NCBI GenBank assembly: GCA_022561215.1 | Contig: JADFRQ010000004.1 | Coordinates: forward strand, 20,820 to 84,819 | Length of the DNA: 64,000 bases | Direction: 5' to 3' | From: Chloroflexota bacterium | GTDB taxonomy: Bacteria; Chloroflexota; Anaerolineae; Anaerolineales; E44-bin32 | Part shown: piece by piece, positions 1-64,000 of the stretch | Layout: every line of letters starts with the position of its first letter | Numbering within the stretch: the first letter of the stretch is position 1 | Program-made: the position numbers and the translations under genes | Notes under the pieces: generated by a model | The model's input: only the letters and a program-made list of their open reading frames with translations | Told to the model about the DNA's origin: nothing | Databases searched by the model: none

Positions 1-53
1 TGTGCGTTATCGTCGAGATCGGACAGCGTGAAATCCGGCACCAACTCGTCCAA
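1..53 (-). CDS. N-terminal fragment of a thioredoxin-fold redoxin (AhpC/TSA/TlpA-like); runs off the window start
   Basis: Minus-strand reading from TTG at 53-51 gives MDELVPDFTLSDLDDNA. The PDFxLxDLDxN opening is typical of redoxin/peroxiredoxin family proteins. Only 17 codons are visible. Confidence 0.3.
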   Translation of the reverse strand, partial: MDELVPDFTLSDLDDNA

Positions 54-58
54 CTTAA

Positions 59-1483
59 CTATTGAATCCATTGGGGTGAATACCCTCCTGTTGATAACAA
101 TGATAAGGAGTCTAACTCAAAATCGTAGATCCAGATTTGCGGTTCCGCTCCCAAGTCTGTCTGATCCGAGCGCACAAACACAATCGCGGATCCGCCCCTA
201 TTCCATTCCAGGCTTTGATGGCCAAATTTTGGATCGGTGGTGATTTGCCGCGCTTGGCTGCCATCAGAACGCATCACCCATAGTTGACGCCCAGGGGTCC
301 ACTGATCCCTCAACAGGAATTTTCTCGTAAATGCAATCCATCTTCCATCCGGCGAATATTTTGGTGAGGAATCTTCGAAGAGATCATTCACATCGCCACT
401 CAGATCTTCGACGAAGCTTGAGTCGAGAGTTTGCCGGTATATATGGCTGAAGAACAAGGGGAATTCGTCGCCAGTGGCTTCATTCTTGGCATATTTCTCG
501 TCCAAAATGATCATTTCCGGATAAACAAAAAACTTGCCATCGAACGACCAAGAGCCCATCACACCCAACTCGCTGGGGAAGGAACCATAAATGATCGGCT
601 CAGTATCGGTTAATGGCTCAACAACAAGAATTTGTCGTTGCACAGCATCGTAAAAAGTTAACAAACCAAGTGGGGACCAAATCGGAGAAGAGCTGATCGG
701 ATCGTCTGGAATGATGGGGAATGCCTGCGAATTATCTTCAACGAATATTCTTCGAACGTACGCGGGTCCCAAAACCATCTTCGATCCCGGTCCTTCAGAG
801 AGAACCTGCTGTTCGAAGGCCACTTCCTCGGAATTGGGAGAAAGCCTCGGCTCCTGACAGCGCCAGCCGCTCGGACAGGCAAACAGCAAATCTTCCTCGC
901 CCGTTAGGATGTTTAATAGCCAAAGGTCCGTGCCTCTATCCGCGCGCAATCGCGTATAGATCAGTTTTGCCTGATCTTCAATTACGCTGAAATCGAGCAC
1001 CCCATAATCCGATTCAGTCAGCCGTGTAGTTTGTCCCCCGTCGATCGTGCGCGCATAGATATCGGCGCGGGTATCCGCCGGCCATAAATAGATGATTCGG
1101 GGATATCCGATAGAGAAGGTCCACTGCCTCGATCGCAGGATGGGCAGGAAAATGGCGGAACGCGCGCCAGCTTTGAGAAACAAGTTTACATCCTGTCCTT
1201 CCGGCCATGGTTCGTCTGGGGAAAAGGTTATTGAATTTCCTTGCCAAGTGAACGTGCCCGTTTGGGCAGGTTCGATGGTCAACCTTGATTCAACCGCAAT
1301 TTTATCCATCGGTCTGCTGAAGGTCAGCGTTAACTCGGCGGAAATTGGAATGAACTCAGCATCTGGGGAAGGCTGAACGCTGGTTACGCGTGGTGCAGCA
1401 AAAATCACTAAAAGGAGAAGAAGAAGAAATAAAAGCAAACTTCCGATGCGCGGCGAACGTTGTTTACGAGTGCTCGAAAACAT
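59..1483 (-). CDS. Secreted Ig-like domain plus PD40/TolB-like beta-propeller protein
   Basis: ORF 59..1546. The likely start is the internal Met (MFSSTRKQRSPRIG) just before the hydrophobic LLLFLLLLLLVIFAA signal/anchor. An SbsA/Big-like segment follows (VTSVQPSPDAE...LTFSRPMD), then PD40-type repeats (SPDGRWIAFTR, SPNSEEVAFE). Confidence 0.7.
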   Translation of the reverse strand: MFSSTRKQRSPRIGSLLLFLLLLLLVIFAAPRVTSVQPSPDAEFIPISAELTLTFSRPMDKIAVESRLTIEPAQTGTFTWQGNSITFSPDEPWPEGQDVNLFLKAGARSAIFLPILRSRQWTFSIGYPRIIYLWPADTRADIYARTIDGGQTTRLTESDYGVLDFSVIEDQAKLIYTRLRADRGTDLWLLNILTGEEDLLFACPSGWRCQEPRLSPNSEEVAFEQQVLSEGPGSKMVLGPAYVRRIFVEDNSQAFPIIPDDPISSSPIWSPLGLLTFYDAVQRQILVVEPLTDTEPIIYGSFPSELGVMGSWSFDGKFFVYPEMIILDEKYAKNEATGDEFPLFFSHIYRQTLDSSFVEDLSGDVNDLFEDSSPKYSPDGRWIAFTRKFLLRDQWTPGRQLWVMRSDGSQARQITTDPKFGHQSLEWNRGGSAIVFVRSDQTDLGAEPQIWIYDFELDSLSLLSTGGYSPQWIQ

Positions 1484-1640
1484 GTTCTCGCCATTATACC
1501 TGGGGGAAATTATGATTTGTATTCCGTGCGAATGTTTGCTGCCCACCTTGTTTCGTTATTGCCCGAGGGAAGCGACCAATCTGCACGATTCAGGAACACA
1601 TAAACTTCAAGGCTGCTGATGGGATAATTCGATGATTCGA

Positions 1641-2699
1641 CTAACTTTCAATCATTCGCCGTTTGAATTCCTCGAGCACAGGAATTGGAGTCGGGTTCTC
1701 TTTGTAAGATAGGGCGAGATAGTAGGCGACATAATCACCAAAGTGCAGCGCAGTCCACTGCTGCGCTAATCGCGTTTCCCCATTGACATCAATAAAGTCG
1801 GTGTTGAATCCTTCGAGCATCATCAGCTGCTTTGTTAAATCCGTTCGCTGCAAATTCCGCGGATGAAATCCGGTCGTTCGCAGAAAGAGCACCATCGTGC
1901 TTCCAAAGAGCGCTTCGGGATTATTGACGCCGGCAATCATATTGTGATCGGCCTCAGGCAATTCGTTGTATTGGGCGATCGCCTTGGCGAGCTCATTAAT
2001 TTGGGTGGTCCAGCGTCGGGCAACAGGTACCAAATGCTCCGCGGCAAGAATGATAGGCAAACGACCCATCAACTGCCCCGCAATTCGTTTGGCGATATTT
2101 TGCACTACAGGCACTGGAGCTTGGATTTCCTTCTGCTGATTTCTCATTTGAAGAATTGCATCCGCAATCTCTTCTTTCGGATCGGCGATCAACCCTAGGC
2201 GACTGACAGCGGCGAGCAGCAATCCAAAGGAAAAGCCCACTGCCGCCCTGGGCTGACCAGTGTGTTCGAAGATCCAAAGTGGGATATCGGCCTGGCCCGC
2301 GCGCTCGGCGAGTTTTCCCCCGGTCGTCAGCGTTATTAAACTTGCCCCCACTTTTTTCGCTTCTTCGAACGCACTTAATGCTTCTTCGGTATTCCCTGAA
2401 TGGGATGAGATAATAACCAGGCTTTCGGGACCCCGCACAAATGCCGGGAGGCTATAATTTCGCCAGACGACGATGGGCACGGAGGCCGAAGTTGCGGCAT
2501 AGGCCCGCAGCAAATCTCCACCAATTGCTGAACCCCCCATTCCTGCGAGAACAATATGTCGATAGGCCTTTCCAGCGGGCAGAGGGCTTTTCTGTCCCAA
2601 TTCCCACGCCGTTTGCAATTGATCGGGAAGCGCGTCGATCTCCGCCAACATGTCCTCGGGATCCAGCTCATGAAAAGATTCAACATTGTCGAGAATCAT
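1641..2699 (-). CDS. Bifunctional phosphoglucose/phosphomannose isomerase (SIS domain)
   Basis: From the internal Met (MILDNVESFHELDPEDMLAEIDALPDQL) the protein has the typical PGI/PMI N-terminus and SIS motifs (VLAGMGGSAIGGDLL, ISSHSGNTEE). AGGAGG lies upstream. The ATG overlaps the rsmI stop as ATGA. Confidence 0.8.
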   Translation of the reverse strand: MILDNVESFHELDPEDMLAEIDALPDQLQTAWELGQKSPLPAGKAYRHIVLAGMGGSAIGGDLLRAYAATSASVPIVVWRNYSLPAFVRGPESLVIISSHSGNTEEALSAFEEAKKVGASLITLTTGGKLAERAGQADIPLWIFEHTGQPRAAVGFSFGLLLAAVSRLGLIADPKEEIADAILQMRNQQKEIQAPVPVVQNIAKRIAGQLMGRLPIILAAEHLVPVARRWTTQINELAKAIAQYNELPEADHNMIAGVNNPEALFGSTMVLFLRTTGFHPRNLQRTDLTKQLMMLEGFNTDFIDVNGETRLAQQWTALHFGDYVAYYLALSYKENPTPIPVLEEFKRRMIES

Positions 2700-3517
2700 T
2701 TTGCCTCCTGTGTTATCTTGTAAACTTCTCGTCGCAACCAGCCCGATTCGGCAGCAACTTCGCTGGCCACTTTGGATGGCCTTAATCCACTGCGCAGCCG
2801 GTTGCTTACTTCTATACGCACCTCTTCTGCACTCCAACTGAGTGGATCAAGTTGACCACCGATCACCAGCGTCAGTTCGCCCCTGGCTGCATCCTTCTTA
2901 AAGTGCGTTCGCATTTCAGCAATGCTTCCACGCAATATTTCCTCATGCATTTTGGTCATTTCTCGACCAATGGCGATCGGTCGTTCTGCGCCAAAAACGT
3001 CCTCCAAAGCCGCCAGGCTTTCTTGCAAGCGATGTGGAACCTCGAAAAAAATGAATGTTCTTGGTTCGTCTATCAGTTCCTCGAGCATTTTTTTGCGCGC
3101 ATTCTCCTTGCGGGGGATGTATCCCAAAAAGAGGAAGGTATTGGTTGGCAGACCAGAGGCAACTAACGCAGAAAGCAGCGCCGATGCACCGGGAATAGGG
3201 CTGACGCGGTGACCCGCGGCAATCGCTTCCTGCACCAGTTCATATCCTGGATCGGATAGGCTGGGGGTTCCGGCATCGGAGACAAGCGCAACCTCGTTCT
3301 CTTCGAGTGCCTCGAGAATTTTCGTTCCACGCGCCAGTTTATTGTGTTCAAAATAACTAATCAGCGGGGTTTTTATCTGATAGTGAGCCAGCAGCTTGCC
3401 AGTGCGGCGCGTATCCTCGGCGGCAATGAGCGTTACTTCCCCAAGGATGCGCAAGGCGCGCAACGATATATCTTCCAGATTACCGATGGGAGTCGCAACT
3501 AAATAAAGGGTTCCCAC
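2696..3517 (-). CDS. rsmI: 16S rRNA (cytidine1402-2'-O)-methyltransferase RsmI
   Basis: GTLYLVATPIGNLEDISLRALRIL...AAEDTRRTGKLL is the hallmark RsmI N-terminus. I place the start at GTG 3517 (MGTLYLV). The ORF track extends to 3607, but that adds a Cys-rich, non-conserved-looking 30 aa, so the start is uncertain. Confidence 0.85.
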   Translation of the reverse strand: MGTLYLVATPIGNLEDISLRALRILGEVTLIAAEDTRRTGKLLAHYQIKTPLISYFEHNKLARGTKILEALEENEVALVSDAGTPSLSDPGYELVQEAIAAGHRVSPIPGASALLSALVASGLPTNTFLFLGYIPRKENARKKMLEELIDEPRTFIFFEVPHRLQESLAALEDVFGAERPIAIGREMTKMHEEILRGSIAEMRTHFKKDAARGELTLVIGGQLDPLSWSAEEVRIEVSNRLRSGLRPSKVASEVAAESGWLRREVYKITQEAK

Positions 3518-3640
3518 GCAGCTATTGTAGCAGAGACAAACACAAGATTTGGACCGCAGAATCGCAAATTGACAAGCGTTCACTGTACGTGGTAAACTGC
3601 CCATCAATATGTAGGATGGGTATTAACTACCCTACCATTC

Positions 3641-3760
3641 ATTCATCAAGAGAGGTGGAGGGACCGGCCCTTTGAAGCCTCGGCAACCTCCAAAGGCGAT
3701 GCCTGAGGAAGGTGCCAACTCCGGCAGAAGTAGCGGAACTTACTTCTGGGAGATGAGGGT
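3641..3760 (+). promoter_or_regulatory. SAM-I (S-box) riboswitch aptamer controlling metE
   Basis: TTCATCAAGAGAGGTGGAGGGACCGGCCCTTTGAAGCCTCGGCAACC...GGTGCCAACTCCGGCAGAAG...GGGAGATGAGGG matches the S-box core (ATCAAGAG-GGnGGAGGGAC-GGCCC, GCAACC, GGTGCnAAnTCC-GCAG, AGATGAG closing P1). Confidence 0.92.
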
Positions 3761-3777
3761 TGCAGCGACGCTGAACT

Positions 3778-3811
3778 CGGCCCCTTCTTCCTCGAGGGGC
3801 CGTATTTATTT
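3778..3811 (+). terminator. Intrinsic terminator (riboswitch expression platform)
   Basis: CGGCCCCT-tcttcctc-GAGGGGCCG forms an 8-9 bp GC stem and is followed by TATTTATTT. It lies just upstream of the metE RBS. Confidence 0.75.
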
Positions 3812-3823
3812 CGAAGGGTGATT

Positions 3824-6043
3824 ATGAAAAAGACACTTACGCAGACTCTAGGGTACCCGCGCATTGGCATAGACCGGCAGCTTAAAAAGGCGCTCGAGTC
3901 GTACTGGAAGGGAAAGATTGAGGCGCAAAGCCTGCAACAGACTTTCCACGACGTTCAGGAGCAGGGGTGGCGAGAACAGTTGCAGGTTGGGATCGACCTG
4001 ATCGGTGTGGGGGATTCTACCCTCTACGACCATGTGCTGGATTGGACCCTACGCCTGGGTTTGATACCCGAACGATTCAGAGACATTGAAGGATTGGATC
4101 TCTATTTCGCGATGGCGCGCGGCGCGCAGGGTATCCCGCCCCTGAAACTGACCAAATGGTATGACACAAACTACCATTACTTGGTACCAGAAATCGATGA
4201 CGGCGTGCTTCCGGAGGCTGATTTCACCGAGTTTTTGGATCAGGTCGCGCGAGCCAAGGCCATTGTCGGCGATCGCGCCGTTCCGATTGTGCTTGGTCCC
4301 ATCACCTTGCTCAGCCTGGCGAACCTCGAGCAGCCAATGGCGGACGTACTCGAAAAAATCATACCGCTCTATGAGGACCTCCTTCAGGCGCTCGATGCGC
4401 AGGGGGTGACGGAGGTTCAGATCCATGAGCCGCGCCTCGTTCTCGATGAAACCAGCGATCTGAAACCTCTTTACAAAAGGAGTTTCGAGCGATTGGCGAA
4501 AGCCGGCCCACCCATTAACCTCGTGACCTTCTTCGACGACCTGGGCGAGGCCTACCCCTGGGTGGTCGAATTGCCGGTGTCGGCCATCACGCTCGATTTT
4601 ACGCGCGGCGACAATTTCGCTCTCGTTCAGAAGTACGGCCTTCCCCAGGGAAAAACGCTTGGTGTTGGGATCGTTGATGGCCGCAATGTCTGGCGGACCC
4701 GGGCCGAGCAGACTCGCGAGGTGCTCGACGGGCTTGGGGAAATCGAAGACCTGCGGGTAAGCGCCTCCTGCTCATTGCAATTCGTGCCCTACGTCGCCGC
4801 GCGTGAAGATCACATGCCCCAACAACTGCAAGGTGTCCTGGCATTCGCCAATGAGAAGCTTGCCGAAATCGTTGCGCTGGGCACCGGCTCCACCGAGGAC
4901 GGCCTGGAACAGGCCTGGGCTGACTACCGCGAGTTTGCAACTGGAGATTCAGAGACCAGAGCGCGTCTCGAGCAACTGCGATCCGATTCCTTCGCCCGCA
5001 AAACACCTTACGAAGAACGGCGGGCAAAGCAGATCGAGCTGCCACCCTTCCCACTAACGACCATCGGTTCCTTCCCGCAAACTGCGGAGGTACGCCGCTT
5101 GCGAGGTCGATTCAAACGCAAAGAAATCAGCGAGGCTGAGTACCAGGCGGGTGTGGATGCCTGGATCGCATACAGCATCGGAGCACAGGAAGCGCTAGGG
5201 ATGGATGTGTTGGTGCACGGTGAATTCGAACGATCCGACATGGTCGAATACTTCGCGGAGAAGATGAACGGCTTTGCGCTTACGCGGTTCGGCTGGGTCC
5301 AGAGCTACGGCAATCGCTATGTCCGACCACCGATTATCTGGGGAGACGTGCGCCGTACCTCAGCGATGACGGTGCGCGAGTTCAAAAAAGCTCAATCATT
5401 TACCGAGAAGCCGGTAAAGGGAATGCTCACCGGGCCGGTCACCATTTTAAACTGGTCATACTCTCGCAGTGATATCCCGCGGGAGGAAGTGGCATTTCAG
5501 ATAGCGTTGGCGCTGCGAGACGAAATTGTAGATTTGGAAGCCGCCGGTGCCAGCGTGATTCAGGTCGATGAACCAGCTCTACGAGAAGGACTGCCACTAA
5601 AACGGGCGCGCTGGGAAGACTATTTGCGTTGGGCAGTGGACGCATTCCGACTAGCTACCGGCGGTGCGCGGGACGAAACGCAGGTTCACACGCACATGTG
5701 TTACGCTGAATTTGGCGATATTTACCCGGCGATCGATCGCTTGAATGCCGACGTCATCTCGATCGAAAACGCGCGCAGCGGGGACCAGACGCTGCGCGAA
5801 CTGGCCCAGTACGGGTATGGCAGGGAGCTCGGTCCGGGGGTCTACGATGTCCACAGCGCCAACATTCCCGACGTTGAGCACATCAAGACCAGATTGCGCG
5901 CCTATGCCAAACACCTGCGGCCAGAGCAGATCTGGGTCAATCCGGATTGCGGATTGAAGACTCGCAATTGGGATGAGGTGCTTGCTTCACTTGGCAATAT
6001 CGCGGAAGCGGTACGCGCAATCAGAGAGGAAATCGAGGCCTAG
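3824..6043 (+). CDS. metE: Cobalamin-independent methionine synthase (5-methyltetrahydropteroyltriglutamate-homocysteine S-methyltransferase)
   Basis: Full-length MetE-like sequence (TLGYPRIG..., TTIGSFPQT, Zn-ligand region HTHMCY, NPDCGLKTR). GAAGGG RBS sits 5 nt before ATG 3824. The ORF track starts at GTG 3818. Confidence 0.95.
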   Translation: MKKTLTQTLGYPRIGIDRQLKKALESYWKGKIEAQSLQQTFHDVQEQGWREQLQVGIDLIGVGDSTLYDHVLDWTLRLGLIPERFRDIEGLDLYFAMARGAQGIPPLKLTKWYDTNYHYLVPEIDDGVLPEADFTEFLDQVARAKAIVGDRAVPIVLGPITLLSLANLEQPMADVLEKIIPLYEDLLQALDAQGVTEVQIHEPRLVLDETSDLKPLYKRSFERLAKAGPPINLVTFFDDLGEAYPWVVELPVSAITLDFTRGDNFALVQKYGLPQGKTLGVGIVDGRNVWRTRAEQTREVLDGLGEIEDLRVSASCSLQFVPYVAAREDHMPQQLQGVLAFANEKLAEIVALGTGSTEDGLEQAWADYREFATGDSETRARLEQLRSDSFARKTPYEERRAKQIELPPFPLTTIGSFPQTAEVRRLRGRFKRKEISEAEYQAGVDAWIAYSIGAQEALGMDVLVHGEFERSDMVEYFAEKMNGFALTRFGWVQSYGNRYVRPPIIWGDVRRTSAMTVREFKKAQSFTEKPVKGMLTGPVTILNWSYSRSDIPREEVAFQIALALRDEIVDLEAAGASVIQVDEPALREGLPLKRARWEDYLRWAVDAFRLATGGARDETQVHTHMCYAEFGDIYPAIDRLNADVISIENARSGDQTLRELAQYGYGRELGPGVYDVHSANIPDVEHIKTRLRAYAKHLRPEQIWVNPDCGLKTRNWDEVLASLGNIAEAVRAIREEIEA

Positions 6044-6402
6044 CAAGGCTCGAAACATCCTATGAGCGATCAGAACCAATTTTCCAAACGGGGTTCAAGC
6101 GCCAGGCCGGGGCGCAGTTCATCGAGGCCAACGGTTTTGCAGCCAACCACCACAAGTTGGCCGCGCATGGTCTCCATGGACGAGCCGGGGAGATCAATAC
6201 CCCGCGGTCGCAACCGCCTAGAATGCTATCGAGGACACCGGGTTTGAGGCGTTGGCGGCAAGGAGCAGATCACGATAGCAGGTATAGAGGCCGCAGCAGA
6301 ATCGAACAGCTTATGGAAAGTGGGTGAAGGTCTCCACGCCTGCAGCTAGCTGCGCGCAGCGCTCTTACACAATCGCGCTCCGGATGAACGGACGAGGGAT
6401 CA

Positions 6403-8319
6403 ATGAAAGAAAATAATTCTAGGACGACTATTTTCCAGGAATGGATGGAAAGCGAAAAGCCCATCCTTGCTGATGGCGCTATGGGAACAATGCTGCATTC
6501 AAAAGGGATCAGCATCGAATCCTGTTTTGATGAACTCAATCTGACCAACCCCGCCGTGGTATTGGAAATTCATCAGGCGTATGTTAATGCGGGAGTGCAG
6601 ATCATCGAAACCAATTCCTTTGGCGCCAATCGTTACAAACTTTCGGAATATCGGCTGGATGATCAATTACGTGCGATCAACATTGCGGCAGTTCAGCTCG
6701 CCAAGGAAGCAGCAAGTGCCGCGCCGCACAGTGTGTTGGTTGCGGGGAGTGTGGGTCCATTAGGCGTTCGCCTTGCTCCACTTGGCCGTATCAGGGAATC
6801 GGAGGCATTTGCTGCGTTTCAAGAACAAATTGATGCCCTTGTGAGCGCAGATGTCGATCTTATCATTATCGAGACCCAGAATGATCTGCAGGAGTCAATT
6901 CAAGCTGTGCGCGCGGCGCGATCGATCACGGACCGGCCGGTGATCGCAACGATGACGTTCACACGCGACGACCGCACGTTGCTTGGCGACACACCGGAGC
7001 ACGTTGCCACCAAACTATATGAAAGCGGCGCTGATGTAATTGGCGCCAATTGCTCCGAGGGACCGGCTCAATTGCTGCGCATCATCCGAAAAATGAAACA
7101 CACCGTCCCGCAGGCAGTTTTTTCCGTCATGCCCAATGCGGGATGGCCGGAAAGGGTTTTTGGCAGAATAATCTATCCTGCAACGCCAGATTATTTTTCC
7201 GAATACGCCCAGGCATTTCAGCAGGCCGGGGCCAAGATCATCGGTGGATGCTGTGGAACAACGCCAGAGCACAGCGCGGCGATGCGGGCAAGCCTCGATA
7301 ACCCTGAGCAAACATTCGCCATTCTGAGTGCAGTTATTTCATCTGAAAATGACACGCCTTTTGAAAGCACCGATAAGCAACCAACCAAACTCGCCAAAAA
7401 ACTTGATGATGGCCACTTTGTGGTTACGGTTGAAATGCATCCACCACGTGGTTTCTCGACCTATAAAATGATCGCCGGAGCTGAGCTGCTCTTGGATTCT
7501 GGCGCAGATGCAATAAATCTTGCAGATAGCCCAATGGCGCGCATGCGTATGAGCCCTTGGGCAGCGTGTCAATTAATCCAAAATGAGGTCGGGATTGAAA
7601 CCGTTCTTCATTTTCCAACTCGAGGCAGGAATATCCTGCGCGTGCAGGGGGATCTATTGGCGTCGCATGCCATAGGCGTGCGCAATGTATTTGTTGTGAT
7701 GGGCGATCCCACCGCTATTGGGGATTATCCGGAAGCAATGGACAACTACGATCTTGTCCCTTCGGGGCTGATTAAGCTTATCAGCCAGGGTTTTAATGCG
7801 GGCGTTGATCACACGGGAGCACAAATTGGAGGGGAGACATCGTTTTTTGTCGGATGTGCTTTAAATCTTGGGGCCAGGAATCTGAGAAATGAAATACGAG
7901 TGCTGCACAATAAAATCGAAGCCGGCGCGAATTTCGCACTCACGCAACCTGTTTTCGAACCCACAATCGTCGAGCAATTTTTGCAATCCTATGCGGCAAC
8001 ATACGGAACCCTCGAACTTCCGCTGTTATTAGGTATGCTGCCGATCCATAATGCAAAACACGCTACATTTCTCAACAATGAGGTCCCGGGAATCGATATC
8101 CCACAGAAAGCCATTCAAAGAATTTCGGACGCAGGGGAAAAGAGCCGCGAGGAAGGCATACGGATGGCGATCGAGCTTTTTTATTCGGTAAGAAAGCTTG
8201 TTCAAGGAGTCTATCTCATTCCAGCCTTCGGGCGCTACAACGTCGTTGCAGAACTTATCGAGAATATTCGTGCAGATGAAGTTGTACCCGTTCTCAATGA
8301 GGGTGCCTCCGTCGAATAA
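6403..8319 (+). CDS. Bifunctional homocysteine S-methyltransferase / 5,10-methylenetetrahydrofolate reductase (YitJ-like)
   Basis: The N-terminal half has Hcy-binding domain motifs (ILADGAMGTML, ETNSFGAN, GGCCGTTPEH). The C-terminal half is MTHFR-like (VTVEMHPPRG..., FALTQPVF). Confidence 0.9.
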   Translation: MKENNSRTTIFQEWMESEKPILADGAMGTMLHSKGISIESCFDELNLTNPAVVLEIHQAYVNAGVQIIETNSFGANRYKLSEYRLDDQLRAINIAAVQLAKEAASAAPHSVLVAGSVGPLGVRLAPLGRIRESEAFAAFQEQIDALVSADVDLIIIETQNDLQESIQAVRAARSITDRPVIATMTFTRDDRTLLGDTPEHVATKLYESGADVIGANCSEGPAQLLRIIRKMKHTVPQAVFSVMPNAGWPERVFGRIIYPATPDYFSEYAQAFQQAGAKIIGGCCGTTPEHSAAMRASLDNPEQTFAILSAVISSENDTPFESTDKQPTKLAKKLDDGHFVVTVEMHPPRGFSTYKMIAGAELLLDSGADAINLADSPMARMRMSPWAACQLIQNEVGIETVLHFPTRGRNILRVQGDLLASHAIGVRNVFVVMGDPTAIGDYPEAMDNYDLVPSGLIKLISQGFNAGVDHTGAQIGGETSFFVGCALNLGARNLRNEIRVLHNKIEAGANFALTQPVFEPTIVEQFLQSYAATYGTLELPLLLGMLPIHNAKHATFLNNEVPGIDIPQKAIQRISDAGEKSREEGIRMAIELFYSVRKLVQGVYLIPAFGRYNVVAELIENIRADEVVPVLNEGASVE

Positions 8320-8695
8320 GGCATTGAATTCTCGAACAATTATTCATCCATGCGCGATAGCCCAGGGTGGGCATAATGCTGTGATCTCGTGGCGCTTAAT
8401 TGCGAAAATGCCCGCCTCGGAGCGCGAGACTCATGCCCAAGAGTACAAAAACTGTGCTTGGCGGTGTATATGCGTCCTTCGTTGATGAAAAGCAGGCAAC
8501 CTCTGTATTTCCCGATTGCATTAATTTTGTTATGAAAATTGGGCTGCAACACAGATTTTGTGACGTTCCACGATCCGGAAGGCATCCTCAATACAATTAT
8601 GCAAAGGCTTAATCGAGTTCCCTCGCAGATGCACTATGCGCGCGCAGTGATACAATCCATTAACTATAGATCGCAAAGATAAGTGAGGTGATGGT

Positions 8696-9031
8696 ATGAC
8701 GGAACTCGCCGACCAGGAATTCAACTTGCCCGTTGAAAAAGGAGTTTCTCCTTTAGCCGGGGATGCCCTGCGCACCATACACGATCGCCTGGGCAACAAT
8801 TGGCAGGTCGTTGACGAGACTTATTTGGAGAAAGAGTTTTCCTTTAAAGATTTTCAAAGTGCCTTGGATTTCGTCAACAAAGTTGGCGAACTCGCCGAAC
8901 AGGCGGATCATCATCCCGAGCTCTCCCTCACCTGGGGTCGCGCAACCATTCGCATCTCGACGCACAGCATTGGAGGTCTTTCGGAGGCCGATTTTATCTT
9001 TGCAGCGCGTTCTGAGCGTTTCAACAATTAA
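8696..9031 (+). CDS. 4a-hydroxytetrahydrobiopterin (pterin-4-alpha-carbinolamine) dehydratase family protein
   Basis: 111 aa with the PCD core (FKDFQSALDFVNKVGELAEQADHHPEL...W...V.I...TH). GAGGTG RBS. Confidence 0.85.
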   Translation: MTELADQEFNLPVEKGVSPLAGDALRTIHDRLGNNWQVVDETYLEKEFSFKDFQSALDFVNKVGELAEQADHHPELSLTWGRATIRISTHSIGGLSEADFIFAARSERFNN

Positions 9032-9064
9032 TTCCTACCCCATTTGTCCCGTGATTATCAGCCC

Positions 9065-9092
9065 TTGACACATCTCGATCTGCACCTAGAAT
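9065..9092 (+). promoter_or_regulatory. Sigma-70-type promoter of the metG leader
   Basis: TTGACA (9065-9070), a 16-nt spacer, then TAGAAT (9087-9092). Confidence 0.5.
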
Positions 9093-9098
9093 AGGAAC

Positions 9099-9234
9099 AT
9101 GGCGGATCTACTGAACCTGAATCATTCGGAGAGTCTGATGGCCATGCCTCCAATCCATGTCCTGGACGGTCGAGGCTGATATTGTTTGCAAGACCATGAA
9201 CAATCCATGAGCCAGCCTCACGCTGGCTTTTTTC
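9099..9234 (+). promoter_or_regulatory. Candidate transcription-attenuation leader (or small RNA) upstream of metG
   Basis: A 26-codon ORF starts at the predicted transcription start (ATG 9099, stop 9177-9179; MADLLNLNHSESLMAMPPIHVLDGRG). Alternative pairings are GCCTC 9146-9150 with GAGGC 9172-9176, GAGGCTG 9172-9178 with CAGCCTC 9213-9219, and the terminator GCCAGC/GCTGGC. Confidence 0.4.
9209..9234 (+). terminator. Intrinsic terminator within the metG leader
   Basis: GAGCCAGC-ctcac-GCTGGCTT is followed by TTTTTC. It sits 128 nt upstream of the metG ATG. Confidence 0.65.
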
Positions 9235-9361
9235 ATTATCTGGTTCGGGTCGCGATAGAATTCTCAATACGTCCGGAAACCGAAGCGAGTAAATCTTCCT
9301 AACACATGGCAAAATTACGGCCCGTTTTTTTGATATATTTTTTGGATTCCACGAGGGAAAA

Positions 9362-11128
9362 ATGTCTGAACTGATCCATGTATCTGTTGCCTGGCCCTAT
9401 GCCAATGGGGATATGCATATTGGTCATCTCGCAGGGGCTTATTTACCTGCAGATATCTTTGCGCGCTACCATCGATTACGTGGCAATCGCGTACTCATGG
9501 TTTCGGGATCGGATTCGCATGGAACGCCGATCACGGTCGAGGCTGACCAAAGCGGCCGAAGCCCGCGAGAAGTCTTCGAGTATTTCCATGCTCGTTTTCT
9601 TGAAGCCCAACTAGCAATGGGCATTAGTTATGACCTTTTTACGCATACGGACACCGAAAACCACCACCGTATCGCCCAGGATTTTTTCCTCCGGCTGCTG
9701 GAGGGAAAATTCCTTTATCAACAAAAGCAGCACCAGCTTTTTTCAGAAGCGGAGCAGCGCTTCCTTCCTGATCGTTACGTTGAAGGGACTTGTCCGATAT
9801 GCGGGTATTTGGAAGCGCGCGGCGATCAATGCGATAACTGTGGGAATTTGCTCGACGCACTGGATCTGATCAACCCGCGCAGCAAGATCGACGGCAGCAC
9901 CCCCATTATTCGAGAGACGGAACATTTCTTCCTGGATCTGCCCGCATTCACGGAGAAGTTGCAAGCCTACCTCGAAGAAGGTGTTGATCGCTGGCGGCCG
10001 AATGTCTACAAATTTTCGAAGAACTTTATCGATGGAGGCCTCAAAGGACGTCCTGTCACACGCGATATTTCCTGGGGAATCCCTGTGCCACTCGAGGGGT
10101 GGGAGTCAAAGCGACTCTACGTTTGGTTTGAGGCCGTGATGGGATACTTCAGCGCCTCGATTGAATGGGCGAAAAACAGCGGACAACCCGAGGCATGGAA
10201 GGAGTGGTGGTACGATCCGACAGCAAAAATATACAACTTCATTGGCAAGGATAACATCCCCTTCCACACGATCATTTGGCAGGCCGAGTTATTGGGCGTG
10301 AACCGCATCTACGAGACCGATACGGAAAAAACCCTGAATTTGCCCTACGATGTCCCGGCAAATGAGTTTATGACCCTGGAGGGCAAGGCGCTTAGCAAGA
10401 GTCGTAATTGGGCGGTGTGGCTGCCGGATCTTCTTAATCGTTACGATCCTGACGCTATTCGCTACTACGTCACCACCGCTTTGCCCGAGACGCGCGATAG
10501 TGATTTTTCTTGGTCGGATTTCCTTAATCGCAATAACAATGAATTGGTTGCTGCATGGGGCAACCTCGCCAACCGCGTTTTGTCGTTTGCCTATAAACAT
10601 TGGGACGGGCATATTCCTGAACCGGGGGAGTTAGCAGCTCAAGATCGAGAGCTTCTTGATGCGGTGGAAGCAGGTTTCGATCAGGTCGGAGAAAAAATCG
10701 AAGGGGTAAAAATCCGCTCGGCACTCACGGAGACCATGGCTCTGGCACGGCTGGTGAATGGATATCTTGATCGCGCCCCCTGGTTCCGTGTGATCGAAGA
10801 GGATAAAGCCGCAGCAGCAACCACCGTCTATACTGCGCTACGGGCGATTGACAATTTGAAAATCTTGTTCGCCCCCTTCCTACCTTTTAGTTCAGAACGA
10901 TTACACGCAAATTTGGGTTATGAGCAGCCGCTTTTTGGCAAACTGGCGATTCACACTATTGAAGAAGAAAATCGGGTGCATGATGTGCTCGCCTATGATG
11001 CGGATGGCGGCAATGGACGATGGCAGGTAAGTCAACTGCAACCTGGCGGCGTGCTCCTGCCACCAACCCCGCTCTTTAAGAAATTAGATAAGAGCATCAT
11101 TGAAGAAGAGCGAATAAAACTAGGCTAA
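9362..11128 (+). CDS. metG: Methionine-tRNA ligase
   Basis: Class I HIGH motif (DMHIGHLAG), zinc knuckle CPICG...CDNCG, and a KMSKS-type loop (KALSKSRNW). Confidence 0.95.
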   Translation: MSELIHVSVAWPYANGDMHIGHLAGAYLPADIFARYHRLRGNRVLMVSGSDSHGTPITVEADQSGRSPREVFEYFHARFLEAQLAMGISYDLFTHTDTENHHRIAQDFFLRLLEGKFLYQQKQHQLFSEAEQRFLPDRYVEGTCPICGYLEARGDQCDNCGNLLDALDLINPRSKIDGSTPIIRETEHFFLDLPAFTEKLQAYLEEGVDRWRPNVYKFSKNFIDGGLKGRPVTRDISWGIPVPLEGWESKRLYVWFEAVMGYFSASIEWAKNSGQPEAWKEWWYDPTAKIYNFIGKDNIPFHTIIWQAELLGVNRIYETDTEKTLNLPYDVPANEFMTLEGKALSKSRNWAVWLPDLLNRYDPDAIRYYVTTALPETRDSDFSWSDFLNRNNNELVAAWGNLANRVLSFAYKHWDGHIPEPGELAAQDRELLDAVEAGFDQVGEKIEGVKIRSALTETMALARLVNGYLDRAPWFRVIEEDKAAAATTVYTALRAIDNLKILFAPFLPFSSERLHANLGYEQPLFGKLAIHTIEEENRVHDVLAYDADGGNGRWQVSQLQPGGVLLPPTPLFKKLDKSIIEEERIKLG

Positions 11129-11413
11129 GTCTGCCTGGCGCAGCCCGCTTCCAGGAAAATCGTGCTTAACCTGTCGGTGGGAGGCGATTAATTGTGGCTG
11201 ATTGGTGGCAGCCGCGTTGCCTTATTCCCCTACATGGGTGCAGAGCTTCGCACCAGGCTGCAGATTATTTTCGGTCGAAGCGCACCAATCTTGAAAATAG
11301 TGGGGACAGGCCTGCCGCCCACCCGTCGCACTTCATCCCCGCATCAACTGCAGGCCTCTTCATCGGATGACCGGCGTCCGCGGAAAGTGCCTTGCCAATC
11401 AGGCGACATTGCA

Positions 11414-11809
11414 TCAGCCAATATTAAAGTCGCGGTCATCAAATAGATCACCGAAATCATCATAATCGTCAAGACCGAATCCAAATTCAATCTCAATATC
11501 GGTATCTTCGATCGAAAGCCAAAGCATGAATAAATCGCCTTCCTCGACTTCCATCCAGCGCGCGGCCACAATGGGAGCCTGGTTGGTTAATCCATCTTCT
11601 GTTCGAAATTCGAGACTGATCGATTCGCCATCGCGCCATCTACGGTAGCAGCGCTCGATAAGCTCCGGCCCATTTACCGCACGTAGGCGGCACATGACAA
11701 TTTGCGTCGGTCCCGGTCCTTCCGTAAAACCAAATAACAATGGGTCGGTTACGATTTGAAATGTAGGGGGAGGACCTTCGATGATCGTTATTTTTTCGGG
11801 TTCTGTCAT
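11414..11809 (-). CDS. Hypothetical acidic protein
   Basis: 131-aa ORF with an AAGAGGA RBS and an acidic C-terminus (DDYDDFGDLFDDRDF). No family recognised. Confidence 0.55.
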   Translation of the reverse strand: MTEPEKITIIEGPPPTFQIVTDPLLFGFTEGPGPTQIVMCRLRAVNGPELIERCYRRWRDGESISLEFRTEDGLTNQAPIVAARWMEVEEGDLFMLWLSIEDTDIEIEFGFGLDDYDDFGDLFDDRDFNIG

Positions 11810-12076
11810 GCAATCCTCTTGGAAGGAAATCGTTGAGAATCATACCATAGCAGAAAAATGAGCGCACCTACCCCTTTGCAAGGTGTTTGCAGGAAAATGG
11901 TCTAATTAAGTGAATTGTTCTGCCCTGAAGGAGCCAACAATTGTCGCCGGAGACCAGGTCAATTTCATTTGAAAGAAATCCGGCAGAGAGATCGTCTGGA
12001 GAATATGTTGCGCCGGCATGAGAGCCCGCCGAAATCTTTGACGCGCCTGTACAGTAGTATACGGAGCTGAGCAGCC

Positions 12077-12955
12077 ATGCAGAAAACCAAATCGATGGTT
12101 TATCCCAGTTTGGGAATTACACGGATATTAAATAAGATTTTGGATGGTTTCTTGAGGATTAGGGCCAATGAAATATTGAATTCTGGAACGGCAATTGTGC
12201 TCAAAGAAAATCCCGCGCAAACATTAGGGAAACTCGCCAAAGAACTCACAGCTGAAGGAGTGGATTCCACGGGGAAATATGTGAATTATGCGAAGCTTGC
12301 CGGGAGTGATATTTACAAGCGTTTCAAGCACTTTACCCTTGGGTTACCAAATTGCAAACCGGAGGACCTGGGAGACAGGCAACAGCAAATCGCCTTTTGG
12401 ATCAACCTATACAACGCGCTCATAGTCGACGCTGTGATCCACTACAAGATTAAGGGCTCTCTGTTCAGCAAACCGAGCCTTTTTCGGCGGGCGGCGTACA
12501 ATGTTGCTGGCTTTCGTTTTTCAGCAGATGACATTGAAAATGGTGTGTTGCGCGGCAATCTTCCAAGTCCGAGTTTCCCCATTCGCCCCTTTGGGAACTC
12601 TGACCCCCGATGTGTCACCGTTATCCAACGCATGGACCCAAGAATTCACTTTGCTCTCGTCTGCGCGGCAAAATCTTGTCCGCCAATTGCAACCTATTCG
12701 GCTGATCGTTTAGAGCAGCAGCTCGAGTTGGCTGCGAGCAGCTTTATTAATGGCGGTGGTGTTCGCTTTGCAGACAACGCCGTCTGGATTTCGAAGATAT
12801 TTAAATGGTATCAGGCCGATTTCGGGGGGTTGAGTGGCGTAAGAGCGATTATCAGCAAATATTCAAAAGACGAAAAAGTTCGTCAGGCCCTGCGCTCACC
12901 TAATCAAAAACTCAACTATAGTCCATATGACTGGACGATTAATCGTGTGGCTTGA
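12077..12955 (+). CDS. DUF547 domain-containing protein
   Basis: AFWINLYNALIVDAVI and the later IHFALVCAAKSCPPI segment are characteristic of DUF547. Confidence 0.75.
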   Translation: MQKTKSMVYPSLGITRILNKILDGFLRIRANEILNSGTAIVLKENPAQTLGKLAKELTAEGVDSTGKYVNYAKLAGSDIYKRFKHFTLGLPNCKPEDLGDRQQQIAFWINLYNALIVDAVIHYKIKGSLFSKPSLFRRAAYNVAGFRFSADDIENGVLRGNLPSPSFPIRPFGNSDPRCVTVIQRMDPRIHFALVCAAKSCPPIATYSADRLEQQLELAASSFINGGGVRFADNAVWISKIFKWYQADFGGLSGVRAIISKYSKDEKVRQALRSPNQKLNYSPYDWTINRVA

Positions 12956-12964
12956 AAATCTCCA

Positions 12965-13741
12965 TCATCTCCCCTTCCATTCGGCGGTGCGCTTTTCAAT
13001 AAAAGCCTGCATTCCTTCTTTTTGATCAACCGTGCTGAAGAGAAGATAAAATGCCTGGCGTTCATCATTGACGCCTTCAGCAAGATGAGTTTCAAAGGCC
13101 CTATTCACGGCTTGTTTGGCTAATTGGATGGCTATCGGCGCGCGCGCGGCGATCTCATTCGCCATAGTTAATGCTTTTTCAAGATATTCATCCAGAGGAT
13201 AGACATAATTGACCAATCCATAATGCAGTGCTTCCTCAGCATCCAGGGTTCGGTTATTAAGCACCATCTCCATGGAAATTGCTTTTCCTACTGTGCGCGG
13301 CAGCCGCTGAGTTGCTCCCCCACCTGGGAATATGCCGAGGTTTAATTCGGGCTGACCAAATACAGCACTTTGTGAAGCGACAATCATGTCGCATGCGATC
13401 GCCAGTTCATTCCCGCCTCCCAGACACCATCCAGAGACCGCAGCAATGAGTGGTTTTTTGATCGCCCGCAGTCGATCCCAGGACGAAGAAATTCGATCAC
13501 GCAGGAGCATATCAACCGAAGACATTTCCGCCATTTCTTTGATATCTGCACCTGCGGCAAATGCTCGATCATCGCCGGTAATCACCATTGCCCCAATTTC
13601 TGGAGCCTTATCATATTCCTCCAAGGCCTGGGCCAACTCCGCTAAAAGCTCTCCATTGAGAGCATTGAGCACTTTCGGCCGATTGATGCGTAGCAATCCG
13701 ACACGCTTTATTTTTTCGCTGAGAATAAATTGGTAAGTCAT
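12965..13741 (-). CDS. Enoyl-CoA hydratase/isomerase (crotonase) family protein
   Basis: LRINRPKVLNAL, FAAGADIKEM, and PLIAAVSGWCLGGGNELA (oxyanion-hole regions). Confidence 0.9.
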   Translation of the reverse strand: MTYQFILSEKIKRVGLLRINRPKVLNALNGELLAELAQALEEYDKAPEIGAMVITGDDRAFAAGADIKEMAEMSSVDMLLRDRISSSWDRLRAIKKPLIAAVSGWCLGGGNELAIACDMIVASQSAVFGQPELNLGIFPGGGATQRLPRTVGKAISMEMVLNNRTLDAEEALHYGLVNYVYPLDEYLEKALTMANEIAARAPIAIQLAKQAVNRAFETHLAEGVNDERQAFYLLFSTVDQKEGMQAFIEKRTAEWKGR

Positions 13742-13847
13742 CAGGTTCTCCTAAATGGACAAAATTAAAGTGAATTTTAGATGTGGTGAATGCTAAGCGC
13801 GAAAGACCGGCTCGCAGTCCACCAATGGCTGCGTTTACAGGCCTGGG

Positions 13848-14162
13848 TCAGGAGCGATCTTCTTCCATGTGCTCGGCAAACAATATCTCCACATTCGCAG
13901 AGGCAAATGACATTAAGGCCTTTCCAGTGGATTGACCTTCGGGCGATATCATCGCTATCTCCAGCGCATCAGCATTATCGAAATAAAACTCATGGATCAT
14001 ATGCAGATCGACATCGCCATCTGGCCCGCCCGTCACACGGATCACCCCGATCCGCCGAATGCCGGGCATTCCTTCCGCCACCGCGACGAAGTGCTCGCTC
14101 CACTCCGTTTCGAATGCAGCGACATCTTGCGGCTTCTTAAAAAGCAGCATCAGTTTATGCAT
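13848..14162 (-). CDS. EthD family protein
   Basis: MHKLMLLFKKPQDVAAFETEW...H resembles the EthD/TIGR02118 family. GGAGA RBS sits 5 nt before ATG 14162; the track starts at TTG 14174. Confidence 0.7.
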   Translation of the reverse strand: MHKLMLLFKKPQDVAAFETEWSEHFVAVAEGMPGIRRIGVIRVTGGPDGDVDLHMIHEFYFDNADALEIAMISPEGQSTGKALMSFASANVEILFAEHMEEDRS

Positions 14163-14253
14163 GGCATTCTCCAATATTGCTCCACAGACTTCACAATCCT
14201 TACAGTGACCTTACAATCAGAGCTATCTCCTACTCTACCGTACCAAAGGGGTA

Positions 14254-14281
14254 TTGAATAGCAAACTCATTTCAATATACT
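14254..14281 (+). promoter_or_regulatory. Putative promoter of the Flp pilin gene
   Basis: TTGAAT (14254-14259), a 16-nt spacer, then TATACT (14276-14281), embedded in a TATTGAA/TTCAATA inverted repeat. Confidence 0.4.
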
Positions 14282-14322
14282 GAGAAGATAGATTCGCAAT
14301 TACTGTTTATTAAGGGGCATGT

Positions 14323-14466
14323 ATGTTTCATCTTTCAACCCGTGGTCAAGGAATGGTCGAGTATGGCATGCTTATTACGCTGGTAGCGTTGTTGGTGATT
14401 GCGCTGCTTGTCATTTTCGGCACGAGCCTCGGGAATACTTATAGCGGTATTATCAACAGCATCTAA
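14323..14466 (+). CDS. Flp/Fap family type IVb pilin precursor (47 aa; below the ORF-track cutoff)
   Basis: MFHLSTRGQGMVEYGMLITLVALLVIALLVIFGTSLGNTYSGIINSI carries the Flp prepilin motif G/xxxxEY followed by a hydrophobic helix. AGGGG RBS sits 5 nt upstream. Confidence 0.75.
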   Translation: MFHLSTRGQGMVEYGMLITLVALLVIALLVIFGTSLGNTYSGIINSI

Positions 14467-14573
14467 TCTGCTCGTCGCCTTGCATCGGGCTCTGTCGTCC
14501 TTCATTTTGATTACGATGCAGCACCGCCGGCAACATACAATTAATAGCGCAGGAAACTTGCTGCCAAGATGAG

Positions 14574-14599
14574 AAAATCAGGTTTCGAAACCTGATTTT
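14574..14599. terminator. Bidirectional intrinsic terminator between flp (+) and the DUF951 gene (-)
   Basis: AAAATCAGGTTTCGAAACCTGATTTT is a perfect 10-bp palindromic stem flanked by an A-run and a T-run. Confidence 0.65.
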
Positions 14600-14621
14600 G
14601 GGTTAAGCAGCACAAATTGAA

Positions 14622-14828
14622 TTAACTATCAGCCGGCGCATCCGATTGATGGACATACGATTTCATGCGTTTTGATACTTCTCTGCGGGGGAGCAAGATC
14701 CGTCGTTTACATCCCAGACATCGCAAACCGATATCTGCGCCAATGCGCACGACAACCCAATCTGAATTTCCACAGGGATGAGGTTTTCGCAATCGAATAA
14801 CATCATCCATCCTCATTTCGGGCAGCAT
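14622..14828 (-). CDS. DUF951 domain-containing protein
   Basis: DDVIRLRKPHPCGNSDWVVVRIGADIGLRCLGCKRRILLPR is the DUF951 signature (HPCG...C.GC). Start uncertain (Met 1, 5 or 7). Confidence 0.8.
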   Translation of the reverse strand: MLPEMRMDDVIRLRKPHPCGNSDWVVVRIGADIGLRCLGCKRRILLPRREVSKRMKSYVHQSDAPADS

Positions 14829-14973
14829 GAGGCATCCATCCTTTTAGAATTGTTCATCCTCGAGGCAAGGAGGTAAATTCAAACGATGGACCTCAAAAAT
14901 CCATCGTCAGGCCTCCCCTGTAACAGGTTCGGCGCGGATTATACCACCTGCCAAAATGGTATAATCCCATACT

Positions 14974-15615
14974 ATGCTAGGCTTGGGATTACCATCCCTC
15001 ATCTCAAGAATTATCACATTGGTGATCGCGTTTACCATCCATGAATTTGCGCATGCATGGAGCGCCGACTTGCTTGGCGATGATACCCCCAGACGATACG
15101 GACGTTTGACGCTCAATCCTCTTGCACATCTCGACCTTTTTGGTTCTCTGCTTCTGGTCATTACCGGTTTCGGATGGGCAAAACCAGTACCGATAAATCC
15201 TTACGCTTTGCGTAGCAAGACACCCGCCGGCACAATGCTCGTTTCTGCCGCAGGTCCACTATCAAACCTGGGTCTCGCAATTTTGGCCTCGCTACCATTC
15301 CAAGCTGGGCTGATTTCACCGTTCGCAGAGAGCGGACGTTTTTTACCCTCGCCCGCCGGCTTTTTACAGGAGTTTATTTTTATTAATCTAATTCTTCTCT
15401 TCTTTAACTTGATTCCCATCGCCCCTTTGGACGGCGAGAAAGTTGCCGAGTATTTTCTACCCCCCCGAGGACAGGAAATTCTGCTGCAAATTCGCCCCTA
15501 TGGCCCCTTAATCCTTCTGGCATTCCTATTCATCTTACCGTCGATTGGGATCAATATTCTTGCTCTACTGGTTGGAGTACCAGCCCGACAGATTTTATCC
15601 ATACTTATTTTATAA
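14974..15615 (+). CDS. Site-2 protease family (peptidase M50) membrane metalloprotease
   Basis: HEFAHAW (HExxH) in the first TM region, multiple TM segments, and NLIPIAPLDG. Confidence 0.85.
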   Translation: MLGLGLPSLISRIITLVIAFTIHEFAHAWSADLLGDDTPRRYGRLTLNPLAHLDLFGSLLLVITGFGWAKPVPINPYALRSKTPAGTMLVSAAGPLSNLGLAILASLPFQAGLISPFAESGRFLPSPAGFLQEFIFINLILLFFNLIPIAPLDGEKVAEYFLPPRGQEILLQIRPYGPLILLAFLFILPSIGINILALLVGVPARQILSILIL

Positions 15616-15720
15616 TCGGTGCTGCTCAAATAGAGTCTCAGCTTATAATTTTTCCAGGGCTGAAAAGTCACCAGATCAACAGAGCCGAGCCTGGCTAGTT
15701 CCCTTTCCTCGTTCCCGAGT

Positions 15721-16728
15721 GTGAGTGGTCAAATGACAATGGAAATATTTTTCGTCGGCTTAGAAGAGACAGGGGCCTCCATCAGCCTTGCATTGGGAAA
15801 TTCGACTGCGTCTTTTTCCTGCACAGGCTACGATCCAAACCCCCAAATTGCACGTGCCGCGCGCAAACGCGGCGATATAAACCGCATAGTGTTTAAGCCT
15901 AAGAAAGGCGTCCAAGCAGCCGATCTTATTATCCTTGCCGTGCCAGAGGATCTAATTCGCGAATACTTGGAGATCCTGGCTCCCGATATGAAGACCGGAG
16001 CACTGATTATGGACACTTCTCCATTGAAATCAGGTGCCATTGGCTGGGCAAAAGAATTGCTGCGCGAGGGATGTTATTACATTGGAGCCATACCTGTACT
16101 TAATCCGGATCTACTCACCGAAACATATAGCGAGAATACGCTGCCCCGAGCCGATCTTTTCAGCGGAGGGTTTTTGGCGCTGGTGATTCCTGCAAATACT
16201 CCAGAGCATATCGTTAAGCTCACGTACGCCATTGCAGGTATCCTGGATGCGGTACCGTTTTTTATCGAACCTGGAGAGGTTGATGCCGTCATCGCCGCCA
16301 TCGAACAACTCCCCGCGCTCATGGCAATCTCGCTGATCCGATCGGCCCTCAAATCCCCGGGACGGCGAGAAATTCGACTCCTGGCAGGAAGATCGTGGGT
16401 GCAGGCTGCGCTAGTTGGTGCGCGGATTCATCCTCAAGAGCTTAGCAAGAGCCTAAAGTTAAATAAACATAATGTTCTTCGTCGATTGGATGAGTTCAGC
16501 GAAGAGCTGGGAACTTTGCGGCAGCTAATTTCCAGCGATGATGATGAATCGCTGAAGCACTACATCGAAGAATCAGCCAAAGAATTTTATATCTTGCTCA
16601 ATGATCGCAAAGAAGGAAATCTGTCGATCCCGGCATTGCAACTATCTCCCCTTCCCAAATTTTCGATGTTTGGTAGGCTGTCGGGTTTGAGCGATCCGAG
16701 CAAAAAGACAAACAAAGATCGTTCGTGA
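15721..16728 (+). CDS. Prephenate/arogenate dehydrogenase-like protein (motifs degenerate)
   Basis: ADLIILAVPEDLIREYLEILAPDMKTGALIMDTSPLK resembles the TyrA fold. The GxGxxG loop (VGLEETGASI) and the catalytic GGHPMAG region (here IGAIPVLN) are not conserved. Start could be ATG 15733 or 15739. Confidence 0.6.
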   Translation: MSGQMTMEIFFVGLEETGASISLALGNSTASFSCTGYDPNPQIARAARKRGDINRIVFKPKKGVQAADLIILAVPEDLIREYLEILAPDMKTGALIMDTSPLKSGAIGWAKELLREGCYYIGAIPVLNPDLLTETYSENTLPRADLFSGGFLALVIPANTPEHIVKLTYAIAGILDAVPFFIEPGEVDAVIAAIEQLPALMAISLIRSALKSPGRREIRLLAGRSWVQAALVGARIHPQELSKSLKLNKHNVLRRLDEFSEELGTLRQLISSDDDESLKHYIEESAKEFYILLNDRKEGNLSIPALQLSPLPKFSMFGRLSGLSDPSKKTNKDRS

Positions 16729-16883
16729 TGAAGAATACATCGTGGCTTCCGCTCCCCATTGGAAAAATGATTGTGCTTTCCTGACCCACCATCTTCGAGA
16801 AGCTCCCATTCTTCTTGCGAACGGTCAAACCCTACCTTTAAATCCAGCATTCCGTCTATCGGACAACAATGAAGGAGTAAAAA

Positions 16884-18065
16884 TTGTCAAAAACCCAGTG
16901 GATTGAGGACGAACTGACCCATTTGCGCGAGGCCGGCCTTTATACAACTATCCGCACGCTGCAATCCCCTCAGGGAGCCTGGTTGGAAGTTGACGGGAAG
17001 CGCGAGCTAAATTTCTGCTCCAATAATTATCTTGGACTTGCCAATCATCCCCGAGTAACACAGGCCGCGAAAGATGCGATTCAAGAATTCGGTGTTGGAC
17101 CTGGTGCAGTGAGAACCATCGCCGGCACGATGCAAGTTCATCTCGAACTTGAGAAGCGTTTGGCGGAATTTAAGGGGGTTGAGGCTGCCATTACGTTTCA
17201 ATCGGGGTATGCGGCAAATCTTGGTGTCATTCCGGCGTTGGTCGGTAAAGAAGATGTGATTTATTCAGATGAACTTAATCACGCCAGTATTATTGATGGC
17301 AGCAGGCTCTCAAGCGCTAAGATTATTCGCTATGCTCATCGCGATCCGGATGATTTGCAGCGCGTCATTCGGGAAAATGCACAGTTCGACTACCGCAGGT
17401 CGCTGATTATTACGGATGGCGTGTTCAGTATGGATGGTGATGTAGCTCCGCTCGACCAAATCTATGAAATCGCCAAAGAGCATGACTATTTGCTCATGGT
17501 CGATGATGCACATGGCGAAGGAGTGCTGGGGATTGGTGGGCGTGGTATTGTGGACCACTACGGATTGCATGGCAAAGTTGACGTCGAAATTGGTACTCTC
17601 TCGAAGGCTTTTGGCGTCGTTGGCGGTGTAGCGGCAGGGAAGCGGGAAATTGTGGATTGGCTACGCCAGCGCGGACGCCCGTTTTTATTTTCCTCCGCAA
17701 TGACAGTTCCTGATGTCGCTGCTTGTATCGCCGCGGTGGATTTGCTAGAGCATTCGACCGCCCTTGTGGACGTTCTTTGGGAAAACACCCATTATTTCAA
17801 GGATCACATGCAAGAACTGGGCTTTGACACCGGGCAGAGTACGACACCGATTATCCCGATCATGTTGGGAGAAGCTCCTTTGGCACAGAAGTTCAGCAGC
17901 AGGCTATTTGAGCAAGGAGTATTCGCGATGGCGATCGGTTTCCCGACCGTCCCTCGCGGGAAAGCGAGAATACGGGTGATGATATCTGCCGCACATTCAC
18001 AAACCGATCTCGATCGAGGGTTAGAAATTTTCAAAAAAGTAGGGGATGAAATGGGTGTGATTTGA
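16884..18065 (+). CDS. kbl: Glycine C-acetyltransferase (2-amino-3-ketobutyrate CoA ligase)
   Basis: Alpha-oxoamine synthase family ([27 protein letters not shown]-lysine TLSKAFG). The N-terminus (LREAGLY...IRTLQSPQG) is typical of Kbl. TTG start follows GAAGGAG. Confidence 0.85.
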
Positions 18066-18153
18066 ACTATCCGCGAAAACATTGCCCGAGGGGCCGCCCT
18101 AGATCATCTTCATATTTTTGACAACTCGAGGTGCTGAAACCGCACTGGCGTAA

Positions 18154-18408
18154 CTACAATGCGTAACAGTATCGGTACCGATTGGGGATTAATATCCGGG
18201 CAAAGTAGCGGCCCACAGCCAGGGCGTTCCAGAAGAGTGCATCCGACTGCGCGCGCCCAGCGATCGTCCTCACGGGCCGCTCTGCAAATATCCGGGTCGG
18301 ATATACGCGTCGCACTTCCGATGTAACTTCCTCGCAAATACCGGCGCTCATCGCACTCTCTATCGGTTTCCAGATCGCTTCCTCCTCGGGAACCGCCGAA
18401 AATGTCAC
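18154..18408 (-). CDS. Hypothetical ORF, possibly the tail of a decayed gene
   Basis: 84-codon GTG-initiated ORF. Adjacent upstream minus-strand frames contain protein-like stretches interrupted by stops. No family recognised. Confidence 0.25.
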   Translation of the reverse strand: MTFSAVPEEEAIWKPIESAMSAGICEEVTSEVRRVYPTRIFAERPVRTIAGRAQSDALFWNALAVGRYFARILIPNRYRYCYAL

Positions 18409-18815
18409 GCTAAATTAGTGCACTCCACCGTTACTCCCAGCACGAATAATTCGAAATATCCTTCAGTGAAATGGCCATTCGCCGCGAATGCCATCGCGTC
18501 CTTTCGATCTTTCCGGGCCGAAAAACTAATCAAGGGTCGGGGTGCTGATTACGCCTGGCATTCCCAAGTAGATCGTTTTCGAAAATATTCTGCAATGTAT
18601 GGAAAGATTTGTGAACAAGGCATAAAAAAGGCCCTGATCGGGGTGCGATGATGGCAGGCGGTTACGCGCTGCCGGTTGCAATGGATCAGGGCAGTGCAAA
18701 TTCTATCTTGTTCCAATCAATCGATCAAGGGCAACCTATGGTCAATATAAACGCACTGTTCTATGGATCGAAAATCGCTAGGGATGCAGAATAACGTATT
18801 CGGAGAAGCGGAGAT

Positions 18816-19151
18816 CTAGAATTGAAAGCCGGTGCGCATGGGGACGACGCGCCGCACATAATTGACAACAAACTCCTGAAGTTTGTCTTCCATCACGAGA
18901 AAGTCGTCGGAATTTATGACACGCTGCAATGTTTCTTTATCATCCGCCAGAAAACCTGTCAGTCGCAACGGATAGGGTCCGTATGCAGTGTGCCAAGCCT
19001 CGCACATCTTTAATCCAAGGTGTTCCAAAGTGGGGATAAACTCGCCGAGTACATAATGGAAGTAGGCTTCTCTTTTTCCTGGAATTGGATCAAATGTCAG
19101 GAGAAGTTTAACGTCGTCAGGATCGTGGCTGTAACTTTCATCATCAAGCAT
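18816..19151 (-). CDS. Hypothetical protein
   Basis: 111-aa ORF with balanced composition and no overlap with other credible genes. No family recognised. Confidence 0.55.
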   Translation of the reverse strand: MLDDESYSHDPDDVKLLLTFDPIPGKREAYFHYVLGEFIPTLEHLGLKMCEAWHTAYGPYPLRLTGFLADDKETLQRVINSDDFLVMEDKLQEFVVNYVRRVVPMRTGFQF

Positions 19152-19537
19152 AACGAACCTCTTCCACTCGTATAAAGTGCTAACCTTGGGCTCCGGAATT
19201 GCACCATTCTCTCAATAGCATGCTCTGTATCGTGTGTCCGTGGCTCAACAATGGTTGTACCACATTTTGGCACGCCCTCGAAGCCGGTCACGGAACGGCT
19301 ATCGTAAAGCCAATCCGCATAGTAGCGGCGAACTCACACCCTGCCTATTTCTCTACGGCATTCCCGATTCAGACCTCGCTCTCGGCAAGCCATGCAACGA
19401 AGAGCATCCCTCGGTAGTTTCGAAGCGAGCGCTGCATTCACCGCCATCGAATCAAGCGAGTTAGTCAATGATCGCTTTCTCTTATGTGAATCATTATACT
19501 TGCTCCAAAGAAGCAACCGCAATCGAGGGATCGAAAC

Positions 19538-20128
19538 ATGCTCAGCATCGCAATACAAGCCGGCGGACAGTCCTCCAGAATGGGGCGAGATAAAGCGCTC
19601 GTTCCTTTGATGGGAAAGCCCCTCATTGAGCACCTTCTCGAGCGAATCACCGGATTGGGTGATGAAATTCTCATCACAACCAATCGGCCGCAAGATTATG
19701 CCTATCTGGGTTTTCGCACGGCCCAAGATTCCACTCCCGGTGCGGGCGCCCTTGAGGGACTCAAAACTGCACTGCGAGCAGCGCGAGGAGAAAGAATTCT
19801 TGTCCTGGCATGTGATCTGCCGTTTGTGAATAGGGATTTACTAAAACACCTCATTGGCCTGAGTGATCAAGCAGATGTAACGGTTCCCTATCGAAAAGGC
19901 GAGTACGAGCCCTTTTTCGCGATCTACACTAAAACCTGCATATCGGCTATTGAAGAATCGCTGCAGGCCGGAAAAATGCGGATGATCAGCTTTTATCCCT
20001 CGGTAAAAGTTTTGGCATTGGACGAGCAGGAAATGGCAGCATTCGATCCCCTGGGATTGAGTTTTTTTAACGTAAACACACCAGGCGAATTGGCCGATGC
20101 GGAGAAAATGCTTAAGGATCTAGACTGA
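19538..20128 (+). CDS. mobA: Molybdenum cofactor guanylyltransferase
   Basis: AIQAGGQSSRMGRDKALVPLMGKPLIEH and LACDLPF are MobA motifs. Confidence 0.85.
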   Translation: MLSIAIQAGGQSSRMGRDKALVPLMGKPLIEHLLERITGLGDEILITTNRPQDYAYLGFRTAQDSTPGAGALEGLKTALRAARGERILVLACDLPFVNRDLLKHLIGLSDQADVTVPYRKGEYEPFFAIYTKTCISAIEESLQAGKMRMISFYPSVKVLALDEQEMAAFDPLGLSFFNVNTPGELADAEKMLKDLD

Positions 20129-20444
20129 AAAGCCTGGAGCCCCGGGTAGGACCTATGAAACAGGTCAGACATCTAGATGAGGGGGACACCCAGATGCCTG
20201 CCCGTGTGGTTACTATACAGAGAAAAAAAACTATCGTCAAGATGGCATCCTTTCTTGTCAGGCAAATGTAAGGTCAAAGAATTTTTCTCTAGGAAAAGCG
20301 TAATTTTCACCAGAAAATGGTAGTCCTGAGAAGGCTCGTTAAGCGACAGGGTACATGGAAATCCTCGCGAAACCCGGCAAAAAATTTCGTGTAAAACGTA
20401 TACCCCCGGCGAATTACCAAGAGATGCCTGCCGAAACACAATCT

Positions 20445-20885
20445 CTAATTCTGCAACTTGATCTCGTCCTCGAGTTCACTCAAAAACATATCCATTAATT
20501 CCAGGACCTCATCCACTTTTTCGTAGGTGCGCACAACGAGACTCGGTGAGTCGTTGCCCGTAATCATCTTGGATAGCGAAAGTCCTCTACGCGAACAACA
20601 GAATACGCGCTTTTTCTGGCCGAGTGCATAAGCAATTTCGTAACCCACCCCGTGGGAAGGCATACTCACCTCGGCAATCAGCGCATCACAATCATCGATC
20701 CAGGCGATATCGCGTCGGTAAACCGCCTCGGGGTCGATATCGTCAGCGGGCTCCAATGCGTCAGACCTTACCAGGTGTTCCGTGGGCACAATATGTCCTC
20801 TCCTTAGGAGATGGGCGACAATTTTTTCATTGGCCCCTGTTTGATCGCGACCGCCAGTCACTGCACAACAGAAATAGATTTTCAT
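20445..20885 (-). CDS. Nucleoside 2-deoxyribosyltransferase / DNPH1(Rcl)-like protein
   Basis: From the internal Met: MKIYFCCAVTGGRDQ...VSMPSHGVGYEIAYA. This is the Rcl-like pattern (IYFxGxIxGGR, S.GVG.E.G.A). GAAGGTG RBS precedes this ATG. Confidence 0.75.
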   Translation of the reverse strand: MKIYFCCAVTGGRDQTGANEKIVAHLLRRGHIVPTEHLVRSDALEPADDIDPEAVYRRDIAWIDDCDALIAEVSMPSHGVGYEIAYALGQKKRVFCCSRRGLSLSKMITGNDSPSLVVRTYEKVDEVLELMDMFLSELEDEIKLQN

Positions 20886-21219
20886 AAGCACCTTCTGTAT
20901 GATCCCTCCTTCAGACAAAGGAGAAGGTCTATTTTTTTCGCATTGGCCCATATTCGATCAGTACCGCCAGCCGCTGCACAGTCAAGAATGAAGAACGCAG
21001 CAGCCTGCTGTGGGTTCTTCCCAGGAAAAAGCCCGCGATGCAGTTGCTACCCCTAAACGCCGCGACTCGCATTCACCTCCTGTACACTGCTGGGCCAAGT
21101 AGATTTTTCCCACCTAGTTACATGGGTGATAACGACACATTCCATTCTTTGATTGCATTTCAGCGCAACGCATGATCCTGGGCTACCAATTTTCTAAAAT
21201 CATCCCGCGGGACTTGATC

Positions 21220-23772
21220 TCACTCCCGCAGAACTGCGCCAAGCTCCTCTTGCAATTGATCCAAAATTTGGTTGCGCAATTTCGTGATCTCTTTATCTGT
21301 TAGCGTTCTATCCTTCGATTGATAAACGAGGGCGTAGGCCAGACTCTTTCGTCCCTCAGCAATTTGATGGCCGCGATAGACGTCAAAAAGGCGCACGTCG
21401 ACAAGCAGATCTTTTCCGACTTTGCGCATTAGGTTTACCACCGCTTCGGCGGGAAGATCCTCATCAACAACGATGGCCAAATCCTCAAGCACTGGCGGGA
21501 AACTATGGATGGGGACGATGGTTTTTAATTTTGGAGCGCGAGCAAAGATATCTTCGATCCGCAACTCTGCGATCAACACGGGAGCATCAAGCAGGTCATA
21601 CCGTTCTTTCACCAAAGGGTGGAGTTCTCCAAATTCGCCCACTAATTGACCTTCAATCAGAACTTGCGAACTCTTTCCAGGGTGAAATGTTGGATGGTTC
21701 AATGAACCAAATTGTGGCGTTACATCCAGACCTAAAAATAACGCCTCCACGATTCCCTTAAGGTCGAAGAAATCCATCTCGGATGCCCGATCGCCCTGCC
21801 AGTTCTTCGGCGAACGGAGCCCAGTTAGCGCAATCGCCAGCCTAAGTTTTTCCTCAGGAAGGGGCTCATCCTCATTGACCAGATATACCGGGCCGATCTC
21901 AAATAAAGCAAGCCGATCTCTTAGGCGCACATTGCGTTCCACAACCTCAAGAATACTGGCGAGAACGCTGTGGCGCATGACCACACGATCGCTGGCAATC
22001 GGATTCGATAATGTTACGAATGGATGATCATCAGAATTTGCATTCTTGGGGAATCGACGGCCTTCTTGATCTATCGACGTTAGCCGATAGGTAATCACTT
22101 CTTGCAATCCCAGGTTCACGAGCAAATCGCGCAGGTGTTCTTCAAGGTCCAAGGCTGGATTCCCGTATTGCGGCGGGATGGTATCTGCAATCTGCGATTC
22201 AGGTATTTTGTCGTATCCGTAAATGCGCGCGATCTCCTCCATGAGATCTGCTTTTCCAATTTCTCCTTCACCAATATCGAGCCTGTGATCGGGTGTATGA
22301 ACGCGCAAGTTATCGCCGTCAAGTTCAACGATAAAGTCCAGGCGTTCAAGGATCTCTGCCATCTCACTACCCATGAGGTCGATCCCCAGCCAGCGTTTAA
22401 CGTCTTTCGGGGAAATATCCACGATGGGATCATCAGGCGGAAGCGGATAAGCATCGACCAATCCCTGTGCAATAATCCCACCCGATAACTCCTTCATCAA
22501 ACGTAATCCCGTACGCACCCCGCGCTCGGCCATTGCCGGATGCACGCCTCGAGAGAAACGATAGGCTGCCTCTGATGTAAGGCCTTGCGCAGCAGCGCTC
22601 CTACGAATGTTAATGAAATTCCATGCTGCCCCCTCAAGCAGCACATTTGTCGTATGCTCGCCTACCTCCGATTTTTTGCCTCCCATGATTCCCGCCAAGG
22701 ATAAGGGGCCAACACTATCTGTAACCAACACGTTAAAATCATTCAGCTCTCTTTCTTCACCATCCAGGGTAATTAGTTTTTCATTCGGATGGGCCAAGCG
22801 TGTTAAAATTTTGGGTGGTTTTGAGCTTGCGCGTTCGACGAGGACATCATAATCAAAGGCATGCAGGGGTTCCCCGATCTCCAGCATGGCATAATTCGTC
22901 GCATCCACCACATTATTGATCGGTCGTATGCCGGCGAGTTTCAGTCTGCGTTGAATGTTGTAGGGGCTCGGTTGAATAATGACGCCTTCGATGAGGCCCA
23001 CTACAAAGCGCGGGTTTTGCTGCGGGACAGTAATTTCCAATTCGACGCGGCCTGCTATCGGTTCGCCAGTCCAGACCACATCATAATTCGGCGATTTGAA
23101 AGGCGATGCTGTTAGCGCTGAAATCTCCCTGGCGATCCCGATAATATTGGAAACACGCGCGATATTGGGCGTGATCGCAATGTCCAATACGATATCGCCC
23201 ATGTAGTCCGCCAGCGGCATGCCCGTCGGAGCATCATCATCGAGGATGATAATTCCTTCATGATCCTCGGAAATGCCCAGTTCCTTCTCGGAACAGGCCA
23301 TCGAAGAGGATTCCACACCGCGGATGGTTGCCGGTTCAAGCGTCATGACCTCCCAGCCTGATTTATGGCCATCATACAATCGTGCACCCAGGCGCGCGTA
23401 GGCCACTTTTATTGTTTGATCAAGTGCACCCTGATCTTTAAATTGCATTAAATTGGGGGCCCCGGTGAGCACGACATGCTCTTGATCGCCATCATTCAAT
23501 CGCAGGAGCACCAATCGGTCGGCATTGGGATGCGCCATCACCTCCAGCACTTCCCCGACGACAAATTTATCCTCATCCCATCCCAGCCCCGTGACTTTGG
23601 TTTGCGGGCTATGTTCGCTATCACGATGAAGCCTTGCTGCTTCAGGCATTGGCATGCCCACATAGCGCAGTTCCTCAACCTCCAGGCCGGCCATTATCAT
23701 GCGCCGGACCAGCAGCTCAAGCGGAATGGTGATGTCGACAAAATCTTTGATCCATGAGAGGGGGAAAAGCAT
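21220..23772 (-). CDS. pheT: Phenylalanine-tRNA ligase beta subunit
   Basis: 850 aa with an MLFPLSWIKDFV N-terminus, tRNA-binding, B3/4 and B5 regions, and a C-terminal FDX-ACB-like region. Confidence 0.95.
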   Translation of the reverse strand: MLFPLSWIKDFVDITIPLELLVRRMIMAGLEVEELRYVGMPMPEAARLHRDSEHSPQTKVTGLGWDEDKFVVGEVLEVMAHPNADRLVLLRLNDGDQEHVVLTGAPNLMQFKDQGALDQTIKVAYARLGARLYDGHKSGWEVMTLEPATIRGVESSSMACSEKELGISEDHEGIIILDDDAPTGMPLADYMGDIVLDIAITPNIARVSNIIGIAREISALTASPFKSPNYDVVWTGEPIAGRVELEITVPQQNPRFVVGLIEGVIIQPSPYNIQRRLKLAGIRPINNVVDATNYAMLEIGEPLHAFDYDVLVERASSKPPKILTRLAHPNEKLITLDGEERELNDFNVLVTDSVGPLSLAGIMGGKKSEVGEHTTNVLLEGAAWNFINIRRSAAAQGLTSEAAYRFSRGVHPAMAERGVRTGLRLMKELSGGIIAQGLVDAYPLPPDDPIVDISPKDVKRWLGIDLMGSEMAEILERLDFIVELDGDNLRVHTPDHRLDIGEGEIGKADLMEEIARIYGYDKIPESQIADTIPPQYGNPALDLEEHLRDLLVNLGLQEVITYRLTSIDQEGRRFPKNANSDDHPFVTLSNPIASDRVVMRHSVLASILEVVERNVRLRDRLALFEIGPVYLVNEDEPLPEEKLRLAIALTGLRSPKNWQGDRASEMDFFDLKGIVEALFLGLDVTPQFGSLNHPTFHPGKSSQVLIEGQLVGEFGELHPLVKERYDLLDAPVLIAELRIEDIFARAPKLKTIVPIHSFPPVLEDLAIVVDEDLPAEAVVNLMRKVGKDLLVDVRLFDVYRGHQIAEGRKSLAYALVYQSKDRTLTDKEITKLRNQILDQLQEELGAVLRE

Positions 23773-23851
23773 TGGCTGATCCTTTGATGTTTCAGATTTC
23801 AGATAGCATAGTGAAAATGTTTAACGGGTAATAAGGTGAATCTGTAAATGC

Positions 23852-24340
23852 TTAAGAATTCGATCGATTATCGCTATGCTCAATCAAGACGTCGATAGGC
23901 AAGCGGCCTTCATTGGTAAACTCCGGTTCACTTTTTGTCGAATAACTTTGATCACTCTCTTTTCTCATTTGTGTTTTTTTTTCCCGCAAATAACGAATAT
24001 ACCCATTAAGCATTTGCCTCAAATCTGTTATCTGTTCAGAAACCAAATCGAAACGCTTGGCGGAGATATAGCCGAGATCTTTGGAGATGACCATATGGCT
24101 AAATAGTTCATCAAGAGATCCTCTGGCCTGATAGCAGAATCTAATATTTTCCTAAAAGTAATATCGACCATAACCTTCCGCGATATTGGCAGGGATACTA
24201 ATCGCGGCGCGCCGAACTTGTGAGCGAAGGCCCCACTTCTCATCCTCCGGGTAATTTAGAGTAATCTCGCGGTAGATAAACAGGTTGAGCTGGCGAGCCT
24301 TCTGCCAAGTTTCTAAATTCTCAAGGCTATGCTTACTCAT
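23852..24340 (-). pseudogene. Four-helix-bundle protein (23S rRNA intervening-sequence protein family) interrupted by one in-frame TAG
   Basis: Two track ORFs (24152..24340 and 23852..24094) are in the same frame. Read together they give ...IPANIAEGYGRYYF*ENIRFCYQARGSLDELFSHMVISKDLGYIS..., colinear with the family consensus. The TAG is at 24152-24154. Confidence 0.75.
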
Positions 24341-24405
24341 GAAGACTTCATCGATTTAGATTATTTCCTTTTTCTCTCTTTTCCATTTGTCCTTTTACGC
24401 TTCCG

Positions 24406-25431
24406 TCAAAACTGTTCCAAAAATCGCCAATCGTTTTTCCAGAAGGCGCGAATATCATCAATTTGATGCAGGAGCATCGTGATACGTTCGGGCCCCATGC
24501 CAAAGGCAAAACCAGAAAATTCCGCGGGATCATAGCCTCCGTTTTCAAGAACGGTGGGATGCACCATTCCGCACCCCAGAATCTCCAGCCAACCCGTATA
24601 TTTGCAGACCGAGCAACCCTGACCACCACAAATAAAACATTCAATGTCCATCTCGGCAGAGGGTTCAGTGAAAGGAAAGTGCTGCGCGCGAAAGCGAGTG
24701 CCCACATTTTGATCAAACATTCTCCGAGCAAAGGATGTAAGGGTCCCCTTCAAATCGGCGAAGGTTATGCTGCGGCCGACTGCCAATCCCTCAACTTGAT
24801 TGAATTGAATTTCTGCACGACTGGTAATTTGTTCGTAGCGGTAACACATCCCGGGCAAAATAACGCGAATGGGTTCCGGCGCGCGTGCGCGCATCACATG
24901 AATTTGTCCCGGGGAGGTGTGGGTTCGCAATATCACACCAGGTGTCGTAGTATGGAAGGTATCCCACATATCGCGCGCGGGATGATGCTCCGGCATATTG
25001 AGCAGTTCAAAATTGTATTCATCCAACTCAACCTCGCGCGAGCGGAAAATCTGAAACCCCATGTCTGCCCAAATGGAGTAAATTTTGCGCAGCGTTTGCG
25101 TCGCCGGGTGCAAGCGACCGCGATTAAGTTCTCTTCCAGGGAGTGTAATATCAACTTTTTCGCTGAGTAATGATTTCTGGATGCTCTCCTCACGCAAGGC
25201 CGCGCCGCGCACCGCGAAGGCTTCCTGCAAAGTGTTTTTTAGCTCGTTCACCTTGCGCCCAACGATCGGGCGTTCTTCTTTGGTGAGATCACCCATGTTA
25301 TCCAGGATTTTGCTCAATGCGGCCGAACGTCCCAGATATTGGACCTTCCACGCTTGCAAAGAAGCACTCTCCCCAATTTCTTTGAGATCTGCCAATGCCG
25401 CTTCACCGATTTTTTCGATTTGTTCTTGCAT
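24406..25431 (-). CDS. pheS: Phenylalanine-tRNA ligase alpha subunit
   Basis: Class II motifs (HPARDMWDTF, RTHTSPGQIHVM, FRAQHFPFTEPSAEMD, GCGMVHP). Confidence 0.95.
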   Translation of the reverse strand: MQEQIEKIGEAALADLKEIGESASLQAWKVQYLGRSAALSKILDNMGDLTKEERPIVGRKVNELKNTLQEAFAVRGAALREESIQKSLLSEKVDITLPGRELNRGRLHPATQTLRKIYSIWADMGFQIFRSREVELDEYNFELLNMPEHHPARDMWDTFHTTTPGVILRTHTSPGQIHVMRARAPEPIRVILPGMCYRYEQITSRAEIQFNQVEGLAVGRSITFADLKGTLTSFARRMFDQNVGTRFRAQHFPFTEPSAEMDIECFICGGQGCSVCKYTGWLEILGCGMVHPTVLENGGYDPAEFSGFAFGMGPERITMLLHQIDDIRAFWKNDWRFLEQF

Positions 25432-25467
25432 TGCTACCTCTCTTTATTGGTCCAAATCACACCTGCA

Positions 25468-25752
25468 ATTAAAAAAATACCGTCCCACTAAGGGACGAGA
25501 TAAGTAAACCCGCGGTACCACCCTTTTTGGCCACTAAGAGCCCACTCTGCACCAACGGCTTTGGAAAAAGCCATGGATTCCTCTTCGATAACGGTGAGGC
25601 TCCGGCCCGAACTACTAACCCATCAATGGGAATTCCCCCGGGCAGCTCCGCAGGGAACTTCACCAGGCTTCCTTCGAGCGAGGGTTTCAGTCATTGCCCT
25701 CGCCTCCCTTGCGAATTTCGCCTGGCTACTTTCCTCCATCATAGCCGATTGC
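25468..25752 (-). promoter_or_regulatory. T-box riboswitch leader of pheS-pheT
   Basis: The minus strand reads AAAAAGGGTGGTACCGCGGG (T-box core at 25511-25523). Stem I elements are upstream (TGATGGAGGAAAGTA, AGGGAG, GGTGAAG). A candidate UUC (Phe) specifier lies at 25655-25657 and a terminator hairpin lies downstream. Confidence 0.85.
25471..25500 (-). terminator. T-box terminator hairpin
   Basis: The minus strand reads CGTCCC-ttagt-GGGACG followed by GTATTTTTTT. Confidence 0.6.
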
Positions 25753-25756
25753 CAGC

Positions 25757-25784
25757 ATTATCCATAATTTAGGCGGAATGTCAA
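25757..25784 (-). promoter_or_regulatory. Promoter of the pheST T-box leader
   Basis: The minus strand has TTGACA (25784-25779), a 16-nt spacer, then GATAAT (25762-25757) preceded by TG. Confidence 0.5.
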
Positions 25785-26385
25785 TTCTTACGTTTGTCGA
25801 ACCCTGCGGCCGAATTCATTGCCACTGAGAGGGCGGGGGCATACGATTGGCGCAGATAATACCGCAGGATACGGCACCCTTTCCAATATCCTAAATTTCA
25901 GATACTCCCTGCTTTCCAATGAGGGTTTTATTGCAGCAAGATTGCGCGCAATTGTAAACCTTGCTGAAGGTCGGAATGGTAGCCTGAAATTCGAAAGCTA
26001 GATCAACCTGACTGAAAATATTTTCTTTTCCCACTTTGTAGAAAACCAATAAGACGGTCCAGAATTTTCACTTTCGTGGCAATTGTAAAATCTGAAGTGG
26101 GCGCGTGATAGCCGCATTAGCACGCAGGAAATAGGAGCTGCGCAAGTAAATTCATCCACCTCACAAGATATATTTCTGGGCACAGTAAGGAAAACTCAAA
26201 ATCCATGCTTCTGCAAGCTTCATCAAAACAATGAATTCCTCTTTCGCGGCGCGCTGCAAAGACGGATTGCGCCTGCACGCCTTGCAAACATGAACGTATT
26301 GCCCTATTCGCAAGAGCGACTCCGGAATTAGCTCGCGTCCCAATTCCCTCAAAATAAAAATGTTGGTTCACGGATGGGCTACACT

Positions 26386-26414
26386 TTGCAAGAACTGTTC
26401 TTTACCCGCATAAT
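26386..26414 (+). promoter_or_regulatory. Putative promoter of the ABC transporter operon
   Basis: TTGCAA (26386-26391), a 17-nt spacer, then CATAAT (26409-26414). Confidence 0.4.
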
Positions 26415-26441
26415 TGCAATCCATGCTCAGCGGAAAAATTC

Positions 26442-27383
26442 ATGCCACCGATAATCAGAGTAGAAAATCTAACAAAACGTTACAAAAAAGCCAGGACCAA
26501 TGCATTGACGGCGATTTCTTTTCAGGTTGCGGCCGGTGAGTTTTTCGCTCTTCTTGGCCCCAATGGCTCAGGCAAAACCACAACAATTTCAATCCTCACC
26601 ACCACTTTGTTGCCAACCTCAGGCAGGGTCATTGTGGCGGATCACGATGTCACCCAAGACCCTAGTTTGGTGCGCCAGGAAATTGGTATCATCTTTCAAA
26701 AACCAAGTTTGGACCGCAATTTAACGGCAGAAGAAAATGTTCGCTTCCATGCGTTGCTTTACGGCCTGTATCCGTATCGCCCTTCCTATGGGTTGATGCC
26801 CAAAACGTACAAGGCGAAAGTAGATGAATTGGCCTCGATCCTAGGCATTAACAACGAAATTTTCAACCCCATTAAAACTTTTTCAGGCGGCATGATGCGC
26901 AAGCTTGAAATATTGCGTAGTCTAATTCACCAACCGCGTGTTTTATTTCTTGATGAACCGACCGCCGGCCTGGATGCCAACAGTCGGCGTGCCCTCTGGT
27001 CATACCTGAATGAAGTACGCGAGCAGAAGGAAACCACCATTTTTCTCACTACCCATTATTTGGAGGAAGCAGAACAGGCGAATGCCATTTGCATTATTGA
27101 TCAGGGGAAAGTGGTTTCTTATGGTTCGCCGGAGGAAATTAAGGCCGATCTCATCGAGGAGTACATTCTGATCGATGCGGCTGACCGACCCAAGCTGTTG
27201 GAAGAACTAGACAGGCTTAATGTAGATTATTCTGCGGAGGGCCCATTTCGAATAAAATCCAGGCCTCATCAAGTTCATCAATTGCTCAAGGCCATCGAAA
27301 CTCCGCTCACAATTGTTAGAACCCATGCACCCACACTTGAGGATGCATATTTGGAGATTCTGCAGCGCTCATCATGGAACTAA
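26442..27383 (+). CDS. ABC transporter ATP-binding protein (DrrA/ABC-2 type)
   Basis: Walker A GPNGSGKTT, signature FSGGMMRKL, Walker B LFLDEPTAGLD. Confidence 0.9.
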   Translation: MPPIIRVENLTKRYKKARTNALTAISFQVAAGEFFALLGPNGSGKTTTISILTTTLLPTSGRVIVADHDVTQDPSLVRQEIGIIFQKPSLDRNLTAEENVRFHALLYGLYPYRPSYGLMPKTYKAKVDELASILGINNEIFNPIKTFSGGMMRKLEILRSLIHQPRVLFLDEPTAGLDANSRRALWSYLNEVREQKETTIFLTTHYLEEAEQANAICIIDQGKVVSYGSPEEIKADLIEEYILIDAADRPKLLEELDRLNVDYSAEGPFRIKSRPHQVHQLLKAIETPLTIVRTHAPTLEDAYLEILQRSSWN

Positions 27384-28150
27384 GTGCAATACTCGCCATA
27401 GCCCAACGCGATTTCACCAAACTACTGCGCGATGTCCCGCGCTTTATCGGCTCCTTGCTCTCTCCATTTATCTTGATCGGCGTACTCGGAGGCACCATTC
27501 AATCCATCCAGGGTGATGGGATAGAGTACGACTACATAACATTTGTCTTCACCGGAGTCCTTGCACAAACCCTTTTTTCATCCGCAGCAGCGGGTGTTAT
27601 ATCGCTGATTGAGGATCGGGAAAACGACTTTAGCCAGGAGCTTTTTGTCTCCCCGGTTTCACGCTATTCCATTGTTCTTGGCAAAATATTGGGGGAAACG
27701 CTTGTGGCATTGCCCCAGGGTGTGGCCACGATCATTTTTGGCTTCATCATTGGGGTGCCGATTTCCGCTGCACAACTTGTTGCGCTGTTGCCCGTGATGC
27801 TTGTTGCCGCGCTCCTGGGGAGCGCCTTTGGCCTCGTAATCATGTCAAATCTCAGCAGCGCGCGTACCGTTAATACCGTGATCGGGTTCATCATTTTTCC
27901 ACAGTTCTTTCTTGCAGGTGTATTTGCACCAATTGGCGCATTACCGCCGGCTCTCGAGCTGGCTTCGAGGTTGGCGCCGATGCGCTACGTAGTCGATCTC
28001 GCGCGGGGAATATTTTATTCCGGCTTGCCCGATTCTTCGGCTGTAGTCGTCGATACGCCGTTAACAAATATCATCGTTATCGGCGTATTATTTATTCTTT
28101 TCTTGACAGCTGGAACCTGGCTCTTCGTGCGCAGCGAGCGCAACCGCTGA
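27374..28150 (+). CDS. ABC-2 type transporter permease
   Basis: 258 aa with about 6 TM segments. The start overlaps the ATPase gene stop by 10 nt. Confidence 0.85.
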   Translation: MELSAILAIAQRDFTKLLRDVPRFIGSLLSPFILIGVLGGTIQSIQGDGIEYDYITFVFTGVLAQTLFSSAAAGVISLIEDRENDFSQELFVSPVSRYSIVLGKILGETLVALPQGVATIIFGFIIGVPISAAQLVALLPVMLVAALLGSAFGLVIMSNLSSARTVNTVIGFIIFPQFFLAGVFAPIGALPPALELASRLAPMRYVVDLARGIFYSGLPDSSAVVVDTPLTNIIVIGVLFILFLTAGTWLFVRSERNR

Positions 28151-28429
28151 ACATCCTTGATGCATGAAAAATGTTCACCTGCCTAACGTTTCTACGAGCA
28201 CGCTATTCACGTTAAGCAAAATTCGGTGGCGCAATATTTCTCCTATTGTAAGGGCCACCACCTCTGCTTACACTTAATTGCACATACCCTTGGGATAAGC
28301 ACAACTTCGGCGGAAGACAGAGCTCGTCTTCGAGAGCGGTGCTCTGTACAAAGGCTTCCTTACGAGAGAAAACGACCAATCGTAAAACGTCTTATAGACT
28401 TACTAACCAAAACAACGGAGGAATAGAAC

Positions 28430-29269
28430 ATGCCATCCGCAATAATTTTCCCTCCCCTTGCAGGAGCGGATCCCACCGTAGAGACCCTGCACTGGTATGC
28501 GCGCGCGGCTGGCGTTGTTCCAGGCGCACATATACAGAAACACGCTCAATGGTGGCACCTTACCTTGAAAATAAATGGCGACGATCTCGCGTTTGACAAC
28601 ATCCCGTTTGCCGAAGAGGGGGACAATCTGCAGCTCAAACTGGCTATGCAAGATCATGTTATTACGTTGACTACAGAGAGTGGGAAGGTCAGTCATATAA
28701 GTATGCGCGATGGCAAAACCTCTACAGAAATGGGCGATGCGATCCTCGCTGCTGTGGAAAGGTTTGGTTTCACGAGCGATTACGAGCGCTCAAAATTTGA
28801 GGATGATGCGAAACGTACGTACGATCCCGCAAGCGCCCAGCGCTATTGGAAAATTTTGAAAAATATTGACCGTATCTTTAATACTCACCGAACGATGTTG
28901 TCTGGCGAGAAAAGTCCCGTTCAAGTTTGGCCGCATGGTTTCGATATGTCTTTCGAGCTGTTTGGAAATCAATCGGTAGAGTACGAAAGCCAGGGCGAGA
29001 AAACAACCTATCCCACACAATTAAGCCTGGGCTTTTCACCCGGAGAAGCAAACCATCCGCAGCCCTATTTTTATAGCAACCCCTGGCCTTTCGAAGAAGA
29101 AGTATTGCTGGAGGCCCCCCTTCCCGAGGGTGCACGCTGGTTCACAGAAGGCTGGAAGGGCAGCATATTGCCCTACGCGGAGCTGGTGCAGGATGCCGAT
29201 GCAGAGCAAAGACTGCTGGATTACGCGCGCGCTGTGCATGAGGCCAGCCTGACGATCCTATCGAATTAG
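28430..29269 (+). CDS. Conserved hypothetical protein (DUF5996-like)
   Basis: The layout ETLHWY...WWHLTL...SPVQVWPHGFDMS...PYFYSNPWP resembles DUF5996 as I recall it. The family assignment is tentative. Confidence 0.55.
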   Translation: MPSAIIFPPLAGADPTVETLHWYARAAGVVPGAHIQKHAQWWHLTLKINGDDLAFDNIPFAEEGDNLQLKLAMQDHVITLTTESGKVSHISMRDGKTSTEMGDAILAAVERFGFTSDYERSKFEDDAKRTYDPASAQRYWKILKNIDRIFNTHRTMLSGEKSPVQVWPHGFDMSFELFGNQSVEYESQGEKTTYPTQLSLGFSPGEANHPQPYFYSNPWPFEEEVLLEAPLPEGARWFTEGWKGSILPYAELVQDADAEQRLLDYARAVHEASLTILSN

Positions 29270-29318
29270 TCTTCCGCTAAAATAGTATTTATCGGAGGAT
29301 AAGCGAATATCAATGCAC

Positions 29319-30218
29319 CTATTTATTGGCAGTTCGCGGGGAGCGCTGAAGTTTTAAGTTAACGAACATAATACCCATCAAAATGAGAACCGCACCCACC
29401 ACCAGACGGAAATCCAATAATTCATCCAGGAAAATGACCCCCAAAGCCACACCAACGACCGGCAAGATATAGGTCACAAGAGACGTCCGCGTGGCACCCA
29501 CAGATTCCAGCAGCGAGAAATACAGCAAATAAGCGACGAATGTCCCCAGTAATCCCAACCATAAAATGGCGATCCAAGTTAATCCCCCGCTCGGAAAGCG
29601 GAATGGAAATTCCGCAATCGGGACCGCGGCCCATACAAGCAGATCTGCAAAAAACAAAGGGATAAGTGCCAGGAGCAAGGGAGGAATATTACGCAGATTA
29701 CGTCTGGCATAAACCGCGCTTCCGGCATAGAAGAATGCCGCCAGAAGGACAGCGGCCTGGCCGGCGAACCCGCCACTAAAACTCGCCAGGTTTAGATCGC
29801 GGCTCAAAAGGACGACAATCCCAATAAACCCGGTTATCAACCCTGCGAGGCTGGCAGGCGTAATTTTGTCATCGTCGAGAACAACATGCGCCATGAGGAT
29901 GGTGAACAGTGGGACGGTACCATTCAATACAGAAGTAACGGCGGAATCGATTACTTGCTCCCCTGCCGAGATAAGTACAATTGGGATCGCGCTGTTTACC
30001 GCCCCGAGGAAGGCAAGCTTAAGCCAGAGCGATCGTAGCCGAGGAAATATTGGCTTGCGGATTGCCGCCACCACCGCCAGACCCAATACACCGAATAACA
30101 GTCGAAATGCCACCAGGGTGAAAGGACCTGTTCCTCGTAGGGCGATTTTAATCCAGAAGAAAGATGAACCCCAGATCAAACCCAATACCCCAAACATGAA
30201 CCAATCTTTTGCTTTCAT
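29319..30218 (-). CDS. EamA/DMT superfamily transporter
   Basis: 299 aa with 10 predicted TM helices and a duplicated EamA-type architecture. Confidence 0.85.
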   Translation of the reverse strand: MKAKDWFMFGVLGLIWGSSFFWIKIALRGTGPFTLVAFRLLFGVLGLAVVAAIRKPIFPRLRSLWLKLAFLGAVNSAIPIVLISAGEQVIDSAVTSVLNGTVPLFTILMAHVVLDDDKITPASLAGLITGFIGIVVLLSRDLNLASFSGGFAGQAAVLLAAFFYAGSAVYARRNLRNIPPLLLALIPLFFADLLVWAAVPIAEFPFRFPSGGLTWIAILWLGLLGTFVAYLLYFSLLESVGATRTSLVTYILPVVGVALGVIFLDELLDFRLVVGAVLILMGIMFVNLKLQRSPRTANK

Positions 30219-30450
30219 CGCGTTTGCCTCGAATCCAATAAGGGTACCACTATGGATGGGGTTGCCCCAAAAGATGATCTCTCACCAGTTGAGAGATCAT
30301 TGGTACTGTTTTTGACAGCTGAAGGCAATTAATTTTCTGCATGGTGGGGGCACTCCCAAAAGAGCGATATTGTAATGTGCCTTATCAAGAAACCAGACCC
30401 AGGGCCGAATGGCCCGAACTTTAGCTCGCATCGCACATACGCTTGTGAAG

Positions 30451-30772
30451 GGACAGCGGCTAATTGAAAGAATTCGGTTTTTTATCCCCTATCGAAAGTA
30501 TTGGCCTTTTGGATTGGGCAGCCCCTTACGCTGCGAGGTGGACGGGTTTAATTGCGCATCCCGTATTTCCATCGTGTAGGGGCATCTGGCCAGATGCCCT
30601 TACGCCTGTGATCGGACAGCGGCTAATTGAAAGAATTCGGTTTTCAATCCTACTATCGAAAGTATTGCCCTTTTGGGCAGCCCCTTACTCTGTGAGGTTG
30701 ATGGGTTTGCTTACGCATCCCGTATTTCTATCGTGTAAGGGCATCTGGCCGGATGCCCTTACACTTTCGAAA
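30451..30772. repeat. Tandem duplication of a ~160-bp noncoding unit (units 30451-30613 and 30614-30772)
   Basis: Both units begin GGACAGCGGCTAATTGAAAGAATTCGGTTTT and end in the palindrome GTA(G/A)GGGCATCTGGCC(A/G)GATGCCCTTAC. They are roughly 85-90% identical by eye. Confidence 0.85.
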
Positions 30773-30910
30773 TGCGTTCCCTATTGCACAGGAAAGGCGA
30801 TGGCAGTCCGAGTGAACAGCGCGACTGAAAATGAGGAAACTCGTATTGCAATTCCGCGTGCAGAAGCATACTCGTGGGGATTCCCCGCACTTCTTGAACA
30901 TGACATTCTG

Positions 30911-30983
30911 GGAGGTTGATGGATTTGCTTGCGCATCCCGTATTTCCCTCGTGTAAGGGCATCTGGCCAGATGCCCTTACGCT
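30911..30983. repeat. Third, partial copy of the repeat core with palindrome
   Basis: GGAGGTTGATGGATTTGCTTGCGCATCCCGTATTTCCCTCGTGTAAGGGCATCTGGCCAGATGCCCTTACGC matches the 3' 70 nt of the two tandem units. Confidence 0.8.
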
Positions 30984-31082
30984 TTTCGCAAAACATTCCG
31001 GGTTGCAAGGTATTACGATAGCAGTCGGAGATGGCAGGAGGATCTGAAATTGCACCCTGAACTTCAGTCCGTGCAATACTAT

Positions 31083-31772
31083 CTACAAGGACTCTTTAAA
31101 CGATCCCGAGGCACCTTCGTGGACCAGAAGGGCCATCTTTGTTTTTAGCCCCCCTTTACCAGAATAGCCATGCAGTGCTCCATCTCCGCCTAGAACGCGG
31201 TGACAGGGGATCACTATCGGCATTGGATTCCTTGCCAAGGCTTGACCAACGGCGCGTGCTGCGCGCGATTTTCCAATACGGCGTGCGATCTCACCATAAG
31301 TGCTCACCTCGCCAGGCCTTACTTTCGATGTCGCCATCAAAACTTCGCGTTGAAAATCAGTGACATGTCCTAAGGATATGGGAAGTTCAAATGTTGTGCG
31401 CTCTCCGGAAAAATACTCGAGGAGTTGTCCTCTTACCTGGGCAGTTTTACTGGAGGAGCGCAACGCCCACGCGTTAAAATCCTCTGACAATCTTTTTCCG
31501 AAATCGCGTAAATCCCGACCAAATTCAACGGCTATGACCCCTTTTCCATCCACGGCAGTCATTATGGGCCCCACAGGTGTATCTTCCACGAGATCATAAA
31601 AGACAGTTGATTGTGCGAGAAATTTCTTTAAATTCTCATGCACCTGATTGCTGAGCTCAGCTGTCGGTCCCTTTGCGTAGAGCAAATCCAGATAAACGAG
31701 CACAGTATCTTCGGTGTCATGATTTGACGGCCAATGTTCCAGATCCTTGTCTTCACTGCTTTGATCGTTCAT
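31083..31772 (-). CDS. ogt: Methylated-DNA-protein-cysteine methyltransferase (Ogt/MGMT) with a ~60-aa N-terminal extension
   Basis: The C-terminal DNA-binding/active-site domain is present (VSTYGEIARRIG...AVGQALARNPMPIVIPCHRVLG), as is the Ogt N-domain (GPIMTAVDGKGVIAVEF). The start (ATG 31772 or GTG 31775) overlaps the sigma-factor stop. Confidence 0.85.
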   Translation of the reverse strand: MNDQSSEDKDLEHWPSNHDTEDTVLVYLDLLYAKGPTAELSNQVHENLKKFLAQSTVFYDLVEDTPVGPIMTAVDGKGVIAVEFGRDLRDFGKRLSEDFNAWALRSSSKTAQVRGQLLEYFSGERTTFELPISLGHVTDFQREVLMATSKVRPGEVSTYGEIARRIGKSRAARAVGQALARNPMPIVIPCHRVLGGDGALHGYSGKGGLKTKMALLVHEGASGSFKESL

Positions 31773-32305
31773 CACAAAATCACCTCGATTTTAGACAACT
31801 GGCTCAGTTTTGCACGTAAGGTTTTCAGCCCTTGATAAACATTTGCGCGCGCTGCCTCCTGGCTACAAACAAGCGCAGTCCCGATTTCTGCGTATGTTAA
31901 TTCTTGATATTTGCGAAGGATAATCGCCGCTTTTTGGCGCCGGGGGAGTGCATTTACCTGCGCAGCAAGAAGCGCCAACACCTGTCTTGTCTCTGCCTCG
32001 CGCTCCACCATCCTCGGCGTTCCTAATTGATTAATATCGACCAATTGCGCGTTGCGGGCGCGCTTCTTCCGAGCTGTGTTGGCGCTGTTTGTCGCAATTT
32101 TATACAACCAGGCACGATAGTTTCCACCGGAGGGCAACTTTTCATACGCCCGATAAGCGCGCAAATAAACATCTTGTAAACAATCCTCTGCGTCCTGCTC
32201 GTCAGCCAGCATGCGCCAAAGGTATGCATACAACTCAACGCTATGAAGATCAACCAATTCATTGAAATCGGGTTTAGACGCCACAATAATTTCCAGCCGA
32301 CGCAA
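31772..32305 (-). CDS. ECF (sigma-24 type) RNA polymerase sigma factor
   Basis: Region 2 (DAEDCLQDVYLRAYRAYEKL...YRAWLYKIATN) and region 4 (LPRRQKAAIILRKYQELTYAEIGTALVCSQEAARANVYQGLKTLR). Confidence 0.9.
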   Translation of the reverse strand: MRRLEIIVASKPDFNELVDLHSVELYAYLWRMLADEQDAEDCLQDVYLRAYRAYEKLPSGGNYRAWLYKIATNSANTARKKRARNAQLVDINQLGTPRMVEREAETRQVLALLAAQVNALPRRQKAAIILRKYQELTYAEIGTALVCSQEAARANVYQGLKTLRAKLSQLSKIEVIL

Positions 32306-32652
32306 CTACCATGTATAACTCGCGCAGAGAGTATTTTGTGAAATTCAAAATTGAGCTAATTCTGTGCTTAAACGATCGCCCACAAAACGGGGGGCGGATG
32401 GGTCGCGACGTTACTTGCCAAGGATTTATTCTCTTCATTATGGAATAAGGTGCCGTTTGTTATCACAGATCGTGTATGTCCGGCTGTCCGATTTCTCAGG
32501 GAATCCTTCAATACTTGCGCCGCCCTACAACATCCCCTGGGAAATAGTTTCCGAATCTGCTCCCACTTTTGCAGACAAAAATGAGACGACGGAACCACGC
32601 ATTATCCTCGCCAACAGTTATGTGAAAAACCACATGCGCAAATTTTTACCGA

Positions 32653-33390
32653 TTATCTTCTCGGCGATGATTTGCGACCTTGCGGCTTTTGCACTTGCGC
32701 AAAAAGCAATTTGCGCCCGCGCTCCATAATAGGAGGCCCGTGGGACGGCAGGAGATGCTTAAAATTGCGCTCTGTTAATCGAAGGATTGAATTTTTGGCG
32801 ATCTTCGGGTTGTACGTCGTGAACGGCAGAGGATTGGATAGTCGTCCCCTTATATTTAAAACTGCGTCTCCGCAGATTACCGCGCGATCGGTCTCATGCA
32901 AAAATCCCATCTGGCCGGGTGTATGGCCGGGAAGATGAATTAGCTTTAATCCGTATAGCGAATGTCCTGGCTCTACAATTTGTATATTGGGAATGTTCCA
33001 AGGGGTTGTATTCATCAGGAGACTCCCAATCCAATAGTATGGGTTTTTGGATCGGATCCTCGCATATTCACGATCCCCACGTACAAAAGGAACCTCATCC
33101 GGATGGGCGGCAATGGGCGGGTTCCACGCCAGACGAAGCGCGGAGAGACCGCCGGCATGGTTGTAATGGCCATGGGATAACAGGACAACTTTCGGCCCCT
33201 TCCCGGCTGTGGCCTCGGAAACAGCCTCCACCATTTCCCCTGCCGTTTCCGGGGGTCCGCAATCAATCAGGGCAAATCCTTCACGACTGCGCACCAACCA
33301 AACGGCCACTCGAAATTTTACGATTTGTGCATACTTGAATGACAATTCGAGGCGCGCGATATGGTCGGTAATAAGATGGAACTTAAGCAT
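32653..33390 (-). CDS. MBL-fold metallo-hydrolase
   Basis: From the internal Met (MLKFHLITDH...): LIDCGP, VLLSHGHYNHAGG (the HxHxDH motif with Asp replaced by Asn), HLPGHTPG. The track ORF extends to 33528, which would overlap the upstream gene. Confidence 0.8.
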   Translation of the reverse strand: MLKFHLITDHIARLELSFKYAQIVKFRVAVWLVRSREGFALIDCGPPETAGEMVEAVSEATAGKGPKVVLLSHGHYNHAGGLSALRLAWNPPIAAHPDEVPFVRGDREYARIRSKNPYYWIGSLLMNTTPWNIPNIQIVEPGHSLYGLKLIHLPGHTPGQMGFLHETDRAVICGDAVLNIRGRLSNPLPFTTYNPKIAKNSILRLTERNFKHLLPSHGPPIMERGRKLLFAQVQKPQGRKSSPRR

Positions 33391-33410
33391 CGTAAATGAA
33401 TACGCTCCTC

Positions 33411-34157
33411 TTAAGCCAACTTCTGGATCAGAGCGGGAATTTCGCCAAGTTGCCCGGCTATCAAGTCTGGTTTGATTTTCTCGGCCAGCGCCTGGTTTTC
33501 TGGTGTATTCACATTTTCCATGAGCCAAATCGTATGCATTCCGGCCCTCTTTGCACCGAGGATATCTTCATCCAGCGAATCACCGATCATAACGATTTGC
33601 TTGGCCGCTATATTCCAGTACTCAACGATCCTTCGATAAAGACTATGATCTGGCTTGCGCATTCCTACGCCGGCCGAAACCAAAATAATTTCAAAATAAT
33701 GTTCAATATTCGCCTTTTCGATCAAGCGGTATACGTTCTGCTCGTTGCCAGCATTGGATAGCAGCGCCAGCATGGCTCCCGCCTGATGAAGATTGTCTAA
33801 GACATCCAACATGCTGGAATTTGGGACCCAGTGATTTTCGCTCGGCGAATAGAAATGGCGCATGGCTTGACCAATAAAATCCGAAGATAGTTCCGGATAC
33901 CCAAGCTCCGCCATCACATTGTGAAAGATAATCTCCGTGGGCCGTTCAACATGATCTTCGAGACGTGCTTTGAAACTGAAATCTAGTTGTTTACTAAAAG
34001 CATCGAGGAACTCTGCCCCGTCAAGGGCAAGATCGCTTTGATGCAGAAAGGCGAGCATATCCGATTTTCCTTGATCGATAACCTCTTTCTCATCGCCGGT
34101 AAAATGCAGCAAAGTCCTACCCAGATCGAAGATAACGCCGCTTATGACGCTCACCAA
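33411..34157 (-). CDS. HAD-superfamily hydrolase (subfamily IA-like)
   Basis: Motif I is VIFDLGRTL (second Asp replaced by Gly), motif II LLSNAG, motif IV MIGDSLDEDILGA. Confidence 0.8.
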   Translation of the reverse strand: MVSVISGVIFDLGRTLLHFTGDEKEVIDQGKSDMLAFLHQSDLALDGAEFLDAFSKQLDFSFKARLEDHVERPTEIIFHNVMAELGYPELSSDFIGQAMRHFYSPSENHWVPNSSMLDVLDNLHQAGAMLALLSNAGNEQNVYRLIEKANIEHYFEIILVSAGVGMRKPDHSLYRRIVEYWNIAAKQIVMIGDSLDEDILGAKRAGMHTIWLMENVNTPENQALAEKIKPDLIAGQLGEIPALIQKLA

Positions 34158-34163
34158 CTACCC

Positions 34164-35183
34164 CTAATAGCCTCGCTCAGCAATGAAACGGTTTAAGAGC
34201 GGCTGATCTGCTAAATAGCGCTGCATGTTTTCAGCAAAAAGCTCGATCGCCATTTCGTTATAGCGTGCAGAACTACCGGCGACATGGGGTGAAAGAATTA
34301 CGTTTCCCATCTCCCACAGAGGACTGCTCTCGGGTAGAGGTTCAACCGGATAAACATCTAAGGCAGCACCGGCAATGCGCTTGTCGCGCAGCGCGTCTAC
34401 CAGAGCCCCATGATCCACAATGCCGCCGCGTGATAGATCAATTAGAAAGCTGGAGGGCTTCATCCTCTCAAAAATTTTTTCGTCGACAGTTCCACGCGTC
34501 TCACTGGTTAATGGGATGGTGATAATCAGAAAATCACATTCGGCCGCCATGGAGGCCAGCGCCTGTGGTGGGTACAAACGACGCAGCAGGCTCGAGTCCG
34601 CGTCGCCAAGGTCATCAAATTGAAAGCCCGGGTCTTCTAATTTTTTCAAATCCCGTTTTGTTGCCAGCACCTCTGCCCCAAAAGAACGACAAATACGGGC
34701 GATCTGCCTTCCAATGCTCCCATAACCGACGATTCCTACGGTGCTGCCCCGTAATTGGACGGGTTTAAAACGCTCAAAGCGATCTTCCGCCCAGAGTTTC
34801 GCCGATTTATCCTCCATCATTAAGGGCAACCGTCGGCCCAGGCTGAGCATCATCATGACGGCGAATTCTGTCATGCCGGAGGCAGCAACACCGCTTAATG
34901 TTGTGACTCGAACTTCTGATTGCAGAAGGGGGTGATCGGCGAGATGATCCACGCCAGCAAAGTGGACTTGGACCCATTTCAGATTTGGGGTATCCTCGGG
35001 ATCCGGCAAAACACTCGCGGTGTAAAGCACTTCCACTTCTGCTAATAAATCCTCAGAAAAATCTTCTTCCGAGCGCACCGTATCTACCACCAATTTAAGT
35101 CGAGGGGATAGCGCCTTAATACGTTCGAGTAACTCTTCTTGAAAAGCAATTGTCATCAATACAAGGATGTCAGCCATTGGCAC
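34164..35183 (-). CDS. D-isomer-specific 2-hydroxyacid dehydrogenase family protein
   Basis: NAD-binding VGIVGYGSIGRQIARI, plus the catalytic region RGGIVD...ALDVYPVEPL...SPHVAG. Confidence 0.85.
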   Translation of the reverse strand: MPMADILVLMTIAFQEELLERIKALSPRLKLVVDTVRSEEDFSEDLLAEVEVLYTASVLPDPEDTPNLKWVQVHFAGVDHLADHPLLQSEVRVTTLSGVAASGMTEFAVMMMLSLGRRLPLMMEDKSAKLWAEDRFERFKPVQLRGSTVGIVGYGSIGRQIARICRSFGAEVLATKRDLKKLEDPGFQFDDLGDADSSLLRRLYPPQALASMAAECDFLIITIPLTSETRGTVDEKIFERMKPSSFLIDLSRGGIVDHGALVDALRDKRIAGAALDVYPVEPLPESSPLWEMGNVILSPHVAGSSARYNEMAIELFAENMQRYLADQPLLNRFIAERGY

Positions 35184-35329
35184 ATTCTACATCACGAGTT
35201 ATGGTCGGGAAACCTGCCCGTTCATCCTTATAGAAGAACCGCCCAAAAGAGCTTCACATTTGTTCGGCGAAGTGCAATGCAACTTGAACCTTCCGCTTAG
35301 AGAACATTACGCTTATACGACACTTCACC

Positions 35330-35359
35330 TTGTTGCGACCGAACTTTCCCGCGTATAAT
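35330..35359 (+). promoter_or_regulatory. Putative promoter of the MoxR-like ATPase gene
   Basis: Perfect -10 TATAAT at 35354-35359. The -35 candidates, TTGTTG (18-nt spacer) and TTGCGA (15-nt spacer), are suboptimal. Confidence 0.35.
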
Positions 35360-35384
35360 TCCCTATAGTACCTCAGAGGCTACC

Positions 35385-36272
35385 TTGAACATCGAGTCGA
35401 TTGAAGACCTGCAAACCAAACTTGGCAATTTGTCGTATATCGCCGATCGAGGATTATCCACCTCGATTTATCTTGCTTTGAAGCTGCATCGGCCGCTTTT
35501 CCTTGAAGGGGAAGCTGGGGTTGGCAAAACAGAGGTCGCAAAAGCCCTCGCATCCCTGTTGGAGACTGAACTTATCCGCTTGCAGTGTTATGAGGGATTA
35601 GACATCCACCATTCTGTTTATGAATGGAACTACACTCGTCAGATGCTGCATATTCGTTTGCTCGAATCTCAGGGCAAACAAGCAAAAGAAACAGAGCTTT
35701 TTGGTCGCGATTTTCTCCTCAGCCGGCCCTTGCTGCAGGCAATCGAATCCACCGCAAAAAATCCTCCCGTCCTTTTAATTGACGAGATTGACCGTAGCGA
35801 TGAAGAATTCGAGGCTTTTCTTCTCGAAGTACTCTCTGAATTTCAGATCACCATCCCAGAGATTGGCACGATTAAGGCCGCGCGACCACCCGTGGTAATC
35901 ATCACTTCAAACCGCACCAGAGAAGTGCACGATGCCCTTAAACGACGCTGCCTCTATTTCTGGATTGACTATCCTTCGTTTGAAAAGGAGTTGGCCATTG
36001 TTTCGGCGAAAGTTCCGCATGCTCCTGCACAGCTCAGCAAGCAAATAACCCGATTTGTTCAGGAACTGCGCCATGAGGATTTGTACAAATTGCCTGGCGT
36101 GTCAGAAACGCTCGATTGGGCAGAAGCGTTGACCGCCCTTGATCAACAAGTTCTCAAGACGGAGATTGTCGAAAACACCCTTGGCGTCATACTCAAATAC
36201 GAGGATGACATTATGCTCATTCGCGAGCAACATCTTGCCTCCATTATGGACAAGGTGATAGAGCTAGCGTGA
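35385..36272 (+). CDS. MoxR-family AAA+ ATPase (CoxD-like)
   Basis: Walker A GEAGVGKT, Walker B LLIDEIDR, plus RLQCYEGLD...YEWNY typical of the CoxD/MoxR subgroup. TTG start. Confidence 0.85.
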   Translation: MNIESIEDLQTKLGNLSYIADRGLSTSIYLALKLHRPLFLEGEAGVGKTEVAKALASLLETELIRLQCYEGLDIHHSVYEWNYTRQMLHIRLLESQGKQAKETELFGRDFLLSRPLLQAIESTAKNPPVLLIDEIDRSDEEFEAFLLEVLSEFQITIPEIGTIKAARPPVVIITSNRTREVHDALKRRCLYFWIDYPSFEKELAIVSAKVPHAPAQLSKQITRFVQELRHEDLYKLPGVSETLDWAEALTALDQQVLKTEIVENTLGVILKYEDDIMLIREQHLASIMDKVIELA

Positions 36273-36705
36273 CATCCCCAACGATGCAATCCAACCTCTG
36301 CTAACAACCCTCTATCGCACCATGCGGGATCCCCTCTCTTCCTGAAAGGCCTTAATCTCGATAGTTTATTGCCAGCATAACGGCCAATTGGTGGTGATCG
36401 CCGTGCGCGCTACGCATAATCTGGCTTCTTTCCGTAGAATTTCATAGGAGCCGTATGAAAGCGCCTTTTCGCGCACCTTTTAGAGCCCTATTGTGTTGCC
36501 TTGCCCCACTGATTTATCCTTTGAGTTTGCGTAGCTTTCGAGTAAGGATGGGTTATGCCTTAATGGATAGCTGCACGCAGGATGATGGTAGGGGAGACTT
36601 AGCTCGCTATCGGAGGGAGGTGCGCAAGAATCCTACACTCCTAGCCTAAGGGAAATGTACCCGATCTCCTAAATCATTTATGTCAAGTTTTTTGGAGGAT
36701 ATGGA

Positions 36706-38079
36706 ATGGCCAATCAAAAAATGATGGGCTACCTGCCCAACGATGTACCGCCAACAGGACAATTAATCTTGCTTGGATTTCAACACGTAATCACCATGTT
36801 CCCGGCAACGGTATTTGTTGCCTTGCTCACGGGATTCCACGTAAGCACGGTGTTGTTTGCCGCTGGTGTATCTACTGTTGTCGCCTTGCTCCTTTCAAAG
36901 AGAGGAATTGGGAAATTCATCCCGCTTTTTTATGGATCTAGCTTCAGCTATATCGGCGCCTATTTGGCGATTACCAATGCCGAGTTTGGCGTGCCTGCCA
37001 GCGACGCATTGCTCTCGCAACTCCAGGCCGGCATTCTATTTACCGGATTGTTGAATATCGTTGTTGGATTTGTGATCCGAGCAGTGGGGAAAGATGTTGT
37101 CGATAAAGTGCTGCCTCCAGTGATCACAGGATCGGTCGCCGCGGTGATTGGTTTTGCGCTCGGATTTGCGGCTCTCAACCTTGCCACTGAGAATTGGTTG
37201 GTGGCGATTATCACCCTCTTCGTGACGGTGCTATTTTCCGTATATCTGCAAGGACGCGGATTTATCGGCATGCTTCCGATTCTATTAGGCGGCGTCGTTG
37301 GTTATATCGTCGCCGCAATTTTTGGCCTGGTTGATACCAGCGCCGTAGGAACTACCGCCTGGATCGTGGCTCCACACTTTACTTTTCCCACGTTCACTGG
37401 ATCTTTGGTGGTAACTGCTATTTTCAGTGTTTCGATCATGGCAATCGCTACAATCCCCGAATCGACGGCGCATCTGTATCAGATCAGCCTTTACGTGGAT
37501 CGCACTGCCGTAGAGATGGGAAGAGAGAAATACGAACTCGACAAAAGCATCGGCTTCAACTTAATTCTCGACGGAATCGGTGACCTTATTAACGGCCTCA
37601 TGGGCTCAACAGCGGGTACGAATTACGGAGAGAACAACTCGCTGATGGCGATTACGCGCAATTACTCCGGTCCGGCGCTAATCATGGCCGGCGTAATTTC
37701 CATGCTGCTCGGCTTTGTCGGTAAGTTCTCTGCTGTGGTGAGCACGGTCCCGCTGGCAGTGAGTGGTGGACTGGCGATTTACCTGTTCGGCGTGATTGGA
37801 ATGCAGGGAATTGCCCTTATGGTCGAGAGCAAAATCAACCTATTCGATCCTCGCACCTTGGCCATTGGAGCAACCATCATGGTCATCGGAATAGGTGGAC
37901 ACATTGGTTTTCCCGGTGGCTTCCTGCCCATCCCCATCTTGGAAGGCATCTTCCCATCTGGTCTTCCGGCAATTGCAACCGGCGCTGTAGCTGGCATCTT
38001 TATGAATGCCATTTTCTTGGTATTTACGCCACCTCAAGTGGCTAGGGAAAGCGCGCCCATGACCAGTAGCGCGGACTAA
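36706..38079 (+). CDS. NCS2 family nucleobase:cation symporter (uracil/xanthine permease family)
   Basis: 457 aa and polytopic, with the LLGFQHVITMFPATV opening and the GENNSLMAITR segment typical of NCS2 permeases. Confidence 0.9.
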   Translation: MANQKMMGYLPNDVPPTGQLILLGFQHVITMFPATVFVALLTGFHVSTVLFAAGVSTVVALLLSKRGIGKFIPLFYGSSFSYIGAYLAITNAEFGVPASDALLSQLQAGILFTGLLNIVVGFVIRAVGKDVVDKVLPPVITGSVAAVIGFALGFAALNLATENWLVAIITLFVTVLFSVYLQGRGFIGMLPILLGGVVGYIVAAIFGLVDTSAVGTTAWIVAPHFTFPTFTGSLVVTAIFSVSIMAIATIPESTAHLYQISLYVDRTAVEMGREKYELDKSIGFNLILDGIGDLINGLMGSTAGTNYGENNSLMAITRNYSGPALIMAGVISMLLGFVGKFSAVVSTVPLAVSGGLAIYLFGVIGMQGIALMVESKINLFDPRTLAIGATIMVIGIGGHIGFPGGFLPIPILEGIFPSGLPAIATGAVAGIFMNAIFLVFTPPQVARESAPMTSSAD

Positions 38080-38106
38080 GCTACTCCCCCAATTCGCGCA
38101 GCCTTA

Positions 38107-38141
38107 ATCAGGAGCAGAGCACCCTGCTCCTGATTTTTTTA
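38107..38141 (+). terminator. Intrinsic terminator after the permease gene
   Basis: ATCAGGAGCAG-agcacc-CTGCTCCTGAT (11-bp stem) followed by TTTTTTT. Confidence 0.8.
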
Positions 38142-38341
38142 TTTAAGCGTACATATCCGCCTTTTTTTTGTATTAATGGACGCTACGCTCGCAATTTAAC
38201 GGCGAGGACCACGGCCTGCCTGTACTCACAAACCTCCTTACAGTCGCCTTACGCTTGCGTCACCTGGTATCGGTCCAATGTCATACTTTCTAAATACAAA
38301 TTGTCAGCGAATTAAGTAAATCGGAATTAGGAGTGTGGGTA

Positions 38342-38539
38342 ATGATTTTAGTAGATGCTTTTGGTATATTGCTAAGCGCTTTTATGGTAATTGGGTTTAT
38401 CTGGGCGCTACTAGACATGCTGTACAGGATTTCTCGCCAGCCAAAGCGAAAAGGGCCGGCTGATTGGACAAATCTCTCTTCTTATCCTCTCGTACCTGAG
38501 TTCGTCAAGAAAAAAGATTCGCCAAACTTTCGCATATAA
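38342..38539 (+). CDS. Small hypothetical membrane protein (65 aa)
   Basis: AGGAG sits 8 nt upstream of ATG 38342. There is one clear TM helix (ILVDAFGILLSAFMVIGFIWALL) followed by a basic tail. It competes with an antisense 83-codon ORF. Confidence 0.35.
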   Translation: MILVDAFGILLSAFMVIGFIWALLDMLYRISRQPKRKGPADWTNLSSYPLVPEFVKKKDSPNFRI

Positions 38540-38737
38540 TTTCGCGCAATCGTGAGCAACCCCGTATCCGCCGCGTGCTGCGGGAATCATCATCCGATGG
38601 GTATCATCCTCGGAAAAGCCAAGATGGGGGCTGCTGTCTCCTAATCCCCGCTTGTCATTCATCCCCTCAGCAAGCTTGAGCTACAACGTAGCAAGCTGCG
38701 CACATTCAGGCTTTTTCCCATAGAGGCGAAAGGTTAA

Positions 38738-39715
38738 TTATGCCTTCGCGGCGAGCACTGCAATAAAGCCGGCCAGTGCATCGGCCCCTGAAGTGTGACC
38801 AACTTTCAAAATTCGTCCAACACTGCACTCTATCGACAGATTCGAACTGTTGCCAAGTTCACCTAACAAATCATGCCAAGCTTCAACGGCTTTTCCCTCG
38901 GCCGCAGCTTCCAACCATATTCGAGACAAACGGTTTGTGCGTGACACCATCTCAGCCAGCATGGCTGATGCAAGTTCGCTGGAACGCCTGGCGCTATGCA
39001 GGATCCTCATTGCGTACAGCGCCCCAATCACAAAATCATCGCCTGACGGGGTGGAACCAACCCCCATTCCCGCCAAACCCGCAGCCCCTTCGCGACAGAG
39101 GGCGATGTCATCGTTGCGAATCCCCAGGCAGAGCAGTGAAGCGGGTTTCCAAGCCGCGGCAAGCAAGCGTGCATGCATTTGGGCATTTTCACTCGCCTTA
39201 ATCGCCTCCCCATGCACGAGCTGGGGGACGAAATCCAGAAGACTTCCCTCCATCGGATAATGTTTTGCGAATGCAGCAATGCAAGAGATCTTCCCCAACA
39301 GCTCGTTACGCCGAGAGCGAATGGCTTTCCATGGCACTCGCGAATCCCAGGGCTGTGCGTCCCGGAAGGCAACCACCAATGCTTCGACGCTCAGCTCTTC
39401 ATCTGTCACATGCACCGCGGAGGATAATTTCATCCAGCGCGAGAATGGGATTAAGGAGTCGCCGCTGTTGTTTATCGACGGAAGAATGAGATTATGTGGG
39501 CCGAGACCGATCTCAGGAGCAACGAGTGCAAGCATTTCCCCGCGCGCGTTGATAAGATTGCAAGCCATGTCAAAGATGTTAAGAATTCTTGCAGAAGTTG
39601 TGCTCGCCAACCATAGCAAGGCATCGATCGATGCCCGCTTGCTCGACCAGCGCGCAGGGTTGCTCTCAAGGGTTTCGTCTGCAAACTCTGCCAAACCGCC
39701 CGCGCCCATCGTCAT
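38738..39715 (-). CDS. DUF2877 domain-containing protein (YlbF/AllH-like)
   Basis: GVGSTPSGDDFVIGALYA motif and the N-terminal NIFDMACNLINARGEMLALV pattern. The ATG at 39715 overlaps the NmrA stop as ATGA. Confidence 0.75.
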   Translation of the reverse strand: MTMGAGGLAEFADETLESNPARWSSKRASIDALLWLASTTSARILNIFDMACNLINARGEMLALVAPEIGLGPHNLILPSINNSGDSLIPFSRWMKLSSAVHVTDEELSVEALVVAFRDAQPWDSRVPWKAIRSRRNELLGKISCIAAFAKHYPMEGSLLDFVPQLVHGEAIKASENAQMHARLLAAAWKPASLLCLGIRNDDIALCREGAAGLAGMGVGSTPSGDDFVIGALYAMRILHSARRSSELASAMLAEMVSRTNRLSRIWLEAAAEGKAVEAWHDLLGELGNSSNLSIECSVGRILKVGHTSGADALAGFIAVLAAKA

Positions 39716-40572
39716 GCCGACACTCGCTTGGTTCGCAGCACGCAATCTGCAAAAGTCGCCGGATCGCGCCCGATCAGGTGCCGCAGGGCATTCGAATTTC
39801 CCCAGAATCCGTATGTAGCGTAATACTGAAACATGGCAGTGAGTTTCTTGATAACCTCTTCATCCATTCCCGTATGGCGGGCATTTTGCTGCCAATTCAC
39901 AATGCGCTCTTCTACTGCCGCGACCTCTTGTTCGAGGATATCACTCATGATCGAAGCCATTTGCTTGGGCGTCAGGATTTCATTCCCACAAAGCTCGTAC
40001 GTTGCTCCATGATGCCCAGGAGTTGTCATTACCACGGCTGCCGCCTGAGCGACATCCAGGAGATCCACCATGCCCAATCGAGTATCGATCGGATAGGGAA
40101 CATGATATTTGCCTTCATTGATAATTCCATTCCAGCTTCCCATGATGTTTTGCATGTACGCTACTGGTTGGAGAATGGTGTACGGCAAACCAGCTTCAAA
40201 GAGCATATCCTCGACCAACAGCTTATCCCAATGATGGGGCATCGCGCGCACTTGCGGGTGAAGCACAGAGTGAAACACGAAATGTTCTACAGTATGACGT
40301 TTCGCCCACTGAATGGCTAGCTTACCCATTTCGACTTCGTAAGCGCACATATTAGGGCAAATATGATAAATCGTCCTGATACCAGAGAGCGCGCGATCGA
40401 AGGTAGATTCAAGCGTCATATCTCCGGCCAACGCCTCATGCGCACCGGCCGCCAATACAATCCCTTCCTGCTCCGGGCGACGGATCAGCGCGCGCACACG
40501 TGCGCCCGTGGCGTGCAATCCGCGGATGATGGCCTGCCCGGTTTTCCCGGCCGCCCCAGTTACGAGGATCAT
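39712..40572 (-). CDS. NmrA-family NAD(P)-binding protein (atypical SDR)
   Basis: MILVTGAAGKTGQAIIRGL Rossmann opening; NmrA-like length and layout. Confidence 0.85.
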   Translation of the reverse strand: MILVTGAAGKTGQAIIRGLHATGARVRALIRRPEQEGIVLAAGAHEALAGDMTLESTFDRALSGIRTIYHICPNMCAYEVEMGKLAIQWAKRHTVEHFVFHSVLHPQVRAMPHHWDKLLVEDMLFEAGLPYTILQPVAYMQNIMGSWNGIINEGKYHVPYPIDTRLGMVDLLDVAQAAAVVMTTPGHHGATYELCGNEILTPKQMASIMSDILEQEVAAVEERIVNWQQNARHTGMDEEVIKKLTAMFQYYATYGFWGNSNALRHLIGRDPATFADCVLRTKRVSA

Positions 40573-40617
40573 GTGAGATTTTGTCCTTTTTAATCTTTGA
40601 TTTTGGTTAAGTCGCGC

Positions 40618-41241
40618 CTATGGAGTGCCGAAGCTCTGCTTCGGCATCGCGCAAGTAGAGGCCTGAGCCGTGCTCAGATTGCGCACTCCAGAAGAACTCA
40701 TTCCACTTCTTCTACGTGTATTCGATCGGATCGGCTGCGCGAATACCTTTTCACGAAAGACTACCCTCGCGGTGTTCAGAAACCATGAGTAGCTTGAAAA
40801 TTCATAATCCTCAGGCCTATCGACATAACCGTGCTTTGAGGGATTCACATGTACATAATGCAATCTGGCGAGATAGGAACTCTCTTTTGTAATGCAGGTA
40901 TCCCAATAGTTGTACCAAACTCGACGACCCGGCATGTTGTCTGCACGATTAAGGTATTTCGCACTTATTGAATGGATGGCCTGGATCAAAGTCGATAAGG
41001 AGGGTGAGTTTTCCGGTGCTCGAGCAATAAAATGATAATTATTGGGTAAAATCGACCGAGCTTCTAATTCCCAACTCAGTCTTGCAGATTGACGAAATAA
41101 TATATCGACAAGAACCCTCTTTTTCGCATCGGTGTTTATTAGTCGCAATTTTGCATATATCGCAGCCGTAATTATATAAATACTATTCGGACGAAAAAGG
41201 TGAGGCGGCGTATGCGCGGATTCTACGAACTTTTCGTTCAT
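40618..41241 (-). CDS. IS200/RayT-like Y1 (HUH-family) transposase homologue
   Basis: The core ILPNNYHFIA...(HUH position) and LHYVHVNPSKHGYV align by eye with REP-associated tyrosine transposases (LPEHMHCIW, YIYINPVKHGWV). I start it at MNEKFVESAH; the track ORF extends to 41283. Confidence 0.8.
   Translation of the reverse strand: MNEKFVESAHTPPHLFRPNSIYIITAAIYAKLRLINTDAKKRVLVDILFRQSARLSWELEARSILPNNYHFIARAPENSPSLSTLIQAIHSISAKYLNRADNMPGRRVWYNYWDTCITKESSYLARLHYVHVNPSKHGYVDRPEDYEFSSYSWFLNTARVVFREKVFAQPIRSNTRRRSGMSSSGVRNLSTAQASTCAMPKQSFGTP
40622..40691. repeat. Structured flanking repeat, copy 1
   Basis: GGAGTGC-CGAAGCtctGCTTCGG-cat-CGCGCAAgtagaggCCTGAGCcgtGCTCAGaTTGCGC-ACTCC: the outer 7-bp stem encloses two hairpins. 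Confidence 0.8.
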
Positions 41242-41359
41242 CCTATCTATTCCAGAACGGGCCACGAATCTAGCGTGGCCCAAGCTCTAGATTTAGCTTG
41301 AGCTCTTCTCAGGTTACGCAGCAGTTGATCATTTAGCTGCCAAAAAAGGCAACACTTTT

Positions 41360-41430
41360 GGAGTGCCGAAGCTCTGCTTCAGCATTGCGCAAGTAAAGGC
41401 CTGAGCCGTGCCCAGGTTGCGCACTCCAGA
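41360..41430. repeat. Structured flanking repeat, copy 2
   Basis: Same sequence as 40622-40691 with 5 substitutions, two of which weaken the internal hairpins. Confidence 0.8.
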
Positions 41431-41473
41431 ATCCAGGATTTCCCAGTATCTTCTTCCTCTGGGAGCCTTTCTT

Positions 41474-43819
41474 CTACGCCGGCGATTGGGTTTCTCGCAC
41501 AAGCTCCCACAAGCGCCCAGGGCTCAACGGGATTTCCAAAATTTCGAAACCATCCAAGGCGAGTGCATTTTCGATCGCCTGTGCGAAGAGTGGTCCTACT
41601 GGAATCGCCCCTGCCTCACCGGCGCCCTTGATCCCCAATGGATTTAGGGGGGAAAGAGTCTCCTCATGGCCAACATCAATTCGAGGAATTTCCCGCGCAG
41701 TGGGAATCAGATAGTCCATGAATGAGCCATTTAACAATTGGCCGTTCTCATCAAAGGTCAATTTTTCGTAAAATGCATTACCGATGCCCTGCGCAACGCC
41801 CCCATGCATTTGACCATCCAGAATCATAGGATTAATCACCCGGCCACAGTCATGCACCACGACGAACTTTTGGATGTCGATCATCATCGTTTGCGGATCC
41901 ACTTCTACAATCATCGCATGCACGCCGCTTGCTGTCGTTCCCATTTCGGGGCCGAAATAATTGGTGGCCTCCAGTCCAGGTTCGGTTCCCGGCTTTACCG
42001 TCCCGCGCAGCGGATTTGCTTCAACCGCCAGCTGGCCAAGGGAAACCCCGCGCTGCGGTACACCGCGTACGAATACTTGACCACCGCGGATATCCAAATC
42101 TTCCTCGGCAACTTCAAAGCGATCGCTGGCCATGCGCAGAACCTTTGCGCGCACATCCTTTGCCGCTTCATTTATGGCATTCCCGGCAACCACGGCGCCA
42201 CGGCTGGCAAAGGTTCCGGTTCCCCAGTGAAACTGGTCGGTGTCACCGGTAACAACTTCAACATCTTCGATATCTACACCCAATTGTTCAGCCACAATTT
42301 GGGCGAAACTTGTAAAATGTCCCTGCCCCTGCGTGCCCACTCCTGTGACAACCGCAATTTTGCCGCTCGGCTGAATCTGGACCCTGGCGCCTTCGTAAGG
42401 GCCTATCCCAGTCCCTTCGACATAGGCCACGACGCCAATCCCAACGTGCCTGCCTTCAGCAGTTAACCTGGGTTGAACATTGTTCACAAAATCTATGTAG
42501 CCAATTCGTTCCAAAGCTTGATCCAAAATAGGCTCGTAGTTTCCACTGTCGTAGACCAGAGGCTGGAAGTCTTGAAAAATTATTTTGTTATCGAATGGGA
42601 ACGCATCCGCTTTAATAAAATTCTTTCGCCTGATCTCGATCACGTCCATTCCCAATTCTTTGGCCGCCAAATCCAACAATCTCTCAATGACAAAAACCCC
42701 ATGTTGCCGACCAGCGCCGCGATACGGAGTCACGATTGGTTTGTTGGTGAACACCGCAGTGAACTCACTATAGTAGTCAGGTATGTCATAAGGGCCCAGC
42801 AAGGTGCACTGACTGTTCAGCGGTACTGTTAATCCATAAGGGTCGTAGGCACCGGTGTCATGCAGAAATACATCATGCACACCAAGGATCCGACCTTCTT
42901 TGGTTAACGCGATTTCCGCGTGGTGTATTTGATCGCGCTCCTGTGTAGTCGCGACAAAATTTTCCGCGCGATCCTCGATCCACTTTACGGGTCGATTGAG
43001 CTGCAGCGCTACCCACGGAATAATCATTTCCTCAGGATAGAACATCATAATCTTTGGCCCAAATCCGCCACCGATAAAGGGTGCGATCACACGCACCTGA
43101 CTCTCAGATAATCCCAACATGCTGGCTAAACCATTACGAATGGGAATAGGGGCTTGGGTAGTATCCCAAACTGTCAGCCGCTGCGCTTTGGGATCCCATT
43201 CGGCGACAATACCCCTATTTTCCATGGCGGCTGCCGTTCCATGGTCGTAGTACAGACGTCGTTTTAGTATGATGTCTGCCTTCTCCTTTGCCTGCTGATA
43301 GTTGCCTTTTTCCTGAACCACATGTGCGGCGATGTTGGATGGAAGATCCTCATGTACAAGTGCGGATTGCGGCTCAAGCGCCTTCTCCATGTCGACTACC
43401 ACATCCAGCGGTTCATAATCGACCAAAATATCCGCCACGGCATCTTCAGCGATGTAGCGATCTTCCGCGAGCACCACCGCGATGGGTTCTCCGACATGGC
43501 GGACTTTGTCCCGGACCAGGATTTGTTGAGTGCGCTCATGGAACACAATGTTCTCAATGGGCGGTGGCGATACCAGCAACGGTCCGTTGCGCCAATATGC
43601 CCCAAGATCACTCGCCGTATAGACGGCTACAACGCCAGGGTGATCGAAGGCTTTGGATGAATCGATTTTGATGATCCTCGCATGGGCATAGGGGCTGCGC
43701 AAAAAAGCAGCATGGATCATTTTCGGGAGGTTGACATCATCCACAAATAAGGCCTGCCCCGTCAATAATCGAGGGTCCTCGCGGCGTTTAATTCGTTCTC
43801 CAAAGAAGCGTTTTTTCAT
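41474..43819 (-). CDS. Xanthine dehydrogenase family molybdopterin-binding large subunit (form-II CoxL-like)
   Basis: 781 aa of the aldehyde oxidase/xanthine dehydrogenase a/b-hammerhead plus Mo-binding architecture. The active-site loop reads TPYRGAGRQ, not the AYxCSFR of true CO dehydrogenases. Confidence 0.9.
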   Translation of the reverse strand: MKKRFFGERIKRREDPRLLTGQALFVDDVNLPKMIHAAFLRSPYAHARIIKIDSSKAFDHPGVVAVYTASDLGAYWRNGPLLVSPPPIENIVFHERTQQILVRDKVRHVGEPIAVVLAEDRYIAEDAVADILVDYEPLDVVVDMEKALEPQSALVHEDLPSNIAAHVVQEKGNYQQAKEKADIILKRRLYYDHGTAAAMENRGIVAEWDPKAQRLTVWDTTQAPIPIRNGLASMLGLSESQVRVIAPFIGGGFGPKIMMFYPEEMIIPWVALQLNRPVKWIEDRAENFVATTQERDQIHHAEIALTKEGRILGVHDVFLHDTGAYDPYGLTVPLNSQCTLLGPYDIPDYYSEFTAVFTNKPIVTPYRGAGRQHGVFVIERLLDLAAKELGMDVIEIRRKNFIKADAFPFDNKIIFQDFQPLVYDSGNYEPILDQALERIGYIDFVNNVQPRLTAEGRHVGIGVVAYVEGTGIGPYEGARVQIQPSGKIAVVTGVGTQGQGHFTSFAQIVAEQLGVDIEDVEVVTGDTDQFHWGTGTFASRGAVVAGNAINEAAKDVRAKVLRMASDRFEVAEEDLDIRGGQVFVRGVPQRGVSLGQLAVEANPLRGTVKPGTEPGLEATNYFGPEMGTTASGVHAMIVEVDPQTMMIDIQKFVVVHDCGRVINPMILDGQMHGGVAQGIGNAFYEKLTFDENGQLLNGSFMDYLIPTAREIPRIDVGHEETLSPLNPLGIKGAGEAGAIPVGPLFAQAIENALALDGFEILEIPLSPGRLWELVRETQSPA

Positions 43820-43852
43820 ACCATCCTCTCCTGAGCAATTGCAATAACTGAT

Positions 43853-44251
43853 TTAGGTTCGCCCGGAAAAATACTGCTCCAGGGGTTTGAAATAGTTATC
43901 GTCCCAACCTTCCCGGTAACTCTCACCCTGGCCCTCGGGAATTTGGGAATGCTTAAGTGTGATTTTTGTCCCCTCTGCAACTTCCTCGAAGAGGATATCC
44001 AGCGTAGAGTCTGCACTTTTCTGGGGAAATTCTGATGTTCTCCAGGATTGCCGGATGCGACGTCCGGGGTCGAGCTCGAGAATTTTCCCTTCGATATAAC
44101 CATCCCAGGCGGAATGAGATCCGCCCACTTGTGGATCAACTTGTGCCTTGCTGCCGGTAAATGCACTATGCTGCTCAGAATCTAGCCAGGCCTCATACAA
44201 AGATTTGGGTGTTGTATTGATGACCACCGATATTTCGAAGCTGTCGTCCAT
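43853..44251 (-). CDS. SRPBCC-superfamily protein (AHSA1/Aha1-like domain)
   Basis: 132 aa with FEISVVINTTPKSLYEAWLDSEQHSAFTG...GG...W.G...GKILELDPGRRI, typical of the Aha1/START-like fold. Confidence 0.8.
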   Translation of the reverse strand: MDDSFEISVVINTTPKSLYEAWLDSEQHSAFTGSKAQVDPQVGGSHSAWDGYIEGKILELDPGRRIRQSWRTSEFPQKSADSTLDILFEEVAEGTKITLKHSQIPEGQGESYREGWDDNYFKPLEQYFSGRT

Positions 44252-44276
44252 TTCGCCCTCCCCTTAATTCGTAAGC

Positions 44277-45065
44277 CTAATCATCATCCACAAATGCGAT
44301 GCAGCGGCAGAAAGCGGCTTCGCCGCCCTTAAACAACCAGGGGAAACATCCCAAGGTCAAACGTTTATTCTGCAACTCTGGAGCACCTATTTGGCCACCC
44401 AAATTTTCGACGTGGATACAGTCTTTGGGAAATAGAGCGTTATGCGTCAATTGGTAGGCAGAGTCTGGAAAATACTCCTTCATCTTGTCTTTGCCGAATT
44501 TTTCCTCGGCTTGTCGGGTAACGCGTTGCCAATGCTCCAAGCCTCCCTTACCCAGGAACCTCCCGATTGGCAGATTCATGGGGTGATCCGTGGAGATCAT
44601 ATCGACGCCCCAAATGTGAATTTTCTTCTCGATCAACCAATCGACGAGATCGAAATGGGGTCCTGGATGGCGTTGAATGTATTTTTCCTCATCCGGTTGG
44701 GATCCGTATTGACAGTGCTTATGCCACCCGGTATGAATAAAGAGAATATCCCCGTCGCGAACTTCGACGCGATCTTCAATCATCTTTGGAGTAAAAATAT
44801 CCAGCTCGTCGAGCTCATCACTTAAATCAACGATCACTCCATCGCCGTAAAGCCATTCGAGCGGAATTTGGTCGATCGTCTTTCCGTCGGTCATGAAGTG
44901 CCGCGGTGCATCGAGATGGCAACCCATGTGATTCGACGTTTGGATATACTGCGCATTGACTCCATGCTCTGCCTTACGTTTAATATATTTCACCTCGAAG
45001 GGAGGATAAAACGGCCAAAAGGGAGCTTCTTGGTCTAAAGGCTGTGATAGGTCGTAGAGTTTCAC
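44277..45065 (-). CDS. Cyclase-family metal-dependent amidohydrolase (kynurenine formamidase-like)
   Basis: The HxGxHxDxPxH motif is present as NHMGCHLDAPRHF, with a later GVDMISTD. GTG start follows GGAGGAAC. Confidence 0.85.
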   Translation of the reverse strand: MKLYDLSQPLDQEAPFWPFYPPFEVKYIKRKAEHGVNAQYIQTSNHMGCHLDAPRHFMTDGKTIDQIPLEWLYGDGVIVDLSDELDELDIFTPKMIEDRVEVRDGDILFIHTGWHKHCQYGSQPDEEKYIQRHPGPHFDLVDWLIEKKIHIWGVDMISTDHPMNLPIGRFLGKGGLEHWQRVTRQAEEKFGKDKMKEYFPDSAYQLTHNALFPKDCIHVENLGGQIGAPELQNKRLTLGCFPWLFKGGEAAFCRCIAFVDDD

Positions 45066-45103
45066 TGGTTCCTCCGGTTTCGTTGAATTAATATACCCTT
45101 TTA

Positions 45104-45204
45104 GTAATCCGTAATCAGTAACCGGTGAGCAGGATCGATCTCTTCCTGATTACTGATCACTGTTTCCTGATTACGGTTTTTCGGATTTTCTGATCCCTGA
45201 TTCC
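45104..45204. repeat. Cluster of CTGATTAC-type short repeats in the DUF1116-cyclase spacer
   Basis: CCTGATTAC occurs at 45145 and 45166, CCTGATTCC at 45196, the inverted GTAATCAG at 45111, and GTAATCC at 45104. CCGTAATCAG/CTGATTACGG form a 10-bp inverted repeat. Confidence 0.5.
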
Positions 45205-45227
45205 TGTTTACTGTTTTCTGTTTTTTG

Positions 45228-46472
45228 TTAATCCAACTCATACCTCTCCGCAAACGCTATTAGCGCCGCTTCAAAAATTTCCATTGGCGGGCGCACCAGT
45301 CCAGCGCCCACCTGTCCCACGCCAGCTTCCTTGTGGGCGATGCCCGTATTCACCCGAGGGGTAACCCCGAATTCAACCACTTTGCGCAAATCAATCCCTG
45401 TCGGTGTGCCGCGAAAATCCAAGGGGGGAATGCTGAAATGTTTATGTTCTGCAAAGGTGATCTCGTACATTTCCAAGGTGGCGTTGATTGCATCTTCAGG
45501 GGTACCACTGATAAATGTCACGATTGCCGGCGCGCCCGCCATGGCAAAGGCGCCAATGCCTGCCGTCTCCGTAATCGTGCTGTCGCCGATATCCGCATTT
45601 GCATCTTCACTAGTAAAATTCGGGAAGTACAAACCGTCCGGCACCTGTGCAGGCGCGGTAAACCAAGTTTCTCCCAAGCCACTTACCCGGATTCCAAAAT
45701 CGGTGCCATTGCGCGCCATTGCGGTAACGATGGTGCTGCCCTCCACGCCATGCCCCGCATCGGTCATCGCTTTGCAGGCAGCCATCACCGGATTAAGCAC
45801 GCTAAGTGCGTTGTCACCGAGGAATTGCAGTACTTCTTCTGCAACTGTGCTGTCTTTTACTATTTTGACGATCGACGGAGCAAGCAACTTGAGATAAATT
45901 AGAGAACCTGCTTTGTTGCGATTATGTCCTTCATCACCCATGTGCAATGCCTCTGCCAGAAGCGCACGTATGTCCATACCGTCGCCCTGAGCAAACGCTT
46001 CCGCAAGCACAGGAGCCATAACATCGTTCATCCAGTGCAGTTTTTTCAATACATCTTCGGCGTAGGCCCCATAACGCAGCACTTTGCCATAACCTTCATT
46101 TAAGTTGGAGTAAGCTTTGTTTCCGTGGGTGACGTTATCCAGCACGTACACCGCCATGGATGCCGAAGTGACACCTGCCATCGGACCGACGGTGCGATGA
46201 TGATGACATGGCGCAAATTCAATTTCTCCCGATTGAGCCATGCCTTGCGCTTGTTTCTCATCCTTGGCCAATCCTTCGAACAAGAGCGCTCCGATAACCC
46301 CACCACGCAACGGTCCCGACATCCGTTCCCATTCAATGGGAGGTCCGGCGTGCAAGATAAGATTATCCTCCATTCCTGGAATCACATCGCGTGCAATCTC
46401 AACACCTGTCAACATCGGCCGGGAGGAGATAATGCGATCGACCGCTGCTTCATTCGCCTTATCGATATTCAT
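45228..46472 (-). CDS. DUF1116 domain-containing protein (YlbE/AllG-like)
   Basis: From the internal Met: MNIDKANEAAVDRII...VIPGMEDNLILHAGPPIEWERMSGPLRGGVIGA, the pattern I associate with DUF1116. GAGGGA RBS. It starts 2 nt after the FdrA stop. Confidence 0.85.
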   Translation of the reverse strand: MNIDKANEAAVDRIISSRPMLTGVEIARDVIPGMEDNLILHAGPPIEWERMSGPLRGGVIGALLFEGLAKDEKQAQGMAQSGEIEFAPCHHHRTVGPMAGVTSASMAVYVLDNVTHGNKAYSNLNEGYGKVLRYGAYAEDVLKKLHWMNDVMAPVLAEAFAQGDGMDIRALLAEALHMGDEGHNRNKAGSLIYLKLLAPSIVKIVKDSTVAEEVLQFLGDNALSVLNPVMAACKAMTDAGHGVEGSTIVTAMARNGTDFGIRVSGLGETWFTAPAQVPDGLYFPNFTSEDANADIGDSTITETAGIGAFAMAGAPAIVTFISGTPEDAINATLEMYEITFAEHKHFSIPPLDFRGTPTGIDLRKVVEFGVTPRVNTGIAHKEAGVGQVGAGLVRPPMEIFEAALIAFAERYELD

Positions 46473-46474
46473 GC

Positions 46475-48157
46475 TTAGTCCCTCATTTTCTGTAGGATCG
46501 ACATAAGCTTCTCGTTGCCTCCTGCTGGAGGCCGCCAATTGACCTGTACCACTTTGGCTCCCTGCTGTTCTAAACTCTCGTAAAATGCCTCCAAACCAAC
46601 ATTTATCGCCGCCAATGGGGCGGCAAGATCCTCCAAATCGACAGGTGTCACAATCGATTCAGAAGGGCCTCCCAAGAGAGAGCCAATTGCATTCGCCGCT
46701 TCCAACACATTGCCAAACACACGCGCACCGGCATCAAGCAGCTGTTGGCGTTGGTGATCGTAATCTTGTGGATCTTCATCGGTCCCAATGAGAATCACGC
46801 CCACATCGAACGCATGCTGCCGGAGCACTTCGGCGATCACGGGTGCGAATTCGCCGGCCGGATCGATGTGCGCTCCTTCTCCCAAAACCATGTCGAGCAG
46901 GATAAATGCAACCTCGGGGTTTGCCGCCTCCTGCCTGAACATGCGCAATCGAAGATCGTTATCAATCATCGGATGCAATCGGCCCACAGTAAACTGGTCC
47001 TCCCCCAGATCAAGCAACGTGTGTTCGCGAGCCTTGGTGGGCTCGCCTAATCGTTCCCCACCAAAATTGGAATAAATTTTTCCGAACATTACTTGCAATA
47101 GAAGCAACGCTTCGCTGGCTAAACTCCCGCCAGAAAACAAACCGCGAATATAGCGACGATCGTTGCCCGTCTGGCGAGCAGAAGTTGCGCCCGCAGCCGT
47201 ACTCTGGTTGTTTTCGCCCAGGAGATCAACTGCCAGGGAGGCAGCCTCATTAAAATTGGACGCAAAATGCAGATTACCTAATTTTCTCGCCGGCGGTGAA
47301 TAACCGATAAAATTGACCACCACCGGCTTGCGGGTATTCCGGGCAGCACTTAACAGTTTGGTAGCGACCTCTGGATCTGGGGGCTTGGAAACCATGACGA
47401 TGACGCGTGTTTCCGAATCGCGCTTGAGTAAATCCAGAGATTGCAAGGCGGTCACACCCCCAATTTCCTTCTTGAGATCGCGGCCCCCTGTACCGAGCGC
47501 ATGCGAAATCCCTGCGCCCAATTGATGGATGCGGGAGGTCACGGCTTGCAGCCCAGTTCCCGCGGCGCCGATAAGGCCCACCCCACCGGAACGAACCCTA
47601 TTGGCAAATCCCAAGCCGATGCCCTGCACGATGGCGGTGCCACAATCCGGCCCCATCACCAGCAGGCCTCTTTCCTGTGCCATGGCCTTTAAGCTTGCTT
47701 CCTCTTCCATGGAAACATTGTCGCTGTATAAAAAGACATGCCGGTTACCTCGCAGCGCCTGCTCCGCCAGTCCAGCTGCGTAACGACCAGGAACCGAAAT
47801 GAGCACAAACCTGGCTTCCGGCAAGATATCGAAAGCGGCCTCCAAACTTCTGGGGCGGAACTTACCCGCAGAAGTCGACCTACGCTTGGCCATCAAATCA
47901 TCGATCGCAGCTATGGCGCTCGTTGCCTGATCTTCCTCTTCTGCCCTAACCACAATAAGTAGATCCTCCGGGTTTGCTTTTTGCGCTTCGGTAGGCAAAA
48001 GGTCACTCTCCGCCATAAGAATTAGGTTCGCCGGCGTAGCCATCACCACCCCGGCATCGAGGACGCCGGGCAAATCCAGCAATGCTCGCTGGAGATGCAT
48101 TAGGATAACCGAGTCAAAATAGGAACCTAATCGGATCTCGAACGTAGAAGTTGCCAT
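46475..48157 (-). CDS. fdrA: FdrA family protein (succinyl-CoA synthetase alpha-like, acyl-CoA synthetase FdrA)
   Basis: 560 aa with CoA-ligase/SCS-alpha type motifs (VMGPDCGTAI, GLIGAAGTGLQ, SHALGTGGRD). Confidence 0.85.
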   Translation of the reverse strand: MATSTFEIRLGSYFDSVILMHLQRALLDLPGVLDAGVVMATPANLILMAESDLLPTEAQKANPEDLLIVVRAEEEDQATSAIAAIDDLMAKRRSTSAGKFRPRSLEAAFDILPEARFVLISVPGRYAAGLAEQALRGNRHVFLYSDNVSMEEEASLKAMAQERGLLVMGPDCGTAIVQGIGLGFANRVRSGGVGLIGAAGTGLQAVTSRIHQLGAGISHALGTGGRDLKKEIGGVTALQSLDLLKRDSETRVIVMVSKPPDPEVATKLLSAARNTRKPVVVNFIGYSPPARKLGNLHFASNFNEAASLAVDLLGENNQSTAAGATSARQTGNDRRYIRGLFSGGSLASEALLLLQVMFGKIYSNFGGERLGEPTKAREHTLLDLGEDQFTVGRLHPMIDNDLRLRMFRQEAANPEVAFILLDMVLGEGAHIDPAGEFAPVIAEVLRQHAFDVGVILIGTDEDPQDYDHQRQQLLDAGARVFGNVLEAANAIGSLLGGPSESIVTPVDLEDLAAPLAAINVGLEAFYESLEQQGAKVVQVNWRPPAGGNEKLMSILQKMRD

Positions 48158-48190
48158 TCCTTTGCGTTCCTCCGTAGCACCCTTTGGACG

Positions 48191-49531
48191 TTAAAAATTG
48201 GTGTGGCCGCGCCCCTCGAATTCATAATCGAGCACTTTTTCAATACCTTCCGCCCACCCCAATAAAAGCTCATCGCCAAACCAGGCGCCCGCCAACTGCA
48301 GCCCGAGCGGAAGGCCCTGAGCGTTGCGCCCGGAGGGTAGATTAAGCGTGGGGAGGCCAGCCTGAGTCCAGGGTAAATTCATTATCGGATCTCCCGTGCT
48401 TTCCAAACCGCTTGGTGCTGCAGAAGGTGCACTCGGGGAAATCCAAAGATCGATGTTTCTGTTTTCCATTGCCGTGAGAAGCTCTTCACGCAATCGCAAT
48501 CTGGCTCGCAATGCTTCTCTCAACTCAGAGTCAGGAATCTCCATCCCGCTCTGTATCAATGTCCGCGTCTTGGAATGGTAGTGATCAGCATATTCTCCAA
48601 ACCAGTCTTGGTGTACCTTCGCTGCCTCCGCGGCCAGGATAAGATGATGCCTTTGCGTGATGCGTTCGAAATCCGCCAGAAGTGGCACTGCGATCACAAG
48701 GTAACCTGCATCCTTTAACTTTTCTTGCACAATCCTGAAGTGCGCATCCATCTCTTCGGAAACATGCTCCAAATACGGGCCCTCTGGCACTCCCAAGACC
48801 GGCAGCGCGCTTCGCTCCACCGGCGCCCAATCTAAAACAAGCACCGCAGCAACCAGTTTTGCGGAAGAGGCATCCCGGGTAAAAAATCCGACATGGTCCA
48901 ATGACTCGGAAAGTGGGATCACGCCCGATTTGTTTATGCGGTCAAAACTCGGCTTGAAGCCTACAACGCCACAATAGGATGCGGGGCGGGTGATGGAGCC
49001 GATCGTCTGCGTCCCCAATGCCAAGGGGATCATCCCGGCCCCGACTGCCGCGGCTGAGCCGCTGCTCGATCCTCCGGGAGTGTGATCAGGATGATGGGGA
49101 TTGCGCGTGGGCCCCGGTGCAAAATAAGCGAATTCAGTGGTAACCGTCTTGCCAAAAATTAAGGCCCCCTCATCTTTCAGACGAGTGACGCTGGCTGCCT
49201 GTGTGCCGGTTAATAACGCACCCGGCAATTTGCTGCCCGCGCGGGTGAGATATCCGTGTGCATGGAAGATGTCTTTCACCCCCACGGGAATGCCAAACAA
49301 TGCAGGGCGTTCTTGCACCGATGGATAACGCGCAAGCAACATCTGCGCCTCTTTCCGCAAACGACCGAAACGATCGTCCTCGGCGAGGAAGGCCTCTACG
49401 AAAGGCTCTTTCTCTTCAAAGATCGTCTGCAGGTCATCCAAATAGATTTCCAGCGCCGAATCACCTTTCGCCAGAGAGGCGACGAGCGAATTCAGATGCA
49501 TTCCTTCAATCCTCAGCTGATCCTTCATCAC
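48191..49531 (-). CDS. Amidase (amidase-signature family)
   Basis: GGSSSGSAAAVGAG signature with upstream VGVKD and TTEFA. 446 aa. Confidence 0.9.
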   Translation of the reverse strand: MMKDQLRIEGMHLNSLVASLAKGDSALEIYLDDLQTIFEEKEPFVEAFLAEDDRFGRLRKEAQMLLARYPSVQERPALFGIPVGVKDIFHAHGYLTRAGSKLPGALLTGTQAASVTRLKDEGALIFGKTVTTEFAYFAPGPTRNPHHPDHTPGGSSSGSAAAVGAGMIPLALGTQTIGSITRPASYCGVVGFKPSFDRINKSGVIPLSESLDHVGFFTRDASSAKLVAAVLVLDWAPVERSALPVLGVPEGPYLEHVSEEMDAHFRIVQEKLKDAGYLVIAVPLLADFERITQRHHLILAAEAAKVHQDWFGEYADHYHSKTRTLIQSGMEIPDSELREALRARLRLREELLTAMENRNIDLWISPSAPSAAPSGLESTGDPIMNLPWTQAGLPTLNLPSGRNAQGLPLGLQLAGAWFGDELLLGWAEGIEKVLDYEFEGRGHTNF

Positions 49532-49650
49532 ATCCTTCTAGAAAAATGGGCCGGTTTTTCACGCTCAATTTCTGGAGCATGTTTTGCGATGTTTAGGAGT
49601 AGAGTTTTGCAGGCCAATCCTGAGCGCACATGCTCCCGAATGCCCTCAGC

Positions 49651-50151
49651 CTAATCATCAGGGTTTGGTTGTCCTACTCCTCTTTCCGCGGCCAGTTTCA
49701 CCGCATCCACAATATTTTGGTAGCCCGTACAGCGACAAAGGTTGCCCGATAGCGCTTCCCGAATCTTTTCTTCCGAAGGGTGGGGGTTGGCTTCAAGAAA
49801 TGGAATGATGGTCATCAGGATTCCCGCGGTGCAAAATCCGCATTGCAAACCATGCGCATCCCAAAATGCCTGCTGCAGTGGATGCAACTCATCCGGGTTT
49901 GAGCCGAGCCCCTCCACTGTTGTTATTTGATGGCCATCGATTTGAACTGCAAATGTCAGACAGGAACGCACGGCTTCGCCGTCGAGCAGCACAGTACAAG
50001 CGCCACAGACGCCATGTTCGCAACCAACATGTGTGCCCGTCAATTCCATATCTTGCCGTAGAAAATCACTGAGAAGTAAACGCGGCTCAACCGCGTGGGT
50101 GCTTTCTATGCCATTGACGGTGATCTTAATGGGATGCAATGTCTTCTTCAT
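49651..50151 (-). CDS. (2Fe-2S)-binding small subunit of Mo-hydroxylase (CoxS-like)
   Basis: GCEHGVCGACTV and QCGFCTAG cluster motifs. Confidence 0.9.
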   Translation of the reverse strand: MKKTLHPIKITVNGIESTHAVEPRLLLSDFLRQDMELTGTHVGCEHGVCGACTVLLDGEAVRSCLTFAVQIDGHQITTVEGLGSNPDELHPLQQAFWDAHGLQCGFCTAGILMTIIPFLEANPHPSEEKIREALSGNLCRCTGYQNIVDAVKLAAERGVGQPNPDD

Positions 50152-51041
50152 AGGTTTTCACCACGATCTACATCTGCGCGTTGAAAGGCCAAATCCAGCG
50201 CGCGCAGTGTTAATACATTTGCCAGATGACGTTGAAAATCGACATTGGCATGCATATTTCCCAGAGGATCAATTTCGTCCTGCGAGGCCTTTTCAGCCGC
50301 CGCCTCAAAGGCTTGGTCATCGCGTGGCTGTCCTTCGAGAATCTTTGCGGCTTCAACTGCTTCCATGGGACCGTCCCCTGCGTTAAGGTAGACCAGGCAC
50401 GCTTTTTCGCAAACACCGTCTTCATCGAGTGTGATCCGTACCGCGATCCCCATCATGGCATAATCGCCTGCGCGCCGGGCGATTTCTTTGAAAGCCCATC
50501 CTGTGCGTGCACTGCTTTCCGGAATCGCAACCTCAACGAGGATTTCATCGGGATTGATATCCGTCGTAAACATGCCTTGAAAAAATTCTACGGAGGGGAT
50601 TGTGCGTTCCCCGCCAATGGATTGGACTTTAATTTGCGCGTCCACTGCCAGAGCGATCACTGGAAGCTCCGCCGCGGGATCTGCATGCACAAGGCTTCCA
50701 CCCAAAGTACCTCGATTTCTAATCTGTGGATGAGCGATACTGGGGATACTTTCGTGCAGAAGCGGGGCATATTGCGCAACCAAGTTGTCAAATTCCAATC
50801 GCCGATGGCGCGTCATAGCACCAACCAATAAATCACCGGCTTCATTCCGGCGAATATGATCCAATTCTTCCAGCTTATTTAGATCGACCAGCAGTGTCGG
50901 CTGCAGCATGCGAAAATTCATTGCCGGAACGAGGCTCTGTCCACCAGCAAGGATTTTTGCCTCTTCGCCATGTTCTTGGAGAATGCTGAGCGCCTGCTCT
51001 AGGGAATCTGGGACAATGTATTCAAATGCTGCCGGTTTCAT
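50148..51041 (-). CDS. FAD-binding medium subunit of Mo-hydroxylase (CoxM-like)
   Basis: AGGQSL, RNRGTLGGSL and a CO-dehydrogenase flavoprotein C-terminal-like region. It overlaps the small-subunit start by 4 nt. Confidence 0.9.
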   Translation of the reverse strand: MKPAAFEYIVPDSLEQALSILQEHGEEAKILAGGQSLVPAMNFRMLQPTLLVDLNKLEELDHIRRNEAGDLLVGAMTRHRRLEFDNLVAQYAPLLHESIPSIAHPQIRNRGTLGGSLVHADPAAELPVIALAVDAQIKVQSIGGERTIPSVEFFQGMFTTDINPDEILVEVAIPESSARTGWAFKEIARRAGDYAMMGIAVRITLDEDGVCEKACLVYLNAGDGPMEAVEAAKILEGQPRDDQAFEAAAEKASQDEIDPLGNMHANVDFQRHLANVLTLRALDLAFQRADVDRGENL

Positions 51042-51360
51042 CCAGAATCCTCCCCGCTATGCGATTGTTTTTATCGAAATTGAAAACCTGGTCATGAAAA
51101 TAACTTTCTATTGCGCTAATCCTCATTAAGTTAACACCGGTCTCTTGTTTTGGATTTGCCTTGACCAAAATAAATGCTTCGGTGGCAACCAGTTGCGCAT
51201 AATTAAATTATAGGTCTCCCCTTCGTCTTTCATTGTGCTGGAGAAGTTGTATTATTTTAGTATGATTCCACGCGTTGATCGATCAGATCAGGCATTTCAA
51301 GAGATTTGAGCATCCAGCCAATGCTGTGCGTTTTTTAGTAGCTAAATGGAAAGAGGTGCC

Positions 51361-52563
51361 ATGAGCGAAGAGAATGGTCTCCTGCAGGGCGTACGCGTAA
51401 TCGATTTGACGCGTATTTTGGCGGGACCGTATTGCACGATGATCTTGGGAGACCTTGGCGCTGACGTGATTAAGGTGGAGCATCCCCTGCGCGGTGATGA
51501 TACTCGTCAATGGGGCCCCCCGTTTGCAGAAGGAGGGCAATCCGCGTACTTCATCTCCGCCAACCGCAACAAACGCAGTCTCAGCTTAAATTTGAAAACA
51601 GAACGTGGCCTTGAAATCCTCAAACAGCTTATTCATGAAGGTGATGTGCTTGTGGAAAATTTCAAGGTGGGCACACTTGAACGATTGGGGCTCGATGAGC
51701 AATCATTAAAAGATATCAACCCGGGACTGATTTACTGCACTATTACGGGATATGGTTATACAGGTCCTTACAAGGATCGCCCAGGGTACGACTTTATGGC
51801 GCAGGCCCTGGGCGGATTTATGAGCATCAATGGCCCTGTCGAGGGAGAAGCCTACCGAGCGGGAATCGCCATTGCGGATTTAAGCGCTGGAATCTTCGCT
51901 TCCAATGCTATCCTTGCTTCGCTTTATCATAATTCACGAAAAGAGTCCTGGCAGCGCATTGACATCTCCCTTCTCGATAGCATGGTTGCGCTTACGTCCT
52001 ATGCGGCTAGCAATTATCTTGTCTCGGATGAGATACCGCAGCGCCTTGGAAATGCCCACCCTAATATCGTTCCTTACCAAACCTTCAAGGCCCGGGATGG
52101 CTATTTTGCCATGGCAATCGGCAATGATGGGCAGTGGAAAACATTTTGTGAGGCAATCGATAAACCCGATTGGATTGAGGACAGCCGATTCAAAACCAAC
52201 CCGGATCGGGTCGCAAATCGAAAAGTTCTTACCGCAATGTTGGAACATGTTTTTGAAAAAAACAGCATTGCTGAATGGCTGGCGACGTTTGAAAAAAACG
52301 ACCTGCCCGCCGCGCCCATCAATACCATAGACCAAGTATTTCAAAACCCGCAAGTTCAAGCGAGAAACTTGCAGCTCACAATCCAGCATCCGCTTGCGGG
52401 GACAATTCCGCTGCTTGGCTCGCCGCTGAAAATCCCCACCAATCCCACCCAAATGCGCCTCCCCCCACCGTTGCTTGGAGAACATACCGATCAATTGCTG
52501 CAGGAACTTTTTGATTATGATGCGCAGGTCCTGGAAAATCTGCACGAGCAAGGTGTCCTATAA
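51361..52563 (+). CDS. CaiB/BaiF family (type III) CoA-transferase
   Basis: GVRVIDLTRILAGPYCTMILGDLGADVIKVE and GYDFMAQALGG motifs. AGAGG RBS sits before ATG 51361. Confidence 0.9.
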   Translation: MSEENGLLQGVRVIDLTRILAGPYCTMILGDLGADVIKVEHPLRGDDTRQWGPPFAEGGQSAYFISANRNKRSLSLNLKTERGLEILKQLIHEGDVLVENFKVGTLERLGLDEQSLKDINPGLIYCTITGYGYTGPYKDRPGYDFMAQALGGFMSINGPVEGEAYRAGIAIADLSAGIFASNAILASLYHNSRKESWQRIDISLLDSMVALTSYAASNYLVSDEIPQRLGNAHPNIVPYQTFKARDGYFAMAIGNDGQWKTFCEAIDKPDWIEDSRFKTNPDRVANRKVLTAMLEHVFEKNSIAEWLATFEKNDLPAAPINTIDQVFQNPQVQARNLQLTIQHPLAGTIPLLGSPLKIPTNPTQMRLPPPLLGEHTDQLLQELFDYDAQVLENLHEQGVL

Positions 52564-52632
52564 AATCTGGTTGAGATCTTTAATGGATGCCCGCAAAGTT
52601 TCACCGGCGATCGAATATCGAAGGAGCTTCCT

Positions 52633-53778
52633 GTGAGAAATGTCAGCGTTGTCGGAATCGCTCAAATCCCAGTCGAAAAGGCCAGTACGCGCAGCCTGCG
52701 TCAGCTTGGAGCCGAAGTTACCATCGCGGCGATGGCTGATGCAGGTGTAGAGAAAGTCGATGCACTTTATGCGAGCAACATGCTTTCCGATGAGCTCCAG
52801 GGTCAAAAACATATCGCTGCGCTCATCGCGGATGAAGCAGGGCTCACGGAGATTGAAGCGCTTCAAGTCCGGGCTGCAACGGCCAGCGGTGCGGCCGCTT
52901 TAAGGGTGGGGCATCTGGCTGTTGGCAGTGGGGAGGCTGATCTTGCAGTGGTCGTAGGCGTTGAAATCATGAGCCAGGGTGTCGCTTCCCCGGCCCTTTC
53001 CAAAGCACTGGATGCGGAAAGGGAGGTCGCCGATGGAGCCACCTTGATCAGTACAAACGCGGAGCTCATGCGCCTTTATTTTGACCGCTACCAAGTTCCC
53101 GATGATGGGTTGGTAAATTTTTCCTTGAACGCCCATCGCAATGCACGTCACAATCCCAACGCACTCTATCGCGATCGAACGATCAGTGCACGTGCAGTGA
53201 AAAACTCGCGCATTATCCACGCGCCATTGCGCCTGCTAGATTCTTCTCCCATTTGTGATGGCGCCGCAGCCCTCGTGCTTGCTCCGACCGAAGAAGCGCG
53301 CGCCTATAATCCACAACCCGTGCACATCCTTGCATCGAGTGTTTCCACGGATCGTTTTCGGATTGAAGATAGACAGGATCCCTTATGGCTGGAGGCCGCA
53401 CACAGCTCCTCACAAAAAGCCTTCCGACAAGCAAATGTGAACATTGATGAAGTTAGCTTCTTTGAGGTGCATGACGCCTTCAGCATCATGTCGTGTTTAT
53501 TGATGGAGGCCGTCGGGTTTGCGGAACCGGGCCAGGGTTGGCGTCTGGCGGAAGATAAAAAGATTACTTTGAAGGGGGAAATCCCGATCTCGACGATGGG
53601 TGGCTTGAAAGCACGCGGCCACCCTATTGGCGCCACCGCTCTATACCAGGCATGTGAAATTGTCATCCAGTTGACCCACCGAGCGGGAAAAATTCAAGTA
53701 CGCAACCCCTCCGTTGGAATGATGCAGAGCGTCGGCGCAGCAGCAACAACTGTCATCACCCACATCTTCAGCGCCTAA
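52633..53778 (+). CDS. Thiolase-like protein (SCP-x/archaeal-type thiolase family)
   Basis: 381 aa with the C-terminal HDAFS and GHPIGATA motifs of the thiolase fold. AAGGAG RBS with a GTG start. Confidence 0.85.
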   Translation: MRNVSVVGIAQIPVEKASTRSLRQLGAEVTIAAMADAGVEKVDALYASNMLSDELQGQKHIAALIADEAGLTEIEALQVRAATASGAAALRVGHLAVGSGEADLAVVVGVEIMSQGVASPALSKALDAEREVADGATLISTNAELMRLYFDRYQVPDDGLVNFSLNAHRNARHNPNALYRDRTISARAVKNSRIIHAPLRLLDSSPICDGAAALVLAPTEEARAYNPQPVHILASSVSTDRFRIEDRQDPLWLEAAHSSSQKAFRQANVNIDEVSFFEVHDAFSIMSCLLMEAVGFAEPGQGWRLAEDKKITLKGEIPISTMGGLKARGHPIGATALYQACEIVIQLTHRAGKIQVRNPSVGMMQSVGAAATTVITHIFSA

Positions 53779-54154
53779 TATTTATCACTGGTCCAAGATA
53801 GAAACCCCCCGATTTCTGAACTGGAACAATCGCTCCATACAGGAATACAGAACACGCATTTGGGAAAAAGTCTGTCCGTGCCGCAGCTTTTTGCGGGGTA
53901 GCTGGCTAAGGGCATGCTGCAGGGATGAATGATGGGGAAAGGGTTGGGGGTTGGCGGATCCATAAGCGTTTTTTTCTGAATGTTGTTATTTGATAAGCGC
54001 TATCTTATGATGTTCACCCCTCGAGAAGCAGGCCTGGAGGCGATGGGCAACGAGTCTTAACTCGAGTTGCCTTCGCACTATTGTTAAGATCGAGGTAATT
54101 AAAAGAAATCGGTTTTTGAACCCTTAACTTAAAAAGCGCCTTTTGTGGACAGCC

Positions 54155-54598
54155 TCATGTTTCAATTTGTTTGGCGAAGCAGTCAAAGAAGGTTTTCGTC
54201 ATTTTTTTCGAGACCGGCTTCATTAATCGCGACGCCAGGCTGGCGATCGTTCCTGCAATGGTTACATCCGCCCACCAATTTATTTCCGTCGAACCATCAG
54301 GCCCATCAAGAAGCGTTATTTCGGCGGTGACATCGCCTGCACTCCCGGGCGCAGTGCCATGCCCCTTCATCAGCGCGCGATTTGGTCGATCAAGTTCCAC
54401 CCATTCGATATCGACGTCAAACTTTACTTTCACCGTCCCTAATCCAACTTGAGCCTGCGCATGAAATTTTTTATTGGGCTCGATTATTTCCATCGTATCC
54501 AACCCGGGAACGCAAGCACTGATCGATTCGGCATCGATTAAGAAGTCAAACACTTTTTCACGCGCAGCATGTATGGTGACATTACCTTCAAGCCTCAT
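54155..54598 (-). CDS. CoxG-family SRPBCC protein
   Basis: MRLEGNVTIHAAREKVFDFLIDAESISACVPG...VKVKFD... and the ASLASRLM tail resemble CO-dehydrogenase subunit G family proteins. Confidence 0.8.
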   Translation of the reverse strand: MRLEGNVTIHAAREKVFDFLIDAESISACVPGLDTMEIIEPNKKFHAQAQVGLGTVKVKFDVDIEWVELDRPNRALMKGHGTAPGSAGDVTAEITLLDGPDGSTEINWWADVTIAGTIASLASRLMKPVSKKMTKTFFDCFAKQIET

Positions 54599-54748
54599 TT
54601 TTCCTCCTCAAGATTGGAGCAGCACAGCAGCGCTGCAATCCGACTAACCAAATTTATTTGATTTTCTTTCTCATGCGTATCCTTTTTCGGAGCGTTTTCA
54701 AAAGCCTCCCAATCGGGTACTGAGCCGAGATAGTAGAGATGGAACGAT

Positions 54749-54897
54749 GTCATTCTGAGGAGCGAAGAAACTTCATAAGACGCCGCGACGAAGAATCTCG
54801 TTTTCCAATGAAAAAGATCTTGTCCTTGCACAACGAGATCCTTTCGACCTTTGAAAGGGACTTCACATCCGCTGGACTTCGATTCAGAATGACAGCC
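54749..54897 (+). mobile_element. MITE-like element, copy A (~149 bp)
   Basis: The terminal inverted repeats are GTCATTCTGAGGAGCGAAG and, at the far end, CTTCGATTCAGAATGAC. It matches 61398-61564 in inverse orientation over its whole length. Confidence 0.7.
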
Positions 54898-54939
54898 CGT
54901 CGTACCCTGCCTGGCGAAGCAATAGGCGATGGCAACGTA

Positions 54940-56484
54940 TTAACGATTTCCGAATTCGGAAAACAGCCACATAAACCCGCTAACCGTAACCAATAGAATA
55001 AGCGTATATCCCATGAGTTTACGCAAAATGGCCCCCTCGCTGCCAATCATACCCGCCGTGCTCGCGCCGACCACGATTTTCGTCGGAGCGATGACCGATC
55101 CGATCGCACCACCTGTAGTCTGCGCCGCCAGGATCAGGGGAATTTTAAAATTCAGCATTTCAGCTGTTCGCAGCTGTAGCAGGCTGAAGATAACATTTGC
55201 GTTTGTATTTGACCCGGTGATAAATGCTCCCAATGCCCCTATCCAGGGGGAAATGAGTGGGAATAAACTGCCGACGATTTCGGCCAATCCGTTGGAAATG
55301 GTGTCGATCATACCCGCATGCGCCATCACCGCAGCCATTGCCACCATTGTCGCAATGCTTAGGCTGGATTTCAACACTCCGCGCAGCGTGTCTTCCAGGA
55401 TGGCCTGCGCGGCACCATTGGCATACGAACCCTGTCGCTGATAAAAAATATACGACACAATCGAGGCATAGGTCAGGATTGCACCTGCATGGCGCAGCGG
55501 ATAAATTATTCGGCCAAATTCTGCCGGAGTCGAAAAACCATTCCCTGTTGTTAGTTCTGGGAAGGAGACCTGGATAACGATGCTACCCAATGCCTCACGG
55601 AGCGGTTCAGAAAATTGGATCACGAGGGTTATGAGAATCAGGACCACGTAGCTTGCGAGAGCATAAAAGACAGGCTTGATCTGCAGATCGTGCCGAAATG
55701 GCTCAGCTTGCCGTGTCTGTCGTCTTCGAGCGATATATAGACCGATTGCCAATCCTGCGAGACCGCCTCCGAATCCTGCAATGTGCCAGAATCCATTCAC
55801 GGCAAGCCAATATTGAGCACTGGCCATCGCGGTGCCAACGAAGAGGATCGGCAGCGTCAATCGCAACATGGCGCGCCAGCCAGAACTGGCGTGCAGCACA
55901 AGAAAACCGCTCACCACTCCAACCAGACCGAGCAAAAGCGCGGCCATCGGTGCCAGCTGCTCTCCGGGTATTCCGGTGGCCGCCATCAACGCTTGAAAAG
56001 ATAAGGCGAGCGATCCAAAAGTAACCGACCACGCCTGACCGATGGAAGGAACAACCACTGCCGTAATCGGAGAAAATCCAAGGCCAATCAACAATGGCGC
56101 GGTGATCGCTGTAGGAACGCCAAAGCCTCCCACCCCTTGAAGGAACGATGCGAAGGGCCAACCGATCAACAATGCTTGCATCCCACGATCGGAGGTCCAG
56201 CGCGGCAGCATTTCACTTAACATGCGCACCGCTCCAGCTTCATCCGCCACGCGATAGAGAAGAAAAGCTGCCCAGACAATCATCAAAACATCAAGCGTCA
56301 GCAGCAATGCCTTGCCGTGGGCGACAGCAAGAACATCGAGGCCCGCACCAAATCTTCCCATCGCCACCAACAAAGCCGCGAGCCAGCCAATGCTGCCCGC
56401 TTGCGCGGCACTCCAGCGAAAACGCAACATCAAGATAAGAATGAGCAATATTGGGGAGAGAGCGAGGATCCAGTTAATGAGCAT
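54940..56484 (-). CDS. L-lactate permease (LctP family)
   Basis: From the internal Met (MLINWILALSPILLILILMLRFRW), with GGAGAG RBS. It is polytopic, with LctP-like segments (GVGGFGVPTAITAPLL, GSNTNANVIF). Confidence 0.9.
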   Translation of the reverse strand: MLINWILALSPILLILILMLRFRWSAAQAGSIGWLAALLVAMGRFGAGLDVLAVAHGKALLLTLDVLMIVWAAFLLYRVADEAGAVRMLSEMLPRWTSDRGMQALLIGWPFASFLQGVGGFGVPTAITAPLLIGLGFSPITAVVVPSIGQAWSVTFGSLALSFQALMAATGIPGEQLAPMAALLLGLVGVVSGFLVLHASSGWRAMLRLTLPILFVGTAMASAQYWLAVNGFWHIAGFGGGLAGLAIGLYIARRRQTRQAEPFRHDLQIKPVFYALASYVVLILITLVIQFSEPLREALGSIVIQVSFPELTTGNGFSTPAEFGRIIYPLRHAGAILTYASIVSYIFYQRQGSYANGAAQAILEDTLRGVLKSSLSIATMVAMAAVMAHAGMIDTISNGLAEIVGSLFPLISPWIGALGAFITGSNTNANVIFSLLQLRTAEMLNFKIPLILAAQTTGGAIGSVIAPTKIVVGASTAGMIGSEGAILRKLMGYTLILLVTVSGFMWLFSEFGNR

Positions 56485-56955
56485 AAGCTCTCCAATGAAA
56501 CGAGCAAAATTATAGCATGTGCGCGTCGGCGACACGATGGATGCTATCCGCATATACCCGCTTTCCGATATTCCACTACAGAATGGGAACATTCCAAGGC
56601 TCACGAAACACTGCGGCTAGCGAATTATCGTAGGGATTCCGTAGGTTTAGTGTCGGGATTTCGTCCAGTCCATGGGTGACGTGAAACAGTAGAATAATAA
56701 GCGGAAGGGTGGAATCTCTTCTTCTCCTCCTTACTCGAGAGCCGGGGTCGGCGTCCTCGGCTCTCTGCGATTCCTCTCGCAAGTTTATACTCATTACCGA
56801 ATACGTATGCGTCAAGCACCTGGTGACGGCATCGTAAGAGATCCTACTTTTTACCACTCGAATTTAAATTATCATTACTTGGACAAAAAGCGCAGCACAA
56901 GAATTATGACTGCGGATCCATTAAGAAAATACGAGAAATTGGAGAAACGAGCAAA

Positions 56956-57237
56956 ATGAAGGCCATCTGGAACAATGAAATTATTGCGGAGAGCGATGAG
57001 ACCATTATCGTCGAAGGAAATCATTATTTCCCCCCGGAATCAATCGCCAAGGATTTTTTTGCCGGAAGTGACGCGCATACTATTTGCTCGTGGAAGGGCA
57101 CGGCCAGCTATTACGATGTTGTCGTTAATCAACAAGTTAATAAAGATGCTGCCTGGTTTTATCCAAACCCCAGCCAGGCTGCCAAACAAATAAAGGGATA
57201 TATTGCTTTCTGGCACGGTGTTCGCGTCGTGGATTGA
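56956..57237 (+). CDS. DUF427 domain-containing protein
   Basis: WNNEIIAESDETIIVEGNHYFPPESI...C.WKG.A.YY is the DUF427 pattern. Confidence 0.85.
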   Translation: MKAIWNNEIIAESDETIIVEGNHYFPPESIAKDFFAGSDAHTICSWKGTASYYDVVVNQQVNKDAAWFYPNPSQAAKQIKGYIAFWHGVRVVD

Positions 57238-57289
57238 TCGCCGCGGATACGTCTCCTGTACGACCTGCTCCCTGCTATAATCATTTTTT

Positions 57290-58861
57290 GTGAGCATTTC
57301 CCCCAACCAAGCCAATCGACAGATCACACGCGCGGCAAGCACTGTGATGGCCGGAATGGTCATCTCGAGCCTTAGCGGCCTGGCTGCCAGCATACTTGTA
57401 TCGCGTGAATTTGGCACAAGCGCAGAATTAGATGCCTTCTATGCAGCCAATCGCCTCACAGAAATTCTTTTCAACCTGATGGCAGGGGGAGCATTGGCCT
57501 CGGCCTTTGTACCTGTTTATACGGAACTATTAGCCAAGGATGATCGATCAGGAGCATGGCACTTCGTCTCTGCGATCGCCAACATCCTTTTCTTATCCAT
57601 GGGCGTGATTGCAATCCTGGCTGCAATCTTCGCCCCCTGGTTGGTCGAGAATATCATCGCCCCGGGATTTCATGATTCCTCACAACTTAAGCTTACCGTT
57701 GATTTAATGAGGACGATGCTGGCTTCGTCCGTCATCTTCGGACTAAGCGGATTGATCATGGGCGTGTTAAACGCCCGCCAGCACTTCATCCTCCCTGCAT
57801 TAGCCCCCGCATTCTATCGTTTTGGTTGGATTTTCGGGCTGTTATTTCTCGTCCCCCATTGGGGAATATTCGGGCTGGCGTGGGGGGTAGTCTTGGGCGC
57901 AGGATTACACCTACTGATCCAAGTTCCCGGATTTATCGGCTCCAAGTGGAGATACTCTCCTCAATTAAGGATCAACGATCCCGAGGTGCGCCAGGTTGCT
58001 CTGCTAATGGGACCGCGCGTTTTAGGCGTCGCCATAGTGCAGATTAATTTTCTGGTGAACACTATCCTTGCCTCGGGGCAGTCTGAAGGCAGCCTTGCGG
58101 CATTGAGTTTCGCTCTTGCCCTGATGATCATGCCCCAGGCGATCATCGCCCAGGCGCCGGCAATTGCCGCGCTGCCCACATTCTCCGAGCAAGTCGCAAA
58201 GGGAAATTTATCAGCCTTGCGATCCTCGTTCGTGAGCACACTGCGCGGTGTACTATTTCTTGCTCTGCCTGCAAGCATTGGTTTGGTTCTGCTCCGTGGA
58301 CCGTTGGTATCATTCTTGTTCGAACGCGGCGCCTTTGATGTTCGATCATCCCAATTGGTAGCATGGGCTTTACTATGGTACGCACTGGGTCTGATGGGGC
58401 ACGCGCTGCTTGAGATCATTGTGCGTGCCTTTTACGCGCTGAAAGATACACGTACACCGGTGTTGATTGGTGCCGCAGCGATGTTGCTCAATTTGTTGTT
58501 TAGCTTGTATTTTGCCTATCTCTTTGGGCAAATTGGATGGGCACCGCTTGGTGGATTGGCGCTGGCTAACTCGTTGGCCACGGCTTTAGAGAGTCTATTG
58601 CTGCTTTACATCCTGCAAAAGAGATTGCAGGGATTGGATCTGCTCAAGATGATCCGCGCATTGCGCCCGCTGCTCCTATCAGCAGGCATAATGGCGGTTT
58701 TCCTCTATCTCTGGGGAATTATTCTTGCGGATCAGCCAGTTGGGATCGTCGCTCTTGGCGGCATCACACTTGGAGCGGGGATTTACTTGATTCTTGCAAA
58801 TCTTTTACGCGCCCAAGAAGTTCGACAATTCGTAGATGGTTTTTTCAAACGATTTCGATAA
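57290..58861 (+). CDS. murJ: Lipid II flippase MurJ
   Basis: 523 aa with about 14 TM segments and MurJ/MviN motifs (FGTSAELDAFYAANRL, ALFPTFSE-like, RAFYALKDTRTP). Confidence 0.9.
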   Translation: MSISPNQANRQITRAASTVMAGMVISSLSGLAASILVSREFGTSAELDAFYAANRLTEILFNLMAGGALASAFVPVYTELLAKDDRSGAWHFVSAIANILFLSMGVIAILAAIFAPWLVENIIAPGFHDSSQLKLTVDLMRTMLASSVIFGLSGLIMGVLNARQHFILPALAPAFYRFGWIFGLLFLVPHWGIFGLAWGVVLGAGLHLLIQVPGFIGSKWRYSPQLRINDPEVRQVALLMGPRVLGVAIVQINFLVNTILASGQSEGSLAALSFALALMIMPQAIIAQAPAIAALPTFSEQVAKGNLSALRSSFVSTLRGVLFLALPASIGLVLLRGPLVSFLFERGAFDVRSSQLVAWALLWYALGLMGHALLEIIVRAFYALKDTRTPVLIGAAAMLLNLLFSLYFAYLFGQIGWAPLGGLALANSLATALESLLLLYILQKRLQGLDLLKMIRALRPLLLSAGIMAVFLYLWGIILADQPVGIVALGGITLGAGIYLILANLLRAQEVRQFVDGFFKRFR

Positions 58862-58920
58862 ACTGAGCGCCGTGAACAATCCACCCCCATAGCGAAGCAG
58901 ACCTTCCACCGCATTTTCGA

Positions 58921-59175
58921 TTACCCTTCAGAATTATTAATTTCGTCCGGACTCGATTTAGGAAACCCCTCGGATGAAAGCTGGATGAATTTCAGCTCTG
59001 CCTCTTCCAACAATGCGCTGCAACGTGCCGCCAGTGCCTGGCCGCGTTCGAACAATGCAATACCTTCTTCCAGGAGTAGTTCGCTCGATTCCATTTCTCC
59101 AACAAGCTGCTTCAACTCACTGATTGCCTCTTCATAGTTAAGCTCGGCAGGTGACTTGAGTTTTTCTTTCGCCAT
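58921..59175 (-). CDS. xseB: Exodeoxyribonuclease VII small subunit
   Basis: LNYEEAISELKQLVGEMESSELLLEEGIALFERGQALAARC is typical XseB. I start it at MAKEKL; the track starts 5 codons earlier. Confidence 0.85.
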   Translation of the reverse strand: MAKEKLKSPAELNYEEAISELKQLVGEMESSELLLEEGIALFERGQALAARCSALLEEAELKFIQLSSEGFPKSSPDEINNSEG

Positions 59176-59271
59176 TCGACTTCCTCCCAATCATTTTGGC
59201 AGAAAAGTATCCGAATCCCCACGTGTCACGAACAAGGCACAAGCCTTGTCGATCCTACTCTGCATTACAAC

Positions 59272-60507
59272 CTATTCGTCATCTTCGCCACGAAGCACTT
59301 CAACGTCAAACTCCCCATCCTGCACTTCGACTACCAAGCGATCATGCACCTCGACGTCATCCCTCGAGCGAATAAGCGATTCATCCGATTTTTTACGCAC
59401 GTAAGCGAAGCCTCGCTCCAATACCGCCCGTGGGCCAATAACGCGCAGCGTTTGCTGCAATCCCAGCACCTCCGCGGCCTTCAATTCAAGCGCATGGCGA
59501 ACAAGTGCCAGAGATCGCTGATGCAATTCATCAACCTGCAGTTTTGCATTACGAATTCGCGCGGCTGGGGAAACACGAAGCAAGGCATTTTTGCCGTCCT
59601 TGAGTTCCCAACGCAGCTTACCAAGTTGTTCTGCAAATTTTTGGCTTAACCGCTTCCTGCTGTCCTGGAGATCGACAGCGAGCTCCTCCCGATCCGGTGT
59701 CGCGATTTCAGCCGCGGCGGATGGAGTTGGCGCGCGTTTGTCCGCGGCGAAATCGGCTAGAATAAAGTCGGTCGCATGGCCAATTCCCGTTATCGTTGGT
59801 GCCATTGAGGCGGCCACGGCGCGGACGACGCCTTCATCGTTAAAAGGCGATAAATCTTCCATCGAACCGCCACCGCGGACCAGAAGAATTACATCCGGAT
59901 TGGCATCTTGGTTGAGCGTTTTAAGCGCACGTACGATGGATTGTGGTGCATCATCACCTTGTACATTTGCGGGGGAAAGAATAAGTTCGGCGAGCGGATA
60001 GCGTCGGCGCAAAACGTTAATTACGTCTTTCAGCGCGGCAGCCGTCGGTGAGGTAACTACCCCAATGCGTGTGGGAAATAGCGGTATCTTGCGTTTTAAC
60101 TCCGCTTGAAAAAGCCCTTCTTCTTCGAGTCGCCGCTTGAGAGCGAGAAATTGTTGGAAGAGTTCTCCTTTGCCCGAAACACGAATCTTATCTGCGTACA
60201 GCTGGTATCGACCTCCGCTTTCATAAACGCCGATAGACCCGTGAACTTCGATCTGTTCTCCCTCTCTGGGGTTAACCAAGAGCCGCGCAACTGCTGGCCG
60301 CCACATTACACACCGCACGACGGCCTCCTCATCCTTCAACGTGAAATACATATGCCCGGAACTGGGGATCGAGAGGTTTGAGACTTCCCCGGAGACCCAT
60401 AGGTCTTGCAACCTGTACTCGCTTTCCAAAACACTACGCACCATGCCGTTTAATTCGGACACAGATAAAACTTGAATTTCAAAAGAAAACAGCGGAATCC
60501 GACTCAT
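59272..60507 (-). CDS. xseA: Exodeoxyribonuclease VII large subunit
   Basis: The OB-fold N-terminus (LSVSELNGMVRSVLE...WVSGEVSN) and the catalytic region (IGVVTSPTAAALKD, RGGGS.EDL). Confidence 0.9.
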   Translation of the reverse strand: MSRIPLFSFEIQVLSVSELNGMVRSVLESEYRLQDLWVSGEVSNLSIPSSGHMYFTLKDEEAVVRCVMWRPAVARLLVNPREGEQIEVHGSIGVYESGGRYQLYADKIRVSGKGELFQQFLALKRRLEEEGLFQAELKRKIPLFPTRIGVVTSPTAAALKDVINVLRRRYPLAELILSPANVQGDDAPQSIVRALKTLNQDANPDVILLVRGGGSMEDLSPFNDEGVVRAVAASMAPTITGIGHATDFILADFAADKRAPTPSAAAEIATPDREELAVDLQDSRKRLSQKFAEQLGKLRWELKDGKNALLRVSPAARIRNAKLQVDELHQRSLALVRHALELKAAEVLGLQQTLRVIGPRAVLERGFAYVRKKSDESLIRSRDDVEVHDRLVVEVQDGEFDVEVLRGEDDE

Positions 60508-60623
60508 TCGCGTAGCATACCTGCGGCATATGTCGCTGTCAACAGCCGGTTATAATCGGGAACACTTACCCTGCCGCCATCCTATCTTTACAAGTTAAGC
60601 GGGAATTGCGCAGGGCAGGAGCA

Positions 60624-61121
60624 ATGGAAACAAAAATGCAAGGATCAGCATTAGAACTGCTCTTGGGCCAGGCGCTTGCAGAGCGAAATGAAACCCTGGC
60701 GACCGCGGAATCTTGTACCGGGGGGTTGGTTGGCCACCTGCTTACGGAGATTCCAGGTTCATCCGCCTATTTTTTGGGAGGCATCGTCGCTTACTCCAAT
60801 GCGGCGAAAGTAAAATTGCTTAATGTCGCTGCTTTGACCTTGGAAAAATTTGGCGCGGTAAGCCGGGAAACCGCGATCGAAATGGCCGATGGAGTGCGCA
60901 GCAACTTCGATGCCGACTTCGGCATCGCGGTCACTGGCATCGCTGGCCCTATGGGAGATCCATCGGATAAACCCGTGGGGCTCACCTGGCTCGCAATCAG
61001 CTCTCGAACGGAAACATTCACCAAATCCCATCAGTGGCAGGGAGATCGCTCGGAAAATAAGCGCCTCTCCGCAAATGCCTTGATGGAATTCTTGTTGAAG
61101 ACGATCCAGAGTTCAGGATGA
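60624..61121 (+). CDS. CinA C-terminal domain protein / nicotinamide-nucleotide amidohydrolase PncC-like
   Basis: LATAESCTGGLVGHLLTEIPGSS and GIAVTGIAGP motifs. The start could be 60606, 60624 or 60636. Confidence 0.85.
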   Translation: METKMQGSALELLLGQALAERNETLATAESCTGGLVGHLLTEIPGSSAYFLGGIVAYSNAAKVKLLNVAALTLEKFGAVSRETAIEMADGVRSNFDADFGIAVTGIAGPMGDPSDKPVGLTWLAISSRTETFTKSHQWQGDRSENKRLSANALMEFLLKTIQSSG

Positions 61122-61351
61122 ACCTGAATCTCGAAACGGGCCCTGAGGGTCGCTTTCCCAAATCCTTTGAGTGGCATGGGGTTCGGCAGGTGGTAATTTC
61201 TATCGGCAGGCATCGGATTGTGGATGATGAACTTTTCATGCTCATCATGGCAAACGAGGATAACATTTTTGAACTTGCTTTCCATCGATTGGAGCAAACT
61301 TGGCGGGTCCATCGGACTCCTCGGGATTTTGGGAAACGACGCTTCGTCTGA
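61118..61351 (+). CDS. Small hypothetical protein (DUF6504-like?), translationally coupled to cinA
   Basis: The ATG overlaps the cinA stop (ATGA). The pattern P.SFEWHG....V..I......FELAF.....W is reminiscent of DUF6504. Tentative. Confidence 0.45.
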   Translation: MNLNLETGPEGRFPKSFEWHGVRQVVISIGRHRIVDDELFMLIMANEDNIFELAFHRLEQTWRVHRTPRDFGKRRFV

Positions 61352-61397
61352 CGAACTCCCCTTTTTCGTCTAGTGCTCAGTTACGGTGGATGTAAAT

Positions 61398-61564
61398 GGC
61401 TGTCATTCTGAGCCGAAGCGCAGCGGATGCAAAGGCCTTTCAAAGGACGAAAGGGTCTAGTTGCACATGGACAAGACCATTTTTCATTGGAAAACGAGAT
61501 TCTTCGTCGCTTCGTTTTATGAAGCGCTTCGTCTTATGAAACTCCTGCGCTCCTCAGAGTAACA
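61398..61564 (-). mobile_element. MITE-like element, copy B (~167 bp, inverted relative to copy A)
   Basis: GGCTGTCATTCTGAGCCGAAGCG...CTCCTCAGAGTAAC. Its reverse complement aligns with 54749-54897, with an extra internal ~20-nt duplication (CTTCATAA[G/A]ACGAAGCG x2). Confidence 0.7.
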
Positions 61565-61693
61565 TCATTCCATTACTATCATCTTGACTCAGTGCTATGC
61601 TCTCCGATTAATCTCGGTAGAACTCTCGAGATCATGGAACTATCCTGCTGGTAACTTCGTCCATAGCATAAGAGTGGAATTGTTGGAGGCTAC

Positions 61694-61897
61694 ATGATGG
61701 AAGCATTGGGCGCCATCCTTATCATCTTCATTGGGCTTGCCATCCGTCGAAGCATGCATCTGCGACAGGCGCTAGTTCTGGCGCGGCTGCAGACTATGAC
61801 GACAATAAAAATGCAGCCCGAGATCGCCAAAGCGTGGAATGATCGCAGGATCATCAGAAGGCGATTGCAGGCTTATGGTTTCAAAATAGTCCAATAG
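61694..61897 (+). CDS. Small hypothetical membrane protein (67 aa)
   Basis: GGAGG RBS sits 4-5 nt before the ATG. It has an N-terminal TM helix (ALGAILIIFIGLAI) and a basic C-terminal half. Confidence 0.4.
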   Translation: MMEALGAILIIFIGLAIRRSMHLRQALVLARLQTMTTIKMQPEIAKAWNDRRIIRRRLQAYGFKIVQ

Positions 61898-61962
61898 TTT
61901 TCCCTGCTGCCGTATTTTGCAGGTCGCAAAGGCAGATTGGGATCTAATGGGCATAATAGTTA

Positions 61963-62436
61963 GTGAATAAGCGAACTCGCATAATCGCAAGCTTGGGGTT
62001 GTTGGGGACTATTGCGCTGCTGCTGGTCCTCCAAAACCTCGGAGGGACGCGCATTACCCCTGATGCGGCGATCGAAATTTCGCTGCAACAAACGCCGTGT
62101 TTCGGCTCTTGTCCGGGATACACAGTTTCAGTTGATGGCGAGGGCAATGTTCGCTATTTCGGGGAATATTTTGTAGCCCTAATGGGGGAAAAGTCCTCGA
62201 GGATAACCAGAAAAACCGTCCAGCAGCTCCTACGCACATTTAAAAGCGCAGATTTTATCAGTCTATAAGAATCCTACCTTAATACGAATACAACCCATAT
62301 GCCATCCGCGATCGTAACGATAAGTGTGGATGGGGTCACAAAACGTGTCGAACATTAATATGGCGATTTATCCGCGCCGGCGAAATTAACCAAACTGGAA
62401 GCCGAGATCGATCGACTACTACATACTGCGCAGTAA
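61963..62436 (+). pseudogene. DUF6438-like lipoprotein/secreted protein gene with two in-frame TAA stops
   Basis: The frame starting at GTG 61963 reads ...QQTPCFGSCPGYTVSVDGEGNVRYFGEYFV...SADFISL*ESYLNTNTTHMPSAIVTISVDGVTKRVEH*YGDLSAPAKLTKLEAEIDRLLHTAQ*. The internal stops are at 62266-62268 and 62356-62358. Colinearity with the CFG.CP.Y family pattern continues past both stops. Confidence 0.65.
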
Positions 62437-62467
62437 ACCCTGATTGATAGGACTGTGAACCGAAAAT

Positions 62468-63649
62468 CTAGCTCAGATAATCACGCAGCTGGCGCGCACG
62501 CCTGGGATGCCGCAATCGGCGCAGCGCTTTTCCTTCAATTTGGCGGATACGCTCACGCGTAAGTCCAAATTTCTGACCTACTTCTTCCAACGTATACGAA
62601 CGACCATTGTGCAGCCCAAAGCGCAGCCGCAGGATGCGCGCTTCACGCGGGCTAAGTGTCGAGAGAACATCTTCAATTTTATCGCGCAGCAGGTGTTGAT
62701 AGGCGCTTTGGGTTGGTGTGGGAGTTCCTTCGTCCTCCACAAATGAACCCAATTCCGAGTCCTCATCCTCACCCACCGGAGTTTCAAGGGAGAGAGGCCG
62801 CCATGATACCCTCATCATCCACTGCACCTTGCGCGCGTCGATTTCCATTACTACGGCGATCTCTTCTGGCGTGGCCTTGCGTCCCTTTTCCTGCTCCAAT
62901 TGGTGGGCGACCTTGTAAAGCCGTCGGATGCGATCGGACATATGCACAGGCACACGAATGGTGCGCCCCTGATCGGCAATCGCGCGCGTGATCGTCTGAC
63001 GAATCCACCATGTAGCATAGGTGCTAAAGCGATAACCGCGGTGATAATCGAATTTTTCCACCGCTTTCATCAACCCCAAATTTCCTTCTTGAATGAGATC
63101 GAGAAAGGGGACACCACGGCCCATGTATTTCTTTGCAATGCTAACCACGAGACGGGTGTTTGCCTTAATTAAGTGTTCTCGAGCAGCAATCGCATCTTGT
63201 TTTAGTTCTTTGATTTCAGTGCGTTTTGCGGCATTTAGTCGGCCATTCAAATTTACGTTTTCTGCTTCCGCATCTTTGCTCCGCTCGATGCGCGTCGCCA
63301 AATCGACTTCCTCTTTCAGGCTCAGCAAGGGAACGCGCGCCATCTCTTTGAGATACAGCCCCACCGTATCATCGCTGGATATTGCGCTGAGATCGAAGTG
63401 TTCGCCTTCGTCCAAGGCCACGCCTTGCAAGAGATGTGCGGGAACCTGTGCCAGATCTTCGTAAACCTCAATTCCCGTATTGCGGAAGAAGTTTTGCAGA
63501 CGCTCACTCTTCACCTCGGAATCATAAACTTCAGGGAATACAGTGATGATATCCTCTGTCGTAATGAATCCTTGATATTCACCTTTTTCAAGCAGTGCTG
63601 AAAAGGCCTCTCTTTTTTTCCATCGATCCTTGGATCTTTTCATCCACAT
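62468..63649 (-). CDS. rpoD: Primary RNA polymerase sigma factor (RpoD/SigA)
   Basis: Regions 1.2-4.2 are present (LVVSIAKKYMGRGVPFLDLIQEGNLGLMKAVEKFDYHRGYRFSTYATWWIRQ, TLEEVGQKFGLTRERIRQIE). Confidence 0.95.
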   Translation of the reverse strand: MWMKRSKDRWKKREAFSALLEKGEYQGFITTEDIITVFPEVYDSEVKSERLQNFFRNTGIEVYEDLAQVPAHLLQGVALDEGEHFDLSAISSDDTVGLYLKEMARVPLLSLKEEVDLATRIERSKDAEAENVNLNGRLNAAKRTEIKELKQDAIAAREHLIKANTRLVVSIAKKYMGRGVPFLDLIQEGNLGLMKAVEKFDYHRGYRFSTYATWWIRQTITRAIADQGRTIRVPVHMSDRIRRLYKVAHQLEQEKGRKATPEEIAVVMEIDARKVQWMMRVSWRPLSLETPVGEDEDSELGSFVEDEGTPTPTQSAYQHLLRDKIEDVLSTLSPREARILRLRFGLHNGRSYTLEEVGQKFGLTRERIRQIEGKALRRLRHPRRARQLRDYLS

Positions 63650-63708
63650 TCTCCTGTCGACGCCTTCTCTTCATCAAGATAAAGGTTGCGGGATGAATCC
63701 GTTCACAC

Positions 63709-64000
63709 TCACGCTTTCGATAAAAGCGTATGCAGGACTTCAAATCGAGGATCAATCATCGTTTGAGGATGATCACATTGGCCCTCGCTTTGCTCTTTCC
63801 CGCAAATTTGACACAAACCCTTACAACCAACGCCGCACGTTGGTCGAATGGGTATCTCCAACAAAAGATATTCGCGCACCAGGTTAGTGAGATCTACTAT
63901 TCCTGATTTAGGTATGCTGAGCAGCGGATCGGTTTCCTTCTGGGGAGGATGTACAAAAAGATCATTTATTTCGATTGTCAATTCCTGGTCGTATTTGGAA
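63709..64000 (-). CDS. YceD/DUF177 family protein, 3' part (5' end beyond the window)
   Basis: The C-terminal CKGLCQICGKEQSEGQC motif is present. The frame stays open upstream of the track's TTG at 63981 through to position 64000. Confidence 0.75.
   Translation of the reverse strand, partial: SKYDQELTIEINDLFVHPPQKETDPLLSIPKSGIVDLTNLVREYLLLEIPIRPTCGVGCKGLCQICGKEQSEGQCDHPQTMIDPRFEVLHTLLSKA

Follow-up and report, generated by a model that had tools for sequence, protein, structure and literature searches.

The region at positions 9065–9233, directly upstream of metG in the 64-kb stretch of Anaerolineae DNA analysed here (hereafter the window), is probably a ribosome-mediated leader-peptide transcription attenuator that would tune metG, the gene for methionyl-tRNA synthetase (MetRS), to the supply of charged tRNA-Met. 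A first-pass annotation of the window had suggested a Met-sensing attenuator that is not a T-box, and this reading is backed by five lines of evidence: a conserved open reading frame (ORF) with clustered Met codons, a leaderless start, an intrinsic terminator, covariation in the pairing between a segment of the ORF (segment 2) and the terminator arm (segment 3), and a match of the window to a covariance model built from related leaders.

All the parts that had been named, i.e. the promoter, the mini-ORF, three pairing segments, the terminator and a short repeat, were found where they had been placed, on the + strand. The leader promoter consists of a −35 hexamer TTGACA (9065–9070) and a −10 hexamer TAGAAT (9087–9092) separated by a 16-nt spacer, an 11/12 sigma-70 match that is the best promoter-like site, and the sole one of that quality, within 8000–11500. 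The −10 box ends 6 nt 5′ of the ATG of the leader ORF (9099–9179; MADLLNLNHSESLMAMPPIHVLDGRG), which comprises 26 codons followed by TGA (9177–9179) and whose product gave no match in a Pfam search. Codons 14 and 16 of this ORF form the Met cluster ATG-GCC-ATG (9138–9146), the two ATGs occupying 9138–9140 and 9144–9146. Segment 1 (GCCTC, 9146–9150), of doubtful function, is able to pair with 9172–9176, within segment 2 (GAGGCTG, 9172–9178), which overlaps the stop codon and would provide the 5′ strand of the antiterminator. Segment 3 (CAGCCTC, 9213–9219) makes up the upper 5′ arm and the loop of the intrinsic terminator (9209–9233), and its partner may be either segment 2 or the terminator 3′ arm. 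The terminator hairpin itself (9209–9229), with a predicted energy of −12.6 kcal/mol, has an 8-bp stem (GAGCCAGC/GCTGGCTT) and a CTCAC loop; it is followed by a run of six T (9228–9233), whose first two letters double as the base of the stem, and the stop codon of the leader ORF lies 29 nt 5′ of it. The repeat CAATCCATG occurs at 9151 and again at 9201, with three copies in the whole 64 kb where 1.09 would be expected. A 128-nt spacer (9234–9361), which carries a −10-like TAGAAT (9256–9261) and the Shine–Dalgarno sequence GAGGG (9353–9357), separates the terminator from metG (9362–11128), which encodes a 588-aa MetRS (Pfam tRNA-synt_1g, E = 8e-144). On the other side, the gene 5′ of the leader (8696–9031) encodes a pterin-4a-carbinolamine dehydratase. 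The predicted fold of the leader is no more stable than that of shuffled sequences, whether the 138 nt from 9099 to 9236 (z = −0.55) or the longer stretch 9099–9375 (z = +0.71) are considered. Taken alone, the window leader is thus statistically unremarkable, and it is the comparison with relatives that lifts the element above chance.

Related metG loci were fetched through their MetRS proteins, 80 from genomes and 80 from metagenomes, all belonging to Anaerolineae or other Chloroflexota and with MetRS sharing 54–80% amino-acid identity with that of the window, and 158 Anaerolineae/Chloroflexota metG loci entered the comparison. When the window leader was searched against these relatives by blastn and nhmmer, the matches were weak and confined to the terminator; homology was recognized from reading of the upstream regions, and not by direct similarity search. 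These regions share the same order of parts, namely a promoter, a short ORF with clustered ATGs, a stop codon, an intrinsic terminator and metG. A strict pipeline, which demanded at least two internal in-frame ATGs within seven codons, a stop codon at most 110 nt 5′ of a hairpin with a trailing T run, and metG further downstream, recovered this layout in 82 of the 158 loci, a few of the calls being false, so that the mini-ORF first noticed in the window is present upstream of metG in about 80 loci. The leader peptides have a median length of 28 aa, the median distance from stop codon to terminator is 23 nt, and the terminator is found 15–260 nt 5′ of metG in 113 of 153 loci. Examples of these peptides are MLKYRANSMPMRMPIVTDDRRRLCRA (L068), MYTSCYERAMMMSGLPWHAGEEELSLR (L027), ...LMLMSMMMEINPRAWAAARR (L080) and ...MIMRMPMSGRV... 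(L075). Peptide sequence is not conserved outside the Met cluster and the stretches constrained at the RNA level. At some loci, the leader ORF is found directly 3′ of the stop codon of a sigma-factor gene.

Clustering of Met codons is a property of the family that can be measured without reference to any ORF. In the 130 nt 5′ of the strongest terminator of 113 loci, each of the 64 codons was scored for doublets at 3 or 6 nt. ATG came out as the top clustered codon, with doublets in 82 of the 113 loci vs 15.3 ± 3.2 in dinucleotide shuffles (z = 21), and the runners-up GAT, CAT and TGA (z = 4–6, GAT reaching 6.3) are by-products of ATGATG and CATG. Spacings of 3, 6, 9 and 12 nt between ATGs were seen in 47, 109, 31 and 35 cases, respectively, and spacings of 4, 5, 7, 8, 10 and 11 nt in 2–7 cases each; spacing by multiples of three means that the ATGs are read as codons. 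Among 75 leaders, the cluster contains two Met in 33, three in 31, four in 10 and five in one, and Met accounts for 11% of leader residues, start codon excluded. The concern, expressed at the outset, that only two internal Met codons would weaken the case for the window is therefore eased by the 33 family members that have just as many. Two Trp codons are enough for the E. coli trpL leader to function. The idea that Pro is favoured after the Met codons was also considered and dropped, the proportion being 11% for cluster Mets and 7.4% overall, which is not notable.

The start of the ORF is conserved as well. A sigma-70-type promoter (at least 9/12), with a TTGAC-type −35 box in the same place, is found upstream of the leader in 43 of the 75 loci, and in 41 of these 43 the ATG that comes first past the −10 box opens a reading frame that runs uninterrupted into the Met cluster. 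For 31 of the 43 promoters, this ATG lies 6–10 nt past the −10 box; the distance is 6 nt, the value seen in the window, for 13 of them and 7 nt for 12. With an ATG so near the −10 box the transcript would be leaderless, and the claim of a leaderless mini-ORF made for the window thus extends to a start conserved across the family. A minority of the family has a longer 5′ leader.

In the window, the duplex between segments 2 and 3 (9172–9178 with 9213–9219) has 7 bp and an energy of −14.3 kcal/mol. Across the family, the region running from the last Met codon to the terminator was paired against the 5′ arm and loop of terminators, and leaders were found to pair better with their own than with unrelated ones (−17.6 vs −13.6 kcal/mol, Wilcoxon p = 9e-11). 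Where the duplex is clean (34 loci), its median length is 9 bp and nearly all of the terminator 5′ arm takes part in it; its segment 2 side begins at a median of 18.5 nt past the last Met codon, with 14.5 nt left between its end and the stop codon. The 18.5-nt distance and the median of 23 nt from stop codon to terminator fit the footprint of a ribosome. Two subfamilies, types B and C, provide 34 leaders that were aligned with MAFFT, in which a 10-bp 2:3 helix is 86% paired vs 32–40% when the partner is slid by 1–3 columns. This helix shows 35 double-change cells, a number reached by none of 500 shuffles, and one of its pairs is, for example, A-U in 17 sequences and C-G in 14. In type A, the subfamily of the window, the terminator core GCCAGCC...GCTGGC is invariant in 29 leaders, and a block within the ORF, (C/G)GAGG(C/T), pairs with the terminator apex (G/A)CCUC(G), five core pairs being kept in more than 80% of them. 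Compensatory changes are found here too, with CAAGGCU/AGCCUUG in L081, and ACGAGG/CCUCGU in L083 vs UCGAGG/CCUCGA in L125, and there are 14 double-change cells vs 6.0 ± 2.0 expected. The GAGGCUG/CAGCCUC of the window corresponds to this type-A 2:3 pairing plus two window-specific pairs, and the extension pairs (alignment columns 43–130 and 44–129) are kept in 12 and 2 of 29 sequences. The first-pass annotation had proposed alternative 1:2, 2:3 and 3:4 hairpins; the last two have held up well, as relatives keep the 2:3 pairing and show covariation between segment 2 and the terminator arm, and the terminator (3:4) is itself conserved.

The 1:2 hairpin has not. A hairpin spanning 9146–9176 is predicted at −10.0 kcal/mol, but segment 2 of the window pairs with the sequence 5′ of it no better than expected by chance (0.76 vs 0.66 in shuffled sequences, 35% of which do equally well or better), and a search for a conserved segment 1 across the family gave a pairing of 0.62 vs 0.60 for shuffles (p = 0.44), i.e. 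no conserved counterpart. Segment 1 is absent from some known attenuators. As for the balance between the remaining pairings, folds with the terminator are the ground state at equilibrium for almost every locus, and in the window the best alternative with 2:3 is less stable by 6.8 kcal/mol, so that any switch would have to be kinetic (and steric), as in classical attenuators. In a window transcript that ends before the terminator 3′ arm, 2:3 is already formed without a ribosome. When ribosome masks are imposed on equilibrium folding, the states are hardly told apart: sequestration of the terminator 5′ arm is 0.69 with a ribosome stalled at Met, 0.64 with no ribosome and 0.64 with a ribosome at the stop codon, and this folding is not counted as support.

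Membership of the window in the family was assessed with a covariance model (R1) made from 28 type-A leaders, the window being left out. R1 matches 9138–9233 (+) over its full length, with 27.3 bits and E = 1.5e-5, and this is the sole significant match in the 64 kb; a second, weak match at 34827–34856 (−) was discarded as spurious, lying as it does inside a 339-aa ORF. By this match, the window element is a divergent member of the Anaerolineae metG Met-leader family. Its closest relatives (L125, L081–L086, L001–L003) have two further elements, P1 (CTGCCGNGG/CCNCGGCAG) and the hairpin P2 (CCGATGG...CCATCGG). P1 (CUGCCGNGG/CCNCGGCAG), which is moderately supported by pair counts in type A, is a long-range helix that encloses P2, and the loop of P2 carries the CGAGG block. 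Neither P1 nor P2 is present in the window copy, which raises the question of whether this copy might be a relic, i.e. a descendant of the attenuator family that has decayed and now terminates or reads through constitutively. A short antiterminator, whose 7 bp reach no further than the terminator loop and upper arm, the presence of only two Met codons, the modest model score and the poor retention of the 2:3 extension pairs would all be in accord with this scenario. However, we consider decay improbable, because the core parts are intact and well spaced (an 11/12 promoter, 6 nt to the ATG, an open ORF, the MxM motif and GAGGC), the stop codon 29 nt before the terminator, the 8-bp stem and the six T are all in place, two Met codons are the commonest state of the family, and types B and C likewise lack both P1 and P2.

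Another scenario, part of which had been offered from the start as the alternative to an attenuator, is that of an independent small gene located beside metG and encoding either an sRNA of ~135 nt or a Met-rich micro-protein, with transcription of metG driven by a separate promoter. Both the promoter and the terminator of the unit are strong, and the prevalence of the terminator-containing fold as ground state would be expected of such a gene. MxM-type motifs can bind metals in some proteins. In addition, −10-like or extended −10 motifs occur between terminator and metG in 19–34 of the 75 loci, including the TAGAAT at 9256–9261 in the window, and these hexamers could indeed give metG its own promoter. 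Nevertheless, an independent gene is hardly to be expected in view of the link of the element to metG: when the pipeline was run on both strands of 2.18 Mb, 74 of 121 matches were within 300 nt upstream of metG, and the remaining ones, away from metG, were mostly inside long ORFs and had weak hairpins. A micro-protein is difficult to reconcile with peptides that are unconserved beyond the Met cluster and the RNA-constrained stretches, and an sRNA would have no need for ATGs spaced in multiples of three or for a first ATG that is in frame in 41 of 43 cases. Finally, covariation of a segment within the ORF with the terminator arm is the signature of an antiterminator. The ~135-nt sRNA is thus disfavoured, rather than dismissed, by metG linkage, codon spacing and covariation.

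The claim that the leader is not a T-box has been borne out. Searches with the Rfam library, run with gathering as well as permissive cut-offs, found no T-box or other family in the region 8950–9450, even at E ≤ 10, and hence no match to RF00230 at the leader, and the same library finds a SAM riboswitch at 3640–3759 and a genuine T-box at 25488–25751 (−) elsewhere in the window. In eight related loci, no T-box or riboswitch was found at E ≤ 1. The possibility that a T-box acts as a substitute in relatives without a Met leader was considered as well, and none was found there. A leader switched by a bound factor (uncharged tRNA, MetRS or a metabolite), with the small ORF merely incidental, might be suspected since a T-box and a SAM riboswitch are used in the same window, since some synthetase genes are controlled through binding of the enzyme to the mRNA that encodes it (e.g. 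E. coli thrS) and since type-A relatives keep P1 and P2, the role of which is unexplained, but it is very unlikely given these negative searches, a consensus structure that consists of the terminator only when RNAalifold is applied to the type-A alignment, and subfamilies that have no common fold and share instead an ORF with Met codons, together with its frame and start.

The preferred reading is therefore that of a leader-peptide attenuator, for which ribosome stalling, its timing relative to RNA polymerase and the regulatory outcome are what we infer from the layout. Transcription would begin at or beside A9099, with the mRNA opening with the leader AUG, and a ribosome would translate the 26-codon ORF as RNA polymerase heads for the terminator at 9209–9233. 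When Met-tRNA(Met) is ample, the ribosome would clear the Met codons at 9138–9146 and cover segment 2, or part it from segment 3. With segment 2 covered, the terminator hairpin would close and transcription would stop at the T run, releasing a short RNA of ~135 nt. When Met-tRNA(Met) is scarce, owing to limitation of either methionine or MetRS, the ribosome would pause at codon 14 or 16. A ribosome covers the mRNA up to ~12 nt beyond the start of its A-site codon; for a stall at the first or the second Met codon its footprint would end at ~9150 or ~9156, respectively, which would leave segment 2 free. Free segment 2 would then capture segment 3 (9213–9219) as it emerges, delaying closure of the terminator and allowing the polymerase to enter metG. 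The 1:2 hairpin is left out of this proposal because no conserved segment 1 could be found in the family.

A more specific version can be put forward, although only tentatively, as we consider it possible rather than likely. The element could be a leaderless, three-segment attenuator that is ON by default, in which termination would require a translating ribosome to get as far as segment 2 and the stop codon. This would explain both the absence of a conserved segment 1 and the conserved leaderless start. If true, a shortage of elongator Met-tRNA, which would cause stalling at the internal AUGs, would raise metG transcription, and so would a shortage of initiator fMet-tRNA, which would prevent loading of 70S ribosomes on the 5′-terminal AUG, so that one small ORF would monitor both products of MetRS. 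MetRS charges the initiator tRNA too, and being ON when untranslated may suit a gene with such a product. On the other hand, a shortage of Met-tRNA could also depress translation of the leader, the net effect of which is unpredictable.

Among amino acids, Trp, His, Phe, Leu, Thr and Ile/Val have known classical attenuators, and for Cys there are predicted or related ones. To our knowledge, there is no classical attenuator known for Met, the control of which is ascribed to T-boxes, SAM riboswitches and protein repressors. The niche filled by the Met T-boxes of Firmicutes (metS/metG) is indeed the same as that proposed here, i.e. terminator read-through in front of the MetRS gene when charging of tRNA-Met is low, but T-boxes bind uncharged tRNA directly and involve no translation, and their core is absent from the metG leader. 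E. coli trpL resembles the metG leader in having two regulatory codons, a stop codon shortly before 3:4 and a segment 3 that is shared by 2:3 and the terminator. However, trpL has a well-defined 1:2 hairpin (with a role as pause and anti-antiterminator) and terminates by default when untranslated, whereas 1:2 is unsupported here, and its target is a biosynthetic operon rather than a synthetase gene. Closer in terms of target are the E. coli pheST attenuator (pheM) and the predicted classical attenuators of Streptomyces trpS and leuS (PMC1262725). In these, too, a leader ORF with cognate codons is found 5′ of a synthetase gene, antiterminator and terminator are mutually exclusive, and the position of the ribosome reports on tRNA charging. 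What sets the metG leader apart from them is that Met would be sensed, that the host belongs to Anaerolineae, that there is no conserved segment 1 and that the leader ORF is placed at the 5′ end of the transcript, theirs being preceded by a Shine–Dalgarno sequence.

A precedent for sensing by a leaderless ORF comes from mycobacteria, in which ribosomes stalled on leaderless polycysteine short ORFs are reported to open a structure that hides a downstream ribosome-binding site (Canestrari et al., bioRxiv 10.1101/834739). The two systems are alike in that a leaderless sensing ORF with a run of codons controls downstream genes, but the mycobacterial ORFs use Cys codons, act by translational control and have targets in cysteine metabolism, whereas the metG leader uses Met codons, precedes a synthetase gene and would be switched by an intrinsic terminator 132 nt 5′ of metG rather than by a structure over the Shine–Dalgarno sequence of that gene. 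The full-text literature searched yielded no account of either a Met-codon attenuator or a leader peptide of metG; an earlier prediction is possible, the likeliest place for one being the survey by Lopatovskaya et al. (2010; PMID 20198868). Judged from its sequence, the metG leader belongs to a known class of mechanism, and what is new is its Met specificity, its lineage and its leaderless translation.

If this reading is true, a Met-codon attenuator placed before the MetRS gene and spread across Anaerolineae would fill the missing Met case among the classical attenuators. A single genome window would then make use of a SAM riboswitch (metE), a T-box and a leader-peptide attenuator (metG). In practical terms, the family model provides a recognizable element for the annotation of metagenome-assembled genomes. 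More generally, leaderless translation would be found tied to transcription attenuation outside Actinobacteria, and this raises the question of how a Met sensor would manage when the start codon it is translated from itself requires Met-tRNA.

In type-A relatives, which belong to the subfamily of the window's own metG leader, two helices absent from the window copy accompany the terminator. The long-range helix P1 (CUGCCGUGG paired with CCACGGCAG) starts 6–9 nt past the Met codons, and the P2 hairpin has a Shine-Dalgarno-like GGAGG or CGAGG loop; the terminator loop of these leaders (e.g. L096 1336–1442 and L097 1339–1448) reads CCUCC or CCUCG, resembling an anti-Shine-Dalgarno sequence. The window leader contains CAATCCATG twice: at 9151–9159, directly after GCCTC of segment 1, and at 9201–9209, ahead of AGCCAGCCTC in segment 3 (the upper 5' arm and loop of the terminator). 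Either copy could lengthen the pairing through TGGA (9164–9167); the repeat is not conserved among relatives.

In the metG loci L017, L018, L023, L027, L029, L033 and L052, only a few bases separate the Met leader ORF from the end of an upstream sigma-70-type gene with the C-terminus ...RDYL* (about 10–45 nt before the leader ATG), and no promoter is recognisable ahead of the ORF. The leader may there be translated from a read-through transcript, instead of a leaderless one beginning at or next to its ATG. Elsewhere, Met-cluster leader ORFs with family-type terminators are found 0.5–1 kb 5' of metG rather than directly before it (L025 3354–3458, L135 441–524 and L110 438–542), and a gene may intervene in these three loci. 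Between terminator and metG, 19 of the 75 loci (among them L003, L005, L008, L018, L023, L027, L046, L089, L090, L096–L098, L102 and L111) carry an extended -10 motif (TGCTACAAT, TGCTAAAAT or TGCTAGAAT) 24–46 nt, mostly 27–45 nt, before the metG ATG, the expected number of loci being 6.5. These motifs suggest that many type-A relatives have a second, unregulated metG promoter 3' of the attenuator. In the window, the only counterpart is a TAGAAT without the extension (9256–9261), 100 nt before metG.

A genuine T-box leader at 25488–25751 on the minus strand (98.2 bits) shows that this organism uses T-boxes for other genes, metG excepted. Since a SAM riboswitch (3640–3759, 83.8 bits) located 58 nt 5' of metE (3818–6043) and, 3' of metE, a homocysteine S-methyltransferase–MTHFR fusion (6403–8319) precede it, metG closes a methionine-metabolism neighbourhood, whose control is therefore split between SAM for the biosynthetic genes and a predicted leader peptide for metG.

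Follow-up and report, generated by a model that had tools for sequence, protein, structure and literature searches.

A hairpin repeat array resembling REP clusters between ogt and eamA in an uncultured Anaerolineales bacterium

REP elements of the GTAG super-family are dispersed at high copy number, usually above 100 per genome, and their reiteration together with flanking DNA into clusters has been described (Di Nocera, De Gregorio & Rocco 2013, PMC3733652). They are extragenic, lie downstream of an ORF and mostly separate unidirectional or convergent genes. The classification in PMC3733652 admits degenerate tags (GTRG, for example) and includes clustered GTAG-23 elements in a member of the Chloroflexi, Thermomicrobium roseum, and the long-stem type GTAG-24; the GTAG tag at one end is described there as unpaired. 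The BIMEs of enterobacteria (Nunvar 2010, PMC2817692) consist of REPs in alternating orientation with defined linkers.

The locus considered here lies in a window of 64 kb (the whole stretch of DNA analysed) from an Anaerolineales (Chloroflexota) bacterium, in which an ECF-sigma gene, ogt and eamA form an operon on the - strand and a hairpin repeat array separates the last two genes. This array resembles the clusters of GTAG super-family REPs (PMC3733652) in its GC-rich 28-nt palindromes with a GTA(G/A) end, in the G/T pairs of the stems, in its extragenic position between co-directional genes and downstream of a coding region, and in the tandem reiteration of units with their flanking DNA. 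The palindromes fall within the 20-40 bp of REP stem-loops, and their stems of 12-14 bp (-15 to -19 kcal/mol) are as long as those of GTAG-24 REPs. It differs from GTAG super-family REPs in that no dispersed copies are found in ~84 kb, in that GTAA rather than GTAG is present in two of the three copies, and in that the RAYT of the window is flanked by another repeat. Moreover, the GTAR foot of the array is base-paired with its YTAC complement, whereas the tag is unpaired in the GTAG REPs of PMC3733652, and the copies stand head-to-tail, an orientation rare for REP dimers. With the BIMEs of PMC2817692 the array shares a composite intergenic structure of several REP-like hairpins, and by analogy only it may affect mRNA stability or attenuation inside operons. 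BIMEs have regularly spaced, alternating REPs and units of tens of nt, whereas the copies here share one orientation, the units measure 160-220 nt and a single locus is occupied. The preliminary description had offered a REP/BIME-like family, a family of structured RNAs or protein-binding sites as possible identities. The first is the closest in form, but neither dispersed copies (in ~84 kb) nor alternating orientation accompany it. The resemblance to REP clusters does not prove that the array belongs to a truly dispersed REP family.

On its own this finding matters little, and the array is fairly ordinary. It shows a tight ECF sigma–ogt–eamA operon that appears to have been pried apart by an arriving, locally amplified hairpin repeat, and the locus offers a clean comparison of filled and empty sites in uncultured Anaerolineales. 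If the hairpins modulate eamA, or if the element moves without a linked RAYT, it would provide a Chloroflexota example for a REP literature dominated by Proteobacteria.

Setting and anatomy of the array

The ogt–eamA spacer is 864 nt long and both flanking genes are on the - strand. The array begins at the ogt stop codon. It had been proposed that the repeats fill the whole gap; in fact they cover ~600 of the 864 nt, and the remainder is made up of a non-repeated 94-nt stretch (30813-30906) and ~210 nt of other leader sequence. Wherever the spacer is covered in same-organism contigs from ten metagenome assemblies its identity is 99-100%, with six of the assemblies spanning it entirely and four beginning inside it. 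The array is genuine sequence and no assembly artefact, because the metagenome contigs extending into the spacer contain it at this identity. At 99-100% identity, the same-organism contigs offer no strain variation to exploit. The palindromes break short-read assemblies of the host at this locus, and several assemblies end at a palindrome. GC at the locus is 50.3%, compared with 50.5% for the window; a foreign origin of the array on grounds of composition was rejected since its GC matches that of the genome.

Tandem Repeats Finder reports a single array at 30438-30762, with a period of 159, 2.0 copies and 86% matches, and a self-blast aligns 30433-30603 with 30596-30762 (85.5% over 172 nt). 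The two tandem units of ~160 nt in the preliminary description are thereby confirmed, with boundaries better placed at 30433/30438-30603 and 30596/30604-30762. A third copy is also present, as had been claimed, but it is longer than the 70 nt assigned to it, because 30907-31030 matches 30689-30812 at 82% over 125 nt and so reaches 50 nt past the palindrome; the corresponding tail of unit 2 is common to both. A second repeat search recovers three copies of a 90-nt element, at 30514-30603, 30673-30762 and 30891-30980 (100, 89 and 78%). Unit spacings are 163, 164 and 159 nt. All features are listed in Table 1.

Table 1. Features of the insert and its surroundings, in window coordinates
Feature	Position	Strand	Basis or remark
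Whole lineage-specific insert	30264..31100, ±10 nt		Ancestral ogt end to ancestral ~45-nt eamA leader; comparison with L042, L043 and L031
Full unit 1 (eamA-proximal)	30433..30603	-	Self-blast, TRF; covariance model 82 bits on - strand
Full unit 2 (30604-30762) with 50-nt tail (30763-30812)	30604..30812	-	Covariance model 81.4 bits
Partial unit 3: 46-nt core, palindrome 3 and 50-nt tail	30907..31030	-	Covariance model 90.7 bits
Palindrome 1, GTAGGGGCATCTGGCCAGATGCCCTTAC	30576..30603		One G/T position at pair 4/25
Palindrome 2, GTAAGGGCATCTGGCCGGATGCCCTTAC	30735..30762		One T/G position at pair 12/17
Palindrome 3, GTAAGGGCATCTGGCCAGATGCCCTTAC	30953..30980		Sole perfect copy; GCTTTTCGC next on + strand
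"Upstream half-site" of unit 1, GGGCAGCCCCTTAC	30516..30529		Taken as collapsed palindrome copy
"Upstream half-site" of unit 2, GGGCAGCCCCTTAC	30675..30688		Motif search and L031 alignment
Degenerate module like L031 post-hairpin segment	30309..30357	-	L031 936-982 against window 30357-30309, 69% over 49 nt, weak (E 0.03)
Separate 11-bp hairpin inside the insert	30274..30300		55-80 nt upstream of eamA start
Ancestral eamA leader with Shine-Dalgarno sequence	30219..30263	-	88% identity to L031/L032; recognisable in L042 and L043

All three palindromes follow the pattern GTARGGGCATCTGGCCRGATGCCCTTAC, which is absent from the rest of the 64 kb at up to 3 mismatches and occurs 0 times in 100 shuffles. 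They had been described as perfect in each copy, and this is true of the third alone, the other two having one G/T position each. As an RNA hairpin, palindrome 1 has a stability of -18.6 kcal/mol on the + strand and -14.7 kcal/mol on the - strand; with its flanks, palindrome 2 becomes a 32-nt palindrome, GTGTAAGGG…CCCTTACAC. The foot reads GTAG in the first copy and GTAA in the other two, and CTAC is found on the far side of the palindrome in copy 1 (- strand) and in the relative L032. In unit 1 the palindrome occupies the 3' end of the + strand, and the first 8 nt of the unit (GCACATAC) are similar to the end of one more palindrome, now decayed. All three copies and their orthologues have the same, head-to-tail orientation with asymmetric flanks; with the covariance model they reach 81-91 bits on the - strand as against 33-41 bits on the + strand. 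The separate hairpin close to eamA is terminator-like on the + strand, is followed by CTTTTGGGG on the - strand and is absent from L031.

Filled and empty sites among relatives

More distant relatives have a tight sigma-ogt-eamA operon, in which ogt and eamA overlap by 4 nt (L035) or are separated by 37 nt (L033) or 109 nt (L037). In two closer relatives, L042 and L043 (Ogt 73% and 71% identical), the site is empty, with spacers of 43 and 42 nt that match the proximal leader of the window. The Ogt proteins of both end in HEGAxGx*, like that of the outgroup L033; Ogt in the window and in L031 has 5 extra codons, which are part of the insert. The nearest carrier, L031/L032 (EamA 78% identical), has a 253-nt spacer with an insert of ~210 nt and two units, compared with ~830 nt here, where three palindromes are intact and two or more have collapsed. 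Its left junction is homologous to that of the window (GAGTCC..TAGAT) and its hairpin lies in the common context GCGAAAAGC-hairpin-ACAC. The full hairpin of L031/L032 has its orthologue in partial unit 3 (L031 988-1087 aligns to window 31045-30946), and the second unit of L031/L032 contains a collapsed palindrome. The hairpin core is conserved between species: 90% of cells pair, with one double change from A-U to G-C and one change from C-G to U-G. The covariation amounts to a single event and does not exceed the shuffle control (56/500).

These comparative data (the tight operons, the empty sites and the L031 version) indicate that the array is a lineage-specific insertion in an old three-gene operon, followed by local amplification. 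A piece of DNA with a GC-rich palindrome and a GTA(G/A) foot would have entered the ogt–eamA junction in one Anaerolineales sub-lineage, displacing the ogt stop codon and so adding five codons to ogt. Growth would have followed by head-to-tail duplication of the hairpin with its flanking DNA, probably through unequal recombination or replication slippage between units, with an occasional collapse of a palindrome centre. In the gene tree the insert-bearing lineages (the window and L031) are sisters in only 36 of 500 bootstraps. Since the tree does not group them, one insertion with vertical descent would hold only if a further loss or another gain is assumed, or if the tree is poorly resolved. 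A pattern of filled and empty sites among four closely related lineages that departs from the gene tree, together with Ogt ends of the outgroup type at the empty sites, would fit repeated gain or precise loss and not one ancient insertion. It is conceivable, if improbable, that the hairpin unit is a site-specific mobile module, independent of a transposase or mobilised in trans, that inserts at the ogt stop codon and is precisely excised from it.

The same comparison bears on CCCCTTAC, which was correctly reported to lie upstream in both full units (30522-30529 and 30681-30688). At the corresponding place L031 has GTAAGGG|AGACGCCCCTAC, a palindrome with its centre deleted, and the upstream half-site therefore looks like a collapsed copy of the palindrome and not like a designed competitor. 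Such a competitor had been postulated in the form of mutually exclusive hairpins. The units would then be cis-regulatory switches, attenuator- or riboswitch-like, in which the upstream CCCCTTAC competes with the 3' arm for the GTAAGGG arm, an idea that draws on the constant 46-nt distance from CCCCTTAC to the palindrome in both full units and on the possibility of an alternative 7-bp helix. We consider it very unlikely. The alternative pairing, when forced, is 8-10 kcal/mol less stable than the MFE structure and appears in neither the MFE nor the centroid structures, and copy 3 has no half-site. Furthermore, the gene-sense strand has no terminator U tract, neither an aptamer-like conserved structure nor an Rfam match was found, and close relatives have the same genes without the element.

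Dispersed copies and the RAYT of the window

No further copies of the array exist in ~84 kb of contiguous genome (the window and ~10 kb on each side). At 100 copies per genome of 4-5 Mb, ~2 would be expected in ~84 kb, so that their absence there is weak evidence against a dispersed REP family. When a covariance model of the hairpin and its flanks was run over 162 kb of loci it recovered the known copies alone, and no homologous unit was found outside the ogt–eamA locus and its orthologue. Scanning 185,579 species genomes with the 28-mer gave a sole match, in a Fibrobacteres MAG, in which a palindrome identical at 24 of 28 positions occurs twice, one copy being in frame inside a RAYT-like gene. 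The match is probably due not to homology but to a "GTAGGGGC…GCCCCTAC" type of palindrome common to both, and the flanks are unrelated. The 22-nt core gave 18 matches among metagenome contigs; nearly all of these JGI metagenome matches are unrelated GC hairpins (GGGCATCCGGCCGGATGCCC) with other flanks, and one (L013) is an assembly fold-back. Viral contigs, plasmids and phages yielded nothing when searched for the repeat.

With 91.3 bits for NF047646 (cut-off 80), the Y1 transposase gene at 40618-41283 is a bona fide RAYT. It had been suggested that this enzyme is not the obvious mobiliser of the array, and this holds, for the RAYT is flanked by its own, different 73-nt repeat (40621-40693 and 41359-41431) and does not form a REPtron with the array. 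A third copy of the 73-nt repeat is located 5.8 kb beyond the window. This RAYT-linked repeat is, like the array, a structured, hairpin-rich intergenic repeat of the same genome with a GTAG/GTAA motif. It differs from the array in being dispersed and physically linked to the transposase, and its sequence and fold are unrelated, with two hairpins inside a GGAGTGC/GCACTCC stem.

One may ask whether the present locus is one cluster of a true REP/REPIN-type family that is dispersed through the genome and mobilised, as single-stranded DNA, by a Y1 (RAYT) transposase whose gene lies elsewhere. In favour of this, the palindrome is GC-rich, its foot is GTAG/GTAA and its other end CTAC/TTAC, the flanking genes are co-directional, and clustering with flanking DNA is typical (PMC3733652). 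The presence or absence of the insert at the same site in close relatives, off the gene tree, suggests gain or precise loss, and the breaks of several assemblies at a palindrome and the two Fibrobacteres palindromes point in the same direction. These points are outweighed in our judgement by the lack of more copies, either in the other ~63 kb of the window or within 10 kb of its two ends, by a different, dispersed repeat around the sole RAYT in view, and by matches that are confined to the Fibrobacteres MAG in the species genomes and are unrelated hairpins in the JGI metagenomes. In addition, the copies are all head-to-tail with no inverted pairs, and their GTAR foot is paired, contrary to the unpaired tag of the GTAG REPs in PMC3733652. 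We regard membership of such a family as unlikely.

Coding potential, RNA structure and transcription

The list of open reading frames contains an ORF of 151 aa at 30464-30919 (+), which the preliminary description dismissed as the repeat translated. We agree, with the qualification that the peptides of the two units are near-identical (HPVFPSCRGIWPDALT and HPVFLSCKGIWPDALT) and not the same peptide twice. That the frame stays open for 456 nt through both units might be taken to argue for a real repeat protein, but this is extremely improbable. A Pfam search of the array gave no match, and a concatenated six-frame translation, compared with 5.8 billion proteins so as to catch spurious ORFs over other copies, gave none at E≤1. 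The gene callers in all six spacer-spanning assemblies passed over this ORF, the sole ORF called in the spacer being one of 39 aa. Moreover, the indels between units are not multiples of three, so that the unit spacings break the frame, and the ORF has a TTG start and is antisense to the operon.

Several other identities were rejected. CRISPR arrays have short repeats and unique spacers of similar short length; here the palindromes are separated by stretches of 131 and 190 nt that show mutual homology. In diversity-generating (DGR) template and variable repeats the differences are confined to the adenines of one copy and a reverse transcriptase is nearby; units 1 and 2 differ by 17 substitutions of ten different types that are not adenine-specific, and the genes called within 10 kb of eamA include no reverse transcriptase. 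Integron attC sites, also those of a CALIN, are imperfect palindromes of 57-141 bp that have extrahelical bases and end in R''(RYYYAAC)/R'(GTTRRRY); this identity was rejected since the present palindromes are 28 nt long, end in GTAAGGG/CCCTTAC and have no GTTRRRY.

None of the 4227 Rfam models matched 30200-31100, whether gathering thresholds or E≤10 was applied, and hence there is no clear match to a described RNA family; in the rest of the window Rfam recognises a T-box and a SAM riboswitch and nothing else. The fold of unit 1 is no more stable than that of shuffled sequences (z about -1; -0.9), and outside the hairpin the units fold no better or modestly better than shuffles. With no homologous unit found outside this locus and its orthologue, the proposal of a family of structured RNAs is not borne out.

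A consensus scan for sigma-70 sites predicted no sigma-70-like promoter on the - strand inside the spacer, so that the sigma-ogt-eamA mRNA of the - strand most likely includes the array. The interpretation that we prefer, at about even confidence, is of a non-coding, locus-restricted hairpin repeat cluster, REP-cluster-like in form, transcribed within the operon mRNA. We infer both the strand and a role at the RNA level: in the mRNA the 12-14-bp hairpins would act in a REP-like manner as barriers to 3' exonucleases, and may be partial attenuators that uncouple the expression of eamA from that of sigma-ogt. On the question of strand the G·U-compatible variants conflict, with copies 1 and 2 of the window favouring the + strand and L031/L032 favouring the - strand.

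Wobble evidence with no consistent strand preference would also be compatible with a function of the duplex palindrome in protein binding. A DNA-binding dimer, for example of a transcription factor, a nucleoid protein or a tyrosine recombinase, would occupy it, and the array would form a bank of operators upstream of eamA. The perfect or near-perfect symmetry over 28 bp, in an 11-6-11 layout, and the symmetric change of both arms between species fit this idea, which we nevertheless judge improbable. Besides the ECF sigma factor, no regulator or recombinase is found among the neighbouring genes whose families were checked. Operators do not typically show perfect symmetry over 28 bp around a palindromic centre, and such a site would lend recombination no directionality. 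The sites are 220-760 nt from the eamA start. Finally, the collapsed copies and the absence of the element in close relatives oppose a needed regulatory site.

Alternatively, each unit might encode, on the + strand, a small RNA that is antisense to the operon and has the palindrome as its terminator; the tandem units would then be paralogous sRNAs. On that strand every unit ends in a hairpin, GCTTTTCGC follows both copy 3 and the L031 orthologue, the G/T variants of copies 1 and 2 remain paired on the + strand only, and a promoter-like TTGAAA-18-TACTAT is present at 30627-30656 (+), inside unit 2. This promoter-like site is not kept in unit 1, however, nor does the T run recur after copies 1 and 2, and a terminator scan of 29000-32500 called none of the three palindromes as an intrinsic terminator on either strand. 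Together with the shuffle-like fold of unit 1, the lack of an Rfam match, the L031 wobble that favours the opposite strand and the close relatives without the element, this makes the sRNA explanation rather unlikely.

Returning to the operon mRNA, the array resembles intrinsic terminators in having a stable GC-rich hairpin past a stop codon, followed in copy 3 by UUUU on the + strand. It differs from them in the lack of a U tract on the gene-sense strand, and because no U tract follows the hairpins on the - strand we rejected them as canonical terminators. The bona fide terminators in the window, unlike the array, have both A and T tracts, as at 14574-14599 (AAAATCAGGTTTCGAAACCTGATTTT).

The repeat array of the ogt–eamA spacer

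Repeats occupy much of the 864-nt spacer between ogt and eamA, as the preliminary description had observed. Tandem Repeats Finder reports 2.0 copies of a 159-nt period with 86% matches, and a repeat search of the window recovers a 90-nt family of three copies, each with a palindrome at its end. The degenerate 28-mer describing these palindromes matches three sites and, with 3 mismatches allowed, no others in the 64-kb window; in 100 shuffles it was found 0 times. The three palindromes, which make up 3 of the 8 perfect hairpins with stems of 9 bp or more in the entire window, are therefore where they had been described, but they had all been called perfect, and this holds for copy 3 only. Similarly, the third copy is present but is longer than the 70 nt first assigned to it; sensitive self-comparison gives 125 nt, running 50 nt beyond the palindrome. 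Unit 1 opens with 8 nt that look like the end of another, decayed palindrome. Unit spacings are 163, 164 and 159 nt.

The array is not an assembly artefact: ten metagenome assemblies, belonging to at least three study series, contain contigs of the same organism, and each of these agrees at 99-100% identity over whatever part of the spacer it covers. Six of the ten span all of it. The other four, from short-read assemblies (L006, L007, L008 and L010), begin within the array, L007 precisely at a palindrome. An unrelated JGI contig (L013) ends, at a similar palindrome, in a fold-back copy of its own sequence. De Bruijn assemblies are being broken or mis-joined by perfect palindromes.

Coordinates of the features discussed (window positions unless a contig is named)
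Feature	Position	Strand	Remarks
eamA	29319-30218	-	Pfam EamA, E 9e-43
ogt	31083-31775	-	Pfam DNA_binding_1 and Methyltransf_1N
ECF-type sigma gene with ogt	31083-32305	-	sigma gene overlaps ogt start by 4 nt, also in L033, L035, L042, L043
Proximal leader	30219-30263		
Insert	~30264-31100		~830 nt
Tandem repeat	30438-30762		
28-mer sites	30576-30603, 30735-30762, 30953-30980		
Third copy	30907-31030		82% to 30689-30812
Separate hairpin	30274-30300		11 bp, ATGATCTCTCACCAGTTGAGAGATCAT
Bidirectional terminator (example)	14574-14599		A and T tracts
SAM riboswitch	3640-3759	+	84 bits, directly 5' of metE-like gene; standard
T-box leader	25488-25751	-	98 bits, directly 5' of pheS; standard
Small ORF, 23S_rRNA_IVP (PF05635)	~24152-24340; L003 15879-16067		between pheS and pheT in all assemblies with a contig across that stretch
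RAYT ORF	40618-41283	-	NCBIfam NF047646, 91.3 bits (cut-off 80)
73-nt repeats	40621-40693, 41359-41431		direct copies flanking RAYT, 93% identical
Third 73-nt copy	L040 17236-17305		85%
Fibrobacteres RAYT-like ORF	L002 (CANKII010000001.1) 2208-2786		NF047646 52.6 bits, in two stretches
Fibrobacteres palindromes	L002 2482-2509; L001 2392-2419		identical; 28 nt, perfect
Fold-back contig end	L013 5271-5341		

An insert in an ancestral operon

An oriented non-coding hairpin unit entered an ancestral operon at the stop codon of ogt and was amplified head-to-tail, and its hairpin core has been maintained in the single other carrier lineage, L031/L032. Homologues of the flanking proteins carry the names Anaerolineales or Chloroflexota, and MCH7586777.1, a protein of a Chloroflexota MAG, is identical to the Ogt of the window. 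In L033, L035, L042 and L043, the relatives whose contigs extend to the sigma gene, the genes stand in the order ECF sigma–ogt–eamA, so that a tight operon is the ancestral arrangement. The short spacers of L042 and L043 have a recognisable counterpart in the proximal leader of the window, and their Ogt ends in HEGAxGx*, the same as in the outgroup L033. Five extra Ogt codons in the window (FKESL*) and in L031/L032 (SNESI*) sit in homologous left ends of the insert (GAGTCC..TAGAT). Comparison of the junctions and inserts thus shows that the array is a lineage-specific insert, enlarged by duplication of the hairpin and flanking DNA. Its GC content (50.3%) matches that of the genome (50.5%), and foreign DNA was rejected on this basis.

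The ogt–eamA junction in the window and its relatives (protein identity to the window)
Locus	EamA	Ogt	Junction
Window			864 nt
L031/L032	78%	74%	253 nt, insert ~210 nt
L042		73%	43 nt, empty site
L043		71%	42 nt, empty site
L033	64%	54%	37 nt
L035	61%		4-nt overlap
L037	64%		109 nt, carries an unrelated hairpin

The L031/L032 insert consists of two modules of ~125 nt each. In module 1 the centre of the palindrome is deleted (GTAAGGG|AGACGCCCCTAC), and module 2 has a full hairpin in the context of window copy 3 (GCGAAAAGC-GCAAGGGTGTCTTGCCAGACGCCC(C)TA(A)C-ACAC, compared with GCGAAAAGC-GTAAGGGCATCTGGCCAGATGCCCTTAC-ACAC in copy 3). Between the species core pairing is preserved, with one double change (A-U→G-C) and one C-G→U-G, and the foot of the hairpin decays; the covariation is a single event, not significant alone (56/500 shuffles). 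The units may have multiplied by unequal recombination or by slippage between them, palindrome centres now and then collapsing in the process. A small NJ analysis, based on 356 positions of Ogt and the EamA N-terminal part, leaves the four close lineages unresolved and, since the window and L031 are sisters in just 36 of 500 bootstraps, the presence and absence of the insert may reflect more than one event.

In Anaerolineales the sigma–ogt–eamA order is kept down to ~60% protein identity, and the ogt of the sigma–ogt pair has an N-terminal extension of ~60 aa. A sigma factor and a DNA-repair methyltransferase make an unusual pairing.

Coding potential, RNA structure and transcription

A 151-codon ORF crosses the units and had been dismissed at the outset as the repeat translated. 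It has no Pfam match and is called in none of the six spacer-spanning assemblies, in which the sole ORF listed is of 39 aa; the array, translated in six frames and concatenated, had no match at E≤1 in 5.8 billion proteins, and indels between units disrupt the reading frame. That judgement is upheld, and a coding repeat, rejected on these grounds, has a negligible chance of being correct. The units differ by substitutions of every type, and a DGR pair was rejected for this reason.

A comparison with Rfam 15, proposed in the preliminary description, gave no match over 30200-31100 even at E≤10, which rules out a known RNA family there; elsewhere in the window it identifies the T-box and the SAM riboswitch. 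The palindrome hairpin dominates the RNA folds of the units. Unit 1 is about as stable as its shuffles on both strands (z -0.9 and -1.0) and unit 2 modestly more stable (z -3.1 and -3.4), and the predicted folds offer no convincing structure apart from the hairpin. It had also been suggested that an upstream half-site, CCCCTTAC, could compete for the GTARGGG arm and give mutually exclusive hairpins. The folds lend this no support: the pairing is formable by force, at a cost of 8-10 kcal/mol relative to the MFE structure, and is found in neither MFE nor centroid structures. In alignment the half-site falls on the collapsed palindrome of L031 (ACAGAGTAAGGG…) and so is most readily taken for a decayed palindrome copy, not a designed competitor. 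We consider a switch with competing hairpins very improbable.

None of the three palindromes was called in a terminator scan, and they are unlike the genuine-looking bidirectional terminators of the window, with their A and T tracts; a canonical terminator was rejected. The separate hairpin within the insert, 55-80 nt 5' of the eamA start, is terminator-like on the + strand and is followed on the - strand by CTTTTGGGG; L031 is without it.

Because a consensus scan predicts no - strand promoter inside the spacer, the array would be transcribed within the - strand sigma-ogt-eamA mRNA. There its 12-14-bp hairpins might serve, as REPs may, as 3'-exonuclease barriers or as partial attenuators, uncoupling eamA from sigma-ogt; functions of this type are hypothesised for REPs (PMC3733652). 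G/T variants give conflicting strand hints, so that any role at the RNA level is hypothetical. Among the rival readings, we regard sRNA genes on the + strand as quite unlikely. That the palindromes are protein-binding sites is slightly less likely still. To the overall reading, a locus-restricted, REP-cluster-like hairpin repeat transcribed in the operon mRNA, we assign about an even chance.

Relation to REP sequences and the RAYT gene

Elsewhere in the window, and in 10 kb past each end (~84 kb in total), there is no other copy of the palindrome, core or unit. A covariance model of the hairpin and flanks, run over 162 kb of loci, recovered the known copies only, all in the same orientation: they score 81-91 bits on the strand of the genes, against 33-41 bits for the palindrome alone on the opposite strand. 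In a scan of one genome per species (185,579 species) the 28-mer was found only in a Fibrobacteres MAG, as two copies of GTAGGGGCATCCGGCCGGATGCCCCTAC with unrelated flanks. Matches of the 22-nt core in JGI metagenomes are unrelated hairpins, and viral, plasmid and phage collections yielded nothing. Given the ~84 kb of contiguous coverage of its own genome, a low-copy dispersed family is possible; a true dispersed REP family is unlikely.

The closest description is that of REP clusters, GTAG-tagged palindromes of genomes that include Chloroflexi (Di Nocera et al. 2013, PMC3733652). The array resembles these in size, GC-rich stem, location and clustering, whereas copy number and dispersal, RAYT linkage and an unpaired GTAG tag are unmatched or not demonstrated, and it differs from a BIME, which requires alternating orientation. 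With the features shared in part, we liken the array to a REP cluster, which it resembles in appearance and probably in working, and do not count its membership of a REP family as proven. It adds a locus-restricted case to the intergenic repeats that carry palindromes, new but of an ordinary kind, well delimited and mildly interesting.

The 'REP-associated tyrosine transposase' (RAYT) of the window is flanked by its own 73-nt repeat, which forms two hairpins within a GGAGTGC/GCACTCC stem and whose left copy runs into the 3' end of the ORF. The third copy, ~5.8 kb past the left window end, occupies a short gap between a pantothenate-kinase and an MFS-transporter gene. This repeat is the RAYT-linked family of this genome and is unrelated to the ogt–eamA array, in agreement with the earlier opinion that this Y1 transposase is not the obvious mobiliser. 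In its HUH motif the first His is seemingly replaced (LPNNYHFIA). One Fibrobacteres palindrome is intergenic; the other, on a different contig, lies in frame in the RAYT-like gene (…NHIHGIIWIVSGRGIRPDAPT…), right after the HUH motif, a curious case of a REP-like palindrome inside its own putative transposase gene.

Follow-up and report, generated by a model that had tools for sequence, protein, structure and literature searches.

A window of 64,000 nt from a Chloroflexota bacterium (assembly GCA_022561215.1, contig JADFRQ010000004.1; "the window" denotes this whole stretch) contains an array of eleven minus-strand open reading frames between positions 38738 and 51041, all of which we found where the initial annotation had placed them. 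The array and its flanking genes are:

35385–36272, plus strand: MoxR/CoxD-like AAA ATPase (Pfam AAA_5)
36706–38079, plus strand: NCS2 nucleobase permease, UraA/RutG-like (top NCBIfam match uracil permease)
38738–39715, minus strand: AllH subunit, formerly DUF2877 (PF11392, 82 bits)
39712–40572, minus strand: NmrA-like NAD(P)-binding protein (PF05368)
40618–41283, minus strand: REP-associated tyrosine transposase (NF047646, 91 bits, cut-off 80)
41474–43819, minus strand: CoxL-type molybdopterin subunit (three Mo-hydroxylase Pfam domains)
43853–44251, minus strand: SRPBCC/AHSA1 accessory protein (PF08327)
44277–45065, minus strand: cyclase-fold metal hydrolase (PF04199)
45228–46472, minus strand: AllG subunit, formerly DUF1116 (PF06545, 313 bits)
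46475–48157, minus strand: AllF/FdrA-type carbamoyltransferase subunit (CoA_binding and Ligase_CoA; NF004760, 521 bits, cut-off 433)
48191–49531, minus strand: amidase-signature amidase (Pfam Amidase)
49651–50151, minus strand: CoxS-type subunit with two [2Fe-2S] clusters (Pfam Fer2 and Fer2_2)
50148–51041, minus strand: CoxM-type FAD subunit of the Mo hydroxylase (Pfam FAD_binding_5 and CO_deh_flav_C)
51346–52563, plus strand: Family III (CaiB) CoA-transferase, divergent from coxM (PF02515)
52633–53778, plus strand: thiolase-like protein, co-transcribed with CaiB (Pfam and NCBIfam)
54155–54598, minus strand: CoxG, SRPBCC (PF06240)

The reported junctions are also present: CoxM and CoxS overlap by 4 nt, a 2-nt gap separates FdrA from AllG, and an ATGA overlap couples the NmrA-like gene translationally to AllH. 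Five genes, not the six counted initially, lie between CoxS and CoxL. The element previously called an IS200-like insertion proved to be a REP-associated tyrosine transposase flanked by two structured 73-nt REP-like repeats (40621–40693 and 41359–41431); the insertion is limited to this species and missing from the related loci of others. The context genes named earlier (CaiB, thiolase, CoxG, LctP, NCS2, AAA ATPase and a MobA-like gene) were all recovered. A search of the window found neither a transcription factor, in agreement with the first reading, nor a riboswitch in the array or adjoining it.

Conservation of the array

Chloroflexota, Acidobacteriota and a small number of other phyla have related loci, in which the conserved order is CoxM-CoxS-amidase-AllF-AllG-cyclase-CoxL-(NmrA)-AllH. 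AllF/AllG lie upstream of CoxL in 42 of 49 of them (counted among loci with sufficient upstream flank), CoxM in 39 and the full upstream set of five (CoxM, CoxS, amidase, AllF and AllG) in 33; the amidase, AllF and AllG are adjacent at nearly every locus. An order that is repeated from one phylum to another puts the linkage far outside what chance could produce, and the scattering of orthologues that the initial annotation had envisaged as a refutation was not observed. The cyclase occurs at 35 of the 49 loci and was not found within 10 kb at the Acidobacteriota and Polyangia loci. AllG is 65–81% identical among related loci, AllH is present in 23, the NmrA-like gene is kept in 18, and the SRPBCC/AHSA1 gene is confined to a few.

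The flanking genes recur as well. NCS2 copies 63–70% identical to that of the window adjoin the array elsewhere. The window permease carries a Glu-type motif (ENNSLMAITR) resembling UraA and RutG, whereas the permease adjacent to Acidobacteriota and Polyangia arrays is UacT/XanQ-like with a Gln-type motif. The thiolase-like gene follows CaiB in at least seven loci. The AAA ATPase, probably a maturation factor, is kept in one related locus (L008, 67% identity) and in Embleya (49%), and CoxG, which probably connects the hydroxylase to electron/quinone transfer or to the membrane, occurs in other loci in the order CoxG-XdhC-CoxM. Genes of the reductive pyrimidine pathway adjoin the array in some related loci, with a dihydropyrimidinase (585 bits), an N-carbamoyl amidase-type nitrilase and a class-III aminotransferase beside it.

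More distant relatives are found in actinomycetes. Embleya, Nonomuraea and Rhodococcus sp. ZPP each have a CoxL carrying the TPYRGAGR motif (43–49% identity), together with a PucR regulator and NCS2; the first and last additionally have CoxG (here following CoxL), XdhC, CaiB and NmrA (46% identity in Embleya, 35% in Rhodococcus). Embleya, a cultured actinomycete holding the same core, encodes within 12 kb AllHFG, a carbamate kinase, an AccD/AccA-type carboxyltransferase and an AtzD/barbiturase-family ring-opening amidohydrolase (498 bits), which also exceeds NCBI's cutoff for cyanuric acid amidohydrolase.

The molybdenum hydroxylase

The hydroxylase shares its L/M/S architecture and domain set with the form II CoxL/CODH-like enzymes (quinoline 2-oxidoreductase, 6-hydroxypseudooxynicotine dehydrogenase and form I CODH), and CoxL scores 437–554 bits against its best solved relatives. 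CoxS has eight cysteines in canonical positions. What sets the array apart from these enzymes is an L gene five genes away from M/S and the active-site loop of CoxL, VTPYRGAGRQ, whose TPYRGAGRQ motif is invariant across 82 CoxL relatives and also present in the actinomycete homologues. The clade contains no characterised member, so that CoxL does not fall among enzymes of known substrate, another outcome that the initial annotation had named as a possible refutation; databases annotate clade members as CODH.

Several observations would fit an aerobic CO dehydrogenase ("form II"/group 5) among unrelated neighbours. "Aerobic CO dehydrogenase large subunit" (NF040766) is the top NCBIfam match of CoxL, proteins sharing 76% identity with it bear the name CODH in their sources, NCBI and JGI label close relatives likewise, a CoxL ranks first among its solved relatives, and CoxG and the CoxD-like ATPase are close by. 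However, the NF040766 score stays below the cutoff (941.9 against 950 bits), that of TIGR02416 far below (577 against 991), and the catalytic gene sits in conserved order amid hydrolase and carbamoyltransferase genes. The Cu-binding cysteine is missing from the loop in all 82 relatives (TPYRGAGRQ in place of AYxCSFR), which upholds the earlier argument that CO is an unlikely substrate, and the literature regards CO as an improbable physiological substrate of form II enzymes (PMC6794299). We therefore consider a CO dehydrogenase highly improbable. Our proposal for CoxL is a candidate uracil/thymine hydroxylase.

Carbamoyltransferase-type triad, amidase and cyclase-fold hydrolase

AllF of the window shares 38% identity with E. 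coli AllF and 40% with YahF, and AllG shares 50% with each of E. coli AllG and YahG. As the triad lies equally far from AllFGH and YahEFG, sequence does not reveal its substrate. E. coli AllFGH phosphorolyses an N-acylurea, oxalurate, with Pi to carbamoyl phosphate and oxamate, and its oxamate carbamoyltransferase (OXTCase) activity was demonstrated experimentally in 2024 (PMC11326118). The wording of the activity as "proposed" in the initial annotation is outdated. The array shares FdrA, DUF1116 and DUF2877 with the E. coli allFGHK operon and the paralogous YahEFG, and we propose alike chemistry, but its triad is embedded in a Mo-hydroxylase operon, with AllH apart from AllFG and no allantoin genes or adjacent carbamate kinase. 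A carbamate kinase is encoded neither in the window nor, with one exception, at the related loci. On Aminobacter pSR8 the neighbours of an FdrA-DUF1116-DUF2877 triad include an AtzD-family enzyme and a carbamate kinase, which we count as an independent link of the triad to ring-opening enzymes in favour of the reading preferred below.

The best solved relative of the amidase is malonamidase E2 of Bradyrhizobium japonicum (183 bits, only ~36% identity over ~400 aligned columns), and the two proteins match up at the catalytic Lys/cis-Ser/Ser positions. This resemblance suggests a candidate malonamidase (malonamate to malonate and NH3), here in a context of nucleobase catabolism rather than the symbiotic malonate metabolism of malonamidase E2 and the mat system. 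A MatB-like gene lies after or near AllH in nine related loci; its best match is malonyl-CoA synthase (541 bits), and it scores 394 bits against R. palustris MatB, whereas the next ligase outside the malonyl group reaches 278 and oxalate-CoA ligase 265. In the fetched flanks of related loci this gene and CaiB are mutually exclusive. CaiB, with homologues also in Embleya and Rhodococcus, has as its best solved relative a dicarboxylate CoA-transferase (succinate-hydroxymethylglutarate CoA-transferase), and we propose it as a candidate for malonate activation.

The cyclase-fold hydrolase has an intact metal motif (HMGCHLDAPRH) and is far from kynurenine formamidase and isatin hydrolase. We propose it for a barbiturase-like ring-opening step. 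The window has no AtzD-family barbiturase, and to our knowledge there is no precedent for a cyclase-fold enzyme acting on barbiturate.

A proposed phosphorolytic variant of pyrimidine oxidation as the preferred reading

Uptake, hydroxylation, ring opening, deamidation and carbamoyl or CoA chemistry on an N-heterocycle, as outlined by the initial annotation, are supported by the gene set and its conserved linkage. That annotation could not map the genes onto purine, nicotinate, picolinate or CO pathways; they can be mapped onto the oxidative pyrimidine route, which it had not considered. We regard it as somewhat more probable than not that the array serves to break down a nucleobase of the 2,4-dioxopyrimidine type, with uracil or thymine the likeliest candidates, and that it works as an operon by a phosphorolytic variant of that route. 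The UraA/RutG-like permease and the flanking pyrimidine genes appear to point to a pyrimidine at the head end, and the amidase and the MatB-like and CaiB genes to malonate at the tail. Weighing against this reading are the lack of an AtzD-family barbiturase in the window, the missing cyclase and the UacT/XanQ-like permease of the Acidobacteriota and Polyangia loci, the scarcity of carbamate kinase, the low identity to malonamidase E2, the cyanuric acid amidohydrolase match of the Embleya AtzD-family protein, and the NmrA-like, SRPBCC and thiolase-like proteins, to which it gives no step.

From the observed gene content and conservation we infer the following steps. The NCS2 permease would take in the base, and CoxL, CoxS and CoxM would hydroxylate it at C6, forming barbiturate (or, in the case of thymine, 5-methylbarbiturate), with electrons probably handed on through CoxG. 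Ring opening by the cyclase-fold hydrolase would yield ureidomalonate, an N-acylurea that exceeds oxalurate by one CH2. By analogy with the E. coli reaction on oxalurate, AllF-AllG-AllH would convert ureidomalonate and phosphate to carbamoyl phosphate and malonamate, from which the amidase would release NH3 and malonate; CaiB, or the MatB-like synthetase in other genomes, would then form malonyl-CoA.

The same logic might serve another oxidised nucleobase (e.g. xanthine, urate or a derivative), passing through oxalurate or another N-acylurea to oxamate and oxalate or another dicarboxylate. Oxalurate/oxamate is the sole proven AllFGH substrate pair, a UacT/XanQ-like permease directly follows CoxL in Acidobacteriota loci, the actinomycete regulators are of the PucR family, and CaiB is moderately similar to oxalate CoA-transferases. 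We nevertheless judge this unlikely: uricase, allantoinase, allantoate amidohydrolase and ureidoglycolate dehydrogenase are missing, E. coli AllC, AllD and AllE gave no tblastn match in the window or related loci, the Chloroflexota permease is of the uracil type, and both the MatB scores and the kinship of the amidase with malonamidase speak for malonate. Moreover, barbiturate and cyanurate are the only substrates known for AtzD-family enzymes (PMC3758960).

Less likely still is classical hydrolytic pyrimidine oxidation, in which the amidase would be a ureidomalonase yielding urea and malonate, the end products of the classical pathway (PMC3758960, PMC7662398), and the triad would act on another carbamoyl compound (e.g. 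biuret/allophanate-like) or synthetically. In its favour, Rhodococcus sp. ZPP holds the core (NCS2, CoxMSL, CoxG, XdhC, amidase, CaiB and NmrA) without AllFGH, and in nitrifiers AllFGH triads also adjoin genes for triuret and biuret (PMC12625717). Yet the amidase of Rhodococcus shares only 29% identity with that of the window, the amidase-AllF-AllG adjacency is near-universal, ureidomalonate is the closest possible oxalurate analogue, and no urease or other urea-handling gene was identified in the window, the neighbours of related loci having been sampled.

The preferred phosphorolytic reading shares its proposed intermediates (barbiturate, ureidomalonate, malonate), a Mo/FAD/FeS-type dehydrogenase at the start and an amidase-type step at the end with the oxidative pathway of Rhodococcus, Mycobacterium and Corynebacterium (uracil/thymine dehydrogenase EC 1.17.99.4, barbiturase and ureidomalonase), and the actinomycete relative in Embleya has its barbiturase-family enzyme nearby. 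We know of no identified genes for classical uracil dehydrogenase, including in the literature searched, and of no genuine sequence for comparison. The array differs in having the cyclase-fold hydrolase in the place of barbiturase, and hydrolytic and phosphorolytic ureido cleavage are known as variants of one pathway (bioRxiv 10.1101/2025.05.19.654654). As AllFGH-type phosphorolysis and the malonamidase-like amidase would replace ureidomalonase, carbamoyl phosphate and NH3 would be formed instead of urea, and the carbamoyl phosphate may enter biosynthesis or yield ATP through a carbamate kinase encoded elsewhere.

Gene content and conservation of the array

An ORF listing reproduced all genes of the array on the minus strand (38738-51041) at the coordinates of the initial annotation, whose family calls were borne out by Pfam and NCBIfam. 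In order of transcription, the array comprises:

CoxM, minus strand: FAD_binding_5 and CO_deh_flav_C domains (Pfam)
CoxS, minus strand: two 2Fe-2S domains, eight Cys
Amidase, minus strand: amidase-signature family
FdrA (AllF), minus strand: NF004760, 521 bits against a cut-off of 433
DUF1116 (AllG), minus strand: PF06545, 313 bits; present Pfam name AllG, "oxamate carbamoyltransferase subunits"
Cyclase-family hydrolase, minus strand: family metal motif (PF04199, HxGTHxDxPxH) intact as HMGCHLDAPRH, residues 46-56
AHSA1/SRPBCC protein, minus strand: array member (Pfam)
41474-43819, minus strand: CoxL Mo subunit, 781 aa
40618-41283, minus strand: REP-associated tyrosine transposase (RAYT) gene between CoxL and NmrA; NF047646, 91.3 against a cut-off of 80
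NmrA-like protein, minus strand: array member
DUF2877 (AllH), minus strand: PF11392, 82 bits; present Pfam name AllH, "oxamate carbamoyltransferase subunits"

The junctions described initially are real, with a 4-nt overlap of CoxM and CoxS, a 2-nt gap between FdrA and AllG and an ATGA overlap of NmrA and AllH. Two details required correction: the genes between CoxS and CoxL number five rather than six, and the ORF termed IS200-like is the RAYT gene. The latter is flanked by two structured 73-nt direct repeats (40621-40693 and 41359-41431; REP-like hairpin, DNA fold z = -4.5) and is confined to the source species among the related loci; its insertion may uncouple NmrA-AllH from the upstream operon.

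The gene content of the window agrees with the earlier statement that no regulator adjoins the array. The intergenic region between coxM and caiB, a divergent CoA-transferase gene (51346..52563, plus strand), contains no inverted repeat, and promoter and terminator scans remained at background level. A riboswitch for the array was rejected, the Rfam matches in the window lying only elsewhere: a SAM riboswitch (RF00162, 83.8 bits, 3640-3759, plus strand) just 5' of the cobalamin-independent methionine synthase gene (3818-6043), and a T-box leader (RF00230, 98.2 bits, 25488-25751, minus strand) upstream of pheS/pheT (24406-25431, 21220-23772). The remainder of the window is housekeeping (metE, metH-like, metG, pheST and similar).

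The identical CoxL protein is found on 11 metagenomic contigs with unchanged gene order. Scanning one genome per GTDB species yielded 80 related loci with CoxL 71-77% identical, distributed over Chloroflexota (Anaerolineales, Ardenticatenaceae, Caldilineales, Promineifilaceae), Acidobacteriota (Thermoanaerobaculia), one Zixibacteria MAG and one "Polyangiaceae" MAG. The gene-neighbourhood search that the initial annotation had suggested, done by tblastn with the window proteins, revealed the recurrent order CoxM-CoxS-amidase-AllF-AllG-cyclase-CoxL-(NmrA)-AllH across these phyla. Upstream sequence of 7.5 kb or more was available for 49 loci; AllF/AllG lie upstream on the same strand in 42 of these, and CoxM, CoxS, amidase, AllF and AllG are all present in 33. 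Because CoxM-CoxS immediately precede CoxL in a few loci (L072, L073, L076 and L079), the split arrangement, though common, is not essential. Clustering of all ORFs of the related loci showed that CoxG recurs there, and identified recurrent neighbours missing from the window, namely an XdhC maturation factor before CoxM (11 loci) and a NitT/TauT-type ABC transporter. The matches listed in homologue searches with CoxL and AllG belong to the same tight clade (at least 74% identity) and therefore provide no distant contexts.

The molybdenum hydroxylase and carbon monoxide

The L subunit contains Ald_Xan_dh_C, MoCoBD_1 and MoCoBD_2 domains, and together with the M and S domains it also fits the three-subunit L/M/S type of xanthine oxidases and Mo hydroxylases. 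Its active-site loop reads VTPYRGAGRQ, with TPYRGAGRQ present in 82 of 82 related CoxL copies, and lacks the AYxCSFR feature of form I CoxL including the Cu-ligating Cys. The window CoxL scores 576.7 against the form I profile TIGR02416 (cut-off 991) and 941.9 against NF040766, the aerobic CO dehydrogenase large subunit (cut-off 950), the latter only 8 bits short. On the loop and the curated cut-offs, CO dehydrogenase identity was rejected. Metagenomic papers take PYRGAGR CoxL genes for CO oxidation potential, but for form II CoxL enzymes CO is probably not the physiological substrate (PMC6794299), and we consider CO oxidation by the Mo enzyme of the array, already doubted in the initial annotation, highly improbable. 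NCBI and JGI label proteins of the TPYRGAGR clade (for example, P0110, P0118 and P0119 among the related proteins) as "aerobic carbon-monoxide dehydrogenase large subunit"; this naming probably reflects systematic over-annotation.

An enzyme of the three-subunit Mo hydroxylase type is what one would expect for uracil/thymine dehydrogenase. This activity has been known since the 1950s and, to our knowledge, has no assigned gene; the literature searched likewise contained no genes assigned to uracil dehydrogenase.

Candidate functions in ureide cleavage, ring opening and malonate chemistry

The window contains all three genes of the oxamate carbamoyltransferase family, AllF, AllG and AllH. AllG is 50.4% identical to E. 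coli AllG and 50.5% to YahG, and AllF 38% to E. coli AllF and 40% to YahF, placing the triad equidistant from AllFGH and its paralogue YahEFG. The initial annotation correctly linked FdrA homologues to oxamate carbamoyltransferase but called the activity proposed, which is experimentally established in E. coli; the sole proven reaction of the FdrA/DUF1116/DUF2877 enzyme is oxalurate + Pi -> carbamoyl phosphate + oxamate (PMC11326118). AllK, YahI, AllC, AllD and AllE have no match in the window, where linkage to an allK operon or to allantoin genes (allBCDE) is absent, and carbamate kinase is missing from the window and found among the related loci only in L046. An E. coli-type allantoin/oxalurate branch was rejected, since no all genes were found and the triad shows no orthology preference, as was the reductive urate pathway (XdhD, YgfK, SsnA, HyuA, YgeW, YgeX), whose gene set does not match. 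In the literature searched, DUF1116/AllFGH was not linked to a CoxL-type hydroxylase.

The cyclase scores 63.8 against the kynurenine formamidase (KynB) profile TIGR03035, below the cut-off of 223. By tblastn, an AtzD-family barbiturase is absent from the window and the 80 related loci, and we know of no cyclase-fold barbiturase. Barbiturate and cyanurate are the only known substrates of the AtzD/TrzD family (PMC3758960). In 15 related loci (for example, L017, L018 and L026), a four-helix-bundle gene (TIGR02436) lies between AllG and the cyclase; at this place the window has a 46-aa ORF in a gap of 162 nt, and elsewhere (23957-24355, minus strand) a weak homologue (29% identity).

The best solved full-length relative of the amidase is malonamidase E2 (MAE2; 183 bits, ~36% identity). 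In the alignment with 1OCK, the Lys, the GGSSSGS motif and the nucleophile Ser match, so that the positions of the Lys-cisSer-Ser triad are conserved; Arg158 of malonamidase E2 is conserved as well, but is uninformative because, as far as we know, all of the amidase family share it. Nine loci encode an AMP-ligase after or near AllH, whose best match is the NCBIfam malonyl-CoA synthase (541 bits, cut-off 558), with 394 bits to R. palustris MatB, 278 to the next non-malonyl ligase and 265 to an oxalate-CoA ligase. In the fetched flanks, AMP-ligase and CaiB do not occur together at any locus, and the best relatives of CaiB are dicarboxylate CoA-transferases. Judged by sequence similarity, the MAE2-like amidase, the MatB-like ligase and the dicarboxylate CoA-transferase point indirectly to a malonate-type end product (malonate or methylmalonate).

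Several loci carry genes of reductive pyrimidine degradation, including a dihydropyrimidinase (TIGR02033, 585 bits), a class-III aminotransferase and a nitrilase-type N-carbamoyl amidase. The window also encodes a HAD hydrolase weakly similar to pyrimidine 5'-nucleotidases (33411-34157, minus strand) and a nucleoside 2-deoxyribosyltransferase-family gene (20445-20951, minus strand); a link of the two to nucleobase supply is speculative.

Related clusters and a proposed pathway

More distant relatives were reached by tblastn against a plasmid collection, which includes some mislabelled chromosomes. TPYRGAGR CoxL proteins of Nonomuraea gerenzanensis, Embleya sp. NBC_00888 and Rhodococcus sp. ZPP are 49%, 47% and 43% identical to that of the window, and each cluster combines adjacent CoxM and CoxS genes with an NCS2 permease and a PucR-family regulator. 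In Embleya and Rhodococcus, CoxG, XdhC, a transferase of the CaiB type and an NmrA-like protein are present in addition (the last 46% identical to the window NmrA in Embleya). In Embleya, AllH-AllF-AllG are placed divergently, and an operon within 12 kb encodes NmrA, CaiB, carbamate kinase, a fused AccD/AccA-type carboxyltransferase (plausibly an acyl-CoA decarboxylase) and a ring-opening amidohydrolase of the AtzD/TrzD family (Pfam, 498 bits; above the NCBI cut-off for cyanuric acid hydrolase). The flank of this cluster (L096, 13629-22442) adds a second PucR-like regulator, an NCS1 permease and a YahJ-like amidohydrolase as well as a hydantoinase A/B (caprolactamase-like) pair, a set that suggests a nucleobase/ureide catabolic island of larger extent. 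AllFGH is missing in Rhodococcus sp. ZPP, which does have an amidase and a gene of the hydantoinase B type. The array and these clusters share a constant core of permease, TPYRGAGR hydroxylase, CoxG/XdhC, NmrA and CoA activation, onto which modules for ring opening (cyclase, AtzD family or hydantoinase) and for ureide cleavage (AllFGH with amidase, or amidase alone) are swapped; a recent precedent for exchange between hydrolytic and phosphorolytic ureido cleavage comes from anaerobic urate degradation (bioRxiv 10.1101/2025.05.19.654654).

On plasmid pSR8 of Aminobacter sp. SR38 (L092, 8860-22672), fdrA-DUF1116 lie beside an AtzD-family amidohydrolase gene and carbamate kinase, followed by another amidohydrolase, a BMP-type ABC transporter and, further on, DUF2877; this cluster may serve to break down ureides of the cyanurate/biuret or barbiturate type by phosphorolysis. 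The megaplasmid of Peptoclostridium acidaminophilum (L093, 3580-14183) carries a PucR regulator, two xanthine-type permeases, a cysteine hydrolase, DUF2877-fdrA-DUF1116 and carbamate kinase, another AllFGH-type ureide cluster, in an anaerobe.

With gene content and conservation observed, we infer every catalytic assignment of the array. On balance, we find it more likely than not that the array encodes oxidative uracil/thymine degradation: uracil or thymine would be converted to barbiturate, barbiturate opened to ureidomalonate, ureidomalonate cleaved phosphorolytically to carbamoyl phosphate and malonamate, and malonamate deamidated to malonate, which would then be activated with CoA. By analogy with the E. 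coli reaction, the N-acylurea giving malonamate would be ureidomalonate, that is, oxalurate plus one CH2; the classical oxidative pyrimidine pathway likewise forms ureidomalonate when the barbiturate ring is opened (PMC3758960, PMC7662398). In function the array would resemble that pathway with an AllFGH-type step like that of E. coli added, but, as barbiturase and the allantoin/allK context are absent, it belongs to neither system as defined.

Several observations weaken the pyrimidine reading: the window encodes no homologue of barbiturase and we know of no barbiturase with a cyclase fold, carbamate kinase is rarely linked, the MAE2 similarity is modest, and the Embleya AtzD-family protein passes the cyanuric acid hydrolase cut-off. 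Further weight is taken from it by the Acidobacteriota loci, which are without the cyclase and have a UacT/XanQ-like permease; inspection of their downstream ORFs and tblastn with AtzD and HyuAB revealed no other ring-opening enzyme. XanQ and UacT have Gln at the NCS2 signature position where the UraA/RutG type has Glu, a specificity marker in NAT/NCS2 transporters. The NCS2 permease adjoining the array (36706..38079, plus strand) is nearest UraA and RutG and has a Glu-type signature like theirs (ENNSLMAITR), which speaks for a pyrimidine. We regard a purine- or oxalurate-type substrate as unlikely. Quite improbable, in our estimate, is a hydrolytic ureidomalonase version with AllFGH acting on another compound.

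Within the oxidative pyrimidine reading, we tentatively assign the TPYRGAGR "form II CoxL" clade as the orphan uracil/thymine dehydrogenase, the cyclase as a non-homologous barbiturase and the AllFGH paralogue as a ureidomalonate phosphorylase (malonamate carbamoyltransferase), a combination that is possible although short of probable. If true, oxidative pyrimidine degradation would have a previously undescribed phosphorolytic route, and two of its enzyme activities would be new. Uracil/thymine dehydrogenase would gain candidate genes, and the AllFGH carbamoyltransferases, a family defined only recently, would be extended to a second pathway and substrate. The related cluster in cultured actinomycetes makes the hypothesis directly testable. 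Widespread "CO dehydrogenases" of Chloroflexota, Acidobacteriota and Actinomycetota would then be nucleobase-catabolic, and one "form II CO dehydrogenase" clade, routinely counted as CO oxidation in metagenomics, would gain a concrete, testable function.
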